Assembly (NCBI GenBank): GCA_964468795.1 | Contig: CAYXWL010000001.1 | Coordinates: 232,246-296,245, forward strand | Length of the DNA stretch: 64,000 bases | Direction: 5' to 3' | DNA from: an uncultured Candidatus Saccharibacteria bacterium | GTDB lineage: Bacteria > Patescibacteriota > Minisyncoccia > Phycocordibacterales > DATDWN01 | Shown: piece after piece, positions 1-64,000 of the stretch | How the letters are laid out: each line of letters opens with the position of its first letter | How positions within the stretch are numbered: position 1 is the stretch's first letter | Position numbers and translations under genes: made by a program | The notes under the pieces: generated by a model | Databases searched by the model: none | Told to the model about the DNA's origin: nothing | What the model saw: the letters and a program-made list of their open reading frames with translations, nothing else

Positions 1-524
1 GGAGAAAACATGTCGAACAAGTCAGCATTTTCAATATAGCCTTTTATATAAAAGAAAAGACCAAGCTTAATTACGCTCAGAGCTATAAATGCATAAACAA
101 AGCTATTTGGTATGACCTTGTGCCTTATATCGTAAACAACTATGACGAGGAGAATTGAAAAAACGATTGCATAGTAAAAGAAAAACAGCACTGAATATAA
201 CATGCCATGCTGAAACTGCCCGTATATTGACCACAAGGACAGCTGTCTTAGATATATCCCAACAAATATTAAACCTGTTATAAATTCAATTACTGGATAC
301 TGTGCTGAAATCGGACTCTTGCAGGTAGCGCATTTCCCCCTTAATGACAGGTAGCTGAAAAGAGGAATAAGCTCGTACCACTTTAAAGGAGAATTGCATG
401 TCGGACACCTTGATCTATCGTTATATATTGATAAGCCGGTGTTGTACCTTAATGCTACAACATTTAAAAAACTTCCAATGATTATTCCAATAATGAAAAT
501 AAATGCTATAGAAATGATATCCAT
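1..524 (-). CDS. pilD: prepilin peptidase (A24 family), C-terminus cut by window edge
   Basis: Own translation from ATG at 524: [60 protein letters not shown]-rich with paired CxxC motifs. Absent from the ORF track because it runs off the edge. Confidence 0.8.
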
Positions 525-560
525 AAAATAATTATATCAGAGCGATCAGCCTTATAGCTA

Positions 561-980
561 TTAACAAGGTATGGTAGCACCAACTCCAGGGTCGTTATCC
601 AAGATTTTCACATTTCCTGAAGTGTCTGTGCAAAGCCAATCAACTCCTGATGTTGAATTGAATTGATTTTGAACTTTTAACTGTACTTTTACCTTATAAC
701 CCAATGCCGCGTTATAGCATAAATTAGTTATGCCTGAATATATATCTTGAAAATGAGTAGTCGGGTTGGTGTCATTACATATACCGCCATAGCTACCCTG
801 ATTTTCATAATAAAGTAAAGCAGCGCCTGCAAGATTTCTAAACGCAGCTTTTGCTGCAGCATCGGAAGCGCTTTTCCTAGCCGAATTAAGCTGTGACATA
901 ACTATAGAAGACAAAACGCCAATTATAGCAATAACCACAAGCAGTTCAATAAGAGTGAAACCTTTCTTATAAGAGTTCAT
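561..980 (-). CDS. type IV pilin-like protein
   Basis: N-terminus KKGFTLIELLVVIAIIGVLSS is a class III signal/N-methylation motif; C-terminal Cys pair. Confidence 0.8.
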   Translation of the reverse strand: MNSYKKGFTLIELLVVIAIIGVLSSIVMSQLNSARKSASDAAAKAAFRNLAGAALLYYENQGSYGGICNDTNPTTHFQDIYSGITNLCYNAALGYKVKVQLKVQNQFNSTSGVDWLCTDTSGNVKILDNDPGVGATIPC

Positions 981-1046
981 AAATTGTGTAATTATAATTA
1001 TATCAATCCATTGTCTTTATACAATAAAAACATGGTGATAACTCAT

Positions 1047-1074
1047 TAAAAAAACGCCATACGGCGTTTTTTTA
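1047..1074 (-). terminator. intrinsic terminator hairpin (A-run/T-run flanked, works on both strands)
   Basis: aaaaaaAACGCCatacGGCGTTttttt, located just downstream of the pilin gene ending at 1095. Confidence 0.55.
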
Positions 1075-1094
1075 ATGATATAAACTTAAATATA

Positions 1095-1511
1095 CTAGCA
1101 ACTTGTTGCGGCTCCTACGCCAGCAGCCTTTTCAGTTGATGTTCCTGTTGAGTCAACACACCAGAATTTTGTTGTGTCACTCTTTAGCTGAGCTGACATT
1201 GCCCATGCAGTATTTGCACCTCCCGTATCATTACATACAACTGCTGCTGAACCTGCATTTGTAGCACCATTCTTCATGTTTAGGATACCTGCTGTATCAG
1301 TACATACGTTTTGGTATGAATTTGAGTGTCCATCGTAGTATAGCTCAGCCTGTGCTCGTGCGTTTGCCAAGCTAGCCTTGATTGCAGCATCTGAACCCTT
1401 TCCTCGTGCTGTGTTAAGAGATGCCAAAACTACTGATGATAGAATACCGATAATTGCAATAACCACTAGAAGCTCGATAAGTGTAAAACCTCGATTGAAC
1501 TTGTCTTTCAT
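1095..1511 (-). CDS. type IV pilin-like protein
   Basis: Start moved to MKDKFNRGFTLIELLVVIAIIGILSS (ATG at 1511). Prepilin motif; four Cys in the C-terminal half. Confidence 0.8.
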   Translation of the reverse strand: MKDKFNRGFTLIELLVVIAIIGILSSVVLASLNTARGKGSDAAIKASLANARAQAELYYDGHSNSYQNVCTDTAGILNMKNGATNAGSAAVVCNDTGGANTAWAMSAQLKSDTTKFWCVDSTGTSTEKAAGVGAATSC

Positions 1512-1667
1512 ATTTAAATTAATTTTAATTATTACTATTTTCTTATAATCAAATTTATTTTTCCGTTCTCTCGACCGCCCAATCTCCTTATAGAGACGCC
1601 CGTTTTCCAAACGAATAACTACATTATAGAACCGAAAACAAAGACTGAAAAGGCACTATGTGGATAA

Positions 1668-2879
1668 TTATGCCGTTCCTGCCGCAATGTTATATATAGG
1701 CATAAGTACGGCAGATAGCAGGATTCCCACTCCCAAGCCCAGTCCCACTATCATCACAGGCTCAATAAGGCTCACCAAAGTATCCACAGCCGTACTAACT
1801 TCCCTTTCGTAGAACTTGGCTAGCGAGTTTAAAATATTGCCCAATTCTCCTGTTTCCTCTCCGACTTTTGTCATTTGAGTAAGGAGGTTTGGAATTTCTT
1901 TGTGTAGAGAAAGTGCATCTGAAAGCGAAGTACCTTCCCTTACCCTCATCAATGTATCGTCTAGAATCTTCTTGTAAACTCTGTTATCAACTACGCTTGA
2001 TGTAATATCCAGCGCTCTCAATATAGGGATACCGCTGATTATCATAGTGTGCAAGTTGTCGGCGATTCGAGAAAGATAGAGCTTCTTGTACAGATCTCCG
2101 ATATAAGGCAATTCTAGCTTTAAAGTGTCAAAGTAAAGTCCCCCCTCGTCTGTTCTTGAGTATCTCCAAGTAAAGAAACCTGCGACAACCAAAGTAACAC
2201 CCATGTAAAGACCATAGTCCGTAAACAGCTTGCTAATCCACAAAACGATCTGGGTATATATAGGAACTTGCTGTCCAGAGTCAGTAATCATTAGAGCAAT
2301 TTTCGGAATAATAACCGTAAGCATAAGAATCATCACGCTAATGAAAGTGAATACCACGAAAGCAGGATAAATAAGGGCGCTTTTTGCCTTTGAAGTAACC
2401 TCGTAAGTTCTATCCATATAGTCAGCTAGGTAGATGAATATATCCTCAAGTTTTCCAGACTCTTCTCCTGATCTAACCATGTTTACATAAAAAGAAGAGA
2501 ATGCGTCAGGATACTTGCTCATTGCCACCGATATAGGGCTTCCGCCTTGAATATCATCAGCAATTGCTGTGAGGTACTTTCGCAATACAGCATTATCTAT
2601 CTGATTACCAAGAAGCCTGAAGATTCTCAATGCTGGAACTTTTGCTGAAAAAAGCGTTGACATCTGCCTCGAAAGAATCACGATGTCCTTGTTAGAAACT
2701 CCATTAAACAAGGAAATCATGAGAGGGAAATTTCCAGGAGCATCCTCCTGCATGTGGATCTGGGAAATGACTAGACCCTTTTTTTGAAGAGTATTTATGG
2801 CGATATCAACATTAAAAGCCTCGATTGTTCCTTGTGTTTCTTGTCCTGTGCTTGTTATAGCCTTGTAGTTGAAAATCAT
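1668..2879 (-). CDS. pilC: type IV pilus platform protein (GspF/PilC family)
   Basis: 403 aa polytopic membrane protein with duplicated T2SS-F-like halves, inside the pilB/pilT cluster. Confidence 0.9.
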   Translation of the reverse strand: MIFNYKAITSTGQETQGTIEAFNVDIAINTLQKKGLVISQIHMQEDAPGNFPLMISLFNGVSNKDIVILSRQMSTLFSAKVPALRIFRLLGNQIDNAVLRKYLTAIADDIQGGSPISVAMSKYPDAFSSFYVNMVRSGEESGKLEDIFIYLADYMDRTYEVTSKAKSALIYPAFVVFTFISVMILMLTVIIPKIALMITDSGQQVPIYTQIVLWISKLFTDYGLYMGVTLVVAGFFTWRYSRTDEGGLYFDTLKLELPYIGDLYKKLYLSRIADNLHTMIISGIPILRALDITSSVVDNRVYKKILDDTLMRVREGTSLSDALSLHKEIPNLLTQMTKVGEETGELGNILNSLAKFYEREVSTAVDTLVSLIEPVMIVGLGLGVGILLSAVLMPIYNIAAGTA

Positions 2880-2883
2880 ATTT

Positions 2884-3948
2884 TTATTTTAACATCCTAT
2901 CCAGACCCTTTGCATTATTACTGTATTGATATGCACTCTCGATAGTAATCTCGCCATTTCTAACAAGCTCACTTAAGTACCTGTTTAGATCAATCATGCC
3001 TTCTCCTGAAGATGTTTCTATTATCGAATTAATCTCATGAACCCTGTTCTCTCTGATAAGGTTGGCCACTGCGCTGTTATTTATTAAAAGCTCTACAGCA
3101 GGAATAAGTCCGCCTGATATCCTAGGAATGAGCCTTTGTGACAAAATTCCAATCAAGCTTCCAGAAAGCTGAGTCCTTATCTGCTCCTGCTGGATAGCAT
3201 CAAAGGAATCAAGAATTCTTTCGATGCTTCTGGCTGCATCGTTGGTGTGCAGAGTTGAAAAGACCAAATGTCCTGTTTCCGCGGCAGTAACAGCTGTTGA
3301 CATATCTTCAGGTGAACGCATTTCTCCAATCATGATAACGTCAACGTCTTGCCTGAATGTTCCCCTGAGGCCAGCGTGGAAATCTGGCGTGTCCTGCAAG
3401 ACTTCTCGCTGATCAATGATTGATTTTTTTGATTCAAAAATATATTCGATCGGATCTTCAATTGTAATAATATGCTCGAATCTGTCTTGATTGATCCTTT
3501 CAATCATGGAGGCGAGAGTAGTGCTTTTGCCCTGTCCTGTAGGACCTACAACCAAAAAGAATCCCTGCTGTTTGGCTGTAAATGTTTCGATAATAGAAGG
3601 CAGGTTAAGCTCTGCAAAAGTCTTTATCTGCTTAGGAATGAGCCTCAAGGCTACGCTCATTTTCCCTACTTGAAAATATGCATTTCCTCTGAATCTCGTG
3701 CCGGTCTGATCATAAGCAAAATCCACCTCTTTCTTATCAATAAAAATTTCCTTTTTGGAATCGTCGAGCAAAACATCTAAAATGCCTTTCATGTCCTGCT
3801 TTGTCAGGACATGGCTGTTCGTCATAGGAATAAGTGTGCCGGATACTCGAATAATAGGCTGTCTGCCTTCAGACAAATGAAGGTCGGATGCATTTTCAGA
3901 AATCAAAATTGAAATCAGGCTTTCGATTGTTTTTTTGTAATCCGACAT
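2884..3948 (-). CDS. pilT: twitching-motility retraction ATPase
   Basis: 354 aa. Walker A GPTGQGKST, Asp box and His box (TLHTNDA) typical of PilT. Confidence 0.9.
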   Translation of the reverse strand: MSDYKKTIESLISILISENASDLHLSEGRQPIIRVSGTLIPMTNSHVLTKQDMKGILDVLLDDSKKEIFIDKKEVDFAYDQTGTRFRGNAYFQVGKMSVALRLIPKQIKTFAELNLPSIIETFTAKQQGFFLVVGPTGQGKSTTLASMIERINQDRFEHIITIEDPIEYIFESKKSIIDQREVLQDTPDFHAGLRGTFRQDVDVIMIGEMRSPEDMSTAVTAAETGHLVFSTLHTNDAARSIERILDSFDAIQQEQIRTQLSGSLIGILSQRLIPRISGGLIPAVELLINNSAVANLIRENRVHEINSIIETSSGEGMIDLNRYLSELVRNGEITIESAYQYSNNAKGLDRMLK

Positions 3949-4340
3949 TATTTTTTCTTATTCTTATAAATGTTCAGCACCTGATCTACAACTTCAGACG
4001 GAATGGTCATGGCTTTTATAATATATCCGTCAACTCCCATACTTTTTGCTTTATCCAGATCGTCTGCTTGGTTTGTGAGCATTATTATGGCTGCTTGCGG
4101 TGCAAGATTTTCAGTTCTAATAAATTTAAGGAGTTCTAAGCCATCAATGCCAGGCATAATTATATCCAAAACAATGATGTCAAAAGACTTGTCGTTTCTC
4201 AGCTTATCTAGGGCATTTTGACTGCTTGATGACGTATCAATTTCTAATCCGCTTTTTTTGAACTTCAAAGAATACATATCTAGCAGAAACTTGTCATCAT
4301 CAACCAACAGAATTTTTAATGCCTTTTTTTCTTGTATCAT
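3948..4340 (-). CDS. stand-alone response-regulator receiver (CheY-like)
   Basis: 130 aa. LVDDD .. DIIVLDIIMPGIDG .. K motif pattern of REC domains. Confidence 0.85.
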   Translation of the reverse strand: MIQEKKALKILLVDDDKFLLDMYSLKFKKSGLEIDTSSSSQNALDKLRNDKSFDIIVLDIIMPGIDGLELLKFIRTENLAPQAAIIMLTNQADDLDKAKSMGVDGYIIKAMTIPSEVVDQVLNIYKNKKK

Positions 4341-4349
4341 GTTTGTAAA

Positions 4350-6065
4350 TTATACCATGTTAACTTCTTCGAAAGGAATTACTTGATTCATTGATTTGAT
4401 AATTGCATCTTCTTTCATAGACAACATTCCTTTTGATCTTGCTATCTTGGCTATTTCTATCTCATCGAGATTTTTTAGAATTGCAGTTTCAATATCCTTA
4501 TCCATTTCAAGCACTTCCATAACCGCAATTCTCCCTCGAGTTCCGTTAGGACAATCCTGCGTTTGTCCTGCTTTGTAAACTTTGTCTGTAAACTCAAGAT
4601 CTTTTTTGTATTGAGGAGGAAGATCGCTGAACTGCTTGTCTATCATAGCCTTGATGCTTCCTTCTACCTCTACAGGCACTCCGGCATTAGGACAGAGTTT
4701 TGATGCAAGTCTTTGAGCAATCGCCAATACCAAAGTCGGAGCAATAAGATACGGATCAACACCCATATCCAAAAGCCTTGGTATCACTCCTACGGCTCCG
4801 TTGGTGTGGATAGTTGAAAACACCAAGTGTCCAGTAAGGGCAGCTTGAATAGCCAGCTGAGCTGTTTCCTTGTCTCGAATCTCACCCACCATGATAATGT
4901 CCGGGTCCTGCCTCAATGTTGTTCTAAGACCTGAAGCAAAGGTGTAACCTATATCAGGCTGAACTTGAGACTGTGAAAGTCCTTCGATGTTGTATTCGAT
5001 AGGGTCTTCAAGCGAAAGCACGTTTTGATGTTCCCTATCAAGCTCGTTGAGCATAGAATACAAAGTCGTGGTTTTTCCCGATCCAGTAGGACCAGAGATT
5101 AGGACTAGGCCGTATGGCTTCTTGATAGCTTCCTTGATGAGCTTTAGATTTCGCTTGCTCAAGCCAAGCTCATCCAGCTTCTTAACGCCTTTCTCCTGAT
5201 CCAAAAGTCGCATCACAACCTTTTCTCCGAAATAAGTTGGAAATGTGGAGACTCGAAAGTCGATTTTTCTGTCCTCCACCTTTGTCGTAAATCTTCCGTC
5301 CTGAGGCTTCCTTTTTTCGTCTAACCTCATGTTAGAAAGAATTTTAATTCTGGCTACCACAGCAGCATGCACTCTCGAAGGAAGTGTGAGGCTGGTGTTC
5401 ATTTCACCATCAACTCGGAATCTCACTTTGACCTGCTCTCTCCATGGTTCAATATGGATGTCTGAGGCATTGCCGTCAGTAGCATATCGCAAAATTGTTG
5501 CTACGATTTTTGTTACGGGAGCATCCTCGGAAATCTGATTTCCTTGTATAACCTCCTGCTCAAGCTCAGCCTGTTCAGCCTTGTCTTTTTCCGACTTAAG
5601 CTCAACTTCAAGTTCGGAAAGGGATTTTGAGACTTCAGCTGTAAGACCTTTGTATAGTGAAAAAACTTTTGTAAAATCATCTTCGCTGACCAGATATATC
5701 TTAAAAGGCATCTGAACCTTTGAAGCAATAAAGTTCAAAGCGTCTCTCGCTTCCATGTCATCTGGATCAACCATGCCAACCTCCAGCACGCCCTTTTTTA
5801 CTCCGATCGGAACAAACTTGTAGTGGGAAGCGGAATCTTCTGGAATATAGTGCAATATCTTGTCGCCAATCTCATGCTCATTGACTGTTCTAGTTGGTAT
5901 GTCGAAATATTCGCCCTTGGCTAGCAAAATTTCCTGAGGAGATACTCCTTTTTTAATTAAAGCCTCTTCAATAGTTACATTAGACGAAACAGACTCATTT
6001 GTAATAAGCTCTGCTGTTTTTTGATCTATTATTCCTTTTTCTGCCAGTATCTTTAATATATCCAT
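4350..6065 (-). CDS. pilB: type IV pilus assembly ATPase (GspE/PilB family)
   Basis: 571 aa. Walker A GPTGSGKTTT, T2SS-E N-terminal domain, C-terminal tetracysteine-like region. Confidence 0.9.
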   Translation of the reverse strand: MDILKILAEKGIIDQKTAELITNESVSSNVTIEEALIKKGVSPQEILLAKGEYFDIPTRTVNEHEIGDKILHYIPEDSASHYKFVPIGVKKGVLEVGMVDPDDMEARDALNFIASKVQMPFKIYLVSEDDFTKVFSLYKGLTAEVSKSLSELEVELKSEKDKAEQAELEQEVIQGNQISEDAPVTKIVATILRYATDGNASDIHIEPWREQVKVRFRVDGEMNTSLTLPSRVHAAVVARIKILSNMRLDEKRKPQDGRFTTKVEDRKIDFRVSTFPTYFGEKVVMRLLDQEKGVKKLDELGLSKRNLKLIKEAIKKPYGLVLISGPTGSGKTTTLYSMLNELDREHQNVLSLEDPIEYNIEGLSQSQVQPDIGYTFASGLRTTLRQDPDIIMVGEIRDKETAQLAIQAALTGHLVFSTIHTNGAVGVIPRLLDMGVDPYLIAPTLVLAIAQRLASKLCPNAGVPVEVEGSIKAMIDKQFSDLPPQYKKDLEFTDKVYKAGQTQDCPNGTRGRIAVMEVLEMDKDIETAILKNLDEIEIAKIARSKGMLSMKEDAIIKSMNQVIPFEEVNMV

Positions 6066-6084
6066 ATGTTCTTTCGGAAATTAC

Positions 6085-6414
6085 CTATCTTTTAGATTGC
6101 GATGAATTTGAGTTAGAAGTTGGTTTAGGATAATTTTGGAAAGGATTCGTCTTTCCCTGCTCTTCAGTAGATAGAACTACGCTATAATCCACCAAACTCT
6201 GAAAGACAGTGGATGTAAATACAGATTTATCAATTGAAATATTTTCAAGCTTATTTATCAGTCCAGTTATCTCCTGTCCAACAGCATCGCCCTGTGAAGT
6301 CATCGTTAGGCCGTCTGGAGTAGGTTCAGTATTTACGAGCCTATAGCCAAGGTACACTATTAGAAGTGCGACGCTCAGGTATATAAGAATTTTTTGTACT
6401 GATTGTGGCAACAT
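6085..6414 (-). CDS. small membrane-anchored protein in the pilMNO cluster (PilP-like position)
   Basis: Start moved to MLPQSVQKILIYLSVALLIVYLGY. Single N-terminal TM; directly follows the pilO-like stop. Confidence 0.45.
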   Translation of the reverse strand: MLPQSVQKILIYLSVALLIVYLGYRLVNTEPTPDGLTMTSQGDAVGQEITGLINKLENISIDKSVFTSTVFQSLVDYSVVLSTEEQGKTNPFQNYPKPTSNSNSSQSKR

Positions 6415-6415
6415 G

Positions 6416-6967
6416 TTATTGAAGTGAATAAGTTTGTATTTGAATGCTGTAATCAAGCGTATCCCCCGTCGATCCGGTCGGCTTTGATATTGTGACTTTT
6501 ACAACATCTAGAAGCTGAAGGCTGTTCTCTATGTCGGAAAGGAAATTTATAAAATTTCCATACTGGCCTGTAACTTTAAAGCTGATTGTGTTTGTCTTGT
6601 ATCCTGTTTCTCCAGTCTGTGTATCATCTTGGTTTTTGTTCGCATAGTCAGCAACGTCAAATTTATAATCTGACATGCTCAAGGCGTTTCTCGCAGAAAG
6701 ATTATAAAGGTCGTTCATAAGAGGTATAGGATTGAACTTGGTAGGAACCAATTTCTGAAGTTTGGAAACTTCTTCCTCGCTCAAGCTGTTGTATTCGCTT
6801 AAAGCCTTGTCTCTTTTTGCGGCTATATCCTGAGTGCTGTTCAAAAGACTTACATACTTTGAGTTTTCAGCAATCATGTTCTTTACCACCAAAGTCTGAG
6901 GAGAAATGTACATTGTGTACATTGCGATTGAGAGCAGTATTAACAATATTGGTATGAGTACTTTCAT
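6416..6967 (-). CDS. PilO-like pilus assembly protein
   Basis: 183 aa with an N-terminal TM and a coiled-coil region; called from position between the pilN-like gene and downstream genes. Confidence 0.55.
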   Translation of the reverse strand: MKVLIPILLILLSIAMYTMYISPQTLVVKNMIAENSKYVSLLNSTQDIAAKRDKALSEYNSLSEEEVSKLQKLVPTKFNPIPLMNDLYNLSARNALSMSDYKFDVADYANKNQDDTQTGETGYKTNTISFKVTGQYGNFINFLSDIENSLQLLDVVKVTISKPTGSTGDTLDYSIQIQTYSLQ

Positions 6968-6969
6968 GT

Positions 6970-7653
6970 TTAATTTGTATTATTGGAAGTGGTGGTGCTG
7001 TTTTCTGTAACTGGTTGCTCACCTTCTGCAGTGCTGTTGCTCTTATCTTTTCCTTCTATAAATCTCCTATACGAAGTAAGTACAGGCATTATTTCAGCAG
7101 TAAGCGTATACCCGACCCCGCCGTTTTTTGTAACTGCAACATCCGTAATTAGTGGGTTTTTTATGTATTCTGTGCTTTCAAATATTTCCTGCTGTTTTAC
7201 CAAAGCATTAAAGGACTGAGTCTCTCCTTTTATGATAATCTGAGGCTTGTTTGTTTTCTTTGTGAACTCAAAGTTGTCGAACTGAGACTTTTTTACGATA
7301 GACTGTTCAAGTAAAGCCAAGACTCTGGAAGAAGCTATATGGTTTTCAAGCAAATTCTTTGTTAGCTCGATTTTCTTATCAGCAAGTATAAGTTCATTTA
7401 TTTTTTCAACATCAAATGCCTTCTTGGCATCATCCAAGTTTGCAACAGACTGCTTAATTTGGTTTTTTAGATAATACTCGTATCCAAAAAGCCCCCCCAT
7501 AGCAAAAAGAGCGACCACAAAAAGAGTTATGGCAACGACTGAAAACAGATCAACGTTCTGGATAGCGACAGGATTTATCGGAATCGAACTAGGAGTATAT
7601 ATTCCCGTATCTGATTTCTTTGGAATGAACGATGTTTGAAACTTTGGTTCCAT
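6970..7653 (-). CDS. PilN-like pilus assembly protein
   Basis: 227 aa with a single TM (FSVVAITLFVVALFAMGGLFGY), downstream of pilM. Confidence 0.55.
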   Translation of the reverse strand: MEPKFQTSFIPKKSDTGIYTPSSIPINPVAIQNVDLFSVVAITLFVVALFAMGGLFGYEYYLKNQIKQSVANLDDAKKAFDVEKINELILADKKIELTKNLLENHIASSRVLALLEQSIVKKSQFDNFEFTKKTNKPQIIIKGETQSFNALVKQQEIFESTEYIKNPLITDVAVTKNGGVGYTLTAEIMPVLTSYRRFIEGKDKSNSTAEGEQPVTENSTTTSNNTN

Positions 7654-7745
7654 AATATATGCATAAATTATATTACAGATAAAAATAAAAAACTATTTAT
7701 TATGTGTAAAACTTTTTTACTATCTTCTAAAACAAAATAATCTTC

Positions 7746-8864
7746 TTAAGAGAATTCCTGAAGCTTTCTTAGAGCTACTCCTACAGCTACAGCAAACTCT
7801 GGTCCAGTTTCCTTTAGGACTTTTTCTAGAAACGCAGGAGAAACCACCTTGCCGAAAGGATCACCAGCTACAACTTCTGTTTGAAAATTCTTTTTTGCCA
7901 CATCAACTACCCCTTTTAAGGCACTGCCTCCTCCAACAAGTACTACCTTGGCAACATTTTTGGCATATTTTTTCTGATAAGCCAATAGAACCTTGCTAGC
8001 TTCTGAGAAAATGTAGCTTAGGGTAAATGTTCCAACGTCACTGAGCTTTATTCCGTTTATTTCTCCTAACAAGCCCTGTTCTCTTTTTAAGTATTCGGCA
8101 TCTTCCATTGAAATGCCTAGAGATTTTGAAATTTCGTCTGTAACTTTGTGTGCGCCTTTTTCAATAAGATGAGTTGATCTTAGTATGCCTTTTTCAACAA
8201 TATACAGCTTTGTGCTGGCAGCCCCCATATCAACTATCATAATAGGAGCAACTTCCTGATCAAGGATTGATCTTATTGTGCTGAATATTTCGATTTCAAA
8301 GAAACTAGCGTCAAGGTTTGTCTTTGTAACAATGTCCTTGTAGCGATTGATAGTGTCATTATGCAGTGCAACCATAAGAACCTCTATTTTCTCAAAAGGA
8401 TTGCTGGTATTGGCAACTGGAGACGGCTCCGTATCGCTGTTTTTATCTTTGGGAATAATGTACCAATCGAGAGTAACTTCTGAAATTGGAACTGGAACAT
8501 ATTTTCTAGCTTCTAGAGGGACCATCTCCGCCAATTGCTTCTTGCCGACGACAGGAAGCTCGATTACAGCCATGAGGCTAGATGAAAACGGTATTGCCAC
8601 ACCGCAAGACCTAGTTGTAATATTTACCTCTTTCTCTGAAAGCATGTCGTTCAGAGCCTCAACTATTTTTTCTATAGGCAGATTTGTTGCCTCTCCTACC
8701 CCTTTTCCTGCATACGGACCTAAAGCAAGCTCTCCATAAGTTTCAAGCACAGGATGTTCGTTTTTTTGACTAAGCTGTACTAATTTTATAGAAGAAGAGC
8801 CAATATCTATTCCAACAACGCTAGGAATCTGCTTATTTAGTAATCTGGTAAGAAAATTAGCCAT
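7746..8864 (-). CDS. pilM: type IV pilus assembly ATPase-fold protein PilM
   Basis: 372 aa actin/HSP70-like fold. VVGIDIGSSSIKLVQL near the N-terminus and LVGGGSALKG near the C-terminus. Confidence 0.8.
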   Translation of the reverse strand: MANFLTRLLNKQIPSVVGIDIGSSSIKLVQLSQKNEHPVLETYGELALGPYAGKGVGEATNLPIEKIVEALNDMLSEKEVNITTRSCGVAIPFSSSLMAVIELPVVGKKQLAEMVPLEARKYVPVPISEVTLDWYIIPKDKNSDTEPSPVANTSNPFEKIEVLMVALHNDTINRYKDIVTKTNLDASFFEIEIFSTIRSILDQEVAPIMIVDMGAASTKLYIVEKGILRSTHLIEKGAHKVTDEISKSLGISMEDAEYLKREQGLLGEINGIKLSDVGTFTLSYIFSEASKVLLAYQKKYAKNVAKVVLVGGGSALKGVVDVAKKNFQTEVVAGDPFGKVVSPAFLEKVLKETGPEFAVAVGVALRKLQEFS

Positions 8865-8918
8865 AACTATGTAAGTTGTTAATTAGTATAACACAGCGCC
8901 AATTTATATAATATATCT

Positions 8919-9575
8919 ATGTTGAAAAGTTTATTGGATTTTCTGAAAAAAATAGCGGATGAAATTGCTCCAAAAAGGAAGGATTTTGAAATTGTAAAAA
9001 ATTTATCAGAAAATGAAATCGAAAATCTGCCTAAAAGCCCTTCGCCTCTTGGAATGGACTGGATAAAACCTTTATTTAAGTACAAAAATAGAATTGTCCA
9101 AGCCATTATTTGGGAACTTAAATACAAAGAAAATACATTGCCATTAGGTGTTATTGGAAAAATGATGTATGAGGAAATAATTGAGCTGATGTCAGAAATC
9201 ATGATGTTTGACAGCGATGCTGAGTTTTTGTTAATACCGATACCTATTACGCCCGAGAGAAGAAGCGAAAGGGGCTACAACCAAAGCGAATATATTGCCA
9301 AAGCCATATTGGAAAATGATTCCGGTCATTTCCTACTATACGCTCCGCAATGGTTTGAAAAAATAAAAGAGACTCATAGGCAAAGCCACAGCCGAAACAA
9401 GGAGGAAAGAATGCATAACCTGATGGATTGCTTTAGGGCTGATAACAGAGTCTCCGGAAAATATGTTATTTTAATTGACGACGTTACCACAACCGGAAGC
9501 ACTCTGTATGAAGCAAAGAAATCTATTATTTCTGGAGGAGCAAAAAATGTCTACGCATTTACCATTGCTCATTAA
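8919..9575 (+). CDS. comFC: ComF-family phosphoribosyltransferase-domain protein
   Basis: C-terminal PRTase motif VILIDDVTTTGSTL and RGYNQSE motif. Confidence 0.75.
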   Translation: MLKSLLDFLKKIADEIAPKRKDFEIVKNLSENEIENLPKSPSPLGMDWIKPLFKYKNRIVQAIIWELKYKENTLPLGVIGKMMYEEIIELMSEIMMFDSDAEFLLIPIPITPERRSERGYNQSEYIAKAILENDSGHFLLYAPQWFEKIKETHRQSHSRNKEERMHNLMDCFRADNRVSGKYVILIDDVTTTGSTLYEAKKSIISGGAKNVYAFTIAH

Positions 9576-9576
9576 A

Positions 9577-10134
9577 TTAAAAAGCCTTGAAGTTGCTTTT
9601 ATCCTGCAATATCCGATCCACCTCCTCATAGCCCTTAAGGTATGAAAAATTGTACCTTGCAGGAAGAGCAAAAACATAATTTGCATTTCTTCCGAGCTCA
9701 GAAGGATTCACGGGTGCTGCCCCAATATGGAATTTATCAGCTTTCATTTCGTTCCACTGATCAGTTGTAAATACCATGACTGGAATATCTTGTCGTGGAG
9801 TAGTAGTACTCCATTCTGGATGCCTTATTGAAATCATAGGGCCGGACACTGTTCCCAAAACCAGATTCCCCTTCGAGTTCAAGCTATCTCCAGACCACTT
9901 ATTTTCCACTACCGAGTACCCCGACCAGCTTTTCGGCACATCAATGCTAAATCCATACTTTTCATTTCGATATGTTATGGAATTTGAATTCTGAGTTGTT
10001 GTACCTGCTGATCCATTATTACCAGTAATAGTACCAGGAGACGGTATCTGCCTACTTCCTAAAAAGTAATACATTAGCCCGCCAACAAAAGCTACTGCAA
10101 TAATTATTACAGCTATTTTTGATGAATTTTTCAT
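9577..10134 (-). CDS. hypothetical exported protein
   Basis: N-terminal TM/signal anchor KIAVIIIAVAFVGGLMYYF. No recognisable domain. Confidence 0.55.
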   Translation of the reverse strand: MKNSSKIAVIIIAVAFVGGLMYYFLGSRQIPSPGTITGNNGSAGTTTQNSNSITYRNEKYGFSIDVPKSWSGYSVVENKWSGDSLNSKGNLVLGTVSGPMISIRHPEWSTTTPRQDIPVMVFTTDQWNEMKADKFHIGAAPVNPSELGRNANYVFALPARYNFSYLKGYEEVDRILQDKSNFKAF

Positions 10135-10204
10135 ATATTTAATTATACCACTTACTTTAAGCTACAACCTTAATATGAAAGAGAGATTAAGAGCATTGAA
10201 AAGT

Positions 10205-10445
10205 GTTTAGTATAGGGAGTAGGAAGTGCTACTTCCACATCTCAAAACTCGCCGTCGCTCGTTTTGGTAGTGTCAGTAGCTCGCGACCCATTCTGCTGAA
10301 TGGGTACACCGCTTCGTTTTTTGAATCCGCACGAAAGCTGTCCCACAGCTTTCTCCTAAAACCAAACTTCGTTAGATTTTCTCCTGCGGGCTAGTCGGGT
10401 TAAGTACCCGTGAGGTGAGACCCCATAAGGGTATTTTAGCACATT
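10205..10445. other. GC-elevated, hairpin-rich intergenic segment (possible ncRNA; strand unknown)
   Basis: Several perfect hairpins: GGAAGTgctACTTCC, ACCCATTctgctgAATGGGT, GAAAGCTGTcccACAGCTTTC. Track ORF 10203..10394 has no RBS. Confidence 0.25.
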
Positions 10446-10646
10446 CTCCACTCTCAATTTGAGGTACTCGGGTCGGGGTCAAAAAGCCAAAAAATGCCAA
10501 AATTTTAATAAGCGAGATTTCTCAATAACTTTACAAAAAAGTAAATCTATTGTCTGGTATGTAAAATTAGGGTTTATCCACACCCTTACTATACTGCACA
10601 CGCTTGCCGTGTGTGGTATACTTTATCCATATTAAAAAATATAAAA

Positions 10647-10997
10647 ATGAAAATAAACAATAAATTAAATAATGTAATAAAAGATATTAGAGAAGATAAA
10701 AAAATGACACAAGAACAATTAGCAAAAGAGTCAAAATTAACAAGAGGATACATATCCCGCTTGGAAAATGGTGACTACCCTGAGGATTCACCTTCAATTA
10801 AGACATTGAAGAAAATCGCAGAAGGATTGAAGGAACCACTTGAGCTTCTACTCGCTAAAGCAGGTATTACTCAAGAGGATTACATCAATTCAGCAACACC
10901 CCAGACATTCTTTCGAGCACAATACAACTTGAATGAAAGTCAGATCCAGGCAGTCGAATCATTTATCCAGGGCGTTAAGAAACAAATTAAAAATTAA
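10647..10997 (+). CDS. XRE-family HTH transcriptional regulator
   Basis: MTQEQLAKESKLTRGYISRLENG helix-turn-helix. Paired with the downstream ImmA-like peptidase. Confidence 0.8.
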   Translation: MKINNKLNNVIKDIREDKKMTQEQLAKESKLTRGYISRLENGDYPEDSPSIKTLKKIAEGLKEPLELLLAKAGITQEDYINSATPQTFFRAQYNLNESQIQAVESFIQGVKKQIKN

Positions 10998-11008
10998 CAA
11001 ACAAACAT

Positions 11009-11545
11009 ATGAGACCCTCTCCCGAATGGCAGGCCAAGGCCAAATACAAGGCAAATGCGATTTTAAAAGAGTACTTTGAGATTCATTCTCTAGTACTACC
11101 GATACCAATTCAAGATGTCATTGAATTTTACATGCAAGATGTAAATTTCATCACAAGCGATGACTACGATTTTCCAGAAGGCGTATCGGCATTGGCGAGA
11201 AGAGATATATCTATTGGGTGGATGGTTATTGTAAATGGAAATGAATGTAAGGAAAGACAGAGATTTTCTTCAGCTCACGAGTTTGGGCATATGGCTCTCA
11301 TGACGAACACCTCCAAAGAGGTACATTGTTCAACTGATAAAGGAAGTTGGGAAGAAAAACTCTGTGATATGTTTGCGGGGCATCTTCTCATGCCTGAAGC
11401 ATTTGTGAGGTCATACTACGAGCTTCACCCTTCTCCATACGTTGAGGATATTGCAAGAGCGTTTAAGGTTAGTCAGCAAGTCGCAGAAATTGAACTTGAG
11501 TATTTGGGACTTCCGGTAAAAAGCAAGTTTTCAGTTGAATTTTAA
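11009..11545 (+). CDS. ImmA/IrrE-family metallopeptidase
   Basis: HExxH motif (SAHEFGHMAL) and downstream LMPE. Classic XRE/ImmA pair of mobile elements. Confidence 0.8.
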   Translation: MRPSPEWQAKAKYKANAILKEYFEIHSLVLPIPIQDVIEFYMQDVNFITSDDYDFPEGVSALARRDISIGWMVIVNGNECKERQRFSSAHEFGHMALMTNTSKEVHCSTDKGSWEEKLCDMFAGHLLMPEAFVRSYYELHPSPYVEDIARAFKVSQQVAEIELEYLGLPVKSKFSVEF

Positions 11546-11589
11546 TACATAAATTTTTTTATCAAAAATAGTTACTATACATTACATAT

Positions 11590-12873
11590 ATGATAACCAC
11601 AGGAAACAACATAAAAATAGAGCAAGTGAAAATATCGGAGTTAAGACCATCTGTATACAATCCGAGGAAATGGGATGATAAAATCATTTCCGATATGACC
11701 GAGAGTATCAATCGTTTCGGACTTTGCGACCCTCTCCTTGTAAATGGAGCACCGGAAAGAAAAAATATTCTCATCGGCGGTCACTTGAGACTGAAAGTCG
11801 CAACAAACTTAGGATTTACAGAAGTTCCAGTTGTGTATCTCAACATTCCAGACATTGAAAAAGAGAAGGAATTAAACTTGAGACTTAATAAAAATCTGGG
11901 CAACTGGGATGAGGAGTTACTTAAGGCATTTGATGTGGATTTACTCTTAGATGTTGGCTTTACGCCAGATGAATTGAACTTTCATTTTGATGATGTGCTT
12001 AGCATTACTGACGATGATTTCAATGTAAAAGAAGAACTGGAGAAAATCACTACTCCTACCACTAAACCAGGTGACCTATTTCAACTTGGAGATCACAGAT
12101 TACTTTGTGGAGACTCTCTCAAACCAGATGATGTGAAGAAACTCATGGGTTCTGAGAAAGCTCATATGATTTACTGTGATCCTCCATACAACATTGGACT
12201 TGATTATAGGAAAGGTATCGGGACAAAGGGAAAATATACTCAGGAGAAGTTGATAAATGACAGTAAGAAACTTGGTGAGTATGAAAAGTTTTTAGAAAAG
12301 TCTTTGCAAAATGCTTTAAGTGTAAGTAGAGAGAATGTTCATGTCTTCTACTGGTGTGATGAGAAATATGTCTGGCTTGTTCAGAAGCTATACAATCAAC
12401 ATGGAGTTACCAACAGACGTATTTGCTTTTGGATAAAGAACAATTTTGATCCAACACCGCAAGTTGCATTCAATAAAGTGATCGAGCCGTGTGTATATGG
12501 AACTCTTGGTAGTCCAAAACTCAATCCAAGTTTGCAGAATATATCCGAGATTCTAAACATGGATGTTAATTCCATCGGCTCATACGATGACATCATGTCT
12601 ATTGTCCAGATGTGGTTAGTCAAAAGAGACAACACACTTGAATACGAACATCCAACACAGAAACCAATCACTCTAAACGAAAAACCTATGAAGCGCTGCT
12701 CTTCCCCAGGAGAGATTATTCTCGACTTATTCGGCGGAAGCGGATCGACTTTAATCGCCGCAGAACAATTAAAGCGCCGTGCATTCCTAATGGAAATTGA
12801 TCCAACATTTTGCGATTTAATTATTAAACGATATGAACACTTCACAGGAAACCATGTCAAAAAACTCAACTAA
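11590..12873 (+). CDS. ParB-like nuclease domain fused to N6/N4 DNA methyltransferase
   Basis: N-terminal ELRPSVYNPRKW (ParB/Srx-like). CDPPYNIG (motif IV) and LDLFGGSGSTLIAAE (motif I). Confidence 0.8.
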   Translation: MITTGNNIKIEQVKISELRPSVYNPRKWDDKIISDMTESINRFGLCDPLLVNGAPERKNILIGGHLRLKVATNLGFTEVPVVYLNIPDIEKEKELNLRLNKNLGNWDEELLKAFDVDLLLDVGFTPDELNFHFDDVLSITDDDFNVKEELEKITTPTTKPGDLFQLGDHRLLCGDSLKPDDVKKLMGSEKAHMIYCDPPYNIGLDYRKGIGTKGKYTQEKLINDSKKLGEYEKFLEKSLQNALSVSRENVHVFYWCDEKYVWLVQKLYNQHGVTNRRICFWIKNNFDPTPQVAFNKVIEPCVYGTLGSPKLNPSLQNISEILNMDVNSIGSYDDIMSIVQMWLVKRDNTLEYEHPTQKPITLNEKPMKRCSSPGEIILDLFGGSGSTLIAAEQLKRRAFLMEIDPTFCDLIIKRYEHFTGNHVKKLN

Positions 12874-13621
12874 AATCTGGGAACTTGGAAATCATAGACT
12901 GCTTTTAGGTGACTCCACTCTAAAAGCAGATATCAATTTGCTTGTTGGTAAAGACAAGGCAAATCTTCTTTTAACTGACCCTCCATATGGAGTCGGATAT
13001 GTTGAAAACAAAGAAGAATTTCTGGAAGCAATCAATGGGAAAAGTAATCCTCAGAAATTTTCTTCCATAAAAGGAGACGGAATCAAAGAAGATTATTACG
13101 ATTTCTCTAAAAAGTGGCTTGGGATACTCAAACCGCATCTCGCAGATAAGAATTCCTTCTATATTTTCAATGGTGACGCAAAACTCAGAGAGTTCCTCAA
13201 TTCTTTGCACGATCTTAGTTACACTAAATCAGCTATTTTAATCTGGATCAAAAATCACGCAGTCATCGGTCGCAAAGACTATCACCCACAGCATGAACTC
13301 ATCATATACGGTTGGCTAGGCAAACATGAATTCTTTGGGAATAAGGGCAAAACTACTTTGTTTTATCCTAAACCCAACAAAAACAAACTTCACCCCACCA
13401 TGAAACCACCGATGCTTTTGCGTAGACTCATCTATCACAGCACAAAGCCCGGCGATGTTGTACTTGATCCGTTTGGTGGATCAGGTTCAACACTAATCGC
13501 TTGTGAGGAACTAGGTCGAAAATGTCTCATGATCGAGAGTGACGAGAAATATTGCGAGACAATCATTGAAAGATGGCAGAAACTTACAGGAAAAACTGCG
13601 AAGTTAATTAATCATGCGTAA
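12833..13621 (+). CDS. DNA methyltransferase (N6/N4 type)
   Basis: TDPPYGVGY and LDPFGGSGSTLIACE. The start may be the internal ATG at 12854. Confidence 0.8.
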   Translation: MNTSQETMSKNSTKIWELGNHRLLLGDSTLKADINLLVGKDKANLLLTDPPYGVGYVENKEEFLEAINGKSNPQKFSSIKGDGIKEDYYDFSKKWLGILKPHLADKNSFYIFNGDAKLREFLNSLHDLSYTKSAILIWIKNHAVIGRKDYHPQHELIIYGWLGKHEFFGNKGKTTLFYPKPNKNKLHPTMKPPMLLRRLIYHSTKPGDVVLDPFGGSGSTLIACEELGRKCLMIESDEKYCETIIERWQKLTGKTAKLINHA

Positions 13622-13627
13622 GAAAAT

Positions 13628-14017
13628 ATGGACAATGATGCCGACAAATCACAAACAATTTCTGTCTATAAGCGACAAGAGTTCGAGTCGTATGTTCTTT
13701 GGAGATCTATGCCATCAATTCTCCGAGGCCAACCGAGACACGTCATTGAAAAACTTGGTGTCGATGATGAATTGGCTATGTCACTTTTGGAAATCAAAAA
13801 TCAAACAGAATTTGCCAAACGTTTCGGCATCAAAGACCTCGGCACACTTACAGAGTGGAATAAAAAGATTGAAAAAGAAGGAGGACTTCTCAAGCACATC
13901 AACTCTTGGGCACGAAAACTTACACCAAATGTTGTCTCTGCTTTGTATCGAGAAGCCACAAAGACTGGCAAAGCAGCCGAGGTGAAAGCATGGATGGAGA
14001 TAGTTGAAGGAATGTAA
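13628..14017 (+). CDS. hypothetical protein (possible HTH)
   Basis: 129-aa ORF in a co-directional array. EFAKRFGIKDLGTLTEWNKK resembles an HTH. The alternative frame 13614..13985 was rejected. Confidence 0.45.
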   Translation: MDNDADKSQTISVYKRQEFESYVLWRSMPSILRGQPRHVIEKLGVDDELAMSLLEIKNQTEFAKRFGIKDLGTLTEWNKKIEKEGGLLKHINSWARKLTPNVVSALYREATKTGKAAEVKAWMEIVEGM

Positions 14018-14026
14018 AACAAATAT

Positions 14027-14233
14027 ATGAACAATGAGAAAAAATATCTAACAACAGAAGAAGCAACCATTATCTTGTCGGAGGCTCTTCAAGATGTGGC
14101 TCAAAGAAAAACAACACTTAAGCGAGCCCTCGTAATTTCTCGTTTAGCTTTGGCCTTATCGAAAATGATTGAAGTAAATGACCTCAAAGATCGAGTCGAG
14201 TTTCTTGAACAGACCTTAAAGAAAAGAAAATAA
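14027..14233 (+). CDS. hypothetical small protein
   Basis: 68 aa, tightly coupled to the neighbouring genes. Confidence 0.45.
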   Translation: MNNEKKYLTTEEATIILSEALQDVAQRKTTLKRALVISRLALALSKMIEVNDLKDRVEFLEQTLKKRK

Positions 14234-14234
14234 T

Positions 14235-16073
14235 ATGAAACAAGTTACAAGCAACATGCTACTAAAAGGAAACCTTACTCCGACAGAGAAATTCATTCTC
14301 CTTATTCAAGATGAGGTAAATAGAATCAAAACTGGAAAAGAAATACTGACTCCTGCCGACAGAGATGCGTTAGAAAATTGGAAAGCACAGACTAATAAAG
14401 AAGCTCATGAGTGGAACAGATTAAATGATGGATTTAAACAGACAGCAAAGATGAACGTTGAAGTGGAGTTTACTTACAAAGATGCTCAAGTAGCATACCT
14501 GGCCCAACTACCAATTACTTCACAGCTTCTATTCTATCCATACTATAGGGAGATGCGAGGTTGTATTAAAACCCTCAAAAATATCAAGAAAGCAACTCCA
14601 AAAGAAGTAATGGAGGCCGCAGAAAAACAAAAACAAGTCAAACTAAAGGAAGGAATGGATTTTGACTATGCAATATATCAACTAGCTTTCGAACTTCTAT
14701 CTGAGAAAGACAAGAAACAAATGAAAGATCTGTATGAGGAAATAGAATATGAACACCAATATTTAGACCAAGAAGAAATCATCGCTAATTTGTTTAATGG
14801 GAAAGAAACTCTAACTCAGAAAGCTAAAGAAAAGCTAGCGACTCTTGTTGCTGAAAGAAGCTACAATGTATTTGCTAAAGAGTACCAGTTCTTCCATTAT
14901 TTTGCCTGTATCCCAATAGCTGAAGTAGCGCGATATTTCCTCAAATCCAAAGGAGTGGAAGTTAAAGGAAAAAATTTATCCAAAAATCAGGAATCAGATG
15001 ACGAGGACTCAGTTACGCATGATAAAATCGATGATGTTGTAAAGAAATATGCGCAAGAAAATAAAATTTCTGTTGAAACACTACTTAAAGAAGGGTGTTT
15101 ACAGTGGTTAGATGACGGGCTCTTGGATGAATACACCCCTCTTGTCATTAGCACTAGTGCAGAGTTATTTGAAAGATGGCTTAAGACAAAAGTAAAAGCT
15201 AAGAGTATTTTACTTAAACACATAGAGAATAAGGAATTAACTCTTAGAAAAAGAAGTGAAAACGAGACATTCAAACACAAACTGCGCAGTAAAGACTTAT
15301 ATGATATTGAGCTAAATGTCGCCCGAAAAGTACTAGAAAATCTTGATCTGGAACTGAGAGTAGAAAAAGCAGAAGGAGATGAAAGAGTTGCTTTTGAGGA
15401 ATTCAATGAATCAATAATTACAGGAGAAAGTTTGTATACCTTTAAAGGAGAATATGGATTTGTTAAGAAATTCAAAGAAAGAGCAGATGAATATGATGCC
15501 AACCTTGGTATTGTATATGCAGATGATGACCCAGAACATACAGGAGAGCACTTGGATCAAGAATTCATTGTCTGTAGCCAAAACGGTAAAGGTGACGCTA
15601 GCTTCTTTAGCTTGTATGGGATGTCAATTTCAATGCTCTCCTCTTTCTTTGATGGAAAACTGCTTTTCAAAGAAAAAGTTAAAGATAAGAAGACATATAT
15701 TGAATTCAAAGATCCAATGATAGAAGCAATTTTTAAAGAAAGAAGAAAACTAATGATTGATGGGTATGCAAAACTTCTAGCTTTTGAGAAACTTTTTAAG
15801 AAGCTGGGTAGGATATACCAATCAGATCTGGAGTGGAACGTCAGAGAAAGAATTAAAAGGATGAAAGAACATATTGATCAATTTAACGAAACGATTAGAG
15901 TGGCAACAAATACGAGTGAAGAAGAGAGAAAATATAAAGAAGGGATATTTAGGAGAAAGGAGGTTCTGTATTTCGAGGAAGAGCAAATAATCGACACAGA
16001 AAAGATCCTGCCAGATGAAACAGTGATTGAGGAATACAGAAAGAAATTTGAGGATTTGTTTGAGGAGTTTTGA
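14235..16073 (+). CDS. hypothetical large acidic/coiled-coil protein
   Basis: 612 aa, K/E-rich, no motif recognised. Confidence 0.6.
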   Translation: MKQVTSNMLLKGNLTPTEKFILLIQDEVNRIKTGKEILTPADRDALENWKAQTNKEAHEWNRLNDGFKQTAKMNVEVEFTYKDAQVAYLAQLPITSQLLFYPYYREMRGCIKTLKNIKKATPKEVMEAAEKQKQVKLKEGMDFDYAIYQLAFELLSEKDKKQMKDLYEEIEYEHQYLDQEEIIANLFNGKETLTQKAKEKLATLVAERSYNVFAKEYQFFHYFACIPIAEVARYFLKSKGVEVKGKNLSKNQESDDEDSVTHDKIDDVVKKYAQENKISVETLLKEGCLQWLDDGLLDEYTPLVISTSAELFERWLKTKVKAKSILLKHIENKELTLRKRSENETFKHKLRSKDLYDIELNVARKVLENLDLELRVEKAEGDERVAFEEFNESIITGESLYTFKGEYGFVKKFKERADEYDANLGIVYADDDPEHTGEHLDQEFIVCSQNGKGDASFFSLYGMSISMLSSFFDGKLLFKEKVKDKKTYIEFKDPMIEAIFKERRKLMIDGYAKLLAFEKLFKKLGRIYQSDLEWNVRERIKRMKEHIDQFNETIRVATNTSEEERKYKEGIFRRKEVLYFEEEQIIDTEKILPDETVIEEYRKKFEDLFEEF

Positions 16074-16115
16074 GAGGATTGATACATTACAAGGTAAGAG
16101 ATACTATATACATCA

Positions 16116-16508
16116 ATGAAAAAAGATTTTAAAAAGTGGCACACAAAGAAAGAGTTTCTGCACAATGAGAAGGATATTTCAAATATATTCTTCAAAGAGC
16201 GAGAAGTCTGGTGGGTAGCACTTGGAGCAAATATAGGATTTGAACAAGATGGTAAAGGTGAAGAGTTCAGAAGACCAGTTTTGATTTTGAAGAAGTTTAA
16301 CCAATTTGTACTCTTGACTGTGCCTCTCACTACCAAGATTAAGAAGAATAAATACTATGTTCCTCTTGATATTGGAGATGGAACACCACGTATGGCTATC
16401 ATTTCTCAAATAAGGCTTATAGATACGAAAAGACTTATCGACAAACTGGCAACTCTTGAAGAGGATTCTTTTACTCAAATCAAAAACGCAATCAAAGCTA
16501 TGCTCTAA
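16116..16508 (+). CDS. MazF/PemK-like toxin-fold protein (no adjacent antitoxin seen)
   Basis: REVWWVALGANIGFEQDGKGEEFRRPVLILKK..TVPLTTK pattern typical of PemK/MazF. Confidence 0.65.
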   Translation: MKKDFKKWHTKKEFLHNEKDISNIFFKEREVWWVALGANIGFEQDGKGEEFRRPVLILKKFNQFVLLTVPLTTKIKKNKYYVPLDIGDGTPRMAIISQIRLIDTKRLIDKLATLEEDSFTQIKNAIKAML

Positions 16509-16628
16509 TTGCGTCTTTGCTTGTCTGCTCCCTTGCGAGAGCGAGCCCGAAGGCCATTTGTACCTACAGTATATATCGATTTAAGTGAAAGTCAAATGAA
16601 GTTATCTACAGTATAATATAAGAAAAAT

Positions 16629-17651
16629 ATGCAAATAAAATCCCAATTTGACCACAGAGGAAAAACTTACAAAGTTACATATACTGATGGAGTTCCGGAA
16701 GTAGAAAATCTTGAAACTCAAGATGGTGTTCATTCGTATTGTTTCTATGGAGATAAATTAGTTATCGTTGGACATGGAGCAGACAACAATTGGACTCCTC
16801 CAGGTGGAGCTATCGAAAAAGGAGAAACTTACACTGAAGCAGCTATACGAGAAATCAAGGAAGAATCAAATATGAAAGTCCTTCATATTGAATGTATTGG
16901 ATATCAAGATGTAGAAGTATCATACGGTACTGGAATGGTTAGACAATTCAGAATGATGGCTATTGTTAAACCATATGGAGAATTTGAAAAAGACCCAGAT
17001 GGAGATATTTTGGAGATAAAGCTGATTGATCCAAAAGATTACAAAGAATATATAAAATGGGGAGAGATCGGAGATTACTTAATGAAAAGAGCCTTGGAGA
17101 TGAAGGAGTATAACTTTGAAGATGTCACCAAAGATGCAGTTGTAAATCCAATTGAACTAGCAAAAAGATTTGCGAGTAAAAAGTTTGCAGAGATACAAAC
17201 AGGAAATCACTTTCTAGATGTATATAGAATTCTTAAAGAAGAGTTTGGGGTTAATGATGAAGAAGTTTTAATCGCTGGACTATTGCACGATACACTTGAA
17301 GATACTTCTGCTACATATGATCAAATTGAAAGAATTTTTGGGAAGAGAGTTGCGGATTTAGTAGAGGAAGTGTCTCATCCAAAAAATTACAATAATGAAC
17401 AGAAGAAAGAATACTATGAGAAACTAAAGCATATTTCTGATGGAGGGAAAATGATAAAACTAGCTGATTTTAAATCACACTTAGTTAATTTCATCGGAGC
17501 TTTTACAGGAAAAAACAATTTGAAGAAATTTACATACACAGAGTACACAGATAATATTCTTAGTTTTCTAGAAAATTATCCTGAATCAGCAGCAAAAAAT
17601 ACTGTATATAATTTATCAAAAGAGTTAGAAGGTCATATTTTAGGAAAATAG
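16629..17651 (+). CDS. Nudix hydrolase fused to an HD (SpoT/RelA-type) phosphohydrolase domain
   Basis: Nudix box GGAIEKGETYTEAAIREIKEESN. C-terminal AGLLHDTLEDT HD motif. Confidence 0.75.
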   Translation: MQIKSQFDHRGKTYKVTYTDGVPEVENLETQDGVHSYCFYGDKLVIVGHGADNNWTPPGGAIEKGETYTEAAIREIKEESNMKVLHIECIGYQDVEVSYGTGMVRQFRMMAIVKPYGEFEKDPDGDILEIKLIDPKDYKEYIKWGEIGDYLMKRALEMKEYNFEDVTKDAVVNPIELAKRFASKKFAEIQTGNHFLDVYRILKEEFGVNDEEVLIAGLLHDTLEDTSATYDQIERIFGKRVADLVEEVSHPKNYNNEQKKEYYEKLKHISDGGKMIKLADFKSHLVNFIGAFTGKNNLKKFTYTEYTDNILSFLENYPESAAKNTVYNLSKELEGHILGK

Positions 17652-17652
17652 T

Positions 17653-18414
17653 ATGAAATTAATTACCTTAAATGCGTGGGGTGGAAAAATATATGAACCA
17701 CTCATTTCTTTCCTTAAGGAACACTCAAAAGATGTGGATATTTTTTGCTTTCAAGATGTATTATTCGGGTCAAAACCAGAGTTTACTCCAATTCAAAAAG
17801 GAAGAGTAAACTTATTTTCAGAAATTGAAAATATTTTAAGTGATTTTAATTCATTTATCTTTAGAGATAAAAATGAGTCATTTATTCATGGCGAGATGTT
17901 GCCTCTCGAGGTGGGGTGCGGGCAAGCTATTTTTGTAAGAAAAAATTTAAAAGTTCTAGATAACGGCGCATTTCGTGCTTTAGACAGAGAAACAGACGAT
18001 GACATTGCTCCTGGAAGATGCCAGTGGATTAAAATTAAATTACATAACGAAGAAAACCTGGTTGTTATGAATTTACATGGAATGTGGCAAAAAGGTTCTC
18101 AAAAGAAAGACACTCCAGAAAGAATAGTACAATCACAAAAAGTTAAGGAGTTTTTCTCTCAACACAATTCCAAGCAAATAATATGTGGTGATTTTAATAT
18201 GGTAAAAGATGGGAATGCAATGAGTATGTTGGAAGAAGGAATGGTAAATTTAGTGAAAGAATACGGCATTCAATCAACCCGAAGCAGCCATTACCCAAAA
18301 GAAGAAAAATTTGCAGACTATATACTCGTATCAAAAGATATAAAAGTAAATGATTTTAAAGTTTTGCAGAATGAGGTATCAGACCATTTGCCTTTATTTG
18401 TGGATTTTGAATAA
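17653..18414 (+). CDS. endonuclease/exonuclease/phosphatase (EEP) family protein
   Basis: MKLITLNAWGG .. CFQD .. GDFN .. SDHLPL motif series. Confidence 0.7.
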   Translation: MKLITLNAWGGKIYEPLISFLKEHSKDVDIFCFQDVLFGSKPEFTPIQKGRVNLFSEIENILSDFNSFIFRDKNESFIHGEMLPLEVGCGQAIFVRKNLKVLDNGAFRALDRETDDDIAPGRCQWIKIKLHNEENLVVMNLHGMWQKGSQKKDTPERIVQSQKVKEFFSQHNSKQIICGDFNMVKDGNAMSMLEEGMVNLVKEYGIQSTRSSHYPKEEKFADYILVSKDIKVNDFKVLQNEVSDHLPLFVDFE

Positions 18415-18420
18415 AGAAAA

Positions 18421-18442
18421 GCACCACGATTTTTTGTGGTGC
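18421..18442 (-). terminator. hairpin terminator at the AT/GC composition boundary
   Basis: GCACCACgattttttGTGGTGC, followed by a T-run on the minus strand. Ends the minus-strand GC-rich operon. Confidence 0.55.
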
Positions 18443-18575
18443 TGGAAGTGGTGTGCAGTCCAGATCTTTAGCATTGCGAGCGTTGGCCACCTCCTTGGTT
18501 TTCAACTTAGCCGCTCGCGTAGCGATCTGGTTACGGCTTGTGCCGTCATCCGTTCCCACTTAGGGAACGACTCAA

Positions 18576-18695
18576 TTAGTCCTCTGGCCTCTGCACATGC
18601 CTGGACCGCGATATGTTGGGAACTCCATGCAACATGAGTGCGCACTCCGCCTTTGTTACAGCGCCCTCCGCTAGAGGGTAACGTGCCGTCTTCAT
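18576..18695 (-). CDS. candidate 39-aa ORF (last gene of the GC-rich operon)
   Basis: Own translation MKTARYPLAEGAVTKAECALMLHGVPNISRSRHVQRPED, placed just after IR copy a. Below the track cutoff. Confidence 0.25.
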   Translation of the reverse strand: MKTARYPLAEGAVTKAECALMLHGVPNISRSRHVQRPED

Positions 18696-18703
18696 GGTGG
18701 AGC

Positions 18704-18745
18704 TCCCATCAAAAGTTTCAAATTATTTTAAAATCTTTGATGGGA
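18704..18745 (-). repeat. IR family copy a: TCCCATCAAA - AT-rich spacer - TTTGATGGGA
   Basis: 10-bp perfect inverted arms read directly; gene orientation is minus. Confidence 0.7.
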
Positions 18746-18885
18746 GGGCGAACAAATTTCGTTGCTCACCCATTGCACTGCGGTCTCGCCCTGCCTTATC
18801 AGCAAACGAAGTGTCTAGCTTCGTTGCTCGCTTAAGTCATTTCTGACATCAGCGAATTCGCGCAGGATCCCCGCTCAAGTTTGTG

Positions 18886-19386
18886 CTAACTCAGTCGACC
18901 CAATAAGGTTTGCCCTGTCGATACCAATCTGGCGTATGACCACCACTGACTGTAATCAGTGAGGATTTCCATACGCCAATGGCTGTCGACTCTGCCGGGA
19001 ATGGGCGGACACAATTCGATGAACGGAGATTGCTGATTGCGCAACTCCTCGTCCCTCGAAACGCGCCTCGCACACACCGGCAAAGTGACACCACTCGCAT
19101 CTTTGACGAATGCGACATTGGCACTGAGCCTCGACGAAAGTTTCCCACTGCATACTCGACCGTCTTTCTTTGGCGCAAGTAAGTTGAGAAAACTGTCGAT
19201 CGAGATAGGGCGATACCTCGTCAGGATCCGCTGCGCGTCGACGTATGTCCCGAGGTCCCAGAGAAGCAAATTGCTCTTCTCTTCGTTCCGGCGCACTTCC
19301 ATATTGCTAAAGTGACGCTCGAAAGTCTCACAAACCTCGAGGACGTTGACACTCACAAGGCGATCCCGAACGATGTAGTTTTCCAT
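18886..19386 (-). CDS. hypothetical protein (166 aa)
   Basis: Start set at MENYIVRDRL, preceded by AAAGGAGGG. GC-rich module. Confidence 0.55.
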   Translation of the reverse strand: MENYIVRDRLVSVNVLEVCETFERHFSNMEVRRNEEKSNLLLWDLGTYVDAQRILTRYRPISIDSFLNLLAPKKDGRVCSGKLSSRLSANVAFVKDASGVTLPVCARRVSRDEELRNQQSPFIELCPPIPGRVDSHWRMEILTDYSQWWSYARLVSTGQTLLGRLS

Positions 19387-19420
19387 GAGCCCTCCTTTGG
19401 GCAAAATACAGACTATTTTT

Positions 19421-19534
19421 AAAGAACTTTGGAACAATTTTGTTCCTTCAGAATACTTAACCTAGGTTAAACCCTCTGAAGGAAGTCCGAGGATATATGA
19501 CTTCCTCGGACGATACCGGGCTGACGCGCCGATA
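19421..19534 (-). promoter_or_regulatory. conserved structured leader, copy B (the homolog is at 26174..26288 on the plus strand)
   Basis: ~75 nt nearly identical to copy A: ATCGGCGCGTCAGCCCGgTATCGTCCGAGGAAGTCATATATCCTCGGACTTCCTTCAGAG. Covarying hairpins and GTTCTTT follow. Confidence 0.5.
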
Positions 19535-19544
19535 GACGTTATTG

Positions 19545-20093
19545 CTAGACTTCTCCCGAGAGATCGTTCGGATCTTCGTGGCCGTCCCACTCGGTGTCGA
19601 CATCTTCTCGCTTCCACTTGAGCCGATGGAGGACGTACTCGATCCTGCCCCTGGATTGTTTGGACAGCTTCCACTTCAACCAGCCGAACTCCTTCTCGAG
19701 CTGAGCAAGATTCTCGATCTGCCAACGCTTCAGGCAAGAAACGAGTCTTGGACTGAAGATGGATTTCGTCGAGATCTCCTCCCGAGGCCGATCTTTCAGC
19801 GAGTCGACGATGGCGTTGAAAGCCATCTCGAACTTCTGTTGCTCTACGGGCGGAGGCGGGAGTGGCTTCGGCGGTTTGCCGGCGTTCTTTCGTGCGGTGC
19901 GAACCTTACGAACTGCCTTGCGGGCAATCTGCATGATTCGCTCCTTCGTGACGGCAAACTCCTGGCCGATGTCGTTGTAGCTCATCCCTTGCGCGAGTAA
20001 GGTCAGGATTCTCTCCTCGCGGGGAGTCGTCCTCATGCGCTCGACTGGTGTGATCTCCGAAATGACAATGCCGAACAAAGTTTTTTTCTGCAA
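19545..20093 (-). CDS. sigma70 region-4-like HTH protein with an extra C-terminal domain
   Basis: TTG start after GGAG. TPREERILTLLAQGMSYNDIGQEFAVTKERIMQIARKAVRKV resembles sigma region 4. FSPRLVSCLKRWQIENLAQL weakly resembles an RpoA-CTD helix-hairpin-helix. Confidence 0.55.
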   Translation of the reverse strand: MQKKTLFGIVISEITPVERMRTTPREERILTLLAQGMSYNDIGQEFAVTKERIMQIARKAVRKVRTARKNAGKPPKPLPPPPVEQQKFEMAFNAIVDSLKDRPREEISTKSIFSPRLVSCLKRWQIENLAQLEKEFGWLKWKLSKQSRGRIEYVLHRLKWKREDVDTEWDGHEDPNDLSGEV

Positions 20094-20128
20094 TGTTTTT
20101 CTCCAAAGAACAAAGGGAAATTATTTTC

Positions 20129-20165
20129 CCGTCAAAACTCTGAAATAAATTCAAAACTTTGACGG
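20129..20165 (-). repeat. IR family copy f (variant arms CCGTCAAA / TTTGACGG)
   Basis: Preceded on the minus strand by hairpin GCCGAACttcgGTTCGGC. Followed by GGGAAAataaTTTCCC, GTTCTTT, GGAG and the start of 19545..20093. Confidence 0.6.
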
Positions 20166-20421
20166 AAGCCGAACCGAAGTTCGGCAAGTGTGATGGTAAA
20201 CTCGGAGTAGTTGTAGCCACTCTTTGCTCTTTAGGTAACTTGCGCCCTTAGCGAATACCCTGATTCCATCGCCAGACAGAATCACGGGAGAGTGGTTAAA
20301 GCTACAACTTCTAACCAACTACTCGCTCAATATGTATCACGGGCCATCACGCTCCACGACACGTCGCAACATTTTTCCTGCTCAAAAAATTCTACGATGT
20401 ACCGTGGAACTTTACAAAGAA

Positions 20422-20474
20422 CTTCTGTTTCGTCGTTTCCGACTCATCAGGTGAGACATACATCTCACGACAGG
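20422..20474 (-). ncRNA. hammerhead ribozyme, type III (HHR1)
   Basis: Minus strand: cCUGUC|GUGAGA-UGUAUG-UCUCAC-CUGAUGA-GUCG-GAAA-CGAC-GAAAC-AG. Full catalytic core, GUC cleavage site. Confidence 0.8.
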
Positions 20475-20558
20475 TGCCTTGGGTGCTAATCAAGACAAAT
20501 GATTTTTGGCCCTACTGCCCCTTGCGGGTACTCGGACCTTCTGTTGCCAAGCCGGTCA

Positions 20559-20939
20559 TTACTCCGGCTCCGTCTCCTCAAGCTGCTCTTCAGCAAGCTC
20601 GAGTTTTCTGCAGGCCTCTTCGAAGGCAACCAAGGCAGGAATGTTTCCCTTGCCCAGCTCTGGCAGCACTACGATTGGGAAGATTTCATCTCCCGTCTCG
20701 AGGTACAACCGAGAACCTTCTCCGTCGTGATGGGCGGCCCGCGAGAACTGGCGATGGCAGGAACGGCACTCGAAATAATCCAAGTCGTTCACTTCCACCG
20801 TGCAAGCTCCACAGGACGGACACCCATAACAAAGGAGTCGGCGTTGCGATTCTTCGTAGGCGAGCATTGGACACGAAGACAAGTGCTCGGACACTGACTC
20901 GTGGCAGTGTCGGCACTTTACCGTCAGTCGCAGTCTCAT
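20559..20939 (-). CDS. Cys-rich zinc-ribbon-like protein (126 aa)
   Basis: ATG at 20939, 5 nt after AGGAGG. CRHC..C..CYGCPSCGAC..CRSC motifs. Confidence 0.55.
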   Translation of the reverse strand: MRLRLTVKCRHCHESVSEHLSSCPMLAYEESQRRLLCYGCPSCGACTVEVNDLDYFECRSCHRQFSRAAHHDGEGSRLYLETGDEIFPIVVLPELGKGNIPALVAFEEACRKLELAEEQLEETEPE

Positions 20940-21315
20940 ACTCACCTCCTATTAAAGAACTTGAGACAAACCATTTGCCTCGTCATAATAATCAAAATCT
21001 TGATTTCTCTGACGAGACCCCGACTGATATTTTAGTCGGGATGTTGTGGTGGTGACTGTAAGCGATTGCAGTCACTTACAACCTTGAGATGTTCGGCGAA
21101 TTCCGAGCACCTCTTAGTGAATGTTTGGCTCCACCCGTATCCGAAATAGATACGGGAATCTGGCGCAAGCGCTGGGTGAGAATCTGCAACTCTCACGCTC
21201 TAAGCACCATTCACTCCCTCATGTATCATGGGCCACCACAGCTCCACGACACCTTGCACAACATTTTTTAGAAAAATTCTGTGCGAGATGTCGTGGATAG
21301 ATCAAAAGAACAGTT

Positions 21316-21366
21316 TCTGTTTCGTCCTTTCGGACTCTTCAGGGAGAATACACATTCTCCGACAGA
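21316..21366 (-). ncRNA. hammerhead ribozyme, type III (HHR2)
   Basis: Minus strand: CUGUC|GGAGAA-UGUGUA-UUCUCC-CUGAAGA-GUCC-GAAA-GGAC-GAAAC-AGA. Only the variable N7 differs from the other copies. Begins 6 nt after the stop codon of 21373..21651. Confidence 0.8.
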
Positions 21367-21372
21367 GCCGGA

Positions 21373-21651
21373 CTAACGTGCCGGCAACGAATAATTTTTT
21401 CTTCTCCACCTCCAAGGTTCATTTGAACCGACTCGGAACACGTAGCGGCCACACCGTGAGGTGTACCAGCCACGCGACTCGTCGGCCTTCCGCATTTTTG
21501 TGCGGAAGAAGTTACGAAGGCGACTCACATCACGCGACGTGAGCGGGCGGCCCTTGAGGACCTTTGCCCAGCTGAAGTACCCGTCTTCACGAGTGATCTC
21601 CAGCAACCGACCACCGAACCGATACTGGCCTCTTGACCACTCGCTTCCCAT
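21373..21651 (-). CDS. hypothetical basic protein (92 aa)
   Basis: ATG preceded by CTAGGAGGTATC. R/W-rich. Confidence 0.45.
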   Translation of the reverse strand: MGSEWSRGQYRFGGRLLEITREDGYFSWAKVLKGRPLTSRDVSRLRNFFRTKMRKADESRGWYTSRCGRYVFRVGSNEPWRWRRKNYSLPAR

Positions 21652-22032
21652 GATACCTCCTAGTTTTGAAAGAATAGTGGGTGTTTGCAGGATCCTCTCT
21701 GACTTTAATAGTCCGTGGCTTATCCACAGCTATTTCCTAGTGGTAACTTACCCACAAGGTCGTCTTTGATTAATCACCGCTAACATTGCACACCCGCGCA
21801 ACGCCAAGATGCCGGCAAGCATCTGGTGGATCGGAGCAAAGTTGCCTGGCCTCAGTTCTGTACGATTGCAGCCACTTTGGACTGCAATCTACCTCTCAGG
21901 CTGCCATGCCTTCGAAACACAGAAGTGTACCTTTGGCTCTGCTCCTAACGAAGATCCATCGGACTCCGGAATTTACCAAACTATTTGTCGAGCAAATTCC
22001 GAAATCCGTGAACCATTTTATTTTAAAGAACT

Positions 22033-22083
22033 TCTGTTTCGTCCTTTCGGACTCATCAGGCGAGACACTCATCTCACGACAGA
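22033..22083 (-). ncRNA. hammerhead ribozyme, type III (HHR3)
   Basis: Minus strand: UCUGUC|GUGAGA-UGAGUG-UCUCGC-CUGAUGA-GUCC-GAAA-GGAC-GAAAC-AGA. 5-bp open stem III. Confidence 0.85.
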
Positions 22084-22133
22084 CCAGGATGACGCTCTGG
22101 TAGACGTTTAGGAGATTCTGTTGCCGAGCTCTC

Positions 22134-22352
22134 CTAGTGCTCCGAGGCTGAGTCAGTGAGGATCAGCGTGGTAACCTCGGCGTAAAACGCCTCGACCTCT
22201 GGTCCACCGAACAGGGGTTTGTAAGACCCGTCGGAGTTCCGAGGCCAGATGCCTATGATGGCATCGAGCGTCGCCTTCGAGAGGTTGAATCTCTCGAAAG
22301 TCTTCCGCGCGAGTTCCTCCGAGATCCCCGTGATCTGATAGACTCTTTTCAT
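22134..22352 (-). CDS. hypothetical protein (72 aa)
   Basis: Start MKRVYQITGISEELARK after GAGGAGAGTGAC. Confidence 0.45.
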   Translation of the reverse strand: MKRVYQITGISEELARKTFERFNLSKATLDAIIGIWPRNSDGSYKPLFGGPEVEAFYAEVTTLILTDSASEH

Positions 22353-22388
22353 GTCACTCTCCTCAAAGAACTCGGAACGAACCATTCG

Positions 22389-22460
22389 TCCCATCAAAGA
22401 AATCAAGCTTTATTATTTTCTTGAAAGTAAACTTTCAAGTTGTTAATTGCTTTGATGGGA
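22389..22460 (-). repeat. IR family copy b: TCCCATCAAAG - 50-nt AT-rich spacer - CTTTGATGGGA
   Basis: 11-bp perfect arms. The spacer contains hairpin CTTGAAAgtttacTTTCAAG. Confidence 0.7.
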
Positions 22461-22566
22461 GGGCAAACGATGTTTTGTCGCTCACCCATGTTTACCCATG
22501 CTTTTACGCGGAAGGATTTTTCCACAACTTCGGTGCCTTGGCCGAAGGTTGACGCACCCAGTCGGA

Positions 22567-22743
22567 TTACTTCTTCCGATAGCCAGGCTTCCCGCCACAG
22601 GGAACGGAAACTGCTTTCACAGATTCCCGTTTTGCGGTTTTCAGCCTGCCGTCGTAGAAGTAACCAGCCCGAGCGAGGATCTTGTTGGCTTGCGCCTCCA
22701 AAGTCCTCTGATGGTTTGTGGCCACCATTGTGATTGTTGTCAT
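22567..22743 (-). CDS. hypothetical protein (58 aa)
   Basis: MTTITMVATNHQRTLEAQ.. preceded by GAGGAGGATC. First ORF after a ~370-nt leader. Confidence 0.4.
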   Translation of the reverse strand: MTTITMVATNHQRTLEAQANKILARAGYFYDGRLKTAKRESVKAVSVPCGGKPGYRKK

Positions 22744-23116
22744 GATCCTCCTCAGGATTGACTGGTTGTTAATGTAAAGAACATCGCGGGGGATGAGTTC
22801 GGGCTGGGGCCTAGTACACCGTGCAGCAACACGGGACTTCAGGCGAAAAGTGACCCCATATTGGTTTGCCTTACGCGAGATTCTTGCTCGCGCCTGGCTC
22901 CGCACACTTCCCTTGCTGAAGGGGAAGACTCCCTATGCGGTATTGAATGCCACCCTACACACCCCCACCTCAAAAGACTTGTATCTTCTGAAGCGGAGGA
23001 ATGTGTCCTCCATTTGTAAAGAAATGCACTTTGAAGTTAATTTTGATTGCGGGTCCGTGATATTTATCTGGACGGTTGCCATTCGCTAATAAAACTTAAC
23101 TTCAAGGTACACTGGT

Positions 23117-23145
23117 AGTATATACTAAACGTATATTTTTGTCAA
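23117..23145 (-). promoter_or_regulatory. sigma70-type promoter for the minus-strand GC-rich operon
   Basis: Minus strand TTGACA - 17 nt - TATACT. Confidence 0.55.
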
Positions 23146-23280
23146 GCAGTTTTGACATTTTCTTTTTATAAATCTAAAAATAGCTATAAATATAGCCATT
23201 ATATAGAATATAGATTTAATTTAACCTGACTAAACTAGTATTAAATTGACATACTAAATAAATAATTTTGTTATTTATAT

Positions 23281-23309
23281 TTGACAAATAAAATGAATGG
23301 GTATATACT
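23281..23309 (+). promoter_or_regulatory. sigma70-type promoter for the candidate ncRNA
   Basis: TTGACA (23281-86) - 17 nt - TATACT (23304-09). Confidence 0.6.
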
Positions 23310-23314
23310 TATAG

Positions 23315-23658
23315 GCAGACGAGTACCCAGGGTGTTCTTGGGGAAAGGAGGGTTCCATGCACGACTAGTGCGGGCTGGGGAACCGGGGGTTGTTAACCCC
23401 CGGTGTGGCCTCCAGTTTGGCTAGTCATAGATTGTGGAGGAAGCAAAAGTGGACGACTAGCACATAGGTGGTTCCAGTTCCATGCGTCCGACCACCAGAT
23501 AGTCAGAGGACGCGAGACAGATCATCTTCGTTCAGTTCAAGGTGGAAAATCCACCAGACAAAGAGAGAAGTGTGATTCCGTCAATCGTTCCCGGCGATTA
23601 GTCTTCGGGAACAACATGCCGTGGCGACAACTTACCGTCGCCACGGCATTTCTTATTT
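23315..23658 (+). ncRNA. candidate novel structured RNA (~340 nt) with its own promoter and intrinsic terminator
   Basis: GC-rich island between a consensus promoter and terminator ATGCCGTGGCGACaacttaccGTCGCCACGGCAT+TTTCTTATTT. Many helices, e.g. CCGGGGGUUguuAACCCCCGG and GGUGGAaaaUCCACC. Confidence 0.5.
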
Positions 23659-24393
23659 ATGATCAAAGATATATTTAATTAGGCTTTTGAGAGTGTCTGC
23701 AAACTCTTTGCTTTTTATTAAAATACCAGATGGTCTCTTTCCCAGAATAGATATTCTCACTTGGTCACCATAAACAGTAATATCGCTACTTAAAGGATAC
23801 TTCTCTGAATTTATTTTTAGCCTCTCTCCCATTTCATCTGATGGTTTATCTATATTTTTTGAAGTGTATATAGATCTAGATTTAATTCCTCTTGAAATCC
23901 TACGATCTTTTAGTCTACTTGTTTCTTTATCATCGAAAATATCCTTAACTAGATCTAAAGGATAAACTATATAAACAGGTTCATCAGGAAGTATTTTTAT
24001 AAAAGTATCATCATTTGAGCTAAGCACCCCTTCTTTACCATCAAAAAACTGAACCATTGGTTTTTCCCCTTGTTCTCTTTGGATACCTTTTAATTGTGGG
24101 ACGATAATATCTAGACCTTTTTTATTCTCTTCTAATAAGTGGATCTGTCTTTCTACGAACAAGCCAAGTTTTTCTGGAGGTTCAGCAATATAAAAAGTCT
24201 TTTTTCCAATATTTGATTCACTAACTAAACCCTTCTTCTGTAAAGATTCCAGGATCACGTATGCAGTAGGACGCTTTATCGTTGCTTTTTCGGCAATTTC
24301 AGTTACAAGAGCTTTATCAAAGGAAAGAAGAGCTAAATAAACTGCTGCTTCCTTATCACTAAGCCCAATATCTTTAAGGTATTTTTCAAACAT
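23653..24393 (-). CDS. TrmB-family transcriptional regulator
   Basis: N-terminal LGLSDKEAAVYLALLSFDKALVTEIAEKATIKRPTAYVILESLQKKGLV winged HTH. AT-rich like the host. Confidence 0.75.
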   Translation of the reverse strand: MFEKYLKDIGLSDKEAAVYLALLSFDKALVTEIAEKATIKRPTAYVILESLQKKGLVSESNIGKKTFYIAEPPEKLGLFVERQIHLLEENKKGLDIIVPQLKGIQREQGEKPMVQFFDGKEGVLSSNDDTFIKILPDEPVYIVYPLDLVKDIFDDKETSRLKDRRISRGIKSRSIYTSKNIDKPSDEMGERLKINSEKYPLSSDITVYGDQVRISILGKRPSGILIKSKEFADTLKSLIKYIFDHK

Positions 24394-24481
24394 ATGATTG
24401 TGATGATTTTGATTATTATAACATAGATTTTTTATTTTTTAAAAACAAAATCCGCCCTCCAACGGATTTCGTTGTGGGCGG

Positions 24482-24979
24482 TTAGGATTTACGATACTTC
24501 TCCTCCATTTCTCGGATAGCTTCCTCCAGAGTTCCGAGTCCCATTGCATGTCTTCTCTCATCAACATGCTCAGGATCCTCGATTTCTTTCGGAATAAACT
24601 TTCCGTCGACTTCAGTAAATTGTGTACCGAAGATTTGTGGACGATCCGTGTTCACTCTCACACGATCTGCGAGGTATGCCAGATCTTCTTTGATGATTTC
24701 CTCGAGAGGGCAATCCATCATAGAGTGTAGGCACAACTGTTGGAACGTGGGGTCATGGTCAGCGTGTTGAACGATGAGCCATGCAGAATGTGATGCTTCT
24801 CTGCCCACCATAGAAATCGTAGGCCATCTGTGATGTAACCAGATCCTCATCATCTTCACAGTGTTCTGAAAATCAACTGTCTCATCCCAGAAATCAGGAT
24901 CAAGAAGATTCTTGGAGCGCATTTCCTGGTCAACACGCCCCATCTCAAGTAGCTGTTCTGCCAACTCAGGGAAGAGCAT
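24482..24979 (-). CDS. hypothetical protein (165 aa)
   Basis: ATG preceded by AAAAAGGAGGTCAC. GC-rich. Ends at terminator CCGCCC..GGGCGG+T-run. Confidence 0.55.
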   Translation of the reverse strand: MLFPELAEQLLEMGRVDQEMRSKNLLDPDFWDETVDFQNTVKMMRIWLHHRWPTISMVGREASHSAWLIVQHADHDPTFQQLCLHSMMDCPLEEIIKEDLAYLADRVRVNTDRPQIFGTQFTEVDGKFIPKEIEDPEHVDERRHAMGLGTLEEAIREMEEKYRKS

Positions 24980-24994
24980 GTGACCTCCTTTTTC

Positions 24995-25222
24995 TCACAC
25001 GGGTTGAGTCCATTCTTTCAGAACTCGCACAGTCTTGACCCAGCTTTTCTGATAGACAAGCGGATCATCACTTGGAGCGTCCACCAGAGCCTTGGCAATC
25101 ACTTCTGCTTTGGCGTCGTCTTCAGCTTCAAATGGGATGAACTTCCAACCTCCGCTGGTTAGCCATCTACTATTCGAAGCTGTGTAACGCATTTCTGCAT
25201 ACCAGACTTCGTATTTCGACAT
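24995..25222 (-). CDS. hypothetical protein (75 aa)
   Basis: Start MSKYEVWYAEMRY after AAACGGAGGTTTT. The track ORF was trimmed. Confidence 0.45.
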   Translation of the reverse strand: MSKYEVWYAEMRYTASNSRWLTSGGWKFIPFEAEDDAKAEVIAKALVDAPSDDPLVYQKSWVKTVRVLKEWTQPV

Positions 25223-25238
25223 AAAACCTCCGTTTCTA

Positions 25239-25284
25239 AATATACCATTTTGTGCTTGACAAGTCAAGTAAAGTATGCTAGGAT
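25239..25284. promoter_or_regulatory. back-to-back divergent promoters with adjacent -35 boxes that together form a palindrome
   Basis: Plus: TTGACA(25256-61)-17-TAGGAT. Minus: TTGACT(25267-62)-17-TATATT. The -35 boxes lie in CTTGACaaGTCAAG. Confidence 0.5.
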
Positions 25285-25353
25285 AGAGGTAGTAATTCCT
25301 GTATGTATGTACAGGTCGCCCGAGAAGGGTAGGACAGAAAAAGGATGTGTCGT

Positions 25354-25662
25354 ATGACGCAGAATGCATATGATTTGAAGAAGATCGTGAACGGTCCGAG
25401 CAAGATGGACCTCATGCTGGCGATGTTCGACAGCAGCTTCCCGAATCACCGTTCAGTTGTCTTCAACTTTGAGAATGAGGGAGCGAGCAACTTCAAAGCT
25501 AGTGCTCCCTGTCACATCTCGATGGTTGAGAAGGAAGACGGTTCTGGCGAAAGCTTTAACTTCGAAGGAACTCTCTCCTACGACAACTTCCGGACAGGTA
25601 AGAGGGTGCGTGGTTGCTATAACACCATGCGCCGGACTGGCTTCTTCCACTTCGTGCAGTAG
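25354..25662 (+). CDS. hypothetical protein (102 aa)
   Basis: MTQNAYDLKKIVNG.. after AAAAAGGA. Confidence 0.45.
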   Translation: MTQNAYDLKKIVNGPSKMDLMLAMFDSSFPNHRSVVFNFENEGASNFKASAPCHISMVEKEDGSGESFNFEGTLSYDNFRTGKRVRGCYNTMRRTGFFHFVQ

Positions 25663-25690
25663 TTCTTCTGGGCGAGTTGTTAACTCGCCC

Positions 25691-25730
25691 TCCCATCAAA
25701 GTAATTAAATTTTTGATTTCTTTGATGGGA
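25691..25730 (+). repeat. IR family copy c
   Basis: GGGCGAGTTgttAACTCGCCC hairpin, then TCCCATCAAAG-18 nt-CTTTGATGGGA. Confidence 0.7.
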
Positions 25731-25782
25731 CAATTTGGTCCCGATTTGTTCATTTCAATTTTCAGTGCCCAAAGGAGGGCCC

Positions 25783-26154
25783 ATGATCAACGAACGTGGT
25801 GAGTTTATTCGCGAGACGGCAGCTCCTTCTACCAAGGAAGTCACCACGAAGAATTACATGGTCAACGTGGTCACTTCATCGCTCAAGGATATTCTCAGTG
25901 GACACAACCTGATCAGCGACATGAACCAGGTTATCCTTCTCCAGTTCGGACCTTGCTCGGAAGAGGAAGGTGACGCTCTGGCGGATCGGATCAACGCGTG
26001 GGTTCGTGGGGGTGAAGGTCGTGGTCCTGCTGAGGCATTCCGGATTCTGGGACTGCACCAGAAGACGGGAGATGTGTGGGCGTCTTGCGACCCGATCCCG
26101 ACGGCTGGCATCTCGGAACTTCTCCAAAAGTTCCAGGTGAAAACCACTGTTTGA
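25783..26154 (+). CDS. hypothetical protein (123 aa)
   Basis: MINERGEFIRE.. after AAAGGAGGGCCC. Confidence 0.5.
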   Translation: MINERGEFIRETAAPSTKEVTTKNYMVNVVTSSLKDILSGHNLISDMNQVILLQFGPCSEEEGDALADRINAWVRGGEGRGPAEAFRILGLHQKTGDVWASCDPIPTAGISELLQKFQVKTTV

Positions 26155-26173
26155 TCAACATAAAGATCCGTCC

Positions 26174-26288
26174 ATCGGCGCGTCAGCCCGATATCGTCCG
26201 AGGAAGTCATATTATCCTCGGACTTCCTTCAGAGAGTTCAACTTTGTTTGAAAATTCTGAAGGAACGAATAGTTCGTTCTGGTTCTTT
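26174..26288 (+). promoter_or_regulatory. conserved structured leader, copy A
   Basis: ATCGGCGCGTCAGCCCGATATCGTCCGAGGAAGTCATATTATCCTCGGACTTCCTTCAGAG ... TTCTGAAGGAACGAAtagTTCGTTCtgGTTCTTT, then GGGGAGG and ATG at 26302. Confidence 0.5.
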
Positions 26289-26301
26289 GGGGAGGTACAC
26301 C

Positions 26302-26520
26302 ATGTTCGTCAGCAATACCACGATTTTTCACTGCCCGATGTTCGGGTGCGGTCACGAAAACGAACGTTCGAACCGCACGAAGCCGGAAGACATCGTTTGC
26401 GAAGGATGTCACGCACCTTGGTGGCCGATGGAACTCGGTTTCATTGGAAATGATCCGAAAGAAAACATCGAGTTCGCACGGACTCATGATCGGAAAGGAA
26501 ATCTTCGTGAGCTGGCGTAA
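26302..26520 (+). CDS. zinc-ribbon-like small protein (72 aa)
   Basis: MFVSNTTIFHCPMFGCGHENE..CEGCHAPWW. Confidence 0.45.
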   Translation: MFVSNTTIFHCPMFGCGHENERSNRTKPEDIVCEGCHAPWWPMELGFIGNDPKENIEFARTHDRKGNLRELA

Positions 26521-26550
26521 TTCTTCTGGGCGAACGTAATTTGTTCGCCC

Positions 26551-34063: not shown

Positions 34064-34194
34064 ACAGCCAAGGTTATCATAAAAGCTATATTTTTGAAAT
34101 GCAAAGAAGTTGCATCAAATAAGCTAATTAAATATTTCTTACACAAGAAAAGGGGCAACGGACATACGCCGCGCCCCCTATGTGTGTTCGCAAG

Positions 34195-34359
34195 CTAGTG
34201 GATATTCAGCTTGCGTTCTCGCTTCAGCAACTCATCGAAGGTTGCGGAAGCTTCGGTACCGGTCTTCTGGACAGGTACAGCAGAACCCCTTTTCGGGGAT
34301 TTCCTAAGGCAAATTTTCTGCCAGTCGGGAAAGTCATCCGGCCAAACGACAACTCTCAT
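34195..34359 (-). CDS. candidate 54-aa ORF in a small GC-rich cassette (coding status doubtful)
   Basis: Cassette has TTGACC-16-TATAAT and a GGAGG. The GGAGG-proximal ATG gives only 13 aa; the 54-aa frame starts 21 nt later. Confidence 0.2.
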   Translation of the reverse strand: MRVVVWPDDFPDWQKICLRKSPKRGSAVPVQKTGTEASATFDELLKRERKLNIH

Positions 34360-34496
34360 CTGCCGCATCCGGCATTAACCTCCAATTTTTAATTATACCA
34401 CCCATTGAGATTTGGTCAATAGAGGATGTTAATAACTCCTTGCAATTCGCAAGCCAAAGAAATTCCAAACTGTAAGTTAATTGGTATAATTTAAAT

Positions 34497-34901
34497 ATGA
34501 AAATAAACATTATTTCTTTCCTTGCTACCATAGTTCCCTTTATCGTGATTGATGCATTGTGGCTCACAACTATGTCAAAAAAATTGTATGCTCCCTATTT
34601 GTCTCATATATTGTCTGACAGCCCTAAATTAACTCCTGCACTACTTTTTTATATTATCTATTCTGTCGGATTAGTGGTATTTGTATCAAACCCTTCTATG
34701 AGCCAGCATGCGAGTACTGTAAAAATTTTACTGCTCGGATCATTTTTTGGCGCAGTAGCCTATGCAACATACGATCTCACAAACCACGCAACACTAAATG
34801 ACTGGCCGGTAATCATCACGCTTGTAGATATATTATGGGGAGCTTTTGCGACAGGAATTGTAAGTCTGATTTCAATTCACATTACAAAGTATTTTATATA
34901 A
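34497..34901 (+). CDS. small integral membrane protein
   Basis: 134 aa, ~4 predicted TM segments. Confidence 0.65.
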   Translation: MKINIISFLATIVPFIVIDALWLTTMSKKLYAPYLSHILSDSPKLTPALLFYIIYSVGLVVFVSNPSMSQHASTVKILLLGSFFGAVAYATYDLTNHATLNDWPVIITLVDILWGAFATGIVSLISIHITKYFI

Positions 34902-34904
34902 ATC

Positions 34905-35366
34905 ATGGATACGCAATTTATAGATGCTGTGGGATTGTTTGCGATGATAGCTGGATTTGTTATTGGTCTGGGGTCAGTAATAGTTATTGATATACACGGA
35001 TTTTTAGGAAGAAAATCCCATTATTGGACCGAAGCTACCACAAGAACTCACAAGGTTACTAAACCAATGATTTGGGTTGGCATCTTTCTTTTGACTATTG
35101 GCGCTTTGGTTGTATATAGGAGTAATTATTTTAATGGAATACCTTTTTATCATTTCTTAATTACCTTAGCACTCATTGCAAATGGTTTTTTTCTTTCATT
35201 TAAGGTTAGCCCGTATATGTTAAACCGAGAAAAAGAAGGCAGACAGGCAGAGTTATTCCCAAAAGAATGGCAGGCTAAAATTGCACTCGGCCTTATTGTT
35301 TCGGATTTAGGCTGGTGGAGCCTGATTGGAATGTTTGTGTATTATCTAGCATATCTCAGGACTTAA
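34905..35366 (+). CDS. integral membrane protein
   Basis: 153 aa, ~4 TM segments. Confidence 0.65.
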   Translation: MDTQFIDAVGLFAMIAGFVIGLGSVIVIDIHGFLGRKSHYWTEATTRTHKVTKPMIWVGIFLLTIGALVVYRSNYFNGIPFYHFLITLALIANGFFLSFKVSPYMLNREKEGRQAELFPKEWQAKIALGLIVSDLGWWSLIGMFVYYLAYLRT

Positions 35367-36597
35367 AAATCTCATCGGGCCGACTACCTTTTTCATAGCA
35401 AACAAAATGCGAGGTGTGCATTTTATTTAAGATAGGAGTGATGTATTTCCACTCCGCCATAACTTCCCTAGTGCTTATAAACACAGTCTGATCGCCAACC
35501 ATGCAATCACGCAGAATTTTTTGGTATGCCCTGCCCGAATCCTCGCTTGGCACCGGAATTGTGAGCGTAGTTTTATTTTTAAAATAAATTGAAATTTGGC
35601 TATTTTTTTCGGAAAGAGCTTTGCCGTATCTGAGAACGAATGGCACCTTCCTGAAATTTTGCTTGTCTAAAAACAAAGTCACCTCAAAAAGCGTCTCTGT
35701 GCGGGACGAATTTTCCACCCCTGGCTCAAGCAAATATCCGTCATACTGGCCGAATTTCATTTTTTCCAAATCATCTTCTGAAGGAGGAACAATCTTCTCG
35801 AGCACCTCTGCCCGATTATTCTGAATTTGAGAAGGATCTTTGTTTACAGGCAAATCCATTGCAATAAGCGCCACCATTTGAAGCATGTGATTTTGGCCGA
35901 CATCTCGCAAGGCACCGATACCATCATAAAAGGTTCCTCTCAATCCGACTGTAGCTGTCTCAAAAATATCTATTTCAACCTTTTCAATATTTTCACTATT
36001 CCATATGTTGCCATGCTGTTCTGAAACCCTGTGAACCTTCAAAATATCAATCAGAGAATCCTTTGCAAGATAATGGTCAATTCTGTATATCTGCTCTTCT
36101 TTGAATAATTTTCCCAGAAGAGAATCCAAGCGTATAGCTGTATCCAAGTCCTTGCCGAACGGCTTCTCTATAAGCACTCGAGCGAATCCTTGGTCGCCTC
36201 CGCATGGAACAGAAAGTCCAGAAATTGAAATATTTGTGCATATGCTCTCATACATGCTGGGAGGAGTTGCCAGAAAAAAAAGCTTGTTACTGCATTCCCC
36301 CAGCTCCTTGTCTATTTTATCGAGCAGATAATGCGAGAGATTTTTATATGCAGAAACTTCGTCAAAATTACCGCTTACATAAGAAATTATGTTCAAAAAT
36401 GATTCAGTTGATGATGGCAAATTTTCCTTGATAAAGCTTCTTATTTCACTTTCTGAAAATTGCCTTCTTGAAAAACCTACTATTCGAGTATTTGGGAGTT
36501 CTCCACGCCCATGCATCAGAAGGAGTGCTGGCAAAAGCTTTTTTAAAGAAAGATCCCCCGTAATCCCAAACAATATGCAGACAGTCGGTCGGTTCAT
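35356..36597 (-). CDS. zwf: glucose-6-phosphate dehydrogenase (short form)
   Basis: N-terminal FGITGDLSLKKLLPAL and active-site RIDHYLAKD. Confidence 0.8.
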   Translation of the reverse strand: MNRPTVCILFGITGDLSLKKLLPALLLMHGRGELPNTRIVGFSRRQFSESEIRSFIKENLPSSTESFLNIISYVSGNFDEVSAYKNLSHYLLDKIDKELGECSNKLFFLATPPSMYESICTNISISGLSVPCGGDQGFARVLIEKPFGKDLDTAIRLDSLLGKLFKEEQIYRIDHYLAKDSLIDILKVHRVSEQHGNIWNSENIEKVEIDIFETATVGLRGTFYDGIGALRDVGQNHMLQMVALIAMDLPVNKDPSQIQNNRAEVLEKIVPPSEDDLEKMKFGQYDGYLLEPGVENSSRTETLFEVTLFLDKQNFRKVPFVLRYGKALSEKNSQISIYFKNKTTLTIPVPSEDSGRAYQKILRDCMVGDQTVFISTREVMAEWKYITPILNKMHTSHFVCYEKGSRPDEIFKS

Positions 36598-36656
36598 GGT
36601 ATGATGATTATATCACTAATGAAAATAATTATTCACTTGGCTGATACCAACCAATT

Positions 36657-37124
36657 ATGAGAGGATTTACACTTATCGAAGTACTTGTAGTAATAGCAAT
36701 CATCGGAGTCATGTCGGCAATAATCCTTCCGAACCTGCACACTGTCCGGGACAGAGGTTTTCTAAGTACAACTCTCATGCAGATGAGAGAAATAGCCAAA
36801 GCTGCACAGATATATCAGATAGATAAAGGCTCATATCCGATTGGCTCTGGATTAATAAAAGATCGGCGTCCACTAAGTACCTTACCTGCCGAATTCTCAA
36901 AATATATCGCCGTTCCTACTCCTCAGTGCCACTACTGGGGTTACGGAATTGTCCTAATCAATCAATCAACATTGGTCACGCTCAGAAAAATAATACCTCT
37001 ACAAGGAGGGTTTCAGAATGTTGATATCGCATACTATTGCCTTGACGGGGGGGTAAACTGTATCGACGTTCCTAATTTCGCTTTATATGATATCACTAAA
37101 ATGACAAGCCTTGTTTGCCAGTAA
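36657..37124 (+). CDS. type IV pilin-like protein
   Basis: MRGFTLIEVLVVIAIIGVMSAIILPNL prepilin motif. Confidence 0.75.
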   Translation: MRGFTLIEVLVVIAIIGVMSAIILPNLHTVRDRGFLSTTLMQMREIAKAAQIYQIDKGSYPIGSGLIKDRRPLSTLPAEFSKYIAVPTPQCHYWGYGIVLINQSTLVTLRKIIPLQGGFQNVDIAYYCLDGGVNCIDVPNFALYDITKMTSLVCQ

Positions 37125-37365
37125 AGCCTGGACAACTGGTAGTTTAATTATTACAGTATTGCTACAATATGAAATAAAAGCGGACTTTAATTATCTTCAT
37201 AAGGTATTAATAGCAGAAAGTTCCTCAAATACAACTAGCGACAATGCCATAAAAAGACAAAGGAAAATTTCTAGATTCAGATAGCTCTACTCGAATCATC
37301 TAAATAATAAATTAAAAGACCACAATCAAAGGTGGTTTTTTAATTGTGGTATCATTCATTTAATT

Positions 37366-39522
37366 ATGGAACTAAAAGACAAGCTGTCGGCACACTTTAG
37401 ACTATCAGAACCGCATAAAAAAGCCCTCTCAAAACTTGGCTTAACAACAATTGAAGACATTCTATACCACTTCCCTGCACGCTATGGCGATACGAACCAA
37501 ATTAAAAATATTTCTTCTCTGATCAAGGGAGATGAGGCTGTCATATTTGGAAGGATTTCAAATTTAAAAACTAGCAAGGCGTTTATAAAAAAAATACCTA
37601 TGTCAGAGGGAGCAGTAGCAGACGAAACCGGATCCCTAAAGCTTGTATGGTTCAACCAACCTTACATTGCAAAAATGATATTTGAAAATTCGCTAGTGAG
37701 AGTAGAAGGCAAAGTGGTAGAAAGAAAAGGAGAGCTATATATGAGCAATCCAAAAATTGAAATGACCAAATCCGTTCCGACCGGAGTTGGCAATTCATTG
37801 TTTGGAGAAAGCGCTGATGACCCCACGCTCTATCCAGTTTATCCGGAAAGCAAAGGCGTATCTTCAGAGTGGATTTATTACACCATACAGAAAATATTTT
37901 CTTCAGGAATACTCGATAAGATTCAAGATCCGATTCCTGAAACAATACTTGAAAAATATAAATTGCCTGGAATTCGGACAGCCTTAATATGGATCCACAC
38001 TCCAAAAAAGCAGGAAAATGCCTTGTCAGCAAGAAAGAGATTTGCTTTTGAAGAGATATTTTTTATTCAGCTGGAAAAGCAGAGAGAAAGAAAACTGTGG
38101 TCAATGCAGAGTTCTTTCTGCATTGATACGAAAGAAAAAGATATAAAAGAGTTCATTTCAAATTTTCCTTTCAAGCCCACCCAATACCAGCTTTCAGCAA
38201 TTGACTCAATAACTTCTGACTTGAAGCGTGGCTACCCAATGTCGAGACTGCTCGAAGGCGACGTGGGATCAGGAAAGACGGCTGTTGCTGCCACCATTAT
38301 ATATGCCGTTACTAACACGAGACCTTTTGGAAAGGATTTTGGGAACTTGCAATGCGCGTACATGGTGCCTACAGAAATTTTGGCAAAACAGCATTACGAA
38401 AATTTTATCTCCTTCTTTAGGCACTTGCCAATAAAAATAGGCTTGGTTACTGGAAGCGAATGCAGAATATTTCCTTCAAAGCTGAATCCGGCAAAATCTA
38501 CTCACATTTCAAAAAATCAGCTTTTAAAATGGGTTGCTAACGGCGAAGTGCCAATACTTATCGGTACGCACACTTTGATACAAAAGTCAGTAACATGGAA
38601 GCATCTGGCGTTTGTGGTGATAGACGAACAGCACAGATTTGGCACTCTCCAAAGACAGAAGCTTACAAGCAAAAGCGGTGTAACCCCACATCTTCTTTCA
38701 ATGACAGCTACTCCTATTCCAAGAACGTTGGCGCTTACGCTTTATGGAGACTTGGACCTTACTGTTCTGGAAGGCATGCCTCATGGAAGAAAGCCTATCA
38801 TTACAAGGATAATTTTGCCTAACGAAAGAGAAAATACATATAACGAAATCAAAAAAGAAATGGCACAAGGCAGACAACTGTATGTCATATGTCCTCGAAT
38901 AGATGAGCCGGACCCAACAAAAGAAATGGCTGTCCTTGCCAAATCTGTAACCTTGGAAGCTGAAAGGCTGAAAAAAGAAGTCTTTAGGGATGCGAAAATA
39001 GCCATCCTCCACTCAAAAATGACTCCCGCAGAAAAAGAATCGGTCATGAGCAAATTTGCCAGCGGAGAAACTGACATACTGGTAGCAACCAGCGTGGTTG
39101 AAGTTGGAGTAAACGTGCCAAACGCTACAATGATAATTATAGAGGGTGCCGAGAGATTTGGACTTTCACAACTGCATCAGCTCAGAGGACGAGTAATAAG
39201 GTCAAACCATCAGGCATACTGCTATGTATTCAGCGAATCTAACAGCCAGAAAACTCGCGATAGGTTAAAAGCCTTAACTACTGCAAAAAATGGATTTGAA
39301 TTGGCTGAGTTTGATCTGGCCCAAAGAGGGGCTGGAGAACTTTACGGCAGAAAGCAGTGGGGCATTTCAGATATTGCCATGGATGCAATTAAAAATATAA
39401 AGCTTGTAGAAGCTTCAAGAGAAGAAGCTGTGAGAATTCTGGAGAAAGATCCGGAATTTAGGAATTATCCTTTAATCCGAGAATATTTTAAGAACAGGAC
39501 TGAAAAAATTCACTTCGAATAG
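37366..39522 (+). CDS. recG: ATP-dependent DNA helicase RecG
   Basis: 718 aa. Wedge domain plus helicase motifs GDVGSGKTAVA, DEQHRFG, QLHQLRGRVIR. Confidence 0.9.
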   Translation: MELKDKLSAHFRLSEPHKKALSKLGLTTIEDILYHFPARYGDTNQIKNISSLIKGDEAVIFGRISNLKTSKAFIKKIPMSEGAVADETGSLKLVWFNQPYIAKMIFENSLVRVEGKVVERKGELYMSNPKIEMTKSVPTGVGNSLFGESADDPTLYPVYPESKGVSSEWIYYTIQKIFSSGILDKIQDPIPETILEKYKLPGIRTALIWIHTPKKQENALSARKRFAFEEIFFIQLEKQRERKLWSMQSSFCIDTKEKDIKEFISNFPFKPTQYQLSAIDSITSDLKRGYPMSRLLEGDVGSGKTAVAATIIYAVTNTRPFGKDFGNLQCAYMVPTEILAKQHYENFISFFRHLPIKIGLVTGSECRIFPSKLNPAKSTHISKNQLLKWVANGEVPILIGTHTLIQKSVTWKHLAFVVIDEQHRFGTLQRQKLTSKSGVTPHLLSMTATPIPRTLALTLYGDLDLTVLEGMPHGRKPIITRIILPNERENTYNEIKKEMAQGRQLYVICPRIDEPDPTKEMAVLAKSVTLEAERLKKEVFRDAKIAILHSKMTPAEKESVMSKFASGETDILVATSVVEVGVNVPNATMIIIEGAERFGLSQLHQLRGRVIRSNHQAYCYVFSESNSQKTRDRLKALTTAKNGFELAEFDLAQRGAGELYGRKQWGISDIAMDAIKNIKLVEASREEAVRILEKDPEFRNYPLIREYFKNRTEKIHFE

Positions 39523-39777
39523 CTATTTCCCCCACCTCCACCTTGGTCTTTCGCCTTTGGCATAGCAAATAATCAATAGGAAAATTGTGTTTATTACGAA
39601 AGGCAAAGAAAAATTAATTAGGGTATCGCTAATAGAATGAGTAAGCCTGTCTACGTTTATAAAATTCAGAACTGTGCCCAACAAATACATGGCCAAAATC
39701 AGATAACCTTCCCAAGATACCGGATACCAGCCCCATCCGAACATTTTTGCTTTGAACCAAAGTTTTCCTTTTTTCAT
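39523..39777 (-). CDS. small membrane protein
   Basis: 84 aa, 2 TM segments. Confidence 0.5.
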   Translation of the reverse strand: MKKGKLWFKAKMFGWGWYPVSWEGYLILAMYLLGTVLNFINVDRLTHSISDTLINFSLPFVINTIFLLIICYAKGERPRWRWGK

Positions 39778-39805
39778 AAAAATATTTTGCTTTTATTTAT
39801 AAATG

Positions 39806-39879
39806 TGCGCCTGCCTGGACTCGAACCAGGGACCCCAGAGGTATAAGCTCTGTGCTCTAACCAACTGAGCTACAGGCGC
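39806..39879 (-). tRNA. tRNA-Ile with anticodon UAU
   Basis: GCGCCUG-UA-GCUC..GAGC-A-CAGAG-CUUAUAC-CUCUG-..CCUGG-UUCGAGU-CCAGG-CAGGCGC-A. No encoded CCA. Confidence 0.8.
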
Positions 39880-39965
39880 AGTGGATGATTTCTATAAATT
39901 AGCATATTTCTTGAAAAATAGAAATTGAAAGGTATTACAAAGGCCGGAGAATAAATCTCCGGCCT

Positions 39966-40175
39966 TCATGCAGCATCCTTCTTGCGAAGGGTGTAGGTGC
40001 CGGTCTTGGCGTCATGCGATAAAACTTCATATCGCCTTCCGCATATTGCACAGGAGAATTCTTTTCTAAAGCCAGAAGCAAGAACTGGCAAAAGTTTCCC
40101 TTTGCACCATAACTCCTTGCCACCTTTGAGAATTTTCCCCGTGCACAGCTCGCTAGCGGTAGTCGTGTTCGACAT
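39966..40175 (-). CDS. small zinc-ribbon-like ORF (69 aa; start uncertain)
   Basis: C..C...CAIC pattern. Overlaps the upstream ORF by 23 nt. GC-rich cassette ending in terminator GGCCGGAGaataaatCTCCGGCC. Confidence 0.35.
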   Translation of the reverse strand: MSNTTTASELCTGKILKGGKELWCKGKLLPVLASGFRKEFSCAICGRRYEVLSHDAKTGTYTLRKKDAA

Positions 40176-40380
40176 GGCCAAGCTGTCTGAAAACTCCGGC
40201 ATCAGCCCCGATACGCATGAGCTCCGCCTCGCAAACCTCCGGATCGCCATTTACGCGATCTTTCAGCCTGCTGAGCACAGCATCTACCAGTGCAACTTTC
40301 GGATCCTGTGCTCCGTTCTTTCGACAAATCTGGTCCCTGATCCCCGCCCCCAGACTTTCAACCATGTGATGCGAGACCAT
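40153..40380 (-). CDS. small hypothetical ORF (75 aa)
   Basis: MVSHHMVESLGAG.. after ACAGGAGGAGCCAA. Own promoter TTGAAT-16-TAGAAT (40427-40400) right after the ftsH stop. Confidence 0.4.
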   Translation of the reverse strand: MVSHHMVESLGAGIRDQICRKNGAQDPKVALVDAVLSRLKDRVNGDPEVCEAELMRIGADAGVFRQLGHVEHDYR

Positions 40381-40429
40381 TTGGCTCCTCCTGTCCTGCA
40401 TTCTACAACAAATGGAAATAAATTCAATA

Positions 40430-42367
40430 CTAGGCTTGATGCTCAATGTCCAGCTTCTGCTTTGGAGTAACTCCATGAGCTACAAGTATATTTTCAAATT
40501 CTGCCCTCTCAATTGTTTCGACTTCCATAAGCCTTCTTGCAATTGCTTCTAGCAAATTCATGTTTTGAGAAATAGTAGCCTCGGCTCTCTGCATTGCTTC
40601 GTTCATTATCCGAGAAACTTCTCCATCAACTTCGGCCGCTACCCTTTCAGATATTTCTGTTTCTTCAACACCTCTGCCAAATAAAACTTTTCCTCCTTGG
40701 CCCTCAAGAGCAATAGGTCCGAGCTTATCTGACATTCCGTATTTTGTAACCATGTCTCTAGCTAAAGCTGTCGAAACCTGCAAATCATTTGATGGGCCAG
40801 TAGTCAGATCGCCAAACTTCATTTTTTCAGTAACATATCCGCCAAGCGAAACAACAATATCATCCAAAAATTCCTTCTTTGACTGTAGCTTTTTATCCTC
40901 CAGTGGAAGATGCAGAACGTATCCCGCTGCCCTGCCTCGGGAAATGATAGAAATCTTGTGAACAGGATCTGCATACGAAAGAAGCGACGCTAGGACTGCA
41001 TGGCCAGCTTCGTGATAAGCAGTAATCTCTTTTTCCTTCTTTGAAAGCACATGGCTCTTTCTCTCTGGACCGAGCATAACTTTTTCAATAGAGCGTATAA
41101 GATCGTACTGAGAAACTTTTGTCCTATTTTCTCGCGCAGCCAAGATAGCTCCTTCATTCATGAGAGAATAAAGATCTGCTCCGGAAAAACCCGGCGTTCT
41201 TTCAGCAATAACTTTCAAATTAACATCTTCGGCAAAAGGCTTTCTGTTGCTGTGGACTTTAAGTATCTCTTCTCTGTCTTTCCTATCTGGAAGTTCAAGA
41301 GTTACCCTCCTATCAAACCTGCCTGGTCGCAAAAGAGCAGGGTCTAGAACGTCTGGCCTGTTCGTTGCCGCCATGACAATCACCTTTTCATTCGGCTCGA
41401 AGCCATCCATCTCAACCAAGATCTGATTTAAAGTCTGTTCTCGCTCATCGTTTCCTCCTCCAGCACCAACTCCTCGCACTCGTCCAACCGCATCTATTTC
41501 ATCCACGAAAATAATGGACGGAGAATTCCTCTTTGCCATTGTAAACAAATCTCGCACTCGAGAAGCACCGACTCCGACAAACATCTCGACGAATTCCGAA
41601 CCGGAAATGGAGAAGAAAGCTACCCCCGCCTCACCAGCAACTGCTCTGGCCAGCAAAGTTTTTCCAGTTCCAGGTGCACCCATGAGCAATATTCCTTTTG
41701 GAATTCGAGCACCAATGTCCAAAAACTTCCTCGGGTTTCGAAGAAAATCTACAATTTCAGTCAATTCTTCTTTTGCTTCTTTTGCACCTGCAACATCCTT
41801 GAAGGTTACTCTCTGATTTTTGTCATTTGGATCAATCATCCTAGCCTTCGATTGTCCAAAAGTTAAAGCCTGCATGCCCGCTCCCTTTACCTGCCTTGTA
41901 ATGAACCAGATGAAAACCAAAATGAAAAGTATCGGGAAAATAATCGGAGAAAGATTTATAAACCAGTATCCAAGCCCCGTCTCGTTTTTTATATCAACCT
42001 CGATTGCTGACAACTGCTCTTTTGTAACTCCATAGTTCACCAGCGTCTGTGAAAGTGCTTCGCCAGCTTCTTTCTTTGACGTTTTCTTGTCGCCCGACTT
42101 GTATTCTATATCCAAGCTTTCGCCTCTGACTACGATATTTTTTACAAGACCGCCTTTGATGTCAGAAGATAGAGTAGAGATAGGTATGTCTACTGTCTTA
42201 TCGTTTTTTAAGCCAGTCAAAGCTGAGTAAGCGAAAGAAAGTATGAGAAAAATGGCCAAAACAGAAACTACGTATCCGATAATAGAATTATCCTCCGGGC
42301 CCTTGCCTCCCTTTGGTCTTTTCTTGATTATTATTTTTGTTTTTTCTGGCTGTTCTGGTTTGTTCAT
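40430..42367 (-). CDS. ftsH: ATP-dependent zinc metalloprotease FtsH
   Basis: Start trimmed to MNKPEQPEK. Walker [22 protein letters not shown] region, HEAGHA zinc site. Confidence 0.9.
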
Positions 42368-42492
42368 AGCTACGCACAGTATACATGAAAGCATACAAAA
42401 TAAAAGATGAAGATTAATGGAATAGACATGAAGAGTCATCCTCCTAAATTTGCCTTTTTATGTTAGTCTGTGGTTCTGCTACAATAAAACAG

Positions 42493-42936
42493 ATGTCGCT
42501 TATCACCAACCGAAAAGCCGGCTTTAATTACGAATTCCTAGAAAAATATACTGCAGGTATAGAGCTTTTTGGTTATGAAGTAAAATCGTTGAAAGAAAGC
42601 CATGGGTCTATCGAGGGTGCGCACATAACAGTGAGGGGTGGTGAAGCCTTTATTGTGGGCATGTTTATACCACCATACCAGCAAAACAACACACCAAAAG
42701 ATTACGACCCTTACAGAACTCGAAGATTACTTCTCAATAAAGAAGAAATCGTAAAAATAGCTAAAACCGAAGCCACAAAAGGCTTGACAATTGTCCCTAT
42801 TTCGGTGTATAATAGTAATGGTAAAATTAAGCTCGAGATAGCAGAAGTGCGTGGAAAGAAAAAGTTCGACAAAAGAGAGACTCTGAAGAAAAAGGATTCT
42901 CTCCGCGATGTTGCACGAGAGCTTAAAGATCGATAG
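42493..42936 (+). CDS. smpB: SsrA-binding protein
   Basis: NRKAGFNYEFLEKYTAGIELFGYEVKSLK.. Directly upstream of the tmRNA. Confidence 0.9.
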   Translation: MSLITNRKAGFNYEFLEKYTAGIELFGYEVKSLKESHGSIEGAHITVRGGEAFIVGMFIPPYQQNNTPKDYDPYRTRRLLLNKEEIVKIAKTEATKGLTIVPISVYNSNGKIKLEIAEVRGKKKFDKRETLKKKDSLRDVARELKDR

Positions 42937-42985
42937 TTTTTTGAAATCACAAACCTGCCTCAATAAGAGAGATTAAACCTTGTTT

Positions 42986-43120
42986 GAGGATTTTATTTTT
43001 TAGAGCATACGCAGGCTTCTAGCATGGGTTCGTCAAGGTACCCTGCCTTGACGAATAGAAGCCGAGGACCGAGCAAACTTTTCGCAGGAAAAGCGAGCGT
43101 CTCTAAGAAATAAGATCCTC
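42986..43120 (+). repeat. structured intergenic element, copy A (62-nt conserved core inside a 20-bp inverted repeat)
   Basis: Core 43006-43067 is ~95% identical to the reverse complement of 51674-51735. Outer arms GAGGATTTTATTTTTTAGAG / CTCTAAGAAATAAGATCCTC. Confidence 0.7.
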
Positions 43121-43146
43121 AATAAAAAGGTTTATACTTCCCTATT

Positions 43147-43533
43147 GGGGATGACAGGTTTTGACATAAGGACGACATTGATTCGTGCAATGCGGAGCTT
43201 CGATAACTCCTGAAACTGTCGAAAACAATAAGTGTAAAAAACTTATCTAAGGGCATTGCGTCTCCTTTTGGAAACGCATTCGCTTTCTCACCAGCACTAG
43301 CATAAGCTAACTCGGTAAGACGGTCATTTCCATGATACCTCTATATGGAAAATGATTGATATAAAACGAGGTTAGGATAAAAGACTGTTCCGACTCTTGT
43401 CCGAAAAATAGGAACTCGATCACAATGTATTTTGTTTGTTCCAAGCATTGTGGTTTAACACACTAAACAATCTACGCACTGTAGAAACGCTTCAATTCTC
43501 TTTATGGACGTGGTTTCGATACCACCATCTCCA
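43147..43533 (+). ncRNA. ssrA: tmRNA (ssrA)
   Basis: 5' GGGGATGACAGGTTTTGAC. 3' tRNA-like GGACGTGGTTTCGATACCACCATCTCCAC. Tag frame ..GCATTCGCTTTCTCACCAGCACTAGCATAA (..AFAFSPALA*). Confidence 0.85.
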
Positions 43534-43594
43534 CAAAAAAACAGAACGCCATTTATGGCATTCATCAAAAAACTCCCGTTCGGGAGTTTTTTGA

Positions 43595-44158
43595 TTAGTT
43601 AAAATTTACGTAACTTGGCTTCTGCAAAAGCGAAGCGTCTTTTGCCCATGGGTGGCAGATCCAGCTTGCGCTGTTTGTCCCTGACCCTAATACAGTTCCG
43701 TTTGTGAAATCCTTTGGAACGATTGCAGGGAAATCTGAAATTGATTTTGGCACTGAAAGAGTTCCTGTGCCTCGTCCTTCAGTCCAAATATACATATATC
43801 GTCCGTCATAGACCATGATATTTGATGATCCCCCCAAAGTCCTAAACTCCCCTCTCATTTTTCCATCAGCAAAGAAAATTGTATTTGTCGTTCGCTTTGA
43901 TGGCGTAACCTCTTCGTATGTACATTCATAACTTCCCTTCTGCGGGAAAATATTTGTAAATACATCTGTCTTTACCGTATTTGCAACTTTTGCAGAATTC
44001 TTTTTTTGCTGTGAGTTATTTACAGCTGACTTAGAAGTTGAAGTGCTTGTGGAAGGATAGTTTGTCTCGTTTGATCGAGGCAAGAGTGCAAATACCACAA
44101 GGATGACCCCGACGGCGATGGCAGCTCCATATACCCACATTGGGTGTTTTAATTTCAT
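43595..44158 (-). CDS. hypothetical exported protein
   Basis: 187 aa with an N-terminal TM anchor. Confidence 0.55.
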   Translation of the reverse strand: MKLKHPMWVYGAAIAVGVILVVFALLPRSNETNYPSTSTSTSKSAVNNSQQKKNSAKVANTVKTDVFTNIFPQKGSYECTYEEVTPSKRTTNTIFFADGKMRGEFRTLGGSSNIMVYDGRYMYIWTEGRGTGTLSVPKSISDFPAIVPKDFTNGTVLGSGTNSASWICHPWAKDASLLQKPSYVNFN

Positions 44159-44237
44159 CTTATTTTAAAAATAATCTAATAGTATATTAATTATAAGGAC
44201 ATGCCTTTATAAAAACAACAAGTCCTGATATACTTAG

Positions 44238-44888
44238 GTGGATAAAAAAATGAAAAAAACTCTTGCTCTCATATTGGTCATACTGGTTGCATCACTCGGC
44301 TACTTTTATTTTATAAAAAAGGAAAAAGCTCCTGCCCCTAGCAACACAAAGACATATAGGAACAGCACGCTCGGCCTATCTTTCATCTACCCCAACATGC
44401 TAACAGCAAGCACTACTGGGTCTTCCGTCGTAGTGCACCACGAAGTTCCGTTCGAGCATCCTGATTACTGTGATTTTCGTGGAGACAATGCCGGCACACA
44501 GAAAAATCTTACTGATTTCAATATTGCTATCAGTCTTTCTGACAAGGATATTGTTGAAACAATAAAACAAAAAAGCCCATATATATCTCCGGAAAACTTC
44601 GTGAATGGAAAAGTAGTAACATCTCCCGGCTTTATTGACGAAGTTGTGATTGGCAATCTTTCCGGATACAAAATAATTGAGGGTGTAGAAGGTTGTGGTC
44701 ATACCACTTACTTTTTCAAAATATCCGACAACAAAACTCTTGTGGTTGTGAGCGATATGATAACCATATTTACAGGCGCTATCCCAGAAGAAACAGCAAG
44801 CAGGGCCAAGGCTGTACCAGGCATTATTACAAGCGAGGAGGCAGACCAGATACTGAAATCTATTATTAGCACATTAAAGGCCAGCTAG
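44238..44888 (+). CDS. hypothetical exported protein
   Basis: 216 aa. Signal-anchor KKTLALILVILVASLGYFYF. Confidence 0.55.
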   Translation: MDKKMKKTLALILVILVASLGYFYFIKKEKAPAPSNTKTYRNSTLGLSFIYPNMLTASTTGSSVVVHHEVPFEHPDYCDFRGDNAGTQKNLTDFNIAISLSDKDIVETIKQKSPYISPENFVNGKVVTSPGFIDEVVIGNLSGYKIIEGVEGCGHTTYFFKISDNKTLVVVSDMITIFTGAIPEETASRAKAVPGIITSEEADQILKSIISTLKAS

Positions 44889-44950
44889 CTTTGCAAAATC
44901 CATAAAATGTGCTATATTTTTACTACTTTTAGAAGTTATCAATAAATTAT

Positions 44951-45460
44951 TTGTCACAAAGCATACGAATAAACAACCAGATAACAGCGCCTGAACTTCG
45001 GGTGATTATGGAAAACGGCGATAATCTTGGTGTCCTCTCCTTTAGAGAAGCTCTGGATAAGGCCAGGGAGGCTGGTTTGGACCTCATAGAGATATCGCCA
45101 AAGGCCATGCCTCCAGTTGCAAAAATCATGGATTATGGTAAATTTCAGTATGCTGAAAACAAGAAGCTAAAAGTGGCTAAAACCAAGGCCAAAAACGTAG
45201 AAGTTAAGAACATTCAAATCAAAGTAGGCACCGGAGACCACGATCTTGAACTCAAGGCTAAAAAAGCCTCAGAATGGCTAAAGGAAGGAAACAGGATAAA
45301 AATTGACCTATTTCTACCCGGCCGAGCTAAGTTTATGGATATTAAATTCTTGGAAGAAAGGATGTCTAGGGTACTTAAGCTGATTACAGAAGAATTCAAA
45401 ATAGCAGACCCAGCCAAAAAGTCACCAAAAGGCCTTAGCATTATTATTGAGAAAGCCTAG
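44951..45460 (+). CDS. infC: translation initiation factor IF-3 (non-ATG start)
   Basis: INNQITAPELRVIMENGDNLGV..LDLIEISPKAMPPVAKIMDYGKFQY. The track start is TTG. Confidence 0.85.
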   Translation: MSQSIRINNQITAPELRVIMENGDNLGVLSFREALDKAREAGLDLIEISPKAMPPVAKIMDYGKFQYAENKKLKVAKTKAKNVEVKNIQIKVGTGDHDLELKAKKASEWLKEGNRIKIDLFLPGRAKFMDIKFLEERMSRVLKLITEEFKIADPAKKSPKGLSIIIEKA

Positions 45461-45478
45461 AGCGGTAAGGAAAATAAC

Positions 45479-45664
45479 ATGTCAACAAAAACAAACAAAT
45501 CATTCACAAAGAGACTGAAAGTCAGCAAGAATGGCAAAATAAAGGCCCGAAAGACTGGTCAGAACCATTTTAACGCAAAGGAGTCTCGACGATCACAGCT
45601 TTCAAAGAAGAAGGATGTTAATTTCCCTATTAGCAACAAGGACCGAGCTTTTTATATAAAGTAA
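45479..45664 (+). CDS. rpmI: 50S ribosomal protein L35
   Basis: 61 aa, basic. KRLKVSKNGKIKARKTGQNH. Confidence 0.85.
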   Translation: MSTKTNKSFTKRLKVSKNGKIKARKTGQNHFNAKESRRSQLSKKKDVNFPISNKDRAFYIK

Positions 45665-45745
45665 AGCATAGAGAAATAAGAAAAGAGGTATGAAGAATTC
45701 AAATTCATAACTCAAATCTCAAATCACATAATTCAAATCAAAATC

Positions 45746-46096
45746 ATGACAAGAGTAAAGAAAGGAGTAAATGCTCTAAAATCAAGAAAGAATATCCTAC
45801 GAAAGACAAAAGGCTTTCGACATGGACGAGGTTCAAAGGAAAGACAGGCAATGGACGCCTTGCTTCACGCTGGTGCATATGCATTTGCGCACAGACGAGA
45901 CAAGAAAAGCGATGCTCGAAAGAACTGGAATGTAATGATTTCATATGGAGCAAAGGAGCTTGGAACATCATACTCAAAGCTAATGGGAGCACTAAAGAAG
46001 AAAGGAGTGATGATAGACCGAAAGATCCTCGCGACACTTGTTGCAGAGCATCCAGAAACATTTAAGAAAGTAGTAGCCCTAACATCATCTAAATAA
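45746..46096 (+). CDS. rplT: 50S ribosomal protein L20
   Basis: MTRVKKGVNALKSRKNILRKTKGFRHGR. Confidence 0.9.
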   Translation: MTRVKKGVNALKSRKNILRKTKGFRHGRGSKERQAMDALLHAGAYAFAHRRDKKSDARKNWNVMISYGAKELGTSYSKLMGALKKKGVMIDRKILATLVAEHPETFKKVVALTSSK

Positions 46097-46128
46097 CTAA
46101 AAACTCCGGAGATTACCGGAGTTTTTAG

Positions 46129-47100
46129 TTATTTAATGAATTTTATAGCATTAAAATTACACATAGTTTTATCTCCCCCATCTATAAGTCGAGGTAGGAC
46201 TGTACCACTTAATGCTTGTTCATATAATTCATTTGCCGCGATCCTATCAGGTGTATTGATAATAATTTTTTCAATATTATCAATTATCTTATCTGCTTCT
46301 TCATTTGATCTAATATAACGAAGACAATTCCATAAGTTAACTTCAGCTATAATGTTTTTAACTTGCTTCTGTTGTGACAAACCATCCTTTAAACTTTTTT
46401 CTCTGGTAGCAACATATGACTTTATAGCAGTAATGGTGGATTCATCTTTGTAATTATCTAGAATGTACTGCTGAATATCTGAAGTTGTGGAGTTTAGGAA
46501 TTTAAAGGTTGAAAGAATTTTATAGGCTTCCTCTGTCATTACAGAAAAGCTAAACATTTTACCTGCATTTGAGGTTCTATATACATCATAACTATACATA
46601 CCAGCCATGTTATAAACATTAAAATCTACACCGTTTATTTTGGTGGTAGAAGTAGAAAGTATATAATCATATTTTGAACTATCCCTATTATCAAAAATCA
46701 TATCTACACTAACTCCATCTCCAGCAAACTCACCTTTTCTCCAAAAATCATATCTCTCTTTTGATGTAAAACTAATTTTTCCTTCGTCCACACCAACCTC
46801 TTCAACAACCCAGTCTGGAGGCATTTTTAACTCAAATCCATACTCCTCGTTGCGATATGTTTTCCATCCAGAGTGTTTATCCTGTACTTCCACCTGCTTT
46901 TCAAAAGACTTTCCTAATTTGTAGCTTTCGTATGCCTTGTATTTAAAATAACCTGCCAGAGAAAGTCCGATTAAAATTAGAACTCCGCAAAACATCAAAA
47001 ACCAAGGAGTAAAATTTTTCTTTGGATCAGTTTCAAAAAAATTAAAGGGTGGTTTAGGGACAGGAGTCTGTGGAATTTGATTTTGCTCTTGTGGTTCCAT
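46129..47100 (-). CDS. hypothetical membrane-anchored protein
   Basis: Start trimmed to MEPQEQNQ. One TM (FTPWFLMFCGVLILIGLSLAGYF). Confidence 0.55.
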   Translation of the reverse strand: MEPQEQNQIPQTPVPKPPFNFFETDPKKNFTPWFLMFCGVLILIGLSLAGYFKYKAYESYKLGKSFEKQVEVQDKHSGWKTYRNEEYGFELKMPPDWVVEEVGVDEGKISFTSKERYDFWRKGEFAGDGVSVDMIFDNRDSSKYDYILSTSTTKINGVDFNVYNMAGMYSYDVYRTSNAGKMFSFSVMTEEAYKILSTFKFLNSTTSDIQQYILDNYKDESTITAIKSYVATREKSLKDGLSQQKQVKNIIAEVNLWNCLRYIRSNEEADKIIDNIEKIIINTPDRIAANELYEQALSGTVLPRLIDGGDKTMCNFNAIKFIK

Positions 47101-47226
47101 ATGTTTATTTATTATACAACAAACTTTCATAATTGGATGCAGTTCTAGGCGGACAAAAAAATACCGCGAGCCTTATATAGATAAGGTGAGCGGTATTTTT
47201 TGAAGTCCAACAACGAAATGCGTCAA

Positions 47227-48609
47227 TTATGAAAGTTTGTAAATTTTACCACGTTCGGGGTATATAGCATCCACCTCAAGCTCATCCCTAAGCCTCTGAG
47301 TTAGATATGTTGAAGATTTTGGTTCGCCCATGACCACGAACACTTTTTTGACTTTCTTTGCAGTATTGGAAACCATGTCTACTATTCCGTTCGAATCCTT
47401 GTGGGAAGAATAGCCAGATATCATTTCTATCCTAGCTTTTACCGGAACAATTTCTCCATTGATTTCAATTTCTCTTGGCTTTTCCTGTATTCTCCTTCCC
47501 AGCGTTCCTAGAGCCTGATAGCCCATGAGCAAAATCGTGCTTTTTGGATCCGGCAGGTACCTTATTTCATGCGCTACTACCCTTCCACCAGAGGACATGC
47601 CCGAACCTGCAATGATGATTTTTGGGTTTGAAATATTTTCTATCTCGTTCGACTCTCTTGAACCATGCGTAATAGTAAGTTTTGGAAAATTGAAGATATT
47701 GTCACCGCCTTTTATCTCATCATTTACGCCCTTATTAAAATCTTTTGTTTTTTTAGCATAAACTTCTGTGACCTTGAGCCCCAAGGGAGAGTCCAGAAAA
47801 ACCGGCACGGAAGGGATCTTGCCGTCTTCTACCATATTGTTGAGTTCATACAGAATAACTTGCGTTCTTTCTATCGAAAAAGCTGGTATTACCAGAGCTC
47901 CTCTTGAAGCGATAGTCTCTTTTACAACGCTTATAAACCTTTTGTCTCTAACATCTTTTGGCTCATGATTCCTGTCCCCATATACGCTATCTACCACCAA
48001 ATAATCCGCATCGGTTATTTCCTCTGTTTGCTTGAGCAAAGGAGACGGCGAGTTTCCAGAGTCGCCAGTAAAAACTATTTTTCTGCCGTCGTATGAAAAC
48101 TCATACATTGATGAGCCTAGAATATGCCCTGCGTCTTTTAAGTAAACTGAAAGATCATCTGTAATTTTTGTATTTTCGTTATATGGGATAGTTCTCCATA
48201 GGGCGAAGGCAGTATTAGCATCGTTGGCATCATATAGAGGCGGAATCTTGAAACCGTCTTCTATCTCTTTTTCCTTGGACTTCATATCCATAACCTTTAT
48301 GGCATCCTCTATCATCAAAATGGCTAGGTCTTTTGTCTCCGGAGTTGAATATATGATTCCTCGAAAGCCGTCCTTTACCAGCTTGCCCACTCTGCCTATA
48401 TGATCCATGTGAGCATGAGTGATAAACAGAAAATCAATTGTTTTCGGATCATACGGGAAAGGCTTTGCGTTTTCTTCTTCTGCCGTTGGAGTTCCTTGAA
48501 CCAGTCCGCAATCTACCAAAAACCTTTCATCCTGAGTCTCCACCAAAAAGTTTGCCCCTGTCACAGTCCCTACTCCGCTCCAAAATGTCACTTCAAGTTT
48601 TTTTGCCAT
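47227..48609 (-). CDS. MBL-fold / beta-CASP family hydrolase (RNase J/CPSF-like)
   Basis: FITHAHMDHIGR (HxHxDH) plus downstream D/H motifs. The start may be 48630. Confidence 0.7.
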   Translation of the reverse strand: MAKKLEVTFWSGVGTVTGANFLVETQDERFLVDCGLVQGTPTAEEENAKPFPYDPKTIDFLFITHAHMDHIGRVGKLVKDGFRGIIYSTPETKDLAILMIEDAIKVMDMKSKEKEIEDGFKIPPLYDANDANTAFALWRTIPYNENTKITDDLSVYLKDAGHILGSSMYEFSYDGRKIVFTGDSGNSPSPLLKQTEEITDADYLVVDSVYGDRNHEPKDVRDKRFISVVKETIASRGALVIPAFSIERTQVILYELNNMVEDGKIPSVPVFLDSPLGLKVTEVYAKKTKDFNKGVNDEIKGGDNIFNFPKLTITHGSRESNEIENISNPKIIIAGSGMSSGGRVVAHEIRYLPDPKSTILLMGYQALGTLGRRIQEKPREIEINGEIVPVKARIEMISGYSSHKDSNGIVDMVSNTAKKVKKVFVVMGEPKSSTYLTQRLRDELEVDAIYPERGKIYKLS

Positions 48610-48611
48610 TT

Positions 48612-49010
48612 TTATTTTATTAATTTCCAAGAGTATAGTGATGCCAAAAGTCCTCCCAAAAGATCCATGGATAAATCACCCATTGTGTCTTTGTAGTAAA
48701 GCCAGCCATCAGACAAAGTGGTAATGCCAAAGTGCAGTTCGAATATTTCCCACAATATTCCGATAAGGAGCGTCCCAAGAACACCTATTATAATGACTTT
48801 TTTCTGCGAATTTTCAATTTCTGAATAGAGACAAGATACCAGCCATATTGTACCCATGCCCACGCAGGCCCCTCCCAAAAGATGCATAGGTTTATCTAAG
48901 CCCGATACAGTCCAATAGTAATAGAATTTATTGTTTATATAATCGGCTACTCCTATGAAAGCTAAAATAGCAAAGGCCCGAAAAAATAGATTTGAGTTTC
49001 TATATTGCAT
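48612..49010 (-). CDS. small integral membrane protein
   Basis: 132 aa, 4 TM. Confidence 0.5.
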   Translation of the reverse strand: MQYRNSNLFFRAFAILAFIGVADYINNKFYYYWTVSGLDKPMHLLGGACVGMGTIWLVSCLYSEIENSQKKVIIIGVLGTLLIGILWEIFELHFGITTLSDGWLYYKDTMGDLSMDLLGGLLASLYSWKLIK

Positions 49011-49337
49011 TAAATTATTGTAGCAAATTCAATTAAGTACTAAAACACCCACGAAACCGTGGGTGTTTTAGTATGGATACGCTGATATTCCCCTAGCTTA
49101 ACGCCAGGTGGGTGCCCGCAAGTGCGCAAGTCAGAACGAATGAACGCTCATCGTAGTGCAAAGATATGAGGCTCCCAAAAAATTGTTTAGGAGGAAAATA
49201 TCTAACGTATCCTGAAATCATTATACTCTCAACTGAAGGCTCTTCAACTTGTATATTTTTTAAAATGGGTTATAGGAAAGCCAAATCAAAAAACCGCCAA
49301 GTTTCAAGGCGATTTTCTTTATTTAACCTTCACAAAG

Positions 49338-49943
49338 CTACTCCATGATGCCGTCTAAATTTACGTCGTAGAGAATGGATTCTTGAATCAGCTTATAATC
49401 AATTATTTCTTCTGCTGAGAACCAATGCGCTATCTCCATTTCTGCTTCTTTTGGTGAACCTGACGCATGAACAAGGTTTCTGACAGATCTGTCGTCATTG
49501 TCTGCCATATTGTATGAATCCAAAACATAATCACCTCTAATAGTTCCGACATCTGTAGATCTCGGCTCCGTTCCTCCGGTTATTTTTCTGACAATTTCAA
49601 CAGCGTGTGCGCCTTCCAACACAATTGCGATAACAGGACCAGCTGTCATGTATTTCTTCAGCCTCTCCAAAACCACAGCAGTAATTTCGTAAGGATCTTC
49701 TGTGTGAAGCTGTTCGCCTTTTTCCTTTGCTGCCTTTATTCTTTTCTCTCCCGTAATTCTTCTCCATTCTGGATCTAGAGTATAGTGCTTTTCTACATGC
49801 TCAGGAGTTGCGACTAGCATTTTCATCGCGACAAGCTTTAGGCCTACTCTCTCGTATCTTTCAATAATCTCACCGACAAGAGTTCTCTGCACTCCGTCGG
49901 GCTTTATTATTACCAATGTTCTCTCCTTTTTTGGATGTGACAT
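49338..49943 (-). CDS. ndk: nucleoside diphosphate kinase (long form)
   Basis: RTLVIIKPDGVQRTLVGEIIERYE .. NLVHASGSPKEA. Confidence 0.85.
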   Translation of the reverse strand: MSHPKKERTLVIIKPDGVQRTLVGEIIERYERVGLKLVAMKMLVATPEHVEKHYTLDPEWRRITGEKRIKAAKEKGEQLHTEDPYEITAVVLERLKKYMTAGPVIAIVLEGAHAVEIVRKITGGTEPRSTDVGTIRGDYVLDSYNMADNDDRSVRNLVHASGSPKEAEMEIAHWFSAEEIIDYKLIQESILYDVNLDGIME

Positions 49944-50140
49944 AAAGTTTAGTTAGATAGTTAATAAGTTTAATAGTTGATGAGTTTGATAGTTTATAAG
50001 TGAAGGATATCACCATTTTAGAAGTTTTCAAATATGGATGAAGTTCAAGGCGAAATGAAAAAATGAGAGAAGCCTTACAAGTAGTAAGGTGACGAACATT
50101 TTTGAAATTTCAACGCAAAAATTCGCCAGTTTTGAAAGTT

Positions 50141-50908
50141 CTACTTAGTAAGTATGATAGGGTCCATCTCAGTAATAGCAATAGTATGTTCGCAATGAGC
50201 AGCATTTGAACCGTCTGCTGTTTTGTATGTATATCCATCTTTTGCTAAAACTATTTTGCTTGTGCCAAGGGTAATCATGGGTTCTATAGCAATAACCATG
50301 CCAGGCTTCAAAACTTCTCCTGTGCCTTTTCTGCCTTGATTTGGTACAAATGGATCCTCGTGAACTTTGTAACCAACCCCATGCCCTGCCAAACCCTCGC
50401 ACAAGCCATATCCAAGAGGCTTTATAAATGACTCGATTGCGTATCCTATATCACCTACCCGCGCCCCGCCCCTTGCTACTTTTATTCCCAAAGCCAATGC
50501 TTCCTTGCAATGCTCTATCATCTTCCTGTCTTCTTCTAAAATATTTCCAACCCCGACTGTTATCGCACTATCAGTTATCATGCCCTTATGAACAAGTCCC
50601 AAATCCAAAGTTACGACGTCGCCATCTTGTAAAATAAGTGGGTCCTCGTTTGGTATGCCGTGAACTATTTCATTGTTTACTGAAACACATAGGCTTGCCG
50701 GATAAGGCCTCTTTGCCCCTCTAGGTGTATAGTTCAAAAAAGCAGCCTTGTCTCCGCCTTCCTTTATGAGCTCTGACGCAAAGTCATCGAGTTCCTTGGT
50801 AGAAATTCCAGGTGCTACTTTCTTTGCAATTTCCTGCAAAATAAAGGCGTGGCGCTTTCCACCCTCTTTTAATATTTCTATTTCCTCCTGAGTCTTAATA
50901 TTTATCAT
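50141..50908 (-). CDS. map: type I methionine aminopeptidase
   Basis: 255 aa. Metal ligands in the DLG..D..H..E..E pattern (VVTLDLG, AHCEHT). Confidence 0.9.
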   Translation of the reverse strand: MINIKTQEEIEILKEGGKRHAFILQEIAKKVAPGISTKELDDFASELIKEGGDKAAFLNYTPRGAKRPYPASLCVSVNNEIVHGIPNEDPLILQDGDVVTLDLGLVHKGMITDSAITVGVGNILEEDRKMIEHCKEALALGIKVARGGARVGDIGYAIESFIKPLGYGLCEGLAGHGVGYKVHEDPFVPNQGRKGTGEVLKPGMVIAIEPMITLGTSKIVLAKDGYTYKTADGSNAAHCEHTIAITEMDPIILTK

Positions 50909-50909
50909 T

Positions 50910-51497
50910 TTAGAGACCGATCTCTTTCATTATATCGGCATGGACTTCTTCTATAGATTTCTCGCCGTCAATCGAGATGAAGTTATAGTATGTGTTGTTC
51001 CTAAAATATTCAAGTGCCGGCACGACATTTTCATAGTACCAAGCTATTCGCTTTTCTATGTCATGCTCATTGTCGTCTGTTCTACCTCTTCCCAAAAGCC
51101 TGTCTTTTGCCCATTCCTTGCTCACTGCCATAGAGATGACATAAGGCTTTTCTCTCTTGTAAAACTTCATTGCCGAGTCCAAAATAGGCGCTTCATGGGC
51201 TCGTCTTGAAAGTCCGTCGAGAACCATGTGTTCGTCTCCAGAAACGTGCTTTATGAGATATTCTGTCCAAATCCAAATCGGCAAAAATTCTGGCAGTAGG
51301 CCTCCTTTTGACATTATTTCCTTGGTCATCTGTGCAGTAACAGATGCTTCTGTAGAAAAATCTCTAAATCTTTGACCTGTCTCTATGTACAAAACTTCTC
51401 TATTATCTTTTTCTTTTAGCTTATCAATAAGTAGCTTTGCCTGTGTTCCCTTTCCGGCGCCTGATGGCCCGAAGAATATGAATGTTTGTGGAGTCAT
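50910..51497 (-). CDS. adk: adenylate kinase
   Basis: FFGPSGAGKGTQAKLL P-loop. Confidence 0.9.
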   Translation of the reverse strand: MTPQTFIFFGPSGAGKGTQAKLLIDKLKEKDNREVLYIETGQRFRDFSTEASVTAQMTKEIMSKGGLLPEFLPIWIWTEYLIKHVSGDEHMVLDGLSRRAHEAPILDSAMKFYKREKPYVISMAVSKEWAKDRLLGRGRTDDNEHDIEKRIAWYYENVVPALEYFRNNTYYNFISIDGEKSIEEVHADIMKEIGL

Positions 51498-51544
51498 GAA
51501 TAAAGTATACCAGATTTAACTCACATATGAATCATTTGCATACC

Positions 51545-51760
51545 AAAACCCCATTATAACTTTTTAGAAACAAAAAATTTCCCAACGGGAAATTTTTCTC
51601 TCTCCTTACAGGAGCAGTACACCTTTCGCAAAGTTTTGCTCAAGATCTTGCGAAGCAATAATATTGCTTCTCACCTCGGCTTCTATTCGTCAAGGCATGG
51701 TACCTTGACGAAACCATGCTAGAAGCCTGCGTATGTTCTAAAAAGTTATAATGGGGTTTT
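51545..51760 (-). repeat. structured intergenic element, copy B (conserved core inside a perfect 25-bp inverted repeat)
   Basis: Arms AAAACCCCATTATAACTTTTTAGAA (51545-69) / TTCTAAAAAGTTATAATGGGGTTTT (51736-60). Core 51674-51735 is the reverse complement of the copy A core. Confidence 0.7.
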
Positions 51761-53030
51761 AGTACTCGCGGATTGAAACCTGAGCGTCTATTTTCTTGAT
51801 CAGATCGATTACCACAGATACCACAATAAGGAGAGCTGTACCACCTACAGAAACAGCTGTAATTCCTGTAAAACCTCTGATAATGAGAGGAAGAACAGCA
51901 ATGAATCCTAGGAAGATGGCGCCTACCAAAGTCAATCGAGTAAGTATTCGTGAAATATGATCTGCTGTAGATTTTCCAGGTCGTACTCCAGGTATGAATG
52001 CTCCGTTTTTCTGAAGATTGGTAGAGATCTGATCTGGATCAAATGTAACTGCTGTATAGAAGTATGTGAAGATAAACACAAGCAGGAAGTATGCTATTCC
52101 GTAGAACCAGCCATTTGCCAAAATTGCTAGGATTTTTGAAGAGACTGTCTGGATCCATGCATGGCTTGAATTCTGCAAGAACCTTAGAATCATCTGAGGG
52201 AACAAAAGGATAGATAGAGCAAAGATGATTGGAATTACACCTGCTTGATTGATTCGTAGAGGAAGGTATGTAGATGTTCCTCCGTAAACTCTGTTTCCCC
52301 TTACCTGCTTTGCGTATGTTATAGGGATTGGCCTTTCAGCTTCTGTAATGACAACCACTCCAACAATAACTAAAGTGGCAATGACAATGAAAGCCAAGTA
52401 AACTGGAAGCTGAGCTGTGCTAAATGAGAATGCCAGCTGTCCTGCAGCAGATGGAAGAGCTGCTACGATACCTGAAAAGATGATAAGGCTTATTCCGTTT
52501 CCAATTCCATATTCAGTGATAAGCTCTCCGATCCACATAAGCAGAACTGAACCCGCGGTGATAACTAAAAGGTTTGTCGTAAGCTGAAGTCCTGACAAAT
52601 GAGTAATGACTCCCTGATTCTCCAAAAGTTTTATAAAGCTGAAAGCCTGTAAAAGCGCTAGAGGAACTGTAATCATTCGTCCGTACTGGGCAAATTTTCT
52701 CCTGCCCACCTCCCCGTCTTCCTGATACATTTCTTTTAGCTTTGGAGAAAGTATAGTCAAAAGTTGCATGATGATAGAACCTGTAATATAAGGTCCTACT
52801 CCAAGCATCACGATAGAAAGCTGTGAAAGGCCTCCTCCTGAGAAAATATTTAGCAATCCTAGAAATTCGTTGCTAGAAAAAAATTGTGCAAGCCTTCCAT
52901 GATCAACTCCTGGAACAGGAACAGATGCCAGCACTCGGAACAGTGCCAAAGCAAAAAGTGTAAAAAGTATTCGCTTTCGCAGGATGCTGTCCTGGAAAAC
53001 GAGTTTGAATTTGTTCATGAAGTTGCTCAT
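51759..53030 (-). CDS. secY: preprotein translocase subunit SecY
   Basis: 423 aa, 10 TM, typical SecY N-terminus. Confidence 0.9.
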   Translation of the reverse strand: MSNFMNKFKLVFQDSILRKRILFTLFALALFRVLASVPVPGVDHGRLAQFFSSNEFLGLLNIFSGGGLSQLSIVMLGVGPYITGSIIMQLLTILSPKLKEMYQEDGEVGRRKFAQYGRMITVPLALLQAFSFIKLLENQGVITHLSGLQLTTNLLVITAGSVLLMWIGELITEYGIGNGISLIIFSGIVAALPSAAGQLAFSFSTAQLPVYLAFIVIATLVIVGVVVITEAERPIPITYAKQVRGNRVYGGTSTYLPLRINQAGVIPIIFALSILLFPQMILRFLQNSSHAWIQTVSSKILAILANGWFYGIAYFLLVFIFTYFYTAVTFDPDQISTNLQKNGAFIPGVRPGKSTADHISRILTRLTLVGAIFLGFIAVLPLIIRGFTGITAVSVGGTALLIVVSVVIDLIKKIDAQVSIREY

Positions 53031-53034
53031 AGGA

Positions 53035-53475
53035 TTATTTTACTGTACCTCCGGCCTTCTCGATAATAGATTTTGCTGATGCAGAAACTAGGCAACCTTC
53101 GAATGAAAGCTTCTTGTCCAGCTCTCCTGTTCCAAGTATCTTAACTTTTGGAATCACTCCGCTCTTTGAAGTTAGAAGATTGTGCTTTATAAGCGTCTCT
53201 GGAGAAACAACATCGCCATTTTTGCAAAGCTTGTTGAAAACAGAAAGGTTGAACACTACAGGTTTATCCTTTATTGATGTGTTGATATTCTTGCCTCGTC
53301 CTCGTAGCTTTGGAATTCTCTTGATGAAATCTCTGATCTCTGGTCGCTTCTTGTGTCCGGCTCGGGCGTTCTGTCCCTTTGTTCCTCGTCCAGAAGTTTT
53401 TCCATGAGTTCCCCCTCGGCCAACTGTTTTTGGCTTCTTGTTCGGATTTTTTCTTTTTAAGTTATTGCTCTGCAT
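53035..53475 (-). CDS. rplO: 50S ribosomal protein L15
   Basis: GRGGTHGKTSGRGTKGQ motif. Confidence 0.9.
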   Translation of the reverse strand: MQSNNLKRKNPNKKPKTVGRGGTHGKTSGRGTKGQNARAGHKKRPEIRDFIKRIPKLRGRGKNINTSIKDKPVVFNLSVFNKLCKNGDVVSPETLIKHNLLTSKSGVIPKVKILGTGELDKKLSFEGCLVSASAKSIIEKAGGTVK

Positions 53476-53485
53476 GGTATTTATG

Positions 53486-54055
53486 TTACTTTGCTGCCTT
53501 CATTTTAGAAAGTGCTTTTATTGCAGCTTTTGCATTGTTTATCTTATTCTTACTTCTTGAAAAGATTTTTGATGAAACTTCCTTGATTCCTGCGAATTCA
53601 AGAACTGTTCTCACAGATGATCCAGCCAAAACTCCCTTTCCTGGAGCTCTCATTATAAGAACTCGTGAGCTAGAGTATTTTGCTTCTGCTTCGTGCGGAA
53701 CTGATGATGCCTTTGTAAGGTTCACCTTTATCATATTCTTTCGAGCGTCTCGCACTGCCTTGTCGATAGCAACAGGAGTGTCTCCGGCCTTGCCTAGTCC
53801 TACTCCAACTCTTCCCTTTCTGTCTCCGATAACTACAGCAACAGAGAAAGCAAATCGTCGTCCTCCAGTTACCACTCGTGTTACGCGCCTTATGCTGATA
53901 ATTTTCTGATCAAATTCAGGCTTTACTCTTGCTTCTCTTCGAGGAGCAGGCTTTCGAGAATTCTTTCGGAACTCCCTCTGCTGTGGCATAGAAGTAGCTG
54001 GCTGTGCTTCAGCCTCTACCGCAACATCTTCAACTTTTATTTCTTCGTTTTCCAT
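53486..54055 (-). CDS. rpsE: 30S ribosomal protein S5
   Basis: VTRVVTGGRRFAFSVAVVIGD. Followed directly by rplO, with no L30 gene between. Confidence 0.9.
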   Translation of the reverse strand: MENEEIKVEDVAVEAEAQPATSMPQQREFRKNSRKPAPRREARVKPEFDQKIISIRRVTRVVTGGRRFAFSVAVVIGDRKGRVGVGLGKAGDTPVAIDKAVRDARKNMIKVNLTKASSVPHEAEAKYSSSRVLIMRAPGKGVLAGSSVRTVLEFAGIKEVSSKIFSRSKNKINNAKAAIKALSKMKAAK

Positions 54056-54063
54056 ATGTTTGA

Positions 54064-54414
54064 TTAAAACTTAAGTCCGCCTTTTCTTGCCCCTTCTGCA
54101 AGCGCCTTTACGTTTCCTGTATAAATAAATCCTCCTCTGTCGAAAACGACCCTTGAAATCTTGCCTGCCAATGCTTTTTCAGCAATAGCTACTCCAACAT
54201 TCTCTGATTTCTCCATCATTGTCTTGCCTTTTACATCGCTTGAATGAACACCTACAATTGTAACTCCTTTTACATCGTCAATTATCTGAGCAGATATGTA
54301 TCGGTTTGATTTGAAAATAGAAAGTCGAGGCATTTCGCTTGTGCCAGAAATCTTTGCTCTTATTCGAGCATGTCGTCGTGTTCTCTTTGCAACTTTTGAT
54401 TGATTCTTTTTCAT
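54064..54414 (-). CDS. rplR: 50S ribosomal protein L18
   Basis: RRHARIRAKISGTSEMPRLSIFKSNRYISAQIIDD. Confidence 0.9.
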   Translation of the reverse strand: MKKNQSKVAKRTRRHARIRAKISGTSEMPRLSIFKSNRYISAQIIDDVKGVTIVGVHSSDVKGKTMMEKSENVGVAIAEKALAGKISRVVFDRGGFIYTGNVKALAEGARKGGLKF

Positions 54415-54425
54415 GGCCGTTTGAA

Positions 54426-54959
54426 TTATGCAGTCTTCTTACCCTGCTTTCGCTTGATAACCTCGCCTTCGTATCGCATACCCTTGCCCTTGTATGGTTC
54501 AGGCTTCTTCAAAGCTCTAACTTCAGCAGTAAACTGACCAACAAGCTCCTTGTTAGACCCGCTTACAGTAATAACGTTCTTCTCTGCAGTAACTTTTAAT
54601 CCTTCAGGAATTGCTACGTTTACTGGGTGTGAAAATCCTAGAGCCAAAACAAGGTTAGTTCCCTTTACATCTGACTTATATCCGATTCCTTCAAGAATAA
54701 GCTTCTTCTCGAAAGGCTTATTTACACCAGAAATCATGTTCATGATGTGAGATGCGTATGTCCCCCACAACGCTCTGTTCTCTAGATTAAGAACTTTTGG
54801 ATTGAGAGTTATTTCATCTCCAGCAATTTTTATTTCAATATCTTTCTTAAATGTTCGTGAAAGAGTTCCGAGAGGACCCTTTACAGTCAGAACATCCCCA
54901 GCAAGCGATACTTCTGTTTTTGGAGCGATCTTTATTATTTTTTTTCCTATTCGTGACAT
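54426..54959 (-). CDS. rplF: 50S ribosomal protein L6
   Basis: Start trimmed to MSRIGKKIIKI. Confidence 0.9.
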   Translation of the reverse strand: MSRIGKKIIKIAPKTEVSLAGDVLTVKGPLGTLSRTFKKDIEIKIAGDEITLNPKVLNLENRALWGTYASHIMNMISGVNKPFEKKLILEGIGYKSDVKGTNLVLALGFSHPVNVAIPEGLKVTAEKNVITVSGSNKELVGQFTAEVRALKKPEPYKGKGMRYEGEVIKRKQGKKTA

Positions 54960-54994
54960 GTTATTTTCCAGATTTGCTATGTAATGATTCAAAT

Positions 54995-55387
54995 TTACCA
55001 AATTTTGAATAGCGCCTCGCCTCCAATGTTAGCTTCCTTTGCTGCTTTGTCTGTCATGATTCCTTTTGGTGTTGAAAGGATTAGGCTTCCTAGTCCGTTC
55101 TTAACCTTCTTTATATCCTTTGCCTTCTGGTATACCCTCTTTGAAGTCTTTGAAACTCTGTCTACTCCAGAGATCTTTGGCATTCCGTCTGCATCGTACA
55201 AAAGTCCTACTTCGATAAACTTAGCGACCTTCTTTCCCTTCTTTCCGAAAGACTTTATAAATCCGTCTTTTAGAAGAACATCGAGAATAGCAAGCTTTAG
55301 CTTTGAATGCGGAAATACAACAGATTCCTTCTTTGAATCTGAAGCGTTCTTTATTCTCACTATCATATCTGCGATTGGATCTGTCAT
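54995..55387 (-). CDS. rpsH: 30S ribosomal protein S8
   Basis: MTDPIADMIVRIKNA. Confidence 0.9.
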   Translation of the reverse strand: MTDPIADMIVRIKNASDSKKESVVFPHSKLKLAILDVLLKDGFIKSFGKKGKKVAKFIEVGLLYDADGMPKISGVDRVSKTSKRVYQKAKDIKKVKNGLGSLILSTPKGIMTDKAAKEANIGGEALFKIW

Positions 55388-55463
55388 GTGTATTTATGAT
55401 ATCTGGACAGTATCTCTCATCTAGCGACTTGAGACTTGTCCGGACGTCTTCTGTGCTAGCAGA

Positions 55464-55649
55464 CTACCAGCTAGACTTCTTAACGCCAGGGATTTTACCC
55501 TCGTTGGCAAGCTCTCGGAAGCAGATTCTGCAGAGACCAAAATCTCGCATGAATGCCCTTCCTCGTCCACACTTAAAGCATCGGTTTGTTGCCCGAGTAG
55601 AGAATTTTGGCTTTTTAGCCGCTCTTGCTTTAACTGATGTTTTTGCCAT
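55464..55649 (-). CDS. rpsN: 30S ribosomal protein S14 (type Z, zinc-binding)
   Basis: 61 aa. [24 protein letters not shown]. Confidence 0.9.
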
Positions 55650-55717
55650 TGTTATTAAAAAAGCTTTTTCAAGCTCAAACTACACTATCAAAACTCGTGT
55701 ATAAAGTCAAACAAAAT

Positions 55718-55745
55718 GCCCGGGTCTCCTTTCGGAGACCCGGGC
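55718..55745 (-). terminator. strong intrinsic terminator inside the spc operon
   Basis: Minus strand GCCCGGGTCTCCgaaaGGAGACCCGGGC + ATTTTGTTT. Confidence 0.7.
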
Positions 55746-55755
55746 ACAGACAGAA

Positions 55756-56412
55756 CTACAAGCCCACACGAAGTACGAGTCTTGCTTCTTCGAGCTTGTG
55801 CCGAGCAGGACCATTCCCAAACTTCTCGACCTGCTCCTCGAGGTTCATGCCTGTGTTAAATGACATGACGAATGGGACATTCAGACGGGAATCCCGTTCG
55901 ACAATGTACCGGAAGGCATTGTCGAAGGTCTCGCGAGAGATCTGATTCGCACTAATCTTGGTGATCTTAAAAGCAACTTCCGCCAAGATATTACGAAGCT
56001 CATAGTCTGTTCCTGTAAATGCAGGCACCAGATCCTTGCGCTTGGAAAAAGTGAAGGTCTGATCTACCCACACTTGCGGTCGCGTTGTTTTGTATTTTGC
56101 GACCATTCCGGGTTCAGACAAATTATCCTGAATATACCGGTAAGCATCAAGAGCTTCGACAAATGCTGAGTAGAGGGTAATTGCTGTAACCCCCTTCACC
56201 TCATTCATAACGAAGAGTGGATTATGCTCGCAAGCATATCGGAACATGCGCTTCTCGAAAAGATTTTCACGCCATCTTCGAGGAAGACGACGCAAATACC
56301 TGATCCCTTTCGGAACCGCCCACATCACGGAAAGGAACAGCCCCGTGCTCCAGAAGAGCAGACCGAAGTAAATAACAAGCCAGCCAGCCCTGTACAAGTT
56401 GTAAAGGTCCAT
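55756..56412 (-). CDS. hypothetical membrane-anchored protein (218 aa) in a GC-richer cassette
   Basis: N-terminal TM pair (WLVIYFGLLFWSTGLFLSVMWAV). ATG after GATGGAGGCAGT. No motif recognised. Confidence 0.6.
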   Translation of the reverse strand: MDLYNLYRAGWLVIYFGLLFWSTGLFLSVMWAVPKGIRYLRRLPRRWRENLFEKRMFRYACEHNPLFVMNEVKGVTAITLYSAFVEALDAYRYIQDNLSEPGMVAKYKTTRPQVWVDQTFTFSKRKDLVPAFTGTDYELRNILAEVAFKITKISANQISRETFDNAFRYIVERDSRLNVPFVMSFNTGMNLEEQVEKFGNGPARHKLEEARLVLRVGL

Positions 56413-56490
56413 ACTGCCTCCATCTGTACCAATCCTAGTCCTACGCTCCTCAAAATGAGGAGTGTGGCTGGTAGTACAGATTTGTAATAT

Positions 56491-56520
56491 ATTATATCAC
56501 TATTTGTACTGTAGTGTCAA
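56491..56520 (-). promoter_or_regulatory. consensus sigma70 promoter of the cassette
   Basis: Minus strand TTGACA-18 nt-TATAAT, followed by a ~80-nt hairpin-containing leader. Confidence 0.55.
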
Positions 56521-56700
56521 TATATCCCTGATAAAGAAAAAACTCCATTTATGGAGTTTTTTCTTTACACGAGTTTGTCGTTCTGAGGATTTTTGCTAGA
56601 GTTCGAGGTGGGAGTGCGGATTGCGACCAAGCTGTACAAGTAGTATTGCGCGGGAGCAAACGCAAGCGACAAACAAAGAAATCGAGCAAAAAGACCAGAA

Positions 56701-57234
56701 CTACTTTTTGAATGGGAATCCTAGGTGCCGTAGATAGGCCTCAGTCTCTTTCTTATCCTTTATATTTGTAACAATTGTTACCGCAAGTCCGAACACATCT
56801 TTTAGTTCTTCATCTCCTGTTTCTGGGAAGATAGTGTGCTCTCTTATTCCTAAAGTGTAGTTTCCCATCTGATCAATGCCATTTGTAGAAATTCCTCTAA
56901 AGTCTTTTGTTCGTGGAAGAGCAATGTTTACAAGTCTGTCTAGAAAATCATACATTCTCTGACCTCGCAATGTTACCTGCATTCCAATAGTGTCTCCCTG
57001 TCGTACCTTGAAAGCTGCGATAGAAATCTTTGCTCCTCTTCGTGATGGCTTCTGGCCTGTAATTTTTGCAATTCTGTCTGCAACAAGTTCGATTTTCTTC
57101 TTATCAAATCTAGAACCAGTTCCAACAGAAACAACCACCTTTTGGATCTTTGGTGCCTGCATTACGTTCTTGTATCCAAAATCAGACTTTAGAACATCGA
57201 AACTCTTTTTTGTTTTTGCTTTTATTGATTCCAT
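56701..57234 (-). CDS. rplE: 50S ribosomal protein L5
   Basis: 177 aa. ..PKIQKVVVSVGTG.. and ..FRGIS..GNYTLGI.. Confidence 0.9.
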   Translation of the reverse strand: MESIKAKTKKSFDVLKSDFGYKNVMQAPKIQKVVVSVGTGSRFDKKKIELVADRIAKITGQKPSRRGAKISIAAFKVRQGDTIGMQVTLRGQRMYDFLDRLVNIALPRTKDFRGISTNGIDQMGNYTLGIREHTIFPETGDEELKDVFGLAVTIVTNIKDKKETEAYLRHLGFPFKK

Positions 57235-57244
57235 GACAGTTTTA

Positions 57245-57463
57245 TTACTTTGCCTTAGCTACATTTGAAGCGTGGATAGGCATAGTCTTCTCTATGATCT
57301 GTCCCTTCTCTCCGCCCTTTCGTGCTTTCTGGTGTACCTTTAATACATTTACTCCAGAAACAATAACCTTGTTCTCTTTTGGAAGAGCTTTAACAACAGT
57401 TCCAGACTTTCCTTTGTCCTTTCCTGTTAACACTATTACTTTGTCGTCTTTCTTTATATGCAT
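57245..57463 (-). CDS. rplX: 50S ribosomal protein L24
   Basis: Start trimmed to MHIKKDDKVIVLTGKDKGKSG (KOW motif). Confidence 0.85.
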   Translation of the reverse strand: MHIKKDDKVIVLTGKDKGKSGTVVKALPKENKVIVSGVNVLKVHQKARKGGEKGQIIEKTMPIHASNVAKAK

Positions 57464-57473
57464 ATTAGTTTTG

Positions 57474-57851
57474 TTATACAACTTCTGGTGCAAGTGAGAT
57501 TATTTTTTGGTATCCAACATCTCCAATCTCTCGTGGAATAGGACCGAATACTCTTCCCGCAACTGGCTCCTTCTTCTTTTTATCTTTCATTACTATAACA
57601 ACTGCGTTTTCATCAAATCGTACGTATGATCCGTCTTTTCTTCTGAAAGGAGCCTTTTGTCGTACAACTATTGCTCGCACAACATCCTTCTTCTTTGTTG
57701 TCTTTCGAGGCTCTGCCTTTTGTATTGAAATAACTACAAGCTCGCCGATAGATGCGTATCGCTTCTTTGATGAGCCAAGCACCTTGAATACTCGTCCGAT
57801 CTTTGCTCCGGAGTTGTCAGCTATTTTAACGATTGATCGTGGTTGTATCAT
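57474..57851 (-). CDS. rplN: 50S ribosomal protein L14
   Basis: MIQPRSIVKIADNSGAK. Confidence 0.9.
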   Translation of the reverse strand: MIQPRSIVKIADNSGAKIGRVFKVLGSSKKRYASIGELVVISIQKAEPRKTTKKKDVVRAIVVRQKAPFRRKDGSYVRFDENAVVIVMKDKKKKEPVAGRVFGPIPREIGDVGYQKIISLAPEVV

Positions 57852-57861
57852 GGCTTTTAAA

Positions 57862-58113
57862 TTATGCTATTACTTTAAATCTCTTATCCTTTGAGATAGG
57901 TGCGCACTCTTCGATAACCACCTTGTCTCCTATCTTCTTTGTATTTCCAGCATCATGTGCCTTTATCTTCTTGTCTATTGAAATGTACTTGTCGTACTTT
58001 GGATGCTTTACAAATCGAGAAACAAGAACAACAACCGTGTCCTTCATTTTGTCTGAAGTCACTGTTCCTTTCATTGTCTTTCGTGATTTCTTTGTTTCTG
58101 TTGTCTTGTTCAT
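57862..58113 (-). CDS. rpsQ: 30S ribosomal protein S17
   Basis: 83 aa. KGTVTSDKMKDTVVVLV..HPKYDKY. Confidence 0.9.
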   Translation of the reverse strand: MNKTTETKKSRKTMKGTVTSDKMKDTVVVLVSRFVKHPKYDKYISIDKKIKAHDAGNTKKIGDKVVIEECAPISKDKRFKVIA

Positions 58114-58123
58114 GGTTTATAAA

Positions 58124-58309
58124 TTATTTTGCTCGGTTGATTACTGTTAGGATCTGAGCGATATCCTTTCTTAGTGCCTTTCCCTCCTTTACGTTTCTGG
58201 CATTGCTTCCGCTTACTTGGAATCGGAAAGCTGAAAGAGCTTGTCGTTTCTCAGACAACATTGTATTTAACTCTTTTATGCTCTTGTTTGCAAGGTCTTT
58301 CATTTTCAT
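58124..58309 (-). CDS. rpmC: 50S ribosomal protein L29
   Basis: 61 aa. ELNTMLSEKRQALSAFRFQ. Confidence 0.85.
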   Translation of the reverse strand: MKMKDLANKSIKELNTMLSEKRQALSAFRFQVSGSNARNVKEGKALRKDIAQILTVINRAK

Positions 58310-58318
58310 AGCTTTTTA

Positions 58319-58744
58319 TTATGCGTGTACAGATGAAACAATCTTTGTCTTCAAAGGAAGCTTTGTTCCAGCTTTTCGAAGAGCCTCCTTTGCAACTGCC
58401 TCTGACACTCCGTCTACCTCGAACAAAACTCGTCCAGGCTTTACTGGTGCGCAATATCCAAACAGGTCTCCCTTACCTTTTCCAAGCTTTACTTCAGCAG
58501 GCTTTTTTGTAAGAGGCATGTCTGGGAAAATTCGAATCCACACTCTTCCAGTCTTTCCAACCTCTCGTGAAAGGGCCTTTCGAGCAGCTTCTATCTGGTT
58601 AGACATGATTCTTGCGCCCTGCATAGCCTTTAGACCATGTGAGCCGAAAGCAACTGTTGCACCTCGAGTAGCCACGCCGACTTTCTCTGCGTTCTTTCTC
58701 ATTGTATGCCACTTTCTGTATTTTACTTTCTTAGGTAACAGCAT
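58319..58744 (-). CDS. rplP: 50S ribosomal protein L16
   Basis: [13 protein letters not shown]. Confidence 0.9.
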
Positions 58745-58754
58745 GGTAGTTTAA

Positions 58755-59411
58755 TTACTTATTGAAAATATCTCCCTTGTATATCCAGACCTTTACGCCG
58801 ATTGTTCCGTATGGAAGTCGTGCTTCGTACTTTGTAAAATCAACATCAGCTCTGAATGTCTGAAGAGGAATTCGTCCTCGCTTCATTTTTTCCTGTCGTG
58901 CCATTGTTGCTCCTCCAAGTCGTCCTGAAAGTTCTATTTTTACTCCCTGAACATCTCGGTTAGCCATAACCTTTTCCATAACCTGCTTTGCAACTCGTCT
59001 GAAAGGAAGTCGCTTTTCAAGACCGTCAGCGATCATCTGAGCAACGATAGTTGAGTTTGATTCCGGAGACTTAACCTCCTTTATATCAACCTTGACTTCG
59101 CCTCCCATTGAAAGCTTGTTCTTTGTTAGGAACGCAATGATGTCGTTCTTTAGCTTTACAGCTCCGTCTCCAGATCGGCCGATAATTACTCCAGGTCTTG
59201 AAGTTTCGATAATGATTCGAAGAACCTTCTCTCCTCTTTCCATCTCGATATTGCTTACATACATTCCTCGGAATCTCTTCTCCAAGTACTGTCGCAAAAG
59301 TACATCGCTCTTTAGGAATTCTTTGTACTTATTCTTTACGCCGAACCATCGAGATTTCCAATCTCTTATGATGCCTAGCCTATGTGAATATGGATGGACT
59401 GTATGTGTCAT
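58755..59411 (-). CDS. rpsC: 30S ribosomal protein S3
   Basis: HTVHPYSHRLGIIRDWKSRWF. Confidence 0.9.
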   Translation of the reverse strand: MTHTVHPYSHRLGIIRDWKSRWFGVKNKYKEFLKSDVLLRQYLEKRFRGMYVSNIEMERGEKVLRIIIETSRPGVIIGRSGDGAVKLKNDIIAFLTKNKLSMGGEVKVDIKEVKSPESNSTIVAQMIADGLEKRLPFRRVAKQVMEKVMANRDVQGVKIELSGRLGGATMARQEKMKRGRIPLQTFRADVDFTKYEARLPYGTIGVKVWIYKGDIFNK

Positions 59412-59434
59412 AAATTTAGTTTGAAAGTTAAAAG

Positions 59435-59854
59435 TTATTTAGTTTTTTTAGTAACCCTTGTCTTTTTTGCTACAGTTGTTTCCTCTACTTCCTTTTTAAC
59501 TTTCGACTTTCTACTTGTTACTTCTTTTGTTCCAAGCTCAATGTAAACAGAGCTTGTTCTCTTTCGAATAGGATGAGATGAGCCTCGTGCTGCAGGTCGT
59601 CGTCGGTAGATTATAGCACCGCCATCTACTTTTATAGTTTTAATTATCAAATCCTCAGTTGGAATCTCTAGTGCCTTTGCGTTAGCAAGAGCCGAAAGGA
59701 TAAGGTTCTTTATAGGAGCTGCAGCTCTCTTTGCAACGAAATCCAAGTTGATAAGAGCCTCCTCAACCTTCTTTCCTCGTACAGAATTAGCAACCAATCG
59801 CATTTTTCGAGGTGCCTGTCTGAAATTTGAAAGTGTAGCTTTTGCTGTTGCCAT
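59435..59854 (-). CDS. rplV: 50S ribosomal protein L22
   Basis: FRQAPRKMRLVANSVRGKKV. Confidence 0.9.
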   Translation of the reverse strand: MATAKATLSNFRQAPRKMRLVANSVRGKKVEEALINLDFVAKRAAAPIKNLILSALANAKALEIPTEDLIIKTIKVDGGAIIYRRRPAARGSSHPIRKRTSSVYIELGTKEVTSRKSKVKKEVEETTVAKKTRVTKKTK

Positions 59855-59871
59855 GGTAGTTCAATAAAAAA

Positions 59872-60210
59872 TTATTTCTTATCTGCTGTAGTTTTAGCAG
59901 CCTGTGCAGCAGAAATTTCAGCCTCTTTCTTCTTCTGCTCTAGCTCCTTCTGCATCTTTCCTCCGTGCTTTATGAATTTCTTTGTTGGAGAAAATTCGCC
60001 TAGTCTGTGGCCTACCATATCTTCTGCCACCAAAACTTCTAGGTGAGTCTTTCCGTTGTGCACTCCGAATGTAAAGCCGATCATCTCTGGAGAGATAACA
60101 CATGCTCTTGACCATGTCTTAATAACCCCTGTCTCTAGAGGCTTCTTTCCTTCAATTTTCTTGAGCAATCGCTCGTCCACGTATGGACCTTTTTTTGATG
60201 ATCGTGTCAT
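59872..60210 (-). CDS. rpsS: 30S ribosomal protein S19 (extended C-terminus)
   Basis: [24 protein letters not shown]. Confidence 0.9.
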
Positions 60211-60400
60211 TTTTGTCTATTTTAATTCCCTCGCCATTTGGCAAGAAGAAAACCACTCAGTAAATTTAAATCGCGTGGTACTGACTTACTTAATAATTCA
60301 AAAAGAATGTAAATACCTCAGTGGCGTCTATACTATACAAAATGCTTAAATATGTCAACAACAAAGCTAAAGGGCGGAATACTCCGCCCTTTCCACCTCT

Positions 60401-60646
60401 CTAGGTGGGATCATAAATCCTTACAAGTGCAGTACACCGCGTACAATGCACCTCGCCTAGCCTAGTTACTGGATCTACATTTACTATCTTGTGCTCTTGA
60501 GGAGTAGACGAGCATACGGGACAGTTCTTTCCATCAATCGGAATGGCCTGCGTACCGAACTCTGTTCTCCATATGGCAACAAACCCAGCTTCACCAACTG
60601 CTCTTGCAAGAGCTTCGAGCATCCTGCCTCTCTTGGTTTCTTCCAT
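60401..60646 (-). CDS. small zinc-ribbon-like protein (81 aa) in a GC-richer cassette between rplB and rpsS
   Basis: CPVC..(22 aa)..CTRC. ATG after AATCGGAGGAATC. Flanked by terminators (60749-60797 and 60369-60392) and promoter-like TTGACT-17-TTAAAT. Confidence 0.55.
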   Translation of the reverse strand: MEETKRGRMLEALARAVGEAGFVAIWRTEFGTQAIPIDGKNCPVCSSTPQEHKIVNVDPVTRLGEVHCTRCTALVRIYDPT

Positions 60647-60832
60647 GATTCCTCCGATTATTAATTTAATTCTATTATGGAAATAAAGTCAAAGGCCATC
60701 TTGCATTCGTAAAACTTCCCAATTTGGGTGAGATACGACGGGAGAAAACAAAAAATGCACCGAGGTGTACATATAGTACATTGAGGTGCATTTTTGGTTT
60801 TTGGACCGAGTAGGTCGCCAAATTTGGAAGTT

Positions 60833-61675
60833 TTACTTGTTCTTTCCAACTCGTCGTCGTGACACAATAAATTTGTTTGAATACTTCTTTGGAGTTCGTG
60901 TCTTCTGTCCCTTTCCTGTTGGCTTTCCGTAAACTGAGATTGCTCGTCTTCGTCCTCTTCCTTGTCGTCCTTCTCCTCCTCCGTGTGGGTGATCCACTGG
61001 GTTCTGAGCTGTTCCCTTTACTGTAGGCCTGATACCCAACCATCGTGATCGTCCGGCCTTTCCTAGGTTTACTAGTCGGTTCTCATCGTTTGATACATCA
61101 CCGATAGATGCCCACGCAGTATCTTTTACCTTTCGAACTTCTGTTGAAGGGAGCTTTAGGTCAACATATCCGTTGTCCTTTGAAATAACTTCAACATAGT
61201 TTCCGGCAGATCGAGCAAGCTTTGCTCCACCGTTCGGTTTTAGTTCAACGTTGTATACAAATGTACCAATGTTGATGTTTTTTAGAGGAAGTCTGTTTCC
61301 AGGCTTCTGCTCTGCATTCTCACCTGTAACTAGAACATCTCCAACTCGTACTGCCTTTGGAAGAAGAACATATCGCTTCTCTCCGTCGTGATACTGAGCA
61401 AGACCGATAAATCCTGTTCTGTTTGGATCATACTCAACTGTCTTGATAGTGTAAGGAATATTTATTTTGTCGTATCGAAAATCAACAGCTCGGAAAAGTC
61501 TCTTGTGGCCACCTCCCTTATGTCGCGTTGTGATGATGCCTGAGTTGTTTCGGCCCATGTCTCGCTTGTAGCCATGTGTCAAAGACTTTACAGGTTCTGA
61601 TGCAGTAATGAAGTTGCCATATGAGATGGTCGTCATTCCTCGTCGTGATTTTGATGTTGGTCGGTATCGCTTCAT
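60833..61675 (-). CDS. rplB: 50S ribosomal protein L2
   Basis: 280 aa. ..RHKGGGHKR.. and ..NPVDHPHGGGEGR.. Confidence 0.9.
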   Translation of the reverse strand: MKRYRPTSKSRRGMTTISYGNFITASEPVKSLTHGYKRDMGRNNSGIITTRHKGGGHKRLFRAVDFRYDKINIPYTIKTVEYDPNRTGFIGLAQYHDGEKRYVLLPKAVRVGDVLVTGENAEQKPGNRLPLKNINIGTFVYNVELKPNGGAKLARSAGNYVEVISKDNGYVDLKLPSTEVRKVKDTAWASIGDVSNDENRLVNLGKAGRSRWLGIRPTVKGTAQNPVDHPHGGGEGRQGRGRRRAISVYGKPTGKGQKTRTPKKYSNKFIVSRRRVGKNK

Positions 61676-61684
61676 GTGTTTGTA

Positions 61685-61966
61685 TTAGATGACTTCTACC
61701 TTCTCCCCCTTCTTAAGGTATACATATGCCTTCTTGTAACCAGACTTTACACCTCGCTTGCCTCGAACAAAAACATTCTTTGCAGGAATTGTGACTGTTG
61801 AGATCTTGACCGGAGTTGCCTTGTACTTCTCTACGAATGCCTTTCGAATAGCCTGCTTTGTTGCATCCTTTGATACCTCGAATACATACACTGAAGACTC
61901 GGACTTCAAAGCTGCTTTTTCCGTTATGTGTGGCTTTACTAAAAATGTTGCAAGGTCTTTTCTCAT
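61685..61966 (-). CDS. rplW: 50S ribosomal protein L23
   Basis: 93 aa. LVKPHITEKA. Confidence 0.9.
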   Translation of the reverse strand: MRKDLATFLVKPHITEKAALKSESSVYVFEVSKDATKQAIRKAFVEKYKATPVKISTVTIPAKNVFVRGKRGVKSGYKKAYVYLKKGEKVEVI

Positions 61967-61976
61967 ATTGATTTAA

Positions 61977-62642
61977 TTACTTTGAAAGCTTCGTTGCTAT
62001 CTGAGGGAGACCCTTCTCAGGGTTTGAGATAACGACGTACTTGTACTTCATAAGGTCGACCGGATTCATGTTTCGGATCTCATCTACGACAAGATTGCCG
62101 AAATTTCGAAGACTCTTCTCAGTGTTCGCATCCTTGCTTGAAAGAGCGATCAATGCTGAGTTCTTTCGCTTGCTGACGAGGTCAGTAAAGCCCTTTACTT
62201 TTGCGAGTGTAGACAGAGCTACCTTTGCATCCTTTGTCTTTGGAGCCTTAAATGAAATATCATCAACAAAGAGCACCTTCCCATCCTTGTACTTTGCAGA
62301 CAAGATAGTATAGAGGGCCTTAGCCTTCATCTTCTTGTTTACCTTTCGAGTATAGTCCTTGTCGTTTCGAGGGCCATGTGTAATACCTCCGTGTCGCCAG
62401 AGTGGAGATCGTGTAGAACCGTGTCGCGCTCGGCCTGTTCCTTTCTGCTGCCATGGCTTCTTTCCTCCTCCAGATACTTCTCCTCGAGTCTTTGTGTGAG
62501 CAACGTTTGTTCTGCTTGATGATTCCATTGAAACAACAACCTGGTGCACCAAGTCAGCATTCCAAGGTAGTCCGAAAACAGACTCAGGTAGCTTTACTTT
62601 TCCTGCCTCCTTTCCTTGTAGATTGTAGATTACGCTTTCCAT
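61977..62642 (-). CDS. rplD: 50S ribosomal protein L4
   Basis: 221 aa. GGGKKPWQQKGTGRARHGS. Confidence 0.9.
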   Translation of the reverse strand: MESVIYNLQGKEAGKVKLPESVFGLPWNADLVHQVVVSMESSSRTNVAHTKTRGEVSGGGKKPWQQKGTGRARHGSTRSPLWRHGGITHGPRNDKDYTRKVNKKMKAKALYTILSAKYKDGKVLFVDDISFKAPKTKDAKVALSTLAKVKGFTDLVSKRKNSALIALSSKDANTEKSLRNFGNLVVDEIRNMNPVDLMKYKYVVISNPEKGLPQIATKLSK

Positions 62643-62656
62643 AGTTATGTATTTAA

Positions 62657-63268
62657 TTAGCCTCGCACTTCTACGACTGTTCCTCGTCGTCCTGGAACTG
62701 CACCTCGGATAAAGAGTTCTCCTGTCTCCTTGTTTATTGAAACAATAGTGAGATTCTTTGTGGTGATCTTCACCCCTCCCATTCGGCCGGCCATTCTCTT
62801 TCCTTTAGCAACTCGGCCTCCGTCTCGTCCAGCACCTCCAATAGATCCTGGCTCTCGCTCTGAGTGCTTCTGACCGTGCGATCGTGGTCCTCCTGCGAAA
62901 CCATGTCGCTTAACCACACCCTGGAATCCCTTTCCCTTTGAGATGCTTGAAACTGTTACCTTGTCTCCAGCAGCAAAAGCAGATAGGTCAACCTTGTCTC
63001 CAAGATTAAGGGTAGAGTCACCTTCAACTCGCATCTCCTTTAGATGAGCGAACTTTCCCTCTTTCATGTGGCCAGAAAGCGCCTTGTTGATGTTCTTAGC
63101 AGAACGAGTACCGAAACCAAACTGCACAGCAGAATAGCCATCTTTTGCAGATGTCTTCACCTGAGTCACTGTCATTGGACCAGCCTTAACGACAGTTACA
63201 GGATGCACAACTCCCTCAGCATCGAAGATCTGAGTCATGTTTACTTTTGTTCCGAGGATGAATTTCAT
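62657..63268 (-). CDS. rplC: 50S ribosomal protein L3
   Basis: 203 aa. GTKVNMTQIF..KGKGFQGVVKRHGF. Confidence 0.9.
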   Translation of the reverse strand: MKFILGTKVNMTQIFDAEGVVHPVTVVKAGPMTVTQVKTSAKDGYSAVQFGFGTRSAKNINKALSGHMKEGKFAHLKEMRVEGDSTLNLGDKVDLSAFAAGDKVTVSSISKGKGFQGVVKRHGFAGGPRSHGQKHSEREPGSIGGAGRDGGRVAKGKRMAGRMGGVKITTKNLTIVSINKETGELFIRGAVPGRRGTVVEVRG

Positions 63269-63454
63269 TGTATTTCTGGTGACGGTTTGCGGACAGTAAT
63301 GCGAGGAGAATCCTCACAACATTGCTCTTTACTAGCCACCCATTTAAAAAAGCCTTTTCGGCGTTTGCCTACTGTAGCAGATATCGTTTTTTATTTCAAG
63401 TGCTATTTGACTCAATCTGTAAAAATCTATATTGTTCTGCCAGAGGTATCGAAC

Positions 63455-63730
63455 ATGCTTGGTAATCTGTTCTTTTGGAGCTACCTTCTTTTGGGAGCTC
63501 TCATGGCTCTCGTATGCTTCTTTATCCTAAGAGATGACTTTGCCCTCCAAGAGGAGCTGGAAACGATCCGGGCTTCCAGCCTCATTGCCGGATTCAGCTT
63601 CGTTCTGGCAGGCCTTGCAATTGCATTCTGGCTCCGAAATCTAGCCTCCTTTACAGTTTGGGGGTCCGCTACCGCATGCTACTGGATGCATATCTTGCTT
63701 GTACTCAGAGCACGGGCATCGAAAAAATAA
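63455..63730 (+). CDS. small 3-TM membrane protein (91 aa) in a cassette between rplC and rpsJ, antisense to the operon
   Basis: Promoter TTGACT(63407)-17-TATTGT, AGAGG RBS, two terminators after the stop (TCGTCCGGaacgcCCGGACGA; AAACCACCgagaatGGTGGTTTTTT). Only the last third of track ORF 63044..63730 is used. Confidence 0.5.
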   Translation: MLGNLFFWSYLLLGALMALVCFFILRDDFALQEELETIRASSLIAGFSFVLAGLAIAFWLRNLASFTVWGSATACYWMHILLVLRARASKK

Positions 63731-63803
63731 ACGTTACTCAATCGTCCGGAACGCCCGGACGATTTCTCGTACAATAAAACCACCGAGAATGGTGGTTTTT
63801 TGA

Positions 63804-63848
63804 TTAGATTATCTTTACGTCGATGTTGACTCCTGACGGAAGCGATGC
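63804..63848 (-). pseudogene. rpsJ: 3'-terminal remnant of rpsJ (S10): last 14 codons only
   Basis: Own translation ASLPSGVNIDVKII* matches the conserved S10 C-terminus (..LDLPSGVDIEIKL in B. subtilis, from memory). An in-frame TAA lies immediately upstream, and no S10-like frame continues. Confidence 0.6.
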
Positions 63849-63892
63849 TTATACACACGTTCTCTATCTAAGGCAGTGTCACATAACGTCAA

Positions 63893-63921
63893 TTGACATT
63901 TATAAGTAAATAGAGTATAAT
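63893..63921 (+). promoter_or_regulatory. consensus promoter of a further cassette at the window edge
   Basis: TTGACA-17 nt-TATAAT. The AAATAGaGTATAAT segment resembles the 56491-56520 promoter (AAATAGtGaTATAAT). Confidence 0.5.
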
Positions 63922-63965
63922 TATAAAAGATAAAATTTCGATCTTTCTCAAGAAAGGAGAGAAGG

Positions 63966-64000
63966 ATGGCTCAATCTGCCCATGATTTTGACAGTCAATT
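63966..64000 (+). CDS. 5' end of an unknown ORF (runs off the window)
   Basis: AAAGGAGAGAAGG-ATG GCT CAA TCT GCC CAT GAT (MAQSAHDFDSQ..). Confidence 0.35.
   Translation, partial: MAQSAHDFDSQ

Follow-up and report, generated by a model that had tools for sequence, protein, structure and literature searches.

In the 64-kb stretch of DNA that has been analysed here, to which we refer as "the window", the ribosomal-protein genes rplE and rpsN are located on the minus strand and are separated by a gap of 1,051 nt (positions 55650-56700), as the first-pass annotation of the window had stated. The gene rplE (56701-57234), which encodes the 177-aa protein uL5, forms the upstream conserved flank of the gap, and rpsN (55464-55649), which encodes a zinc-ribbon type uS14 of 61 aa, forms the downstream conserved flank; an ORF of 218 aa is located between them on the same strand, and secY is found in the same gene cluster in the list of ORFs. 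The product of rplE is 80-82% identical to the L5 proteins of MAGs from Zambryskibacteria/Parcubacteria, and the Lys-rich C-terminal tail of these relatives' L5 is missing from it. The two genes are normally adjacent, as had also been claimed, with 4-28 nt between them in the outgroups. The S10-spc-alpha cluster normally ranks among the regions of highest synteny, and, in well-studied phyla, insertions in it are located mainly between operons (PMC8046335).

Control elements around the cassette

The side of the gap that is next to rplE is occupied by a palindromic intergenic element of about 125 nt with a long hairpin (56575-56705, minus strand), which begins at the rplE stop codon. This element is located outside the cassette that contains the ORF and, by its sequence, is a member of a dispersed element family: copies that are 76-80% identical are found elsewhere between genes of the cluster in the related loci L004, L011 and L026, its hairpin covaries, and the model of the element (R2) gives weaker matches, on both strands, in L007, L013, L017, L018, L019 and L095.

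The rplE unit ends at a perfect 17-nt palindrome (56532-56567, no strand assigned), which is bordered by an A-run and a T-run and is therefore a predicted terminator of bidirectional form. A hairpin with a T-run is found at the same position in most of the relatives that we have examined, including L014, where the site between rplE and rpsN is empty; the palindrome and its A/T runs, previously annotated as a bidirectional terminator of the insert, are confirmed, but the terminator is a feature of the host rplE and is kept at the empty site.

The promoter of the cassette, TTGACA-18-(TG)TATAAT (56520->56491, minus strand), agrees with the consensus at 12 of 12 positions, as had been noticed, and also carries the TG dinucleotide; transcription is predicted to start near 56484, and equivalent near-consensus promoters are located upstream of all homologous cassettes. 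At its other end, the cassette is closed by a terminator, GUGCCCGGGUCUCC-GAAA-GGAGACCCGGGCAU then UUUUGUUU (55716-55747, minus strand), with a stem of 14 bp that includes 10 G-C pairs, in agreement with its earlier description as very strong. Hairpins of the GUGCCCGG...CCGGGCAC type close homologous as well as unrelated cassettes (L009, L011, L084, L086 and L093), and the hairpins that end the cassettes are of two recurring types, whatever the cargo.

Past this terminator, we find TTGACT-17-(TG)ATAGTGT (55710->55682, minus strand), which is the rpsN-rpsH-rplF... promoter of the host and has an extended -10 TG. A promoter that resembles TTGACTT-N17-TGnTAGTAT precedes rpsN in 24 of 24 related loci, empty sites included, and is also found in the broader Paceibacteria, at rplE-rpsN gaps of 42-130 nt; this conservation supports the earlier proposal that transcription of rpsN may be re-initiated here. 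The transcript of this unit would begin with a short 5'-terminal hairpin, GAGCUU-GAAA-AAGCUU followed by a U-run (55661-55676, minus strand), which is likewise a host feature: in relatives, the stem differs, but the pairing is kept (GAGCU/AGCUC, GACUC/GAGUG and AGCUU/AAGCU, compared by eye). The promoters and terminators that are described here are sequence-level predictions, i.e. consensus matches for which conservation is the sole support.

The 218-aa protein and its family

The ORF (55756-56412, minus strand) encodes a protein with an N-terminal TM helix and an alpha/beta domain. Its GC content is 0.484 and its GC3 is 0.553, against 0.413 +/- 0.06 and 0.395 +/- 0.107, respectively, for 79 ORFs of the window; its composition is unlike that of the ribosomal genes, and, in 9 of the 10 homologous rplE loci, the GC content of the family gene exceeds that of the remainder of the locus. 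Searches with Pfam, PHROGs, PADLOC and NCBIfam have found no domain in it. The previous description of a GC-richer ORF of 218 aa with no recognisable domain is correct in these respects, but hydropathy and AlphaFold2 indicate one TM helix and not two; this helix runs on as a long helix that spans residues 3-62. The AlphaFold2 model (pLDDT 91.7) has no fold match in the PDB or in BFVD. The protein is predicted to be single-pass and anchored in the membrane via its N-terminal helix, and the alpha/beta domain is predicted to be cytoplasmic, because a basic stretch follows the TM helix.

The number of relatives that are retrieved depends on the type of search: a word-indexed homology search returns the protein itself alone, the profile version returns 3 members, and an exhaustive HMMER search returns 35 divergent clusters or representatives. 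As judged from these searches, the ORF is no orphan, and its family, to which we refer as the ORF218 family, is rare and rapidly diverging. Every close member for which sequence on the 5' side can be inspected follows rplE; distant members occur at other loci, e.g. beside ybeY or ftsA, and retain the promoter, a rod-like leader, the GC-rich gene and the terminator. The identities within the family do not correlate with the identities of the L5 proteins (Mantel r = 0.12, p = 0.25), in a test of low power. The family has no match in PADLOC, in phage or plasmid collections, or in IMG/VR, INPHARED and BFVD.

The order of terminator, promoter, leader, ORF, terminator and rpsN promoter is shared by homologous loci whose proteins are 26-36% identical to the ORF of the window, and a single gene with its own promoter and its own terminator is conserved in 10 homologous loci. 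These comparisons support the proposal that promoter, leader, ORF and terminator form a compositionally distinct unit that is probably autonomous.

The structured leader

Between the promoter and the ORF, the cassette contains a 5' leader that is predicted to fold into a rod-like hairpin (56422-56481, minus strand), made of an outer helix, a core and an apical hairpin (56462-56446). In the core, the 5' segment CCAGCCAC (56471-56464) pairs with the 3' segment GUAGGACUAGG (56444-56434), leaving three bulged A. The Shine-Dalgarno sequence GGAGG (56417-56421, minus strand) is located directly 3' of the rod and 4 nt 5' of the ATG, and is unpaired in the MFE structure, whose energy is -29.8 kcal/mol (z = -4.5). 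The leader of about 80 nt, with a hairpin abutting the Shine-Dalgarno sequence, that had been proposed is confirmed: the leader measures about 75 nt, and the 3' end of the hairpin abuts GGAGG.

A covarying rod leader with three bulged adenines is found in 11 of 11 distinct close family loci, 4 of which had been held out. The rod is about 60 nt long, and its consensus core consists of 5' CCNGCCAC and 3' GUAGGAC[GU]AGG, with the three bulged adenines regularly spaced. The covariance model of the leader (R1) scores 59 bits at the leader of the window and 22-50 bits in the 4 held-out loci. Compensatory changes occur in 13 of 20 pairs, in an alignment that has been fitted to model R1, a number that 0 of 500 shuffles reach; pairing amounts to 79%, compared with 29-41% in the slide controls. 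RNAalifold alone calls just the apical hairpin, and the evidence for the lower helices comes from MFE folds of single sequences together with the model-fitted alignment. We have assigned the structure to the sense strand because G-U pairs are frequent in the pair counts.

The rod accompanies this gene family alone and is not found in the other cassettes of the site; in the distant member L091, model R1, with its filters off, gives a non-significant match of 9 bits at the expected place. Rfam contains no credible match, ribosomal leaders included, at E <= 10 over positions 55350-56800, and over the whole window, at gathering thresholds, it recognises just tmRNA and two tRNAs; the window contains no rRNA. 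By its conserved pairing at a fixed position, the leader can be classed as a putative structured cis-regulatory 5' UTR element, in the generic sense of the class. Two further candidates have been rejected: a leader peptide, given that the short upstream ATGs lack conservation and are out of frame, and 16 JGI metagenome loci from a scan for the leader pattern, none of which fits the covariance model or encodes the family gene, and which we attribute to chance.

A variable site in related genomes

The comparison of the rplE-rpsN junction across relatives, which the first-pass annotation had proposed, has revealed empty sites as well as sites with differing cargo. More than 400 nt separate rplE from rpsN in 35 of 58 related loci, and in 10 more, rpsN is located more than 4 kb away. 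The cargo, which is unrelated between loci, includes a reverse transcriptase, a Panacea antitoxin, HTH proteins, pilins and small membrane proteins, and in L015 the cassettes form a tandem array. Remote homology of the ORF218 protein to small membrane proteins encoded by other cassettes of the site has been considered and rejected, with HHalign probabilities against the family profile that are all below 4%.

The variation extends to sister genomes, where the site is empty (L014), holds an unrelated ORF (L016) or holds an ORF of the family (L019). The flanks of the empty L014 and the filled L016 are almost the same, and the difference between the two loci amounts to about 600 bp, without any duplication of the target. 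The rpsN promoter is retained in the empty-site loci L012 and L014, and L014 retains the rplE terminator too. The relatives have different ORFs or none, rather than the same host-like ORF throughout.

By gene order, the rplE|rpsN boundary is a variable site, to which we refer as "the slot", across the lineage of Zambryskibacteria-like Paceibacteria (CPR/Patescibacteria). We have found no description of a rplE-rpsN insertion site in CPR bacteria in the literature. The cassette, which had been described as very unusual for its place in a conserved operon, is not unique, since the slot varies lineage-wide with unrelated cargo. It does lie between genes that are adjacent in the outgroups, as the claim of an insertion inside the spc operon implied, but there is no working operon here for it to disrupt, the terminator and the promoter on its two sides being host features.

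Discussion

Phage morons are autonomous units of promoter, gene and terminator that are located between the conserved genes of lambdoid phages, and often encode membrane or superinfection-exclusion proteins, e.g. gp15 of HK97; they have reportedly been described by Hendrix and Juhala in 2000 and by Cumby in 2012. The cassette resembles them in its own strong promoter and terminator, its small and, by prediction, membrane-anchored protein, its location between two genes that are neighbours in relatives, its variable presence among close relatives and its deviant base composition (GC3 0.553 against 0.395). Unlike them, it is located in a cellular ribosomal-protein gene cluster and not in a prophage, it has no phage match, and it has a conserved structured 5' leader. 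It is thus moron-like, but it is not a phage moron, because its flanks are ribosomal and it has no relatives in IMG/VR, INPHARED and BFVD.

Chromosomal hot spots, i.e. flexible genomic islets or integration hot spots, consist of accessory genes that are flanked by core genes. The slot agrees with them in its core flanks rplE and rpsN, in its variable, unrelated cargo, which includes genes of defence or TA type, and in the empty sites of sister genomes; it differs from them in that its cargo comes as very small modules of one gene each, which are individually insulated, in that no integrase or tRNA is involved, and in its location inside the S10-spc-alpha cluster, which is normally highly syntenic (PMC8046335). 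With integron arrays, the slot shares tandem single-gene modules at one site, each ending in an imperfect GC-rich palindrome, but its cassettes have their own promoters, their palindromes look like ordinary intrinsic terminators with no attC R'/R'' consensus (by eye), and the gene calls of the loci examined include no integrase. In comparison with the spc operon of E. coli, which is under S8 translational feedback at rplE, the order rplN-rplX-rplE-rpsN-rpsH-rplF... and the presence of structured RNA elements in the cluster are the same, whereas in the window a terminator and an internal promoter separate the part of the cluster that ends with rplE from the part that starts with rpsN, and the structured leader belongs to the inserted gene and has no Rfam ribosomal leader match.

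That the insert is an artefact of assembly or binning is suggested by its compositional contrast and by nothing else, and we consider this practically negligible: the identical ORF is located in the same rplE context in contigs from SRR6837569, SRR13612670 and SRR14932508, of which the SRR13612670 contig also has rpsN downstream of the ORF, and 10 other genomes have the same architecture. As the DNA is identical in three sequencing runs, found in several repositories, an assembly chimera is ruled out. A different reading takes the unit for a selfish or addictive mobile element that is bounded by terminal inverted repeats and has been inserted in an essential operon, which it exploits. The inverted repeats that were said to bracket the unit are present as a perfect pair of 11 nt (55691-55701 and 56566-56576), somewhat longer than expected by chance at this one locus, as 11 of 2000 shuffles give a match of this length between the two intergenic regions; the unit is GC-richer than its surroundings, and TA-like or reverse-transcriptase genes occur in the slots of some relatives. 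However, the repeats are not conserved boundaries: seven other cassettes at the site, three of which are homologous, have inverted repeats of 5-8 nt, which is the level of chance, and the left arm, given as 55691-55706 in the first-pass annotation, lies in the spacer of the promoter that is conserved ahead of rpsN. The 64-kb window contains no further exact copy of the 11-nt repeat, for which it had been proposed to search, and no second copy of the cassette, and no transposase, integrase or toxin domain is found with Pfam, NCBIfam, PADLOC and PHROG; the alignment of L014 with L016, which holds a different cassette at the same site, contains no target-site duplication, and the site is not part of a functional operon in this lineage. 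The unit has a single gene with no toxin/antitoxin signature in Pfam and PADLOC, and nothing in it points to a two-component toxin-antitoxin or addiction module. We regard the mobile-element reading as already largely refuted and as very improbable.

The protein might instead be a lineage-specific translation or secretion factor, e.g. a membrane tether or a partner of the ribosome or SecY, that is kept in the cluster for its function, with the leader as an autoregulatory operator of ribosomal-protein type. The position of close members, directly downstream of rplE wherever the flank can be seen, the presence of secY in the cluster and the bulged purines of the leader, which are similar in style to ribosomal-protein operators, are consistent with such a role; we find it improbable in view of the insulation of the unit by terminators on both sides, its patchy distribution, with empty sites or unrelated genes in sister genomes, the distant members beside unrelated genes, a composition that is unlike that of ribosomal genes, and the lack of a ribosomal leader match in Rfam. 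The covarying stem and conserved bulged bases of the leader could also be those of a DNA-level recombination site, i.e. a single-strand hairpin with extrahelical bases, comparable to integron attC or to IS200/IS605 ends, that mobilises promoter-bounded cassettes into the slot, a reading with which the tandem arrays (L015) and the two types of cassette-end hairpins are compatible. Against it, the hairpin is internal, between promoter and ORF, and not at the end of the unit; it is restricted to one gene family; its many G-U pairs are C-A mismatches on the opposite strand; and no integrase or Y1 transposase is located near any locus examined. We consider this highly improbable.

In our opinion, the cassette is probably a moron-like accessory unit in a recombination hot spot, and one of the occupants of a lineage-specific slot. 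According to this reading, the spc cluster would already consist of two transcription units, rplE with its own terminator and rpsN-rpsH-rplF... with its own promoter and short 5' hairpin, between which zero, one or several insulated modules may be located, each of which comprises a gene, its sigma-70 promoter of near-consensus sequence and a terminator rich in GC. The cassette appears to be tolerated because the cluster is already split by the internal terminator and promoter. It would be transcribed on its own, insulated from its neighbours. Its leader would function as RNA: it may stabilise the 5' end of the transcript, serve as the operator to which a trans-acting protein binds to control translation, or do both. 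The turnover of modules, by gain, loss or replacement, would proceed by homologous recombination via the ribosomal genes on either side, which are highly conserved.

The role of the protein would be accessory and membrane-associated; if phage morons are taken as a guide, our best guess, albeit a tentative one, is that it serves to exclude phages or to defend against them, or that it functions in the envelope. A bolder extension, which we hold to be unlikely, is that the rplE|rpsN boundary of Paceibacteria could be a dedicated, integrase-free docking site where small insulated modules are exchanged between lineages, and that the ORF218 module could carry an undescribed riboregulator, a rod with bulged A that senses a protein or a ligand and controls a membrane-anchored defence or exclusion protein of new fold.

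Two new objects result from this analysis: a protein family whose structure is predicted with confidence and has no fold match, and a covarying 5' leader RNA that is absent from Rfam. Few gene arrangements of bacteria are as stable as the S10-spc-alpha cluster, and yet one of the junctions inside this cluster is used by a whole CPR lineage as a hot spot for accessory genes; the slot bears on how ultra-small genomes fit flexible genes, as well as on MAG binning and phylogenomics where these rely on the synteny of ribosomal-protein genes.

Organisation of the rplE-rpsN interval

The ribosomal genes of the region are located on the minus strand, where our ORF list places rplE at 56701-57234, a 218-aa ORF (ORF218) at 55756-56412, rpsN, which encodes a 61-aa zinc-ribbon S14 protein, at 55464-55649, and rpsH at 54995-55387. 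The gap between rplE and rpsN is 1,051 nt, as the first-pass annotation, made by a model from the sequence alone, had reported, and the parts that it had described within the gap are real: the palindromic terminator, a perfect 17-nt palindrome flanked by runs of A and T (56532-56567); a consensus promoter, TTGACA-18-TATAAT, with 12 of 12 matches and an extended -10 TG (56520 to 56491, minus strand); a leader of about 75 nt between this promoter and the ORF; ORF218 itself; a terminator with a 14-bp stem that contains 10 G-C pairs (55716-55747, minus strand); and a candidate promoter before rpsN, TTGACT-17-(TG)ATAGTGT (55710 to 55682, minus strand). We refer to the promoter-leader-ORF-terminator unit as “the cassette” and to the rplE-rpsN junction as “the slot”. 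ORF218 is indeed GC-richer (GC 0.484, GC3 0.553) than the 79 ORFs of the window (mean GC 0.413 +/- 0.06, GC3 0.395 +/- 0.107), and it has no match in Pfam, PHROGs, PADLOC or NCBIfam, so that the earlier remark on its lack of a recognisable domain stands. The possibility that the insert is an assembly chimera is ruled out, since an identical ORF lies beside rplE in contigs of three different sequencing runs; in one of these runs, rpsN is seen downstream as well.

Contents of the slot in related genomes

The L5 protein of the window is 80-82% identical to the L5 proteins of MAGs named Zambryskibacteria, Parcubacteria or Minisyncoccia (CPR/Patescibacteria). In our survey of the junction in 80 related genome loci, both rplE and rpsN have been found in 58, with a gap of less than 50 nt in 11 (mostly outgroups), of 50-400 nt in 12 and of more than 400 nt in 35; rpsN has not been found in 10 loci with 4 kb of downstream sequence to hand, nor in 12 loci with less (1 to 3 kb). 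In the closest relatives, the slot carries at least one ORF, co-directional with the cluster, and its DNA is usually GC-richer than the remainder of the locus. Rather than one and the same ORF of host-like composition in all relatives, the slot holds unrelated cargo and is empty at some sites: the cargo differs from genome to genome (63 singletons in an all-against-all BLAST), and its Pfam matches comprise a reverse transcriptase, a SocA/Panacea antitoxin domain, a four-HTH protein, a receiver domain, glycosyltransferases and a ROK kinase. Type IV pilin-like N-termini are recognised by eye in two slot ORFs, many of the slot ORFs are small, N-terminally anchored membrane proteins without a family, and the comparison of the ORF218 family profile with 22 other slot ORFs (HHalign) has given probabilities below 4% throughout. 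One locus (L015, 4532-7338) contains a tandem array, i.e. an ORF218-family cassette, a SocA/Panacea-domain gene and a 143-aa membrane protein related to those of loci L004 and L006, with a TTGACTT promoter box after the terminator of the first cassette.

The slot as an operon boundary

The cassette is located between two transcription units, because relatives with an empty site keep the rplE terminator and/or the rpsN promoter: a hairpin with a T-run is kept directly after rplE in L014, and the promoter TTGACTT-N17-TGnTAGTAT is kept before rpsN in both L012 and L014. This promoter occurs in 24 of the 24 loci examined, and also in broader Paceibacteria with gaps of just 42-130 nt; loci in which rplE directly adjoins rpsN lack it. 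The flanks of L014 (empty) and L016 (a 166-aa ORF) are nearly identical, the difference being a segment of about 600 bp, bounded in L016 by the terminator T-run on one side and the rpsN -35 box on the other; in the L5 tree, L014, L016, whose ORF is unrelated to ORF218, and L019, which carries an ORF218 homologue, are sisters. The location of the slot agrees with other phyla, where insertions in this gene cluster occur mainly between operons (PMC8046335).

A small hairpin with a U-run follows the rpsN promoter in a broad Paceibacteria clade (window 55661-55710, with equivalents in L004-L031 and L084-L095); its stem sequence varies among genomes while the pairing is kept, and promoter and hairpin together might serve the rpsN-rpsH-rplF unit as an attenuator or as a 5' stabiliser. 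In several relatives, additional palindromic sequences of about 40-190 nt are inserted within this hairpin or just behind it (L014 4640-4700, L016 5220-5280, and upstream of rpsN in L006, L013 and L007); the intergenic regions of the ribosomal cluster seem to gather small palindromic elements.

A longer element of this kind, a covarying hairpin of about 125 nt, starts at the rplE stop codon (56575-56705, minus strand) and has a conserved core (CUCCaCGCGCAgUACUnnnUGUACAGCUUGGUC), covarying stems and no match in Rfam. The window holds a single copy; in relatives, copies with 76-80% identity occupy different intergenic sites of the cluster (L004 5396-5527, L011 5501-5632, L026 8179-8299), and weaker copies, on both strands, in six more loci (L007 3597-3723, L013 5708-5836 and 5391-5516, L019 5696-5824, L095 683-808, L017 2089-2214, L018 359-490). 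It resembles a small palindromic element, mobile or structured, or an ncRNA. Relatives have a Lys-rich tail of about 20-30 aa at the C-terminus of L5 that is missing from the L5 protein of the window (177 aa), and since the element begins at the stop codon of this tail-less L5 (56701-56705), its insertion may have shortened rplE.

The ORF218 family

A word-indexed homology search with ORF218 has returned only the protein itself; when 1.84 billion representatives were scanned exhaustively with HMMER, 35 proteins of 154-260 aa emerged, with 23-38% identity to the query and the conserved motifs N70, PTFTFA, AHTG and RDxRLxVPF. These constitute a new protein family. Wherever they can be placed with their upstream flank visible, the closer members lie directly downstream of rplE (L015, L019, L084-L089, L092, L094 and L095; in L093 only the downstream rpsN is visible), and for most of them rpsN comes next. 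The homologous loci, at 26-36% protein identity to ORF218, retain the full order of rplE stop, terminator, near-consensus promoter, leader, ORF, GC-rich terminator and rpsN promoter, and of 10 homologous rplE loci, 9 have a family gene with a higher GC content than the remainder of the locus. Two distant members occur at other sites, one of them adjoining ybeY and ftsA; both retain a consensus promoter, a terminator and a rod-like leader, the last with another sequence, and their genes are GC-rich (0.52-0.53 vs 0.40-0.45). Judged from these sequences, the family is rare and travels together with its regulatory parts. Family identity and L5 identity correlate little in a Mantel test, itself a weak one (r = 0.12, p = 0.25), and the history of the family may be one of vertical descent with rapid divergence or of horizontal exchange.

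The AlphaFold2 model of ORF218 (35-sequence alignment, pLDDT 91.7) consists of a helix that spans residues 3-62 and a compact alpha/beta domain. The two N-terminal transmembrane helices proposed earlier are thus replaced by a single one (a hydrophobic N-terminus, with a membrane anchor at about residues 10-33) that runs on as the long helix; the basic stretch after the anchor predicts a cytoplasmic C-terminus. A profile search of PDB sequences has given no credible match, and no relatives have been found in phage, plasmid and viral collections. Some phage morons encode membrane-anchored exclusion proteins, and a moron of this kind would be the closest analogy for the working of ORF218; a defence or exclusion function, the guess drawn from this likeness, has a low probability.

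The leader RNA

The seven leaders found first all fold into the same rod, whose outer helix begins a few nt from the predicted transcription start. In its core, 5' CCNGCCAC is paired with 3' GUAGGAC[GU]AGG, with three single-A bulges at a spacing of two base pairs; the apical hairpin covaries, and the Shine-Dalgarno sequence is unpaired, directly 3' of the rod. The covariance model built from these seven leaders (R1) finds matches in four held-out ORF218-family loci (22-50 bits), in each case directly before the start codon, and the MFE structure of the four held-out leaders has the same core fold; R1 finds no further match in the window, also with filters off, or in 76 further loci, among them every other slot cassette. 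In the alignment of 11 leaders, which is fitted to R1, 79% of cells are paired and compensatory changes are seen at 13 of 20 pairs, values reached in 0 of 500 shuffles; sliding the pairing partners as a control has lowered pairing to 29-41%, and RNAalifold alone supports the apical stem only. G-U pairs are frequent and assign the structure to the sense strand, an indication of RNA. The leader, which has no match in Rfam, is a new candidate regulatory RNA; its inferred role is that of a stabiliser at the 5' end, of an operator through which a bound protein would control translation, or of both, and the conserved bulges speak for a specific, putative partner.

Interpretation of the cassette

The first-pass annotation had described a unit bounded by terminal inverted repeats within an operon, and had suggested a selfish or addictive element. 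An inverted repeat is present, perfect over 11 nt in departure from the earlier description, and one of at least 11 nt between the two intergenic regions arises in 11 of 2000 shuffles, i.e. it is mildly unusual at this locus. As a boundary signal it fails: seven other cassettes at the slot in relatives, three of them homologous, have inverted repeats of only 5-8 nt, the chance level; the 64-kb window contains neither a further exact copy of the 11-nt repeat nor a second copy of the cassette; and of its two arms, the left one falls within the spacer of a promoter shared by all relatives, while the right one is found between the rplE terminator and the unrelated palindromic element (56575-56705). 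A transposon bounded by these repeats is therefore rejected, the comparison of L014 with L016 showing no target duplication either. Nor does the cassette, a single gene with no match in Pfam or PADLOC, qualify as an addiction module, and no operon is interrupted, the slot being a pre-existing operon boundary.

The cassette is instead a moron-like accessory unit in a variable slot, found across the lineage, at this boundary. We hold this architectural reading with high confidence; the whole explanation, in which the cassette would be transcribed independently from its own promoter, would be controlled at the RNA level and would be exchanged by recombination in the flanks, we consider reasonably probable.

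The window contains other accessory DNA. GC-rich islands at 18886-22905, 24482-27778 and 39997-40470 (GC 0.45-0.56 vs about 0.40) hold short, mostly unannotatable ORFs, with Sigma70_r4-like and DUF6624 as the sole Pfam matches; the genome thus has further GC-rich accessory DNA of the compositional class of the cassette. The third island abuts a tRNA (39806-39879), and a tmRNA gene is located at 43147-43536 (Rfam, 112 bits). A second moron-like unit of the same promoter-leader-ORF-terminator order lies at 30780-31830 on the minus strand, with the promoter TTGACA-18-(TG)ATATACT (31829 to 31800, minus strand), a leader of about 140 nt, an ORF of GC 0.55 without a Pfam domain, and a terminator. 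A reverse-transcriptase gene (32650-33689, plus strand), split in two ORFs (32629-33231 and 33171-33719), adjoins another tRNA (33795-33883) and is 45-48% identical to the reverse transcriptase in the slot of L005, so that one type of accessory gene lies within the slot in L005 and outside it in the genome of the window. The cassette itself carries a new protein family together with a new candidate regulatory RNA.

Follow-up and report, generated by a model that had tools for sequence, protein, structure and literature searches.

The rplB-rpsS spacer of a Paceibacteria genome: a probable composite of a repeated hairpin element, a lineage-specific zinc-ribbon gene, and a conserved rpsS promoter and leader

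The S10-spc ribosomal-protein cluster is normally the most stable gene order in bacteria, with rplB and rpsS tightly adjacent in most of them; both phylogeny and the binning of metagenome-assembled genomes commonly rely on it as an anchor. Several described systems resemble parts of the locus reported here. Phage morons (Hendrix-type) are single small genes with their own promoter-like site and terminator, placed between normally adjacent genes. Gene-flow hotspots, or islets between core genes, have conserved flanks, variable contents, and empty sites. REP/BIME (Enterobacteria), Correia/NEMIS (Neisseria), RPE (Rickettsia), RUP/BOX (Streptococcus), and MITEs have terminal inverted repeats and occur in many copies at unrelated intergenic sites, with presence/absence differences between relatives. 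Lar (Rac prophage; PF14354, TIGR03655) and ECs_2282-type proteins are small (55–80 aa), phage-associated C4 zinc ribbons, and the zinc ribbons of NrdR (N-terminal domain), TFIIB/Brf1, Elf1, and TFIIS are also among the closest known systems.

We analyzed the junction between rplB and rpsS in the window, that is, the whole stretch of 64,000 nucleotides. The gap spans positions 60211–60832 (622 nt; on the minus strand, between the rplB end at 60833 and the rpsS start at 60210), and coordinates from the ORF list agree with the length given in a first-pass annotation. That annotation had interpreted the gap as an insert bracketed by similar 15-16-mers. Our results suggest that the spacer is probably a composite, not a single insert, located where the S10 ribosomal-protein cluster is broken throughout the clade. 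Its layers are a copy of a hairpin element, designated PE (60709–60836), a unique segment (60377–60709), and the rpsS promoter and leader (60211–60376). The features, in the order in which they are read, are listed below.

60833–61675, minus strand: rplB, ribosomal protein L2 (280 aa); ORF list, Pfam Ribosomal_L2_N and Ribosomal_L2_C
60709–60836, minus strand: PE copy, a palindromic element of ~125–130 nt (here 128 nt); inverted repeat, fold, and covariance model
60749–60797, minus strand: PE inner hairpin (AAAAAUGCACC...GGUGCAUUUUUUGUUUU), with an A-tract before and a U-tract after; predicted fold, with stem and U-run in the sequence
60377–60709, minus strand: lineage-specific segment, ~333 bp; blastn of the gap against relatives' gaps
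60663–60692, minus strand: sigma-70-like promoter candidate of the 81-aa protein gene, TTGACT-18-TAAATT or TTGACT-17-TTAAAT; consensus scan, 9 of 12 matches
60651–60655, minus strand: GGAGG Shine-Dalgarno sequence, four nt before the ATG; read from the sequence
60401–60646, minus strand: gene for the 81-aa protein (P0001), with CPVC and CTRC; ORF list
60369–60392, minus strand: intrinsic-terminator-like hairpin of the 81-aa gene, AAAGGGCGGAgtatTCCGCCCTTT; scan and fold
60330–60358, minus strand: rpsS promoter, TTGACA-17-TAGTAT; scan, 10 of 12 matches
60211–60323, minus strand: rpsS 5' leader, ~113 nt; alignments, conserved among closest relatives
59872–60210, minus strand: rpsS, ribosomal protein S19 (112 aa); ORF list, Pfam Ribosomal_S19

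The Pfam domains of rplB and rpsS were read on identical genes in L001, and the rplB product is 67–88% identical to the L2 proteins of 80 Patescibacteria genomes. rplB is the final gene of a predicted upstream transcription unit, rplC-rplD-rplW-rplB, and rpsS opens the predicted downstream unit, rpsS-rplV-rpsC-rplP-... A comparative analysis of the junction, which the first-pass annotation had called for, showed that the S10 operon is split at rplB/rpsS clade-wide. Among 54 related genomes, the shortest distance from rplB to rpsS is 52 nt and the longest 6901 nt (median 1251); in at least 11 others, no rpsS lies within 7 kb. The ORFs carried at the junction are mostly unrelated between genomes (104 singletons and a few families); in one sub-clade, the gap contains rplJ (Pfam Ribosomal_L10, E = 1e-17) along with a probable rplL. 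The junction is empty in L026, where 238 nt comprise a terminator, a promoter, and a leader, and the gaps of L020 and L018 are also without an ORF. The rplB-rpsS spacer is hence a gene-turnover hotspot, and the cluster is broken in a milder form at rplE/rpsN. None of the 54 related genomes has a homolog of the 81-aa protein at the junction; the ORF occupies this site only here. The first ORFs of the similarly organized gaps in L019 and L028 were considered as homologs and rejected (hhalign probability 1.1% and 0.1%, respectively). A literature search on ribosomal-operon insertions in Patescibacteria found nothing relevant.

The same comparison delimits the DNA that is specific to this lineage. 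By blastn, the gaps of the 54 related genomes match only positions 1–123 and 457–622 of the gap, and none of them has a DNA counterpart of 60377–60709, the segment that holds the promoter-like site, the ribosome-binding site, the ORF, and most of its terminator. The right-hand conserved part belongs to rpsS. Its promoter (TTGACAT...TTTTGTATAGTAT) is near-invariant in the aligned closest relatives, with the exception of L020, where the rpsS promoter lies further upstream. The leader is 78–83% identical by blastn to those of L021, L026, L027, L029, and L020, and at ~60243–60281 it has an invariant hairpin (ACCAC...GUGGU) with a U-run behind it. This hairpin is the sole consensus helix of the leader and its five pairs are invariant, so covariation gave no support either way. 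The promoter-like site for rpsS that the first-pass annotation had placed from 60358 to 60330 is present, but it is not in the insert, and the leader measures ~113 nt. More generally, all five parts that it had listed as the contents of the gap are present, but two of them are not in the insert; the rplB terminator lies outside the insert because it is part of the hairpin element, as do the rpsS promoter and leader because they are kept across the closest relatives. Rfam 15 gave no match over 60150–60900 at the gathering score (best E = 1.1, also at permissive thresholds) and no family for the rpsS leader or for PE; its matches in the whole window are a tmRNA and two tRNAs only, all outside 60150–60900.

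The 15-16-mers do exist near the ends of the gap, at 60231–60245 (right) and 60815–60830 (left). Their best local alignment (CTT-CCAAATTTGGCGA / CTTGCCAAA--TGGCGA) scores 9, however, and random pairs of equally spaced 60-mers drawn from the window reach this score in 18.9% of cases, and shuffles in 13.1%; the repeat is therefore not significant. The left copy is the terminal, outer arm of PE, which is present at many other loci. The right copy is a small palindrome (CTTGCCAAATGGCGA) inside the rpsS leader; it is also found in L026, which has no insert, and in relatives with different cargo (L021, L027, and L029). Each copy sits in a separate, independently conserved feature, and both lie outside the unique segment, so they do not flank insert-specific DNA. 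The exact 81-aa protein was found in this context only, on 14 contigs, and a word-index protein search and single-sequence HMMER found no close homolog at another locus. The eight metagenome copies differ from one another only by a single rpsS substitution and at a few places within rplB.

These observations bear on the suggestion that a discrete mobile cassette (terminator, promoter, ORF, terminator, promoter) lies between rplB and rpsS, with the 15-16-mers as a decayed target-site duplication or att core. The presence of both 15-16-mers at the gap ends and the absence of the ORF from the same junction in all relatives would fit such a cassette. Nevertheless, the repeat is at chance level with its copies in two unrelated features, the unique DNA is confined to 60377–60709 with no repeats at its borders, and the ORF list shows no integrase or transposase ORF in the 622-bp gap to accompany the flank pair (TCGCCAAATTTGGAAG / TCGCCATTTGGCAAG). 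Indeed, the 81-aa gene is the sole ORF called within the gap, which therefore encodes no integrase. Since the flank repeat is not significant, we find no target-site duplication or att core here; site-specific integration is unlikely, and the cassette model, already largely refuted, is very improbable. Insignificant 15-mers together with an ORF conserved at this site across the lineage had been named at the outset as grounds for abandoning it. Of these two, only the first was borne out: the 15-mers lack significance, whereas the ORF is not conserved there.

The left-hand part of the composite spacer is the PE copy. The 186-nt intergenic stretch that contains the hairpin (60647–60832) folds at –51.4 kcal/mol (z = –4.9 versus shuffles). 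The 5' arm of PE overlaps the rplB stop codon (GTAAAACTTCCAAATTTGG), the 3' arm is CCAAATTGGGAAGTTTTAC, and the terminal sequence is TAAAACTTCCAAATTTGG; at rplB, the inverted repeat is 19 nt long and 95% complementary. An alignment of 13 copies showed compensatory changes in 20 of 30 pairs, with the interior base-paired throughout and compensatory change abundant there. A covariance model scored the rplB copy at 122 bits (E = 1e-22) and recovered three full copies and a partial one in the window; with the relatives included, the total is 26. In 19 of these 26, the element begins no more than a few nt from the stop codon of a co-oriented gene; tuf, rpsJ, rplB, rpsC, rplX, rpsN, rplE, and map are the genes that precede them. 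In metagenomes, the terminal 18-mer of PE was found in 101 stretches behind at least 41 unrelated gene families, and at the commonest offset the stop codon is formed by the first three bases of the element. The copy at 47118–47241 supplies the last codons of a gene as well as its stop codon.

PE is also variable at the orthologous rplB stop site. The copy here and its counterpart at this site in L019 share 89% identity, and three PE subtypes occupy the site (window/L019, L028, and L032); in L020, L021, L024, L026, L027, and L029 it is without PE and has a simple terminator instead. Comparison of filled and empty sites revealed no evident direct repeat. The presence of PE at the rplB stop has no meaningful relation to the presence of cargo (four of four junctions with PE, nine of twelve without). 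Multiple loci, conserved terminal inverted repeats, and presence/absence polymorphism place PE with MITE/REP-like elements, and its distribution is restricted to one narrow clade of Paceibacteria (L2 identity ≥78%). A literature search on palindromic or MITE elements in Patescibacteria found nothing relevant, and we regard PE as a previously undescribed interspersed repeated hairpin element.

The terminator that the first-pass annotation had placed after rplB (60797 to 60749) exists as a hairpin, but it is the inner part of the 128-nt nested hairpin at 60709–60836. It has an 11-bp stem followed by UUUUUUGUUUU, and was passed over by the terminator scanner because its loop exceeds 8 nt. From this predicted fold, it is a probable intrinsic terminator of the rplB unit, and the hairpin and U-tract most likely terminate or stabilize the rplB transcript.

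Next, we consider the expression signals within the unique segment. The promoter-like site that was first annotated before the ORF is a consensus match, located here at 60692 to 60663, and GGAGG followed by the 81-aa ORF with CPVC and CTRC is seen at 60401–60655. A scan for promoter-like sites found seven in 2 kb, where 3.1 ± 1.9 are expected, and consensus matches alone are for that reason weak evidence. GGAGG is atypical for this genome: it precedes 6% of 80 gene-like ORFs (any 4-mer SD-like match, 12%), and all of the GGAGG cases fall in a GC-rich island or in the other inserted ORF (55756–56412). The hairpin after the ORF (60392 to 60369), also claimed earlier, scores as terminator-like. 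It has a 10-bp stem with six GC pairs, a 4-nt loop, and an interrupted U-tract (AGCTTTGTTG), and lies 10 nt upstream of the rpsS -35 hexamer. Relatives with other cargo have a GC-rich hairpin 0–25 nt before the same rpsS promoter, with differing stem sequences. Both this hairpin and the inner hairpin of PE fit the definition of an intrinsic terminator (GC-rich stem-loop and U-run) as predicted structures, and the promoter and terminator around the 81-aa gene are accordingly putative in their activity. The ORF is richer in GC than the gene mean, as had been noted (48.4% versus 41.6 ± 6.1%), but only mildly so (z = 1.1), and its GC3 is typical of the genome (z = 0.16). Because of the typical GC3, compositional evidence for recent transfer is weak and rests mainly on GGAGG.

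The 81-aa protein is modeled with an N-terminal helix (residues 3–20) and a C-terminal C4 zinc ribbon (C42, C45, C68, and C71) that ends the protein at VRIYDPT. The model is confident over the ribbon, which has the two CxxC knuckles ~20–25 residues apart, each at a beta-hairpin turn, and the three-stranded antiparallel sheet of this fold class, and its best fold matches are ribbons of the transcription machinery. Sequence searches, which the first-pass annotation had asked for, showed that the protein belongs to a rare, unannotated family. By single-sequence HMMER, the best matches (E = 5e-7) are unrelated small proteins that share the C-terminal motif. In the family alignment, the four cysteines are invariant, P49, G64, V75, R76, and D79 are nearly invariant, and a motif at the extreme C-terminus (HEVxN...DGDVxC..CG.YVR.YD) is strongly conserved. 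No solved structure matched the family by sequence below E = 0.05, and a word-index search of 5.8 billion proteins with the single sequence returned one cluster, the protein itself. That narrow result, the small size of the ORF, and the lack of a Pfam family might suggest that the frame is open by chance within a long spacer that is structured and non-coding. This is extremely improbable, given significant independent homologs with four invariant cysteines and a conserved C-terminal motif, a confident fold prediction over the ribbon, and a strong GGAGG at a workable distance from the ATG. The 81-aa ORF is a real, self-contained, lineage-specific gene.

The genomic contexts of the family are unrelated to one another and include phage contigs. 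Three loci in IMG/VR were found with the trimmed C-terminal alignment against viral contigs, whereas tblastn with two family members against GenBank phages (INPHARED) gave no match. Members in phage-like contigs lie beside replication and recombination genes (L014, L098, and L103), and other members occupy unrelated positions in cellular candidate-phyla genomes. In curated collections (Pfam, PHROGs, NCBIfam, and PADLOC), the only matches, all below threshold, were to generic zinc-ribbon families or to Lar. One reading of the latter is that the 81-aa protein is a phage-derived, Lar-type anti-restriction factor, retained either by the host or by some cryptic element. Lar_restr_allev matches 23 of 47 family members below threshold (best E = 1.2e-4), one member (P0032) matches TIGR03655 anti_R_Lar (E = 0.005), members occur in phage contigs, and one lies beside an AbiE toxin-antitoxin pair. 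However, no member is shown to reach the curated cut-offs (16.6 bits versus the 28.6 needed for PF14354 in the window protein; 17.1 versus 39.6 bits for P0032 with TIGR03655), generic families (Zn_ribbon_3, Zn_Ribbon_1, and DZR) match equally well, PADLOC is silent, and restriction-modification genes are not consistently nearby. We consider a Lar-type function decidedly unlikely.

Translation genes neighbor the family in three of ~12 contexts: here, immediately downstream of fusA in L009, and next to rpmG, tsf, and rpsB in L099. These contexts leave room for a functional link with translation, which may exist. A stronger version holds that the protein is a lineage-specific translation-associated factor, either a ribosome-binding zinc ribbon or a regulator of ribosomal-protein expression, whose location between rplB and rpsS reflects co-regulation. 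Zinc ribbons are common in small ribosomal proteins, the top fold matches are transcription-machinery ribbons, and the family profile faintly matches bL32 (E = 0.28–0.97). Yet the bL32 matches are not significant, the gene is absent at the junction in 54 of 54 relatives, the majority of the family is in phage-like or unrelated contexts, the gene has its own promoter-like site and terminator with an SD type unlike that of ribosomal genes, and three of ~12 translation-gene contexts is, by our estimate, probably within expectation for gene-dense small genomes. A dedicated translation factor is therefore quite doubtful. Most likely, the 81-aa protein is a small accessory binder of phage origin; we tentatively suggest that it is a zinc-dependent binder of nucleic acid or of another protein, and, equally tentatively, that it is accessory rather than a core component of the ribosome.

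Collectively, we propose that in this Paceibacteria lineage (Patescibacteria, near Ca. Zambryskibacteria) rplC-rplB and rpsS-... would form separate transcription units, with rplB followed by a terminator and rpsS, in the closest relatives, served by its own conserved promoter and ~113-nt leader. The DNA between the rplB terminator and the rpsS promoter turns over, being empty in some genomes and holding small, mostly unrelated ORFs or kilobases including rplJ-rplL in others. Here, this slot holds the PE copy (128 nt) and a ~333-bp monocistronic accessory gene segment, made up of a promoter-like site, GGAGG, the 81-aa zinc-ribbon gene, and a terminator. The gene was probably acquired horizontally, most likely from a phage-related gene pool, and would have arrived probably by illegitimate insertion, or by homologous exchange via the conserved ribosomal-protein flanks. 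The signs counted for a foreign origin are a GGAGG that is rare in native genes, family members in phage-like and viral contigs, and the unrelated sites of cellular members.

In a bolder pair of linked readings, PE would represent a new type of element, one that is directed specifically to stop codons of highly expressed genes, or favored there by selection, and in a single orientation; rplB/rpsS and rplE/rpsN, in turn, would be dedicated exchange slots. We consider the two jointly to be unlikely. If the first were true, PE would be a mobile structured 3'-UTR module that terminates, stabilizes, or processes Paceibacteria mRNAs. If the second were true, small accessory proteins (zinc ribbons and an 'AWEYY' family) would come under ribosome-linked expression, the cargo could modulate translation or counter phage, and the 81-aa protein would be an allele of a hypervariable, functionally coherent locus, not random cargo.

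The S10-spc cluster is not rigid across a whole clade within Paceibacteria. Such breakpoint hotspots bear on operon models, on checks for contig chimeras, and on gene gain in tiny candidate-phyla genomes. PE could prove to be a new regulatory or mobile element, of RNA or DNA, within the candidate phyla radiation, and the rare zinc-ribbon family is common to candidate-phyla genomes and uncultivated phages. None of the junction, PE, or zinc-ribbon findings overturns current knowledge.

Compared with the known systems, the 81-aa unit is moron-like in its anatomy, with predicted promoter and terminator, in a translation signal (GGAGG) unlike that of its neighbors, and in a family that is also found in phage contigs. 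It differs from phage morons in that its GC3 does not deviate, that its setting is no prophage but a ribosomal-protein operon of the chromosome, and that the flanking promoter and terminator are host-owned and conserved in the closest relatives. The 81-aa family differs from Lar and ECs_2282-type proteins in falling below the curated cut-offs and in having its own C-terminal motif outside those models. The junction differs from described gene-flow hotspots in lying inside the S10-spc cluster, in cargo that is mostly one or two very small ORFs, and in having no integrase or tRNA at the rplB/rpsS site. Lastly, PE resembles REP- and MITE-type elements further in its predicted co-transcription at gene 3' ends and in its ability to supply the last codons and stop codon of a gene. 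Unlike them, it is unrelated in sequence to any Rfam family, has no target-site duplication evident at the sites compared, and is found in a narrow Paceibacteria clade only, where its whole interior is base-paired and it strictly prefers to start at a stop codon in the orientation of the gene.

The 622-bp separation of rplB and rpsS noted in the first-pass annotation was borne out (60211–60832), as was its content: a GGAGG motif 4 nt 5' of the ATG of an 81-aa ORF with CPVC and CTRC motifs, followed by a terminator-like hairpin. The features of the region are:

60833–61675, minus: rplB (L2, 280 aa), gene call
60211–60832, minus: rplB–rpsS gap, 622 nt, sequence
60692→60663, minus: sigma-70-like site TTGACT-18-TAAATT, promoter scan
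60401–60646, minus: 81-aa ORF with CPVC and CTRC, gene call and sequence
60392→60369, minus: terminator-like hairpin 3' of the ORF, scan
60358→60330, minus: sigma-70-like site TTGACA-17-TAGTAT, promoter scan
60243–60281, minus: rpsS leader hairpin (equivalent position in relatives L019–L037), alignment
59872–60210, minus: rpsS (S19, 112 aa), gene call

The promoter scan had a high background (7 sites against 3.1 ± 1.9 expected), and its matches require other support. The window's rplB product shares its top L2 identities (82–88%) with Paceibacteria/Minisyncoccia-class genomes near Ca. Zambryskibacteria, and on this sequence evidence we place the host there, within the Patescibacteria (candidate phyla radiation). 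When the gap was compared with those of all relatives by blastn, homology was confined to gap positions 1–123 and 457–622. The lineage-specific DNA (60377–60709, ~333 bp) comprises the promoter-like site, the Shine-Dalgarno (SD) motif, the ORF and most of the terminator.

Among 54 related genomes with both rplB and rpsS on the fetched locus, the distance between the two genes ranged from 52 to 6901 nt (median 1251) and was below 150 nt in only six; in at least 11 further genomes rpsS did not lie within 7 kb of rplB. The ORFs in these gaps were overwhelmingly unrelated to one another (104 singletons), and no homolog of the 81-aa protein was found in the gaps of the 54 genomes, so the ORF is not conserved at this junction. 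Because gap lengths and contents vary across relatives, we infer that the operon is split here and that the spacer gains and loses genes; the best-supported reading is that the stretch separating the rplB terminator from the rpsS promoter is a clade-wide gene-turnover hotspot. In a sub-clade at ~72–75% L2 identity (L040–L094), the interval holds rplJ (Pfam Ribosomal_L10, confirmed), a 185-aa protein, a 230-aa mechanosensitive-channel-like protein, variable extras and, in four of these genomes, a gene that by eye is probably rplL; in this lineage another ribosomal operon breaks up the S10 cluster. In the closest relatives, a weakly conserved family of 90–130-aa proteins with a C-terminal AWEYYEK motif recurs in the slot (L019:~8443–8778, L021:~7916–8194, the L022 gap, L024, L025 and L028), with four apparent tandem copies in L022, as judged from the shared motif. 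No Pfam family was found for these proteins, and only some pairs reached a phmmer E of ~1e-3.

The rpsS promoter (TTGACAT...TTTTGTATAGTAT) and leader, the last ~150 nt of the gap, are conserved in an alignment with the 12 closest relatives; in L020 the promoter lies further upstream than in the others. In all 13 aligned genomes the leader has an invariant hairpin, (U)ACCAC-loop-GUGGU, with UUUU(U/C)NUUUUG 3' of it; the loop carries a 12-nt insertion in the window, L020 and L029. The stem is invariant in these 13 genomes and so shows no covariation. The hairpin may serve as an attenuator or as a binding site for a ribosomal protein. A subset of leaders, including those of the window, L021, L026 and L027, also has ...CTTGCCAAATGGCG(A/G)GGGAATTAAAAT..., and promoter and leader are both present in L026 despite its 238-nt gap without an ORF. 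Directly 5' of the promoter, cargo-bearing relatives have a GC-rich hairpin whose stem sequence differs in each.

On the other side of the spacer, the terminator described after rplB exists as an inner hairpin, AAAAAUGCACC...GGUGCAUUUUUUGUUUU, but it belongs to a multi-locus palindromic element of ~125–130 nt (hereafter PE). The segment 60647–60832 folds far better than shuffles (−51.4 kcal/mol, z = −4.9), owing to a 19-nt inverted repeat (60709–60727/60818–60836, 95% complementary) that encloses the inner hairpin and whose 5' arm extends over the stop codon of rplB. The terminal sequences, (T)AAAACTTCCAAATTTGG ... CCAAATTnTGAAAGTTTT(A), recur at other sites in relatives. In the 13 aligned copies, conserved ends flank interiors that vary yet remain paired, with compensatory double changes in 20 of the 30 consensus pairs. 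A covariance model detected three more copies in the window, two full and one partial, listed here after the copy at rplB:

60709–60836, minus: PE copy at the rplB end
56591–56691, minus: partial, degenerate variant directly 3' of rplE
50019–50144, minus: copy beginning at the map stop codon
47118–47241, minus: copy at the end of a 467-aa metallo-beta-lactamase-like gene (47227–48630), to which it gives the final codons (K-L-S) and stop codon

The density is thus ~3.5 copies per 64 kb, each co-oriented with its upstream gene. In relatives, the model found copies only in the closest ones (L2 identity ≥ 78%). The element starts within a few nt of a co-oriented gene's stop codon in 19 of 26 copies, and abuts tuf (six genomes), rpsJ, rplB, rpsC, rplX, rpsN, rplE and map. 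An 18-mer taken from the 5' arm is found unchanged in 101 metagenome stretches; a co-oriented ORF ends at most 30 nt upstream at 56 of the 82 sites read, most commonly (20 sites) with the stop codon as the first three bases of PE, and the genes preceding it represent at least 41 unrelated families. No Rfam family matches PE. The rplB stop site is filled in the window, L019, L028 and L032 by three interior subtypes, and carries a plain terminator, CAAAACCGCCGAAAGGCGGTTTTG, instead in L020, L021, L024, L026, L027 and L029. Since the window and L019 share a subtype (89% identity) and not their cargo, cargo turnover is younger than PE insertion. A diverged PE-like hairpin (38 bits) in the closest relative (L018:8033–8158) lies inside the rpsS leader near the position of the GCCAAATGGC palindrome; PE can therefore land in this leader too.

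Similar 15–16-mers at the gap ends (60815–60830 and 60231–60245) had suggested a mobile cassette bounded by a decayed target-site duplication or att core. Their best local alignment, CTT-CCAAATTTGGCGA / CTTGCCAAA--TGGCGA, scores 9. Of random 60-mer pairs drawn from the window at equal spacing, 18.9% reach that score, as do 13.1% of shuffles. Moreover, the repeats sit in separate conserved features. The left one, like the inner hairpin, is part of PE, its outer arm; the right one is ancestral leader sequence, because the leader is kept whatever lies upstream, including in the ORF-less L026. We therefore reject the cassette model with such boundaries.

The exact 81-aa protein is encoded on 14 metagenome contigs that come from several samples, in every case as rplB–ORF–rpsS. 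Over the region, the eight copies retrieved are identical to the window save for one rpsS substitution and a few rplB differences. A word-index search returned only the protein itself; an exhaustive HMMER search of 1.84 billion representatives gave 24 proteins at E ≤ 1e-3, and a profile search enlarged the family to ~47 sequences. The aligned small homologs share a C-terminal module, CPxCGxxPxxHEVxNxDxxxxDGDVxCxxCGxYVRxYDAG, with four invariant Cys and near-invariant P49, G64, V75, R76 and D79; several members also have a preceding G-F-T/V-P segment. No curated family was found at threshold. Sub-threshold matches to Lar_restr_allev in 23 of the 47 members would fit a Lar-like anti-restriction role, a minority possibility, and generic zinc-ribbon families match equally well. 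Genomic contexts are heterogeneous:

L009: 3' of fusA
L099: adjoins rpmG
L108: adjoins cysS
L110: adjoins an AbiE toxin-antitoxin pair
L015–L017: adjoins a polysaccharide deacetylase gene, one genome assembly
L010–L013: adjoins a PD-(D/E)XK nuclease gene
L014, L098, L103: phage-like contigs, near replication, recombination or nuclease genes
three IMG/VR viral contigs

A translation-linked role is likewise a minority possibility. We suggest that the protein binds nucleic acid or another protein in a zinc-dependent manner, with low confidence as to the target. By homology and context, this appears to be a zinc-ribbon family without annotation from a pool common to phages; the GenBank phages searched gave no match. 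On the IMG/VR phage contig L103, a 682-aa RecA-like protein (341–2389) has an apparent intein or homing-endonuclease-like insert, a candidate by eye, with HNH-like and IS605 OrfB-like ORFs in the vicinity (also by eye).

SD-like 4-mer matches precede 12% of the window's 80 gene-like ORFs and GGAGG 6%, the latter limited to a GC-rich island (~18.8–27.1 kb), the second insert in the ribosomal cluster, ORF 55756–56412, and the 81-aa ORF. For the 81-aa ORF, this uncommon motif is a sign of foreign origin. The overall GC of the 81-aa ORF is mildly raised (z = 1.1); its GC3 is not (z = 0.16). Upstream of many window genes lies a TGGTATAAT-like −10 box whose end is ~7 nt 5' of the ATG, which, with the scarcity of SD motifs, suggests that leaderless mRNAs are widespread in this genome. 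The island (~18500–27800; 48–57% GC against ~40% elsewhere) holds many unannotated small ORFs, and GGAGG sites accompany several of them. Its neighbours are a large-serine-recombinase-like 443-aa ORF (29426–30757, plus; candidate, by eye), another GC-rich ORF (30849–31784, minus) and a tRNA (33795–33883, minus); the whole probably represents an integrated mobile element or what is left of a prophage.

The rplE–rpsN gap (55650–56700) has the same layout as the rplB–rpsS gap, in this order:

rplE
PE-like hairpin
terminator AAAAAACTCCATaaATGGAGTTTTTT
promoter TTGACA-17-GATATAAT
GGAGG
218-aa ORF, 55756–56412
terminator
promoter TTGACT-17-TAGTGT
rpsN

This gap spans 20–1349 nt in 30 relatives. No Pfam family was found for the 218-aa protein; L019:12688–13266 encodes a 26%-identical homolog in the same slot.

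In the best-supported model, the operon is broken clade-wide and the signals at the break belong to the host: the putative rplB terminator or PE at one edge, the rpsS promoter with its leader at the other. The spacer they enclose would act as a turnover hotspot, and in this species it holds an accessory gene for a small zinc-ribbon protein, probably monocistronic and probably acquired horizontally from the pool common to phages. The anatomy, the conservation pattern and the family membership rest on direct observation; promoter and terminator activity, the route of acquisition and the function are predictions. We found no description of the hotspot, a PE-like element or the zinc-ribbon family in the Patescibacteria literature, although coverage was incomplete and this is weak evidence. 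Each adds a further instance or variant to a type already known. Accessory-gene hotspots are known elsewhere, and the variant here is placed inside the S10–spc cluster. As an interspersed palindromic element, PE resembles REP, Correia and MITE-like elements; unlike them, it abuts stop codons, is co-oriented with the gene and is paired throughout with covariation.

Follow-up and report, generated by a model that had tools for sequence, protein, structure and literature searches.

A displaced rpsJ tail upstream of rplC in a Patescibacteria genome: a probable scar of a small foreign insertion

At the right-hand edge of the 64-kb window (the whole stretch of DNA analysed, 64,000 nucleotides), a 42-nt piece of the ribosomal protein gene rpsJ lies upstream of rplC. 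This piece is very probably the original tail of rpsJ, displaced by a foreign segment of 1,064 nt which carried a replacement tail and left rpsJ complete. In the sequence of events that we propose, the foreign segment would have recombined into the rpsJ tail, bringing with it the synonymously recoded last 13 codons and stop codon, a new terminator and a convergent cargo gene under its own consensus promoter. rpsJ would have stayed complete and functional while the old tail remained as an untranslated relic joined to the native terminator, and the cargo gene would have decayed afterwards. Since the tail is made good by the incoming DNA, a cell would tolerate such an insertion even in the coding end of an essential gene. 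Overall the locus is a modestly interesting insertion scar. It suggests how foreign genes can find a place within the most conserved gene cluster of a streamlined Patescibacteria genome, and it calls for caution with any gene fragment at a window edge, which may be such a scar.

The displaced tail and the intact rpsJ gene

The fragment occupies positions 63804-63845 on the reverse strand and consists of 13 codons (SLPSGVNIDVKII) and a stop codon; the reverse-strand translation of 63801-63872 reads ...V*ASLPSGVNIDVKII*. Compared with the tail of the intact rpsJ it is identical at 39 of 42 nt; as chance alone would yield only about 2e-15 matches of this quality in the window, coincidence can be set aside. 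The preliminary description had recognised this piece as the S10 C-terminus, correctly, but gave it 45 nt and 14 codons and placed the junction at 63848/63849. The fourteenth codon (GCA, Ala) is insert DNA, at a position where S10 has Leu, and the homology to S10 is lost abruptly at 63845/63846. The fragment has no start codon and is preceded by the in-frame sense codon GCA, with a TAA in frame ahead of it; it is therefore not translated as S10.

Within the 64-kb window there is no second rpsJ, and the fragment is the sole rpsJ sequence visible. The public contig L001, however, is identical to the window over 11,344 of 11,344 nt and runs past its edge, where it carries a complete rpsJ of 125 aa at 7982-8359 (corresponding to 64910-65287 if the window were extended). 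The encoded S10 covers the entire Pfam S10 model (E 2e-31). A gap of 1,064 nt separates the fragment from the intact gene, so that the two tail copies form a 42-nt direct repeat (D1) at L001 8318-8359 and 9424-9465, with a spacing of 1,106 nt. With a complete rpsJ just past the window edge there is therefore no lethality paradox: no essential gene is disrupted, and the reduction of rpsJ to its last 14 codons, as initially reported, is an artefact of the window edge. Of the ways out proposed at that time, the one which placed the rest of rpsJ beyond an insertion outside the window came closest to the truth, although what lies there is a whole gene with its own tail and not the rest of a broken one; a second copy elsewhere in the genome is not needed.

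A genuinely truncated rpsJ backed by a second gene elsewhere, or a junction created by a chimeric assembly or a minority variant, would agree with the window taken by itself, in which only the fragment is seen. We consider these explanations extremely improbable, as the intact gene lies on a contig identical to the window and the insert structure recurs base for base in independent assemblies from several samples, which speaks equally against the chimera and the population heterogeneity suggested earlier. L006, from another sample and another assembler, matches at 100% identity from tuf through rplC, L007 covers the right-hand junction of the insert, and all ten public contigs with the 91-aa ORF described below (10/10) contain at least that junction.

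The fragment, rather than the tail of the intact gene, is very probably the native one because it has kept the terminator found behind rpsJ in the closest relatives. This TCAAAAAACCACC terminator lies at 63776-63799 (AAAACCACC-loop-GGTGGTTTT, bidirectional, predicted with RNAfold), and the same terminator stands directly 3' of the rpsJ stop codon in the relatives L010, L011, L015, L016 and L171. Fragment and terminator together are 87.5% identical to L015 over 64 nt and 83% identical to L171 over 72 nt. In L171, rpsJ, terminator, promoter and rplC follow one another within 163 nt, which represents an empty state.

A search with the L3 homologue for sister strains found that identity falls from 100% directly to 81% or less, i.e. 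the species is isolated. No same-species genome lacking the insert was found, so that the polarity and boundaries of the insert are deduced from relatives whose L3 is no more than 81% identical. Among the ten contigs with the 91-aa ORF, a small sampling, neither an excised form nor an empty site was present, and an exact 34-mer spanning fragment and native terminator, used as an empty-site probe, gave 0 hits in JGI metagenomes. We also considered the intact rpsJ as a foreign replacement in its entirety; this was rejected at the present resolution, the identities of Tuf, S10, L3, L4, L23 and L2 being concordant, with L010 the closest or among the closest relatives for each of the six.

All three differences between the fragment and the intact tail are synonymous (P = 0.014 under random placement). 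If the changes were split between one selected and one neutral copy, this value would rise to an estimated 0.06 or so, which for this window alone is marginal evidence. A parallel case was found in L126, a second Paceibacteria contig, which has the same layout with other cargo: a 231-aa ORF without a Pfam hit and a MazF/PemK toxin, and no integrase in the insert. The two rpsJ tails of L126 differ at 19 of 72 nt (74% identical), by 13 synonymous codon changes against 1 non-synonymous (P < 3e-6); these mostly synonymous differences imply that tails from different lineages were brought together. Against this background, a tail duplicated within the genome, through a long target duplication or slippage at the arrival of the cargo, with both copies then diverging in place, seems highly implausible. 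Such a local origin would suit a repeat that is short and 93% identical, with only three differences, and their synonymy under the mixed model is insufficient by itself to oppose it. However, the insert has no transposase, and its terminal inverted repeats are no better than chance would give; the terminator behind the intact copy is a different one, only that of the fragment resembling those of the relatives; and the 13 synonymous among 14 changed codons in L126 are incompatible with neutral decay. No mechanism of transposition known to us produces a target duplication of 42 nt.

The inserted segment and its cargo gene

The 1,064 nt between the two tail copies have no match in any of 164 related loci, and the sequence downstream of the intact rpsJ is likewise unmatched there. 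Since the GC content of the insert is in addition above that of the window (50.6% vs 40.7%), we judge it from its sequence to be foreign DNA. It contains a terminator, a hydrolase-like pseudogene and the promoter of the latter. The intact rpsJ is followed by AAACGGCCACCTGGGGGTGGCCGTTT, and ...GTGTGTATAAGCA stands at the right-hand junction. The new terminator forms a hairpin with a T-rich run when read in either direction and is of the kind typically seen behind rpsJ at a genuine chromosomal locus; it may shield rpsJ from the cargo promoter. The right-hand 43 nt of the insert (63846-63888, forward strand), between fragment and promoter, are unmatched in the related loci, and two short public contigs begin exactly at 63888.

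An insertion sequence or transposon was rejected as the source, with terminal inverted repeats at chance level, a duplication of 42 nt and no transposase ORF in the insert. The two ends of the insert have only CTTATA in common, and the terminal motif CTTATACACACG, with up to 2 mismatches, has 5 hits vs 2.8 expected, a number equalled in 13 of 100 shuffles. The preliminary description had compared this terminus with the inverted repeat of a cassette between rplE and rpsN and regarded the two cassettes as related mobile elements. The terminal resemblance does not exceed chance, the rplE-rpsN motif matching only if an indel is allowed. The promoter string common to both places, GTA[C]AAATAG.G[A]TATAAT, is real but comes from two sequences only, and together these observations do not sustain the relationship. 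The inverted repeats I2 and I4, between the upstream region of rpsJ and the cargo promoter, were likewise dismissed as one long repeat; they are not collinear and are AT-rich chance matches.

The cargo gene corresponds to the ORF beginning with MAQSAHDFDSQ that had been noticed leaving the window on the forward strand, and the consensus promoter and ribosome-binding site reported with it are all present. The promoter (TTGACA-17-TATAAT, 63893-63921, forward strand) scores 12/12, is one of only three perfect copies in the 64-kb window, and points away from rplC toward the intact rpsJ. It is followed at 63953-64000 on the same strand by a GGAG ribosome-binding site (AAAGGAGAG) and the first 11 complete codons, with the ATG at 63966. 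The first reading-frame piece is 89 aa long and ends past the window at L001 9034. Beyond it the gene is broken, with two frameshifts and one in-frame TAG in all. These lesions are identical in L001/L005 and L006, the two assemblies spanning the whole gene, while L007 covers only its first 298 nt, including the first frameshift. We take the cargo gene to have decayed since its arrival.

The reconstructed protein, 289 aa long, may resemble an alpha/beta hydrolase, as suggested by weak hits. Its four best NCBIfam matches (AcoC, MenH twice and BchO; E 4e-4 to 0.03) are all alpha/beta hydrolases but score far short of the cut-offs, and three of five PDB hits are weak matches to the same fold (E 0.12-0.68). 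A member of this fold would be expected to give a significant profile match and to have, behind a beta strand, a nucleophile elbow (small-x-Ser-x-small); the reconstructed frame contains an AYSEG motif. The search against Pfam returned nothing even at E ≤ 10. No homologue was returned from 5.8 billion proteins, a weak negative in that the 89-aa ORF itself was also not returned, and none was found in viral contigs or in plasmids; these protein, viral and plasmid searches yielded neither a donor genome nor an intact homologue of the cargo.

Routes of arrival and comparable systems

We favour, with moderate confidence, a route in which DNA taken up from a related Paceibacterium recombined by way of rpsJ homology and was joined illegitimately on the right at 63845/63846. 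Several observations favour uptake, among them the variable and unrelated cargo of the rpsJ-rplC spacer, a short imported patch in strain L007, and the absence of an integrase from both inserts and from the spacer ORFs listed for relatives. In relatives the spacer can be as short as about 1 nt or as long as 3.5 kb, and it is a hot spot for varied cargo, with unrelated genes in different lineages such as those for toxin-antitoxin pairs, pirin, zinc-ribbon proteins and small membrane proteins. No integrase-like ORF was seen in spacers of at least 400 nt among the ORFs listed for 80 GTDB relatives, a check made by eye and confined to these, the 80 metagenome loci lying outside the listing. In L007 a patch of about 190 nt is diverged while the DNA around it is identical, direct evidence that short patches are imported. 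Within the 20-kb cluster, no duplicated gene tail flanks any other guest gene.

Homology-facilitated illegitimate recombination during natural transformation is known from Acinetobacter and Streptococcus pneumoniae. The present locus would resemble it, with rpsJ as the one conserved anchor and the other end joined illegitimately, and the process would account for the replaced tail, the foreign cargo, the abrupt right junction and the absence of a recombinase gene. Both the sudden loss of homology at that junction and the rpsJ-style terminator behind the new tail are compatible with it. The minimal mobile elements of Neisseria are variable cassettes between two conserved genes, exchanged via flanking homology; unrelated rpsJ-rplC cargo between conserved flanks in different lineages is a similar picture, but a clean exchange through flanking homology leaves no duplicated gene tail, unlike what is seen here. 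The term homology-facilitated illegitimate recombination is used in PMC6382021. Another lineage of Patescibacteria, the Saccharibacteria, has been shown to be naturally competent (PMC10187176), and by extension the present lineage may be competent too.

The uptake route meets a difficulty in L126, where tails only 74% identical imply that a homologous crossover would sit further upstream in rpsJ. For two independent hits on one gene end, a site-specific process fits at least as well. Accordingly, we weighed a small element whose attachment site mimics the rpsJ tail and whose integrase was later deleted or acted in trans, leaving a decayed element between two attachment sites; we regard it as the main alternative, possible but less likely. 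It would explain why the insert lies between direct repeats derived from the target 3' end, with the gene reconstituted by element-borne sequence, and why L126 was hit independently at the same gene end with unrelated cargo, the 74% identity of its tails arguing against a simple crossover inside the tail.

Precedents for such integration exist. In streptococci, ICEs, IMEs and CIMEs reside in the 3' ends of rpsI, rpmG, rplL and fda with flanking direct repeats. There is good documentation both of integration at the first three, which are ribosomal protein genes, and of decayed derivatives that measure 1.2-13 kb and have no integrase; CIMEs, with sizes from 1.2 kb, lack every recombination and transfer gene but keep both attachment sites and some cargo (PMC7563491). 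The present locus shares with CIMEs the 3' end of a ribosomal protein gene as target and the flanking direct repeats. What defines a CIME, however, is that it descends from an ICE or IME with the same attachment specificity and can be mobilized by it, and the ORFs listed for the spacers of related loci, inspected by eye, include no such partner. To our knowledge, conjugative elements of the kind that partner CIMEs are undocumented at the rpsJ site in Patescibacteria, and the literature searched contained nothing relevant on rpsJ as an attachment site. Another likeness is the cryptic prophage e14 in the icd gene of Escherichia coli: according to PMC13626634, which cites Hill et al. (1989), e14 supplies a replacement tail with mainly synonymous or conservative changes, and the displaced icdC pseudogene lies at its far end. 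The flanking of e14 by icd and icdC is the same pattern as here, namely a housekeeping gene with an insert at its 3' end, a replacement tail, and the native tail left as a fragment at the far end. In contrast, e14 measures 15 kb, encodes its own integrase and excises upon SOS induction, whereas the present insert, in a Patescibacterium and in rpsJ, measures 1.06 kb, has no recombinase and has no excised form seen.

Of the marks of an integrative element at a gene 3' end, the locus displays flanking direct repeats and a replacement tail, but no encoded integrase and, among the ten contigs, no excised form or empty site. Several observations count against site-specific integration. Neither a recombinase gene nor a remnant of one fits in the 1,064-nt insert, in which neither the ORFs nor Pfam gave a hit, and the L126 insert and the listed spacers of relatives are equally devoid of candidates. 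In a search for phage-borne mimics, no IMG/VR viral contig was found to encode this S10 tail. The homology starts at different points, at codon 113 here and at about codon 103 in L126, and the incoming tail is followed by a terminator like that of a real chromosomal locus. The excised form, lastly, is absent from the ten contigs.

A bolder proposal, which we think unlikely, is that small integrase-less cassettes dock repeatedly in Paceibacteria at the final 13 to 23 codons of rpsJ, each bringing a recoded tail. They would be moved by an unrecognised trans-acting recombinase or by circle-and-crossover, in which the tail would serve as homology carried along with the cassette. The insertions in this genome and in L126 would then belong to an undescribed class of mobile cassettes in ultrasmall bacteria and would not be two independent accidents. 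If true, such a docking site would point to a route of gene transfer in a group whose mobile elements are poorly known.

The 91-aa reading frame and the rplC leader

Between the native terminator and rplC, a small membrane-protein ORF of 91 aa (63455-63730, forward strand) lies antisense to the operon. The preliminary description assigned it three transmembrane segments; two hydrophobic segments are clear and the third is only marginal. A promoter-like site, TTGACT-17-TATTGT (63407-63435, forward strand; 9/12, a consensus match only), precedes it and a hairpin predicted with RNAfold (63740-63764, forward strand) follows. The promoter-like site, the ORF and two hairpins earlier grouped as an antisense cassette at 63407-63800 are thus in place, but a resident small gene is more likely than a cassette, because weak counterparts occur at the same position and orientation in L170 and L018. 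The L170 counterpart is a 106-aa ORF with 27% identity over 71 aa (pairwise E 2e-5), in a locus of the L171-type layout and without an insert; that of L018 is a similar ORF of 94 aa. No homologue of the 91-aa ORF was found in a large protein database.

rplC (62657-63268, reverse strand) encodes ribosomal protein L3 of 203 aa (Pfam PF00297 on the identical public contig) and is the first gene of an rplC-rplD-rplW-rplB... transcription unit. Its promoter, TTGAAA-17-TGcTACAGT, was located by promoter scan at 63371-63399 on the reverse strand, and the approximately 135 nt upstream of rplC that include it are 70-78% identical in many relatives. A similar motif is found upstream of rpsJ, and rpsJ and rplC are separate transcription units here. 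Between promoter and leader, a small 5' hairpin (GCC-GAAAA-GGC, then a U run; 63346-63362, reverse strand) was noted by eye; judged by eye from the alignment, it is also present in relatives with a varying stem.

Just upstream of rplC, positions 63278-63340 on the reverse strand form a conserved structured RNA leader, with an outer helix GGUGGC/GUCACC around a long hairpin. In an alignment of 12 Paceibacteria sequences, RNAalifold found compensatory changes in 9 of 20 pairs and 95.8% of cells paired; none of 500 shuffles reached the observed values, and slid controls gave 35-65%. Rfam 15 has no match to the leader at E ≤ 1, the only matches in L001 7400-10100 being two to RNAI at chance level (E about 0.9). 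The S10 operon leader of E. coli is autoregulated by L4. The leader described here is similar in being a structured and conserved 5' leader that heads the rplC-rplD... block, with a hairpin and U run nearby, and differs in lying upstream of rplC instead of rpsJ and in having no sequence or Rfam match. Supported by covariation, it is a candidate for ribosomal-protein autoregulation in this clade.

An intact rpsJ beyond the window

The S10/spc ribosomal-protein cluster lies on the minus strand of the window, and the bacterium belongs to the Patescibacteria (CPR; Paceibacteria/Zambryskibacteria/Minisyncoccia type). Upstream of rplC (62657-63268, minus strand), the reverse translation on the operon strand reads ...V*ASLPSGVNIDVKII*. 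All the features listed in the preliminary description were found in the sequence, namely an S10 tail fragment, a 91-aa ORF on the plus strand (63455-63730) followed by two hairpins, a perfect TTGACA-17-TATAAT promoter (63893-63921, plus strand) and a GGAG ribosome-binding site with an ATG at 63966 (plus strand) opening an ORF that leaves the window.

An identical L3 protein occurs on nine public contigs. In the public contig L001 (ENA ERZ17987536 NODE_31, 114.5 kb; position 9269 = window 64000), all 11,344 overlapping bases agree with the window and an intact rpsJ is present at 7982-8359. The gene encodes 125 aa with the C-terminus ...NLSLPSGVNIDVKII*, and its product covers the Pfam S10 model over the full length (E 2e-31). 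The reduction of rpsJ to a stub, as proposed earlier, is therefore only apparent and arises because the window ends there; the option that rpsJ lies beyond an insertion was in part correct, as the gene sits past a 1,064-nt insert on L001. The fragment (window 63804-63845, L001 9424-9465) is a 42-nt direct repeat of the last 13 codons and stop of the intact gene, with 39/42 nt identical, against a chance expectation of ~2e-15 such matches in the window; no other S10-like sequence was found within the window. Its S10 origin is thus upheld but its length, previously given as 14 codons, is not: the 14th codon, GCA (Ala), is a mismatch to the Leu of S10, which places the true junction at 63845/63846.

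A chimeric assembly and population heterogeneity had also been suggested. The contig L006 (Logan assembly, SRR6837569) runs from tuf to rplC with 100% identity to L001 across both junctions, the identity holds across the right junction in L007 (SRR1027651), which represents a strain with minor differences, and the ten contigs with the 91-aa ORF all contain the insert, at least its right end; neither chimerism nor a minority variant is therefore supported. The short public contigs Logan SRR6837549 and ENA ERZ27282891 both begin exactly at window 63888 (L001 9381), which is 43 nt into the insert and immediately before the promoter -35 box. This shared start could be a strain-variable boundary or the result of the same reads at low coverage.

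Resident and incoming rpsJ tails

In the closest relatives (L010, L011, L015, L016 and L171), the rpsJ stop codon is immediately followed by the terminator TCAAAAACCACC-loop-GGTGGTTTTTGA. In the present genome this terminator adjoins the fragment instead (TAATCAAAAAACCACCattctcGGTGGTTTT), and the two aligned together are 87.5% identical over 64 nt to L015 and 83% over 72 nt to L171, while the intact rpsJ ends in a different terminator, AAACGGCCACCtgggGGTGGCCGTTT. Neither this new terminator nor any part of the insert gave a nucleotide or translated match among 164 related loci. Two relatives display the layout free of the insert: L171 (81% L3 identity) has rpsJ, the terminator, ~60 nt, the rplC promoter and rplC within 163 nt, and L170 (79% L3 identity) has rpsJ, the terminator, an antisense small membrane ORF, a 70-aa ORF, the promoter with leader and rplC. 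Taken together, the position of the relatives' terminator, the matchless insert and the two insert-free layouts indicate that the resident rpsJ end consists of the fragment with its terminator, and that the present rpsJ tail, the new terminator and the cargo arrived together. A local duplication of the tail is very improbable as the origin of the repeat. The GC content of the insert is 50.6%, compared to a window mean of 40.7% and 46-48.5% in the neighbouring ribosomal genes. The native rpsJ terminator (63776-63799) and the tuf terminator (L001 7573-7604) have a common ATCAAAAAACCACC...GGTGGTTTT design, also found in several relatives, which seems to be a bidirectional terminator motif typical of the clade.

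A second S10 C-terminus is encoded in only two of 165 loci (L001 and the 164 relatives). The other locus, L126 (JGI contig Ga0209542_10037860), carries an intact rpsJ (3001-3366), a 231-aa ORF that matched no Pfam family, a PemK/MazF toxin gene (PF02452, E 7e-14) and lastly a 23-codon rpsJ tail fragment (4834-4902), and represents an independent occurrence of the same layout. The two L126 tails differ at 19/72 nt, but only one of the 14 changed codons is non-synonymous (13 synonymous), a pattern that none of 300,000 random-substitution trials matched. Both tails thus evolved as functional rpsJ ends, in separate lineages, before being joined. In the present genome all three differences between fragment and intact tail are synonymous (P=0.014, or by our estimate ~0.06 if the changes were split between a selected and a neutral copy); by itself this pattern is suggestive, and it agrees with the L126 case.

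The rpsJ-rplC spacer and the rplC leader

Among the relatives (L010-L173) the rpsJ-rplC spacer ranges from ~1 nt to 3.5 kb (maximum 3,556 nt) and holds unrelated cargo, including RelE/ParE-like and HicAB-like pairs, pirin, zinc-ribbon proteins and small (antisense) membrane proteins; these names come from our own reading of the sequences, except for the PemK match. The spacer, lying between two transcription units, behaves like a hot spot of insertion. The ~135 nt 5' of rplC are 70-78% conserved in many relatives and contain a promoter, TTGAAA-17-TGcTACAGT, similar to that of rpsJ, together with a small hairpin and a U run; promoter, hairpin and leader occupy window 63278-63401 (L001 9868-9991, minus strand). 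This arrangement confirms separate transcription of rpsJ and rplC in the clade, which explains the tolerance of the spacer for guests. In the structured leader (63278-63340, minus strand), an alignment of 12 Paceibacteria sequences revealed compensatory changes in 9 of the 20 predicted pairs, with 95.8% of cells paired; 0/500 shuffles attained these values and slid controls gave 35-65%. A search of Rfam 15 gave no match, and the element is a candidate new ribosomal-protein leader of the rplC-headed unit.

The 91-aa ORF sits between the native rpsJ terminator and the conserved rplC promoter, and had been taken for part of a membrane-protein cassette. No homologue was found in a large protein database. 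In L170, a 106-aa membrane ORF at the matching place and orientation is 27% identical to it over 71 aa (pairwise E 2e-5), and a 94-aa ORF in L018 has a C-terminal motif in common with the L170 protein. With these counterparts at the same place, the 91-aa ORF looks like a fast-evolving resident gene, on weak evidence, rather than a cassette.

Route of entry, the cargo gene and other guests in the cluster

The topology is an intact rpsJ with a foreign tail, followed by the cargo and the displaced native tail, and an insertion into the coding tail of an essential gene is survivable only if the incoming DNA rebuilds that tail at the homologous position. In general type this is a known sort of insertion scar, but no earlier report of one at this site and in this clade was found among the papers searched; two points merit attention, the repeated use of the rpsJ tail and the candidate new leader. 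No recombinase was recognisable in either insert or, by eye, in the spacer ORFs listed for 80 GTDB relatives, and the incoming tail is followed by an rpsJ-style terminator, typical of a real rpsJ locus. In L007, a highly diverged patch of ~190 nt, which includes a 56-nt insertion, lies at the rplC/rplD boundary (~1640-1780, against window ~62590-62680) and is flanked by otherwise 100% identical DNA; it adds one residue to L3 and alters the L4 N-terminus. This signature of short-patch recombination shows that short foreign tracts do enter the ribosomal cluster, and natural competence has been demonstrated in Saccharibacteria (PMC10187176). Because of the missing recombinase, the rpsJ-style terminator, the variable spacer and the L007 patch, we favour a route, to which we give about an even chance, in which DNA of a related Paceibacterium was taken up and would have recombined through an anchor in rpsJ homology, the right-hand join being illegitimate.

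The main rival, site-specific integration with later loss of the integrase, is a possibility we hold to be less likely. It would account for the same gene end being struck twice (L001 and L126) and for L126 tails that are too divergent for a crossover within them, but a recombinase was found in neither insert nor the listed spacer ORFs, the homology boundaries of L001 and L126 are unlike, and no IMG/VR viral contig encodes this rpsJ tail. Such integration would follow the pattern of e14 inserted in icd, where icdC is the tail pseudogene (PMC13626634). In streptococci, decayed elements likewise occupy 3' ends of ribosomal-protein genes (rpsI, rpmG and rplL) and, like the present insert, are integrase-less (PMC7563491).

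The edge ORF (MAQSAHDFDSQ..., L001 9034-9303) represents the initial 89-aa piece of a cargo gene of ~289 codons, which is disrupted by two frameshifts (at a G5 run and at an A8 run) and by a single in-frame TAG. All the lesions recur unchanged in both assemblies spanning the gene (L001/L005 and L006; L007 extends only to the first frameshift), and the gene is therefore a true pseudogene. The reconstructed protein had no Pfam match; the best four of five sub-threshold NCBIfam matches (AcoC, two MenH models and BchO; E 4e-4 to 0.03) and three of five PDB matches (E 0.12-0.68) were alpha/beta hydrolases, and with low certainty the cargo may be called alpha/beta-hydrolase-like. A large protein database returned zero matches, a negative that calls for caution since the search also missed the 89-aa product called on the same contigs. 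The cargo promoter points toward rpsJ, and the new terminator, with a hairpin and T-rich run on either strand, would insulate rpsJ from it.

Other guest ORFs were observed in the cluster. Between rplE and rpsN (window 55693-56573, minus strand; L001 16696-17576), a 218-aa ORF without a family match has a perfect TTGACA-18-TATAAT promoter, with its own terminator upstream and another one downstream, and is bounded by the imperfect inverted repeat CTCGTGTAAAG ... CTTTATACACGAG. The tie proposed between the insert and this unit through their terminal repeats is a resemblance at chance level. The string GTA[C]AAATAG.G[A]TATAAT is indeed common to both promoters, and the window has just one perfect consensus promoter besides these two (three in all), but with n=2 the claimed relatedness is indistinguishable from coincidence. 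Between rplB and rpsS (60401-60646, minus strand) lies an 81-aa CxxC...CxxC ORF with weak zinc-ribbon matches; the corresponding position in L170 is taken by a 114-aa guest ORF. Beyond the window, three guest proteins (166, 596 and 96 aa; L001 3375-6037) are encoded between fusA and tuf, the 96-aa one with a weak DUF5663 match, and L170 has a DUF5663 gene immediately upstream of tuf. A GC-rich 76-aa cysteine-containing ORF is located between tuf and rpsJ (L001 7638-7868).
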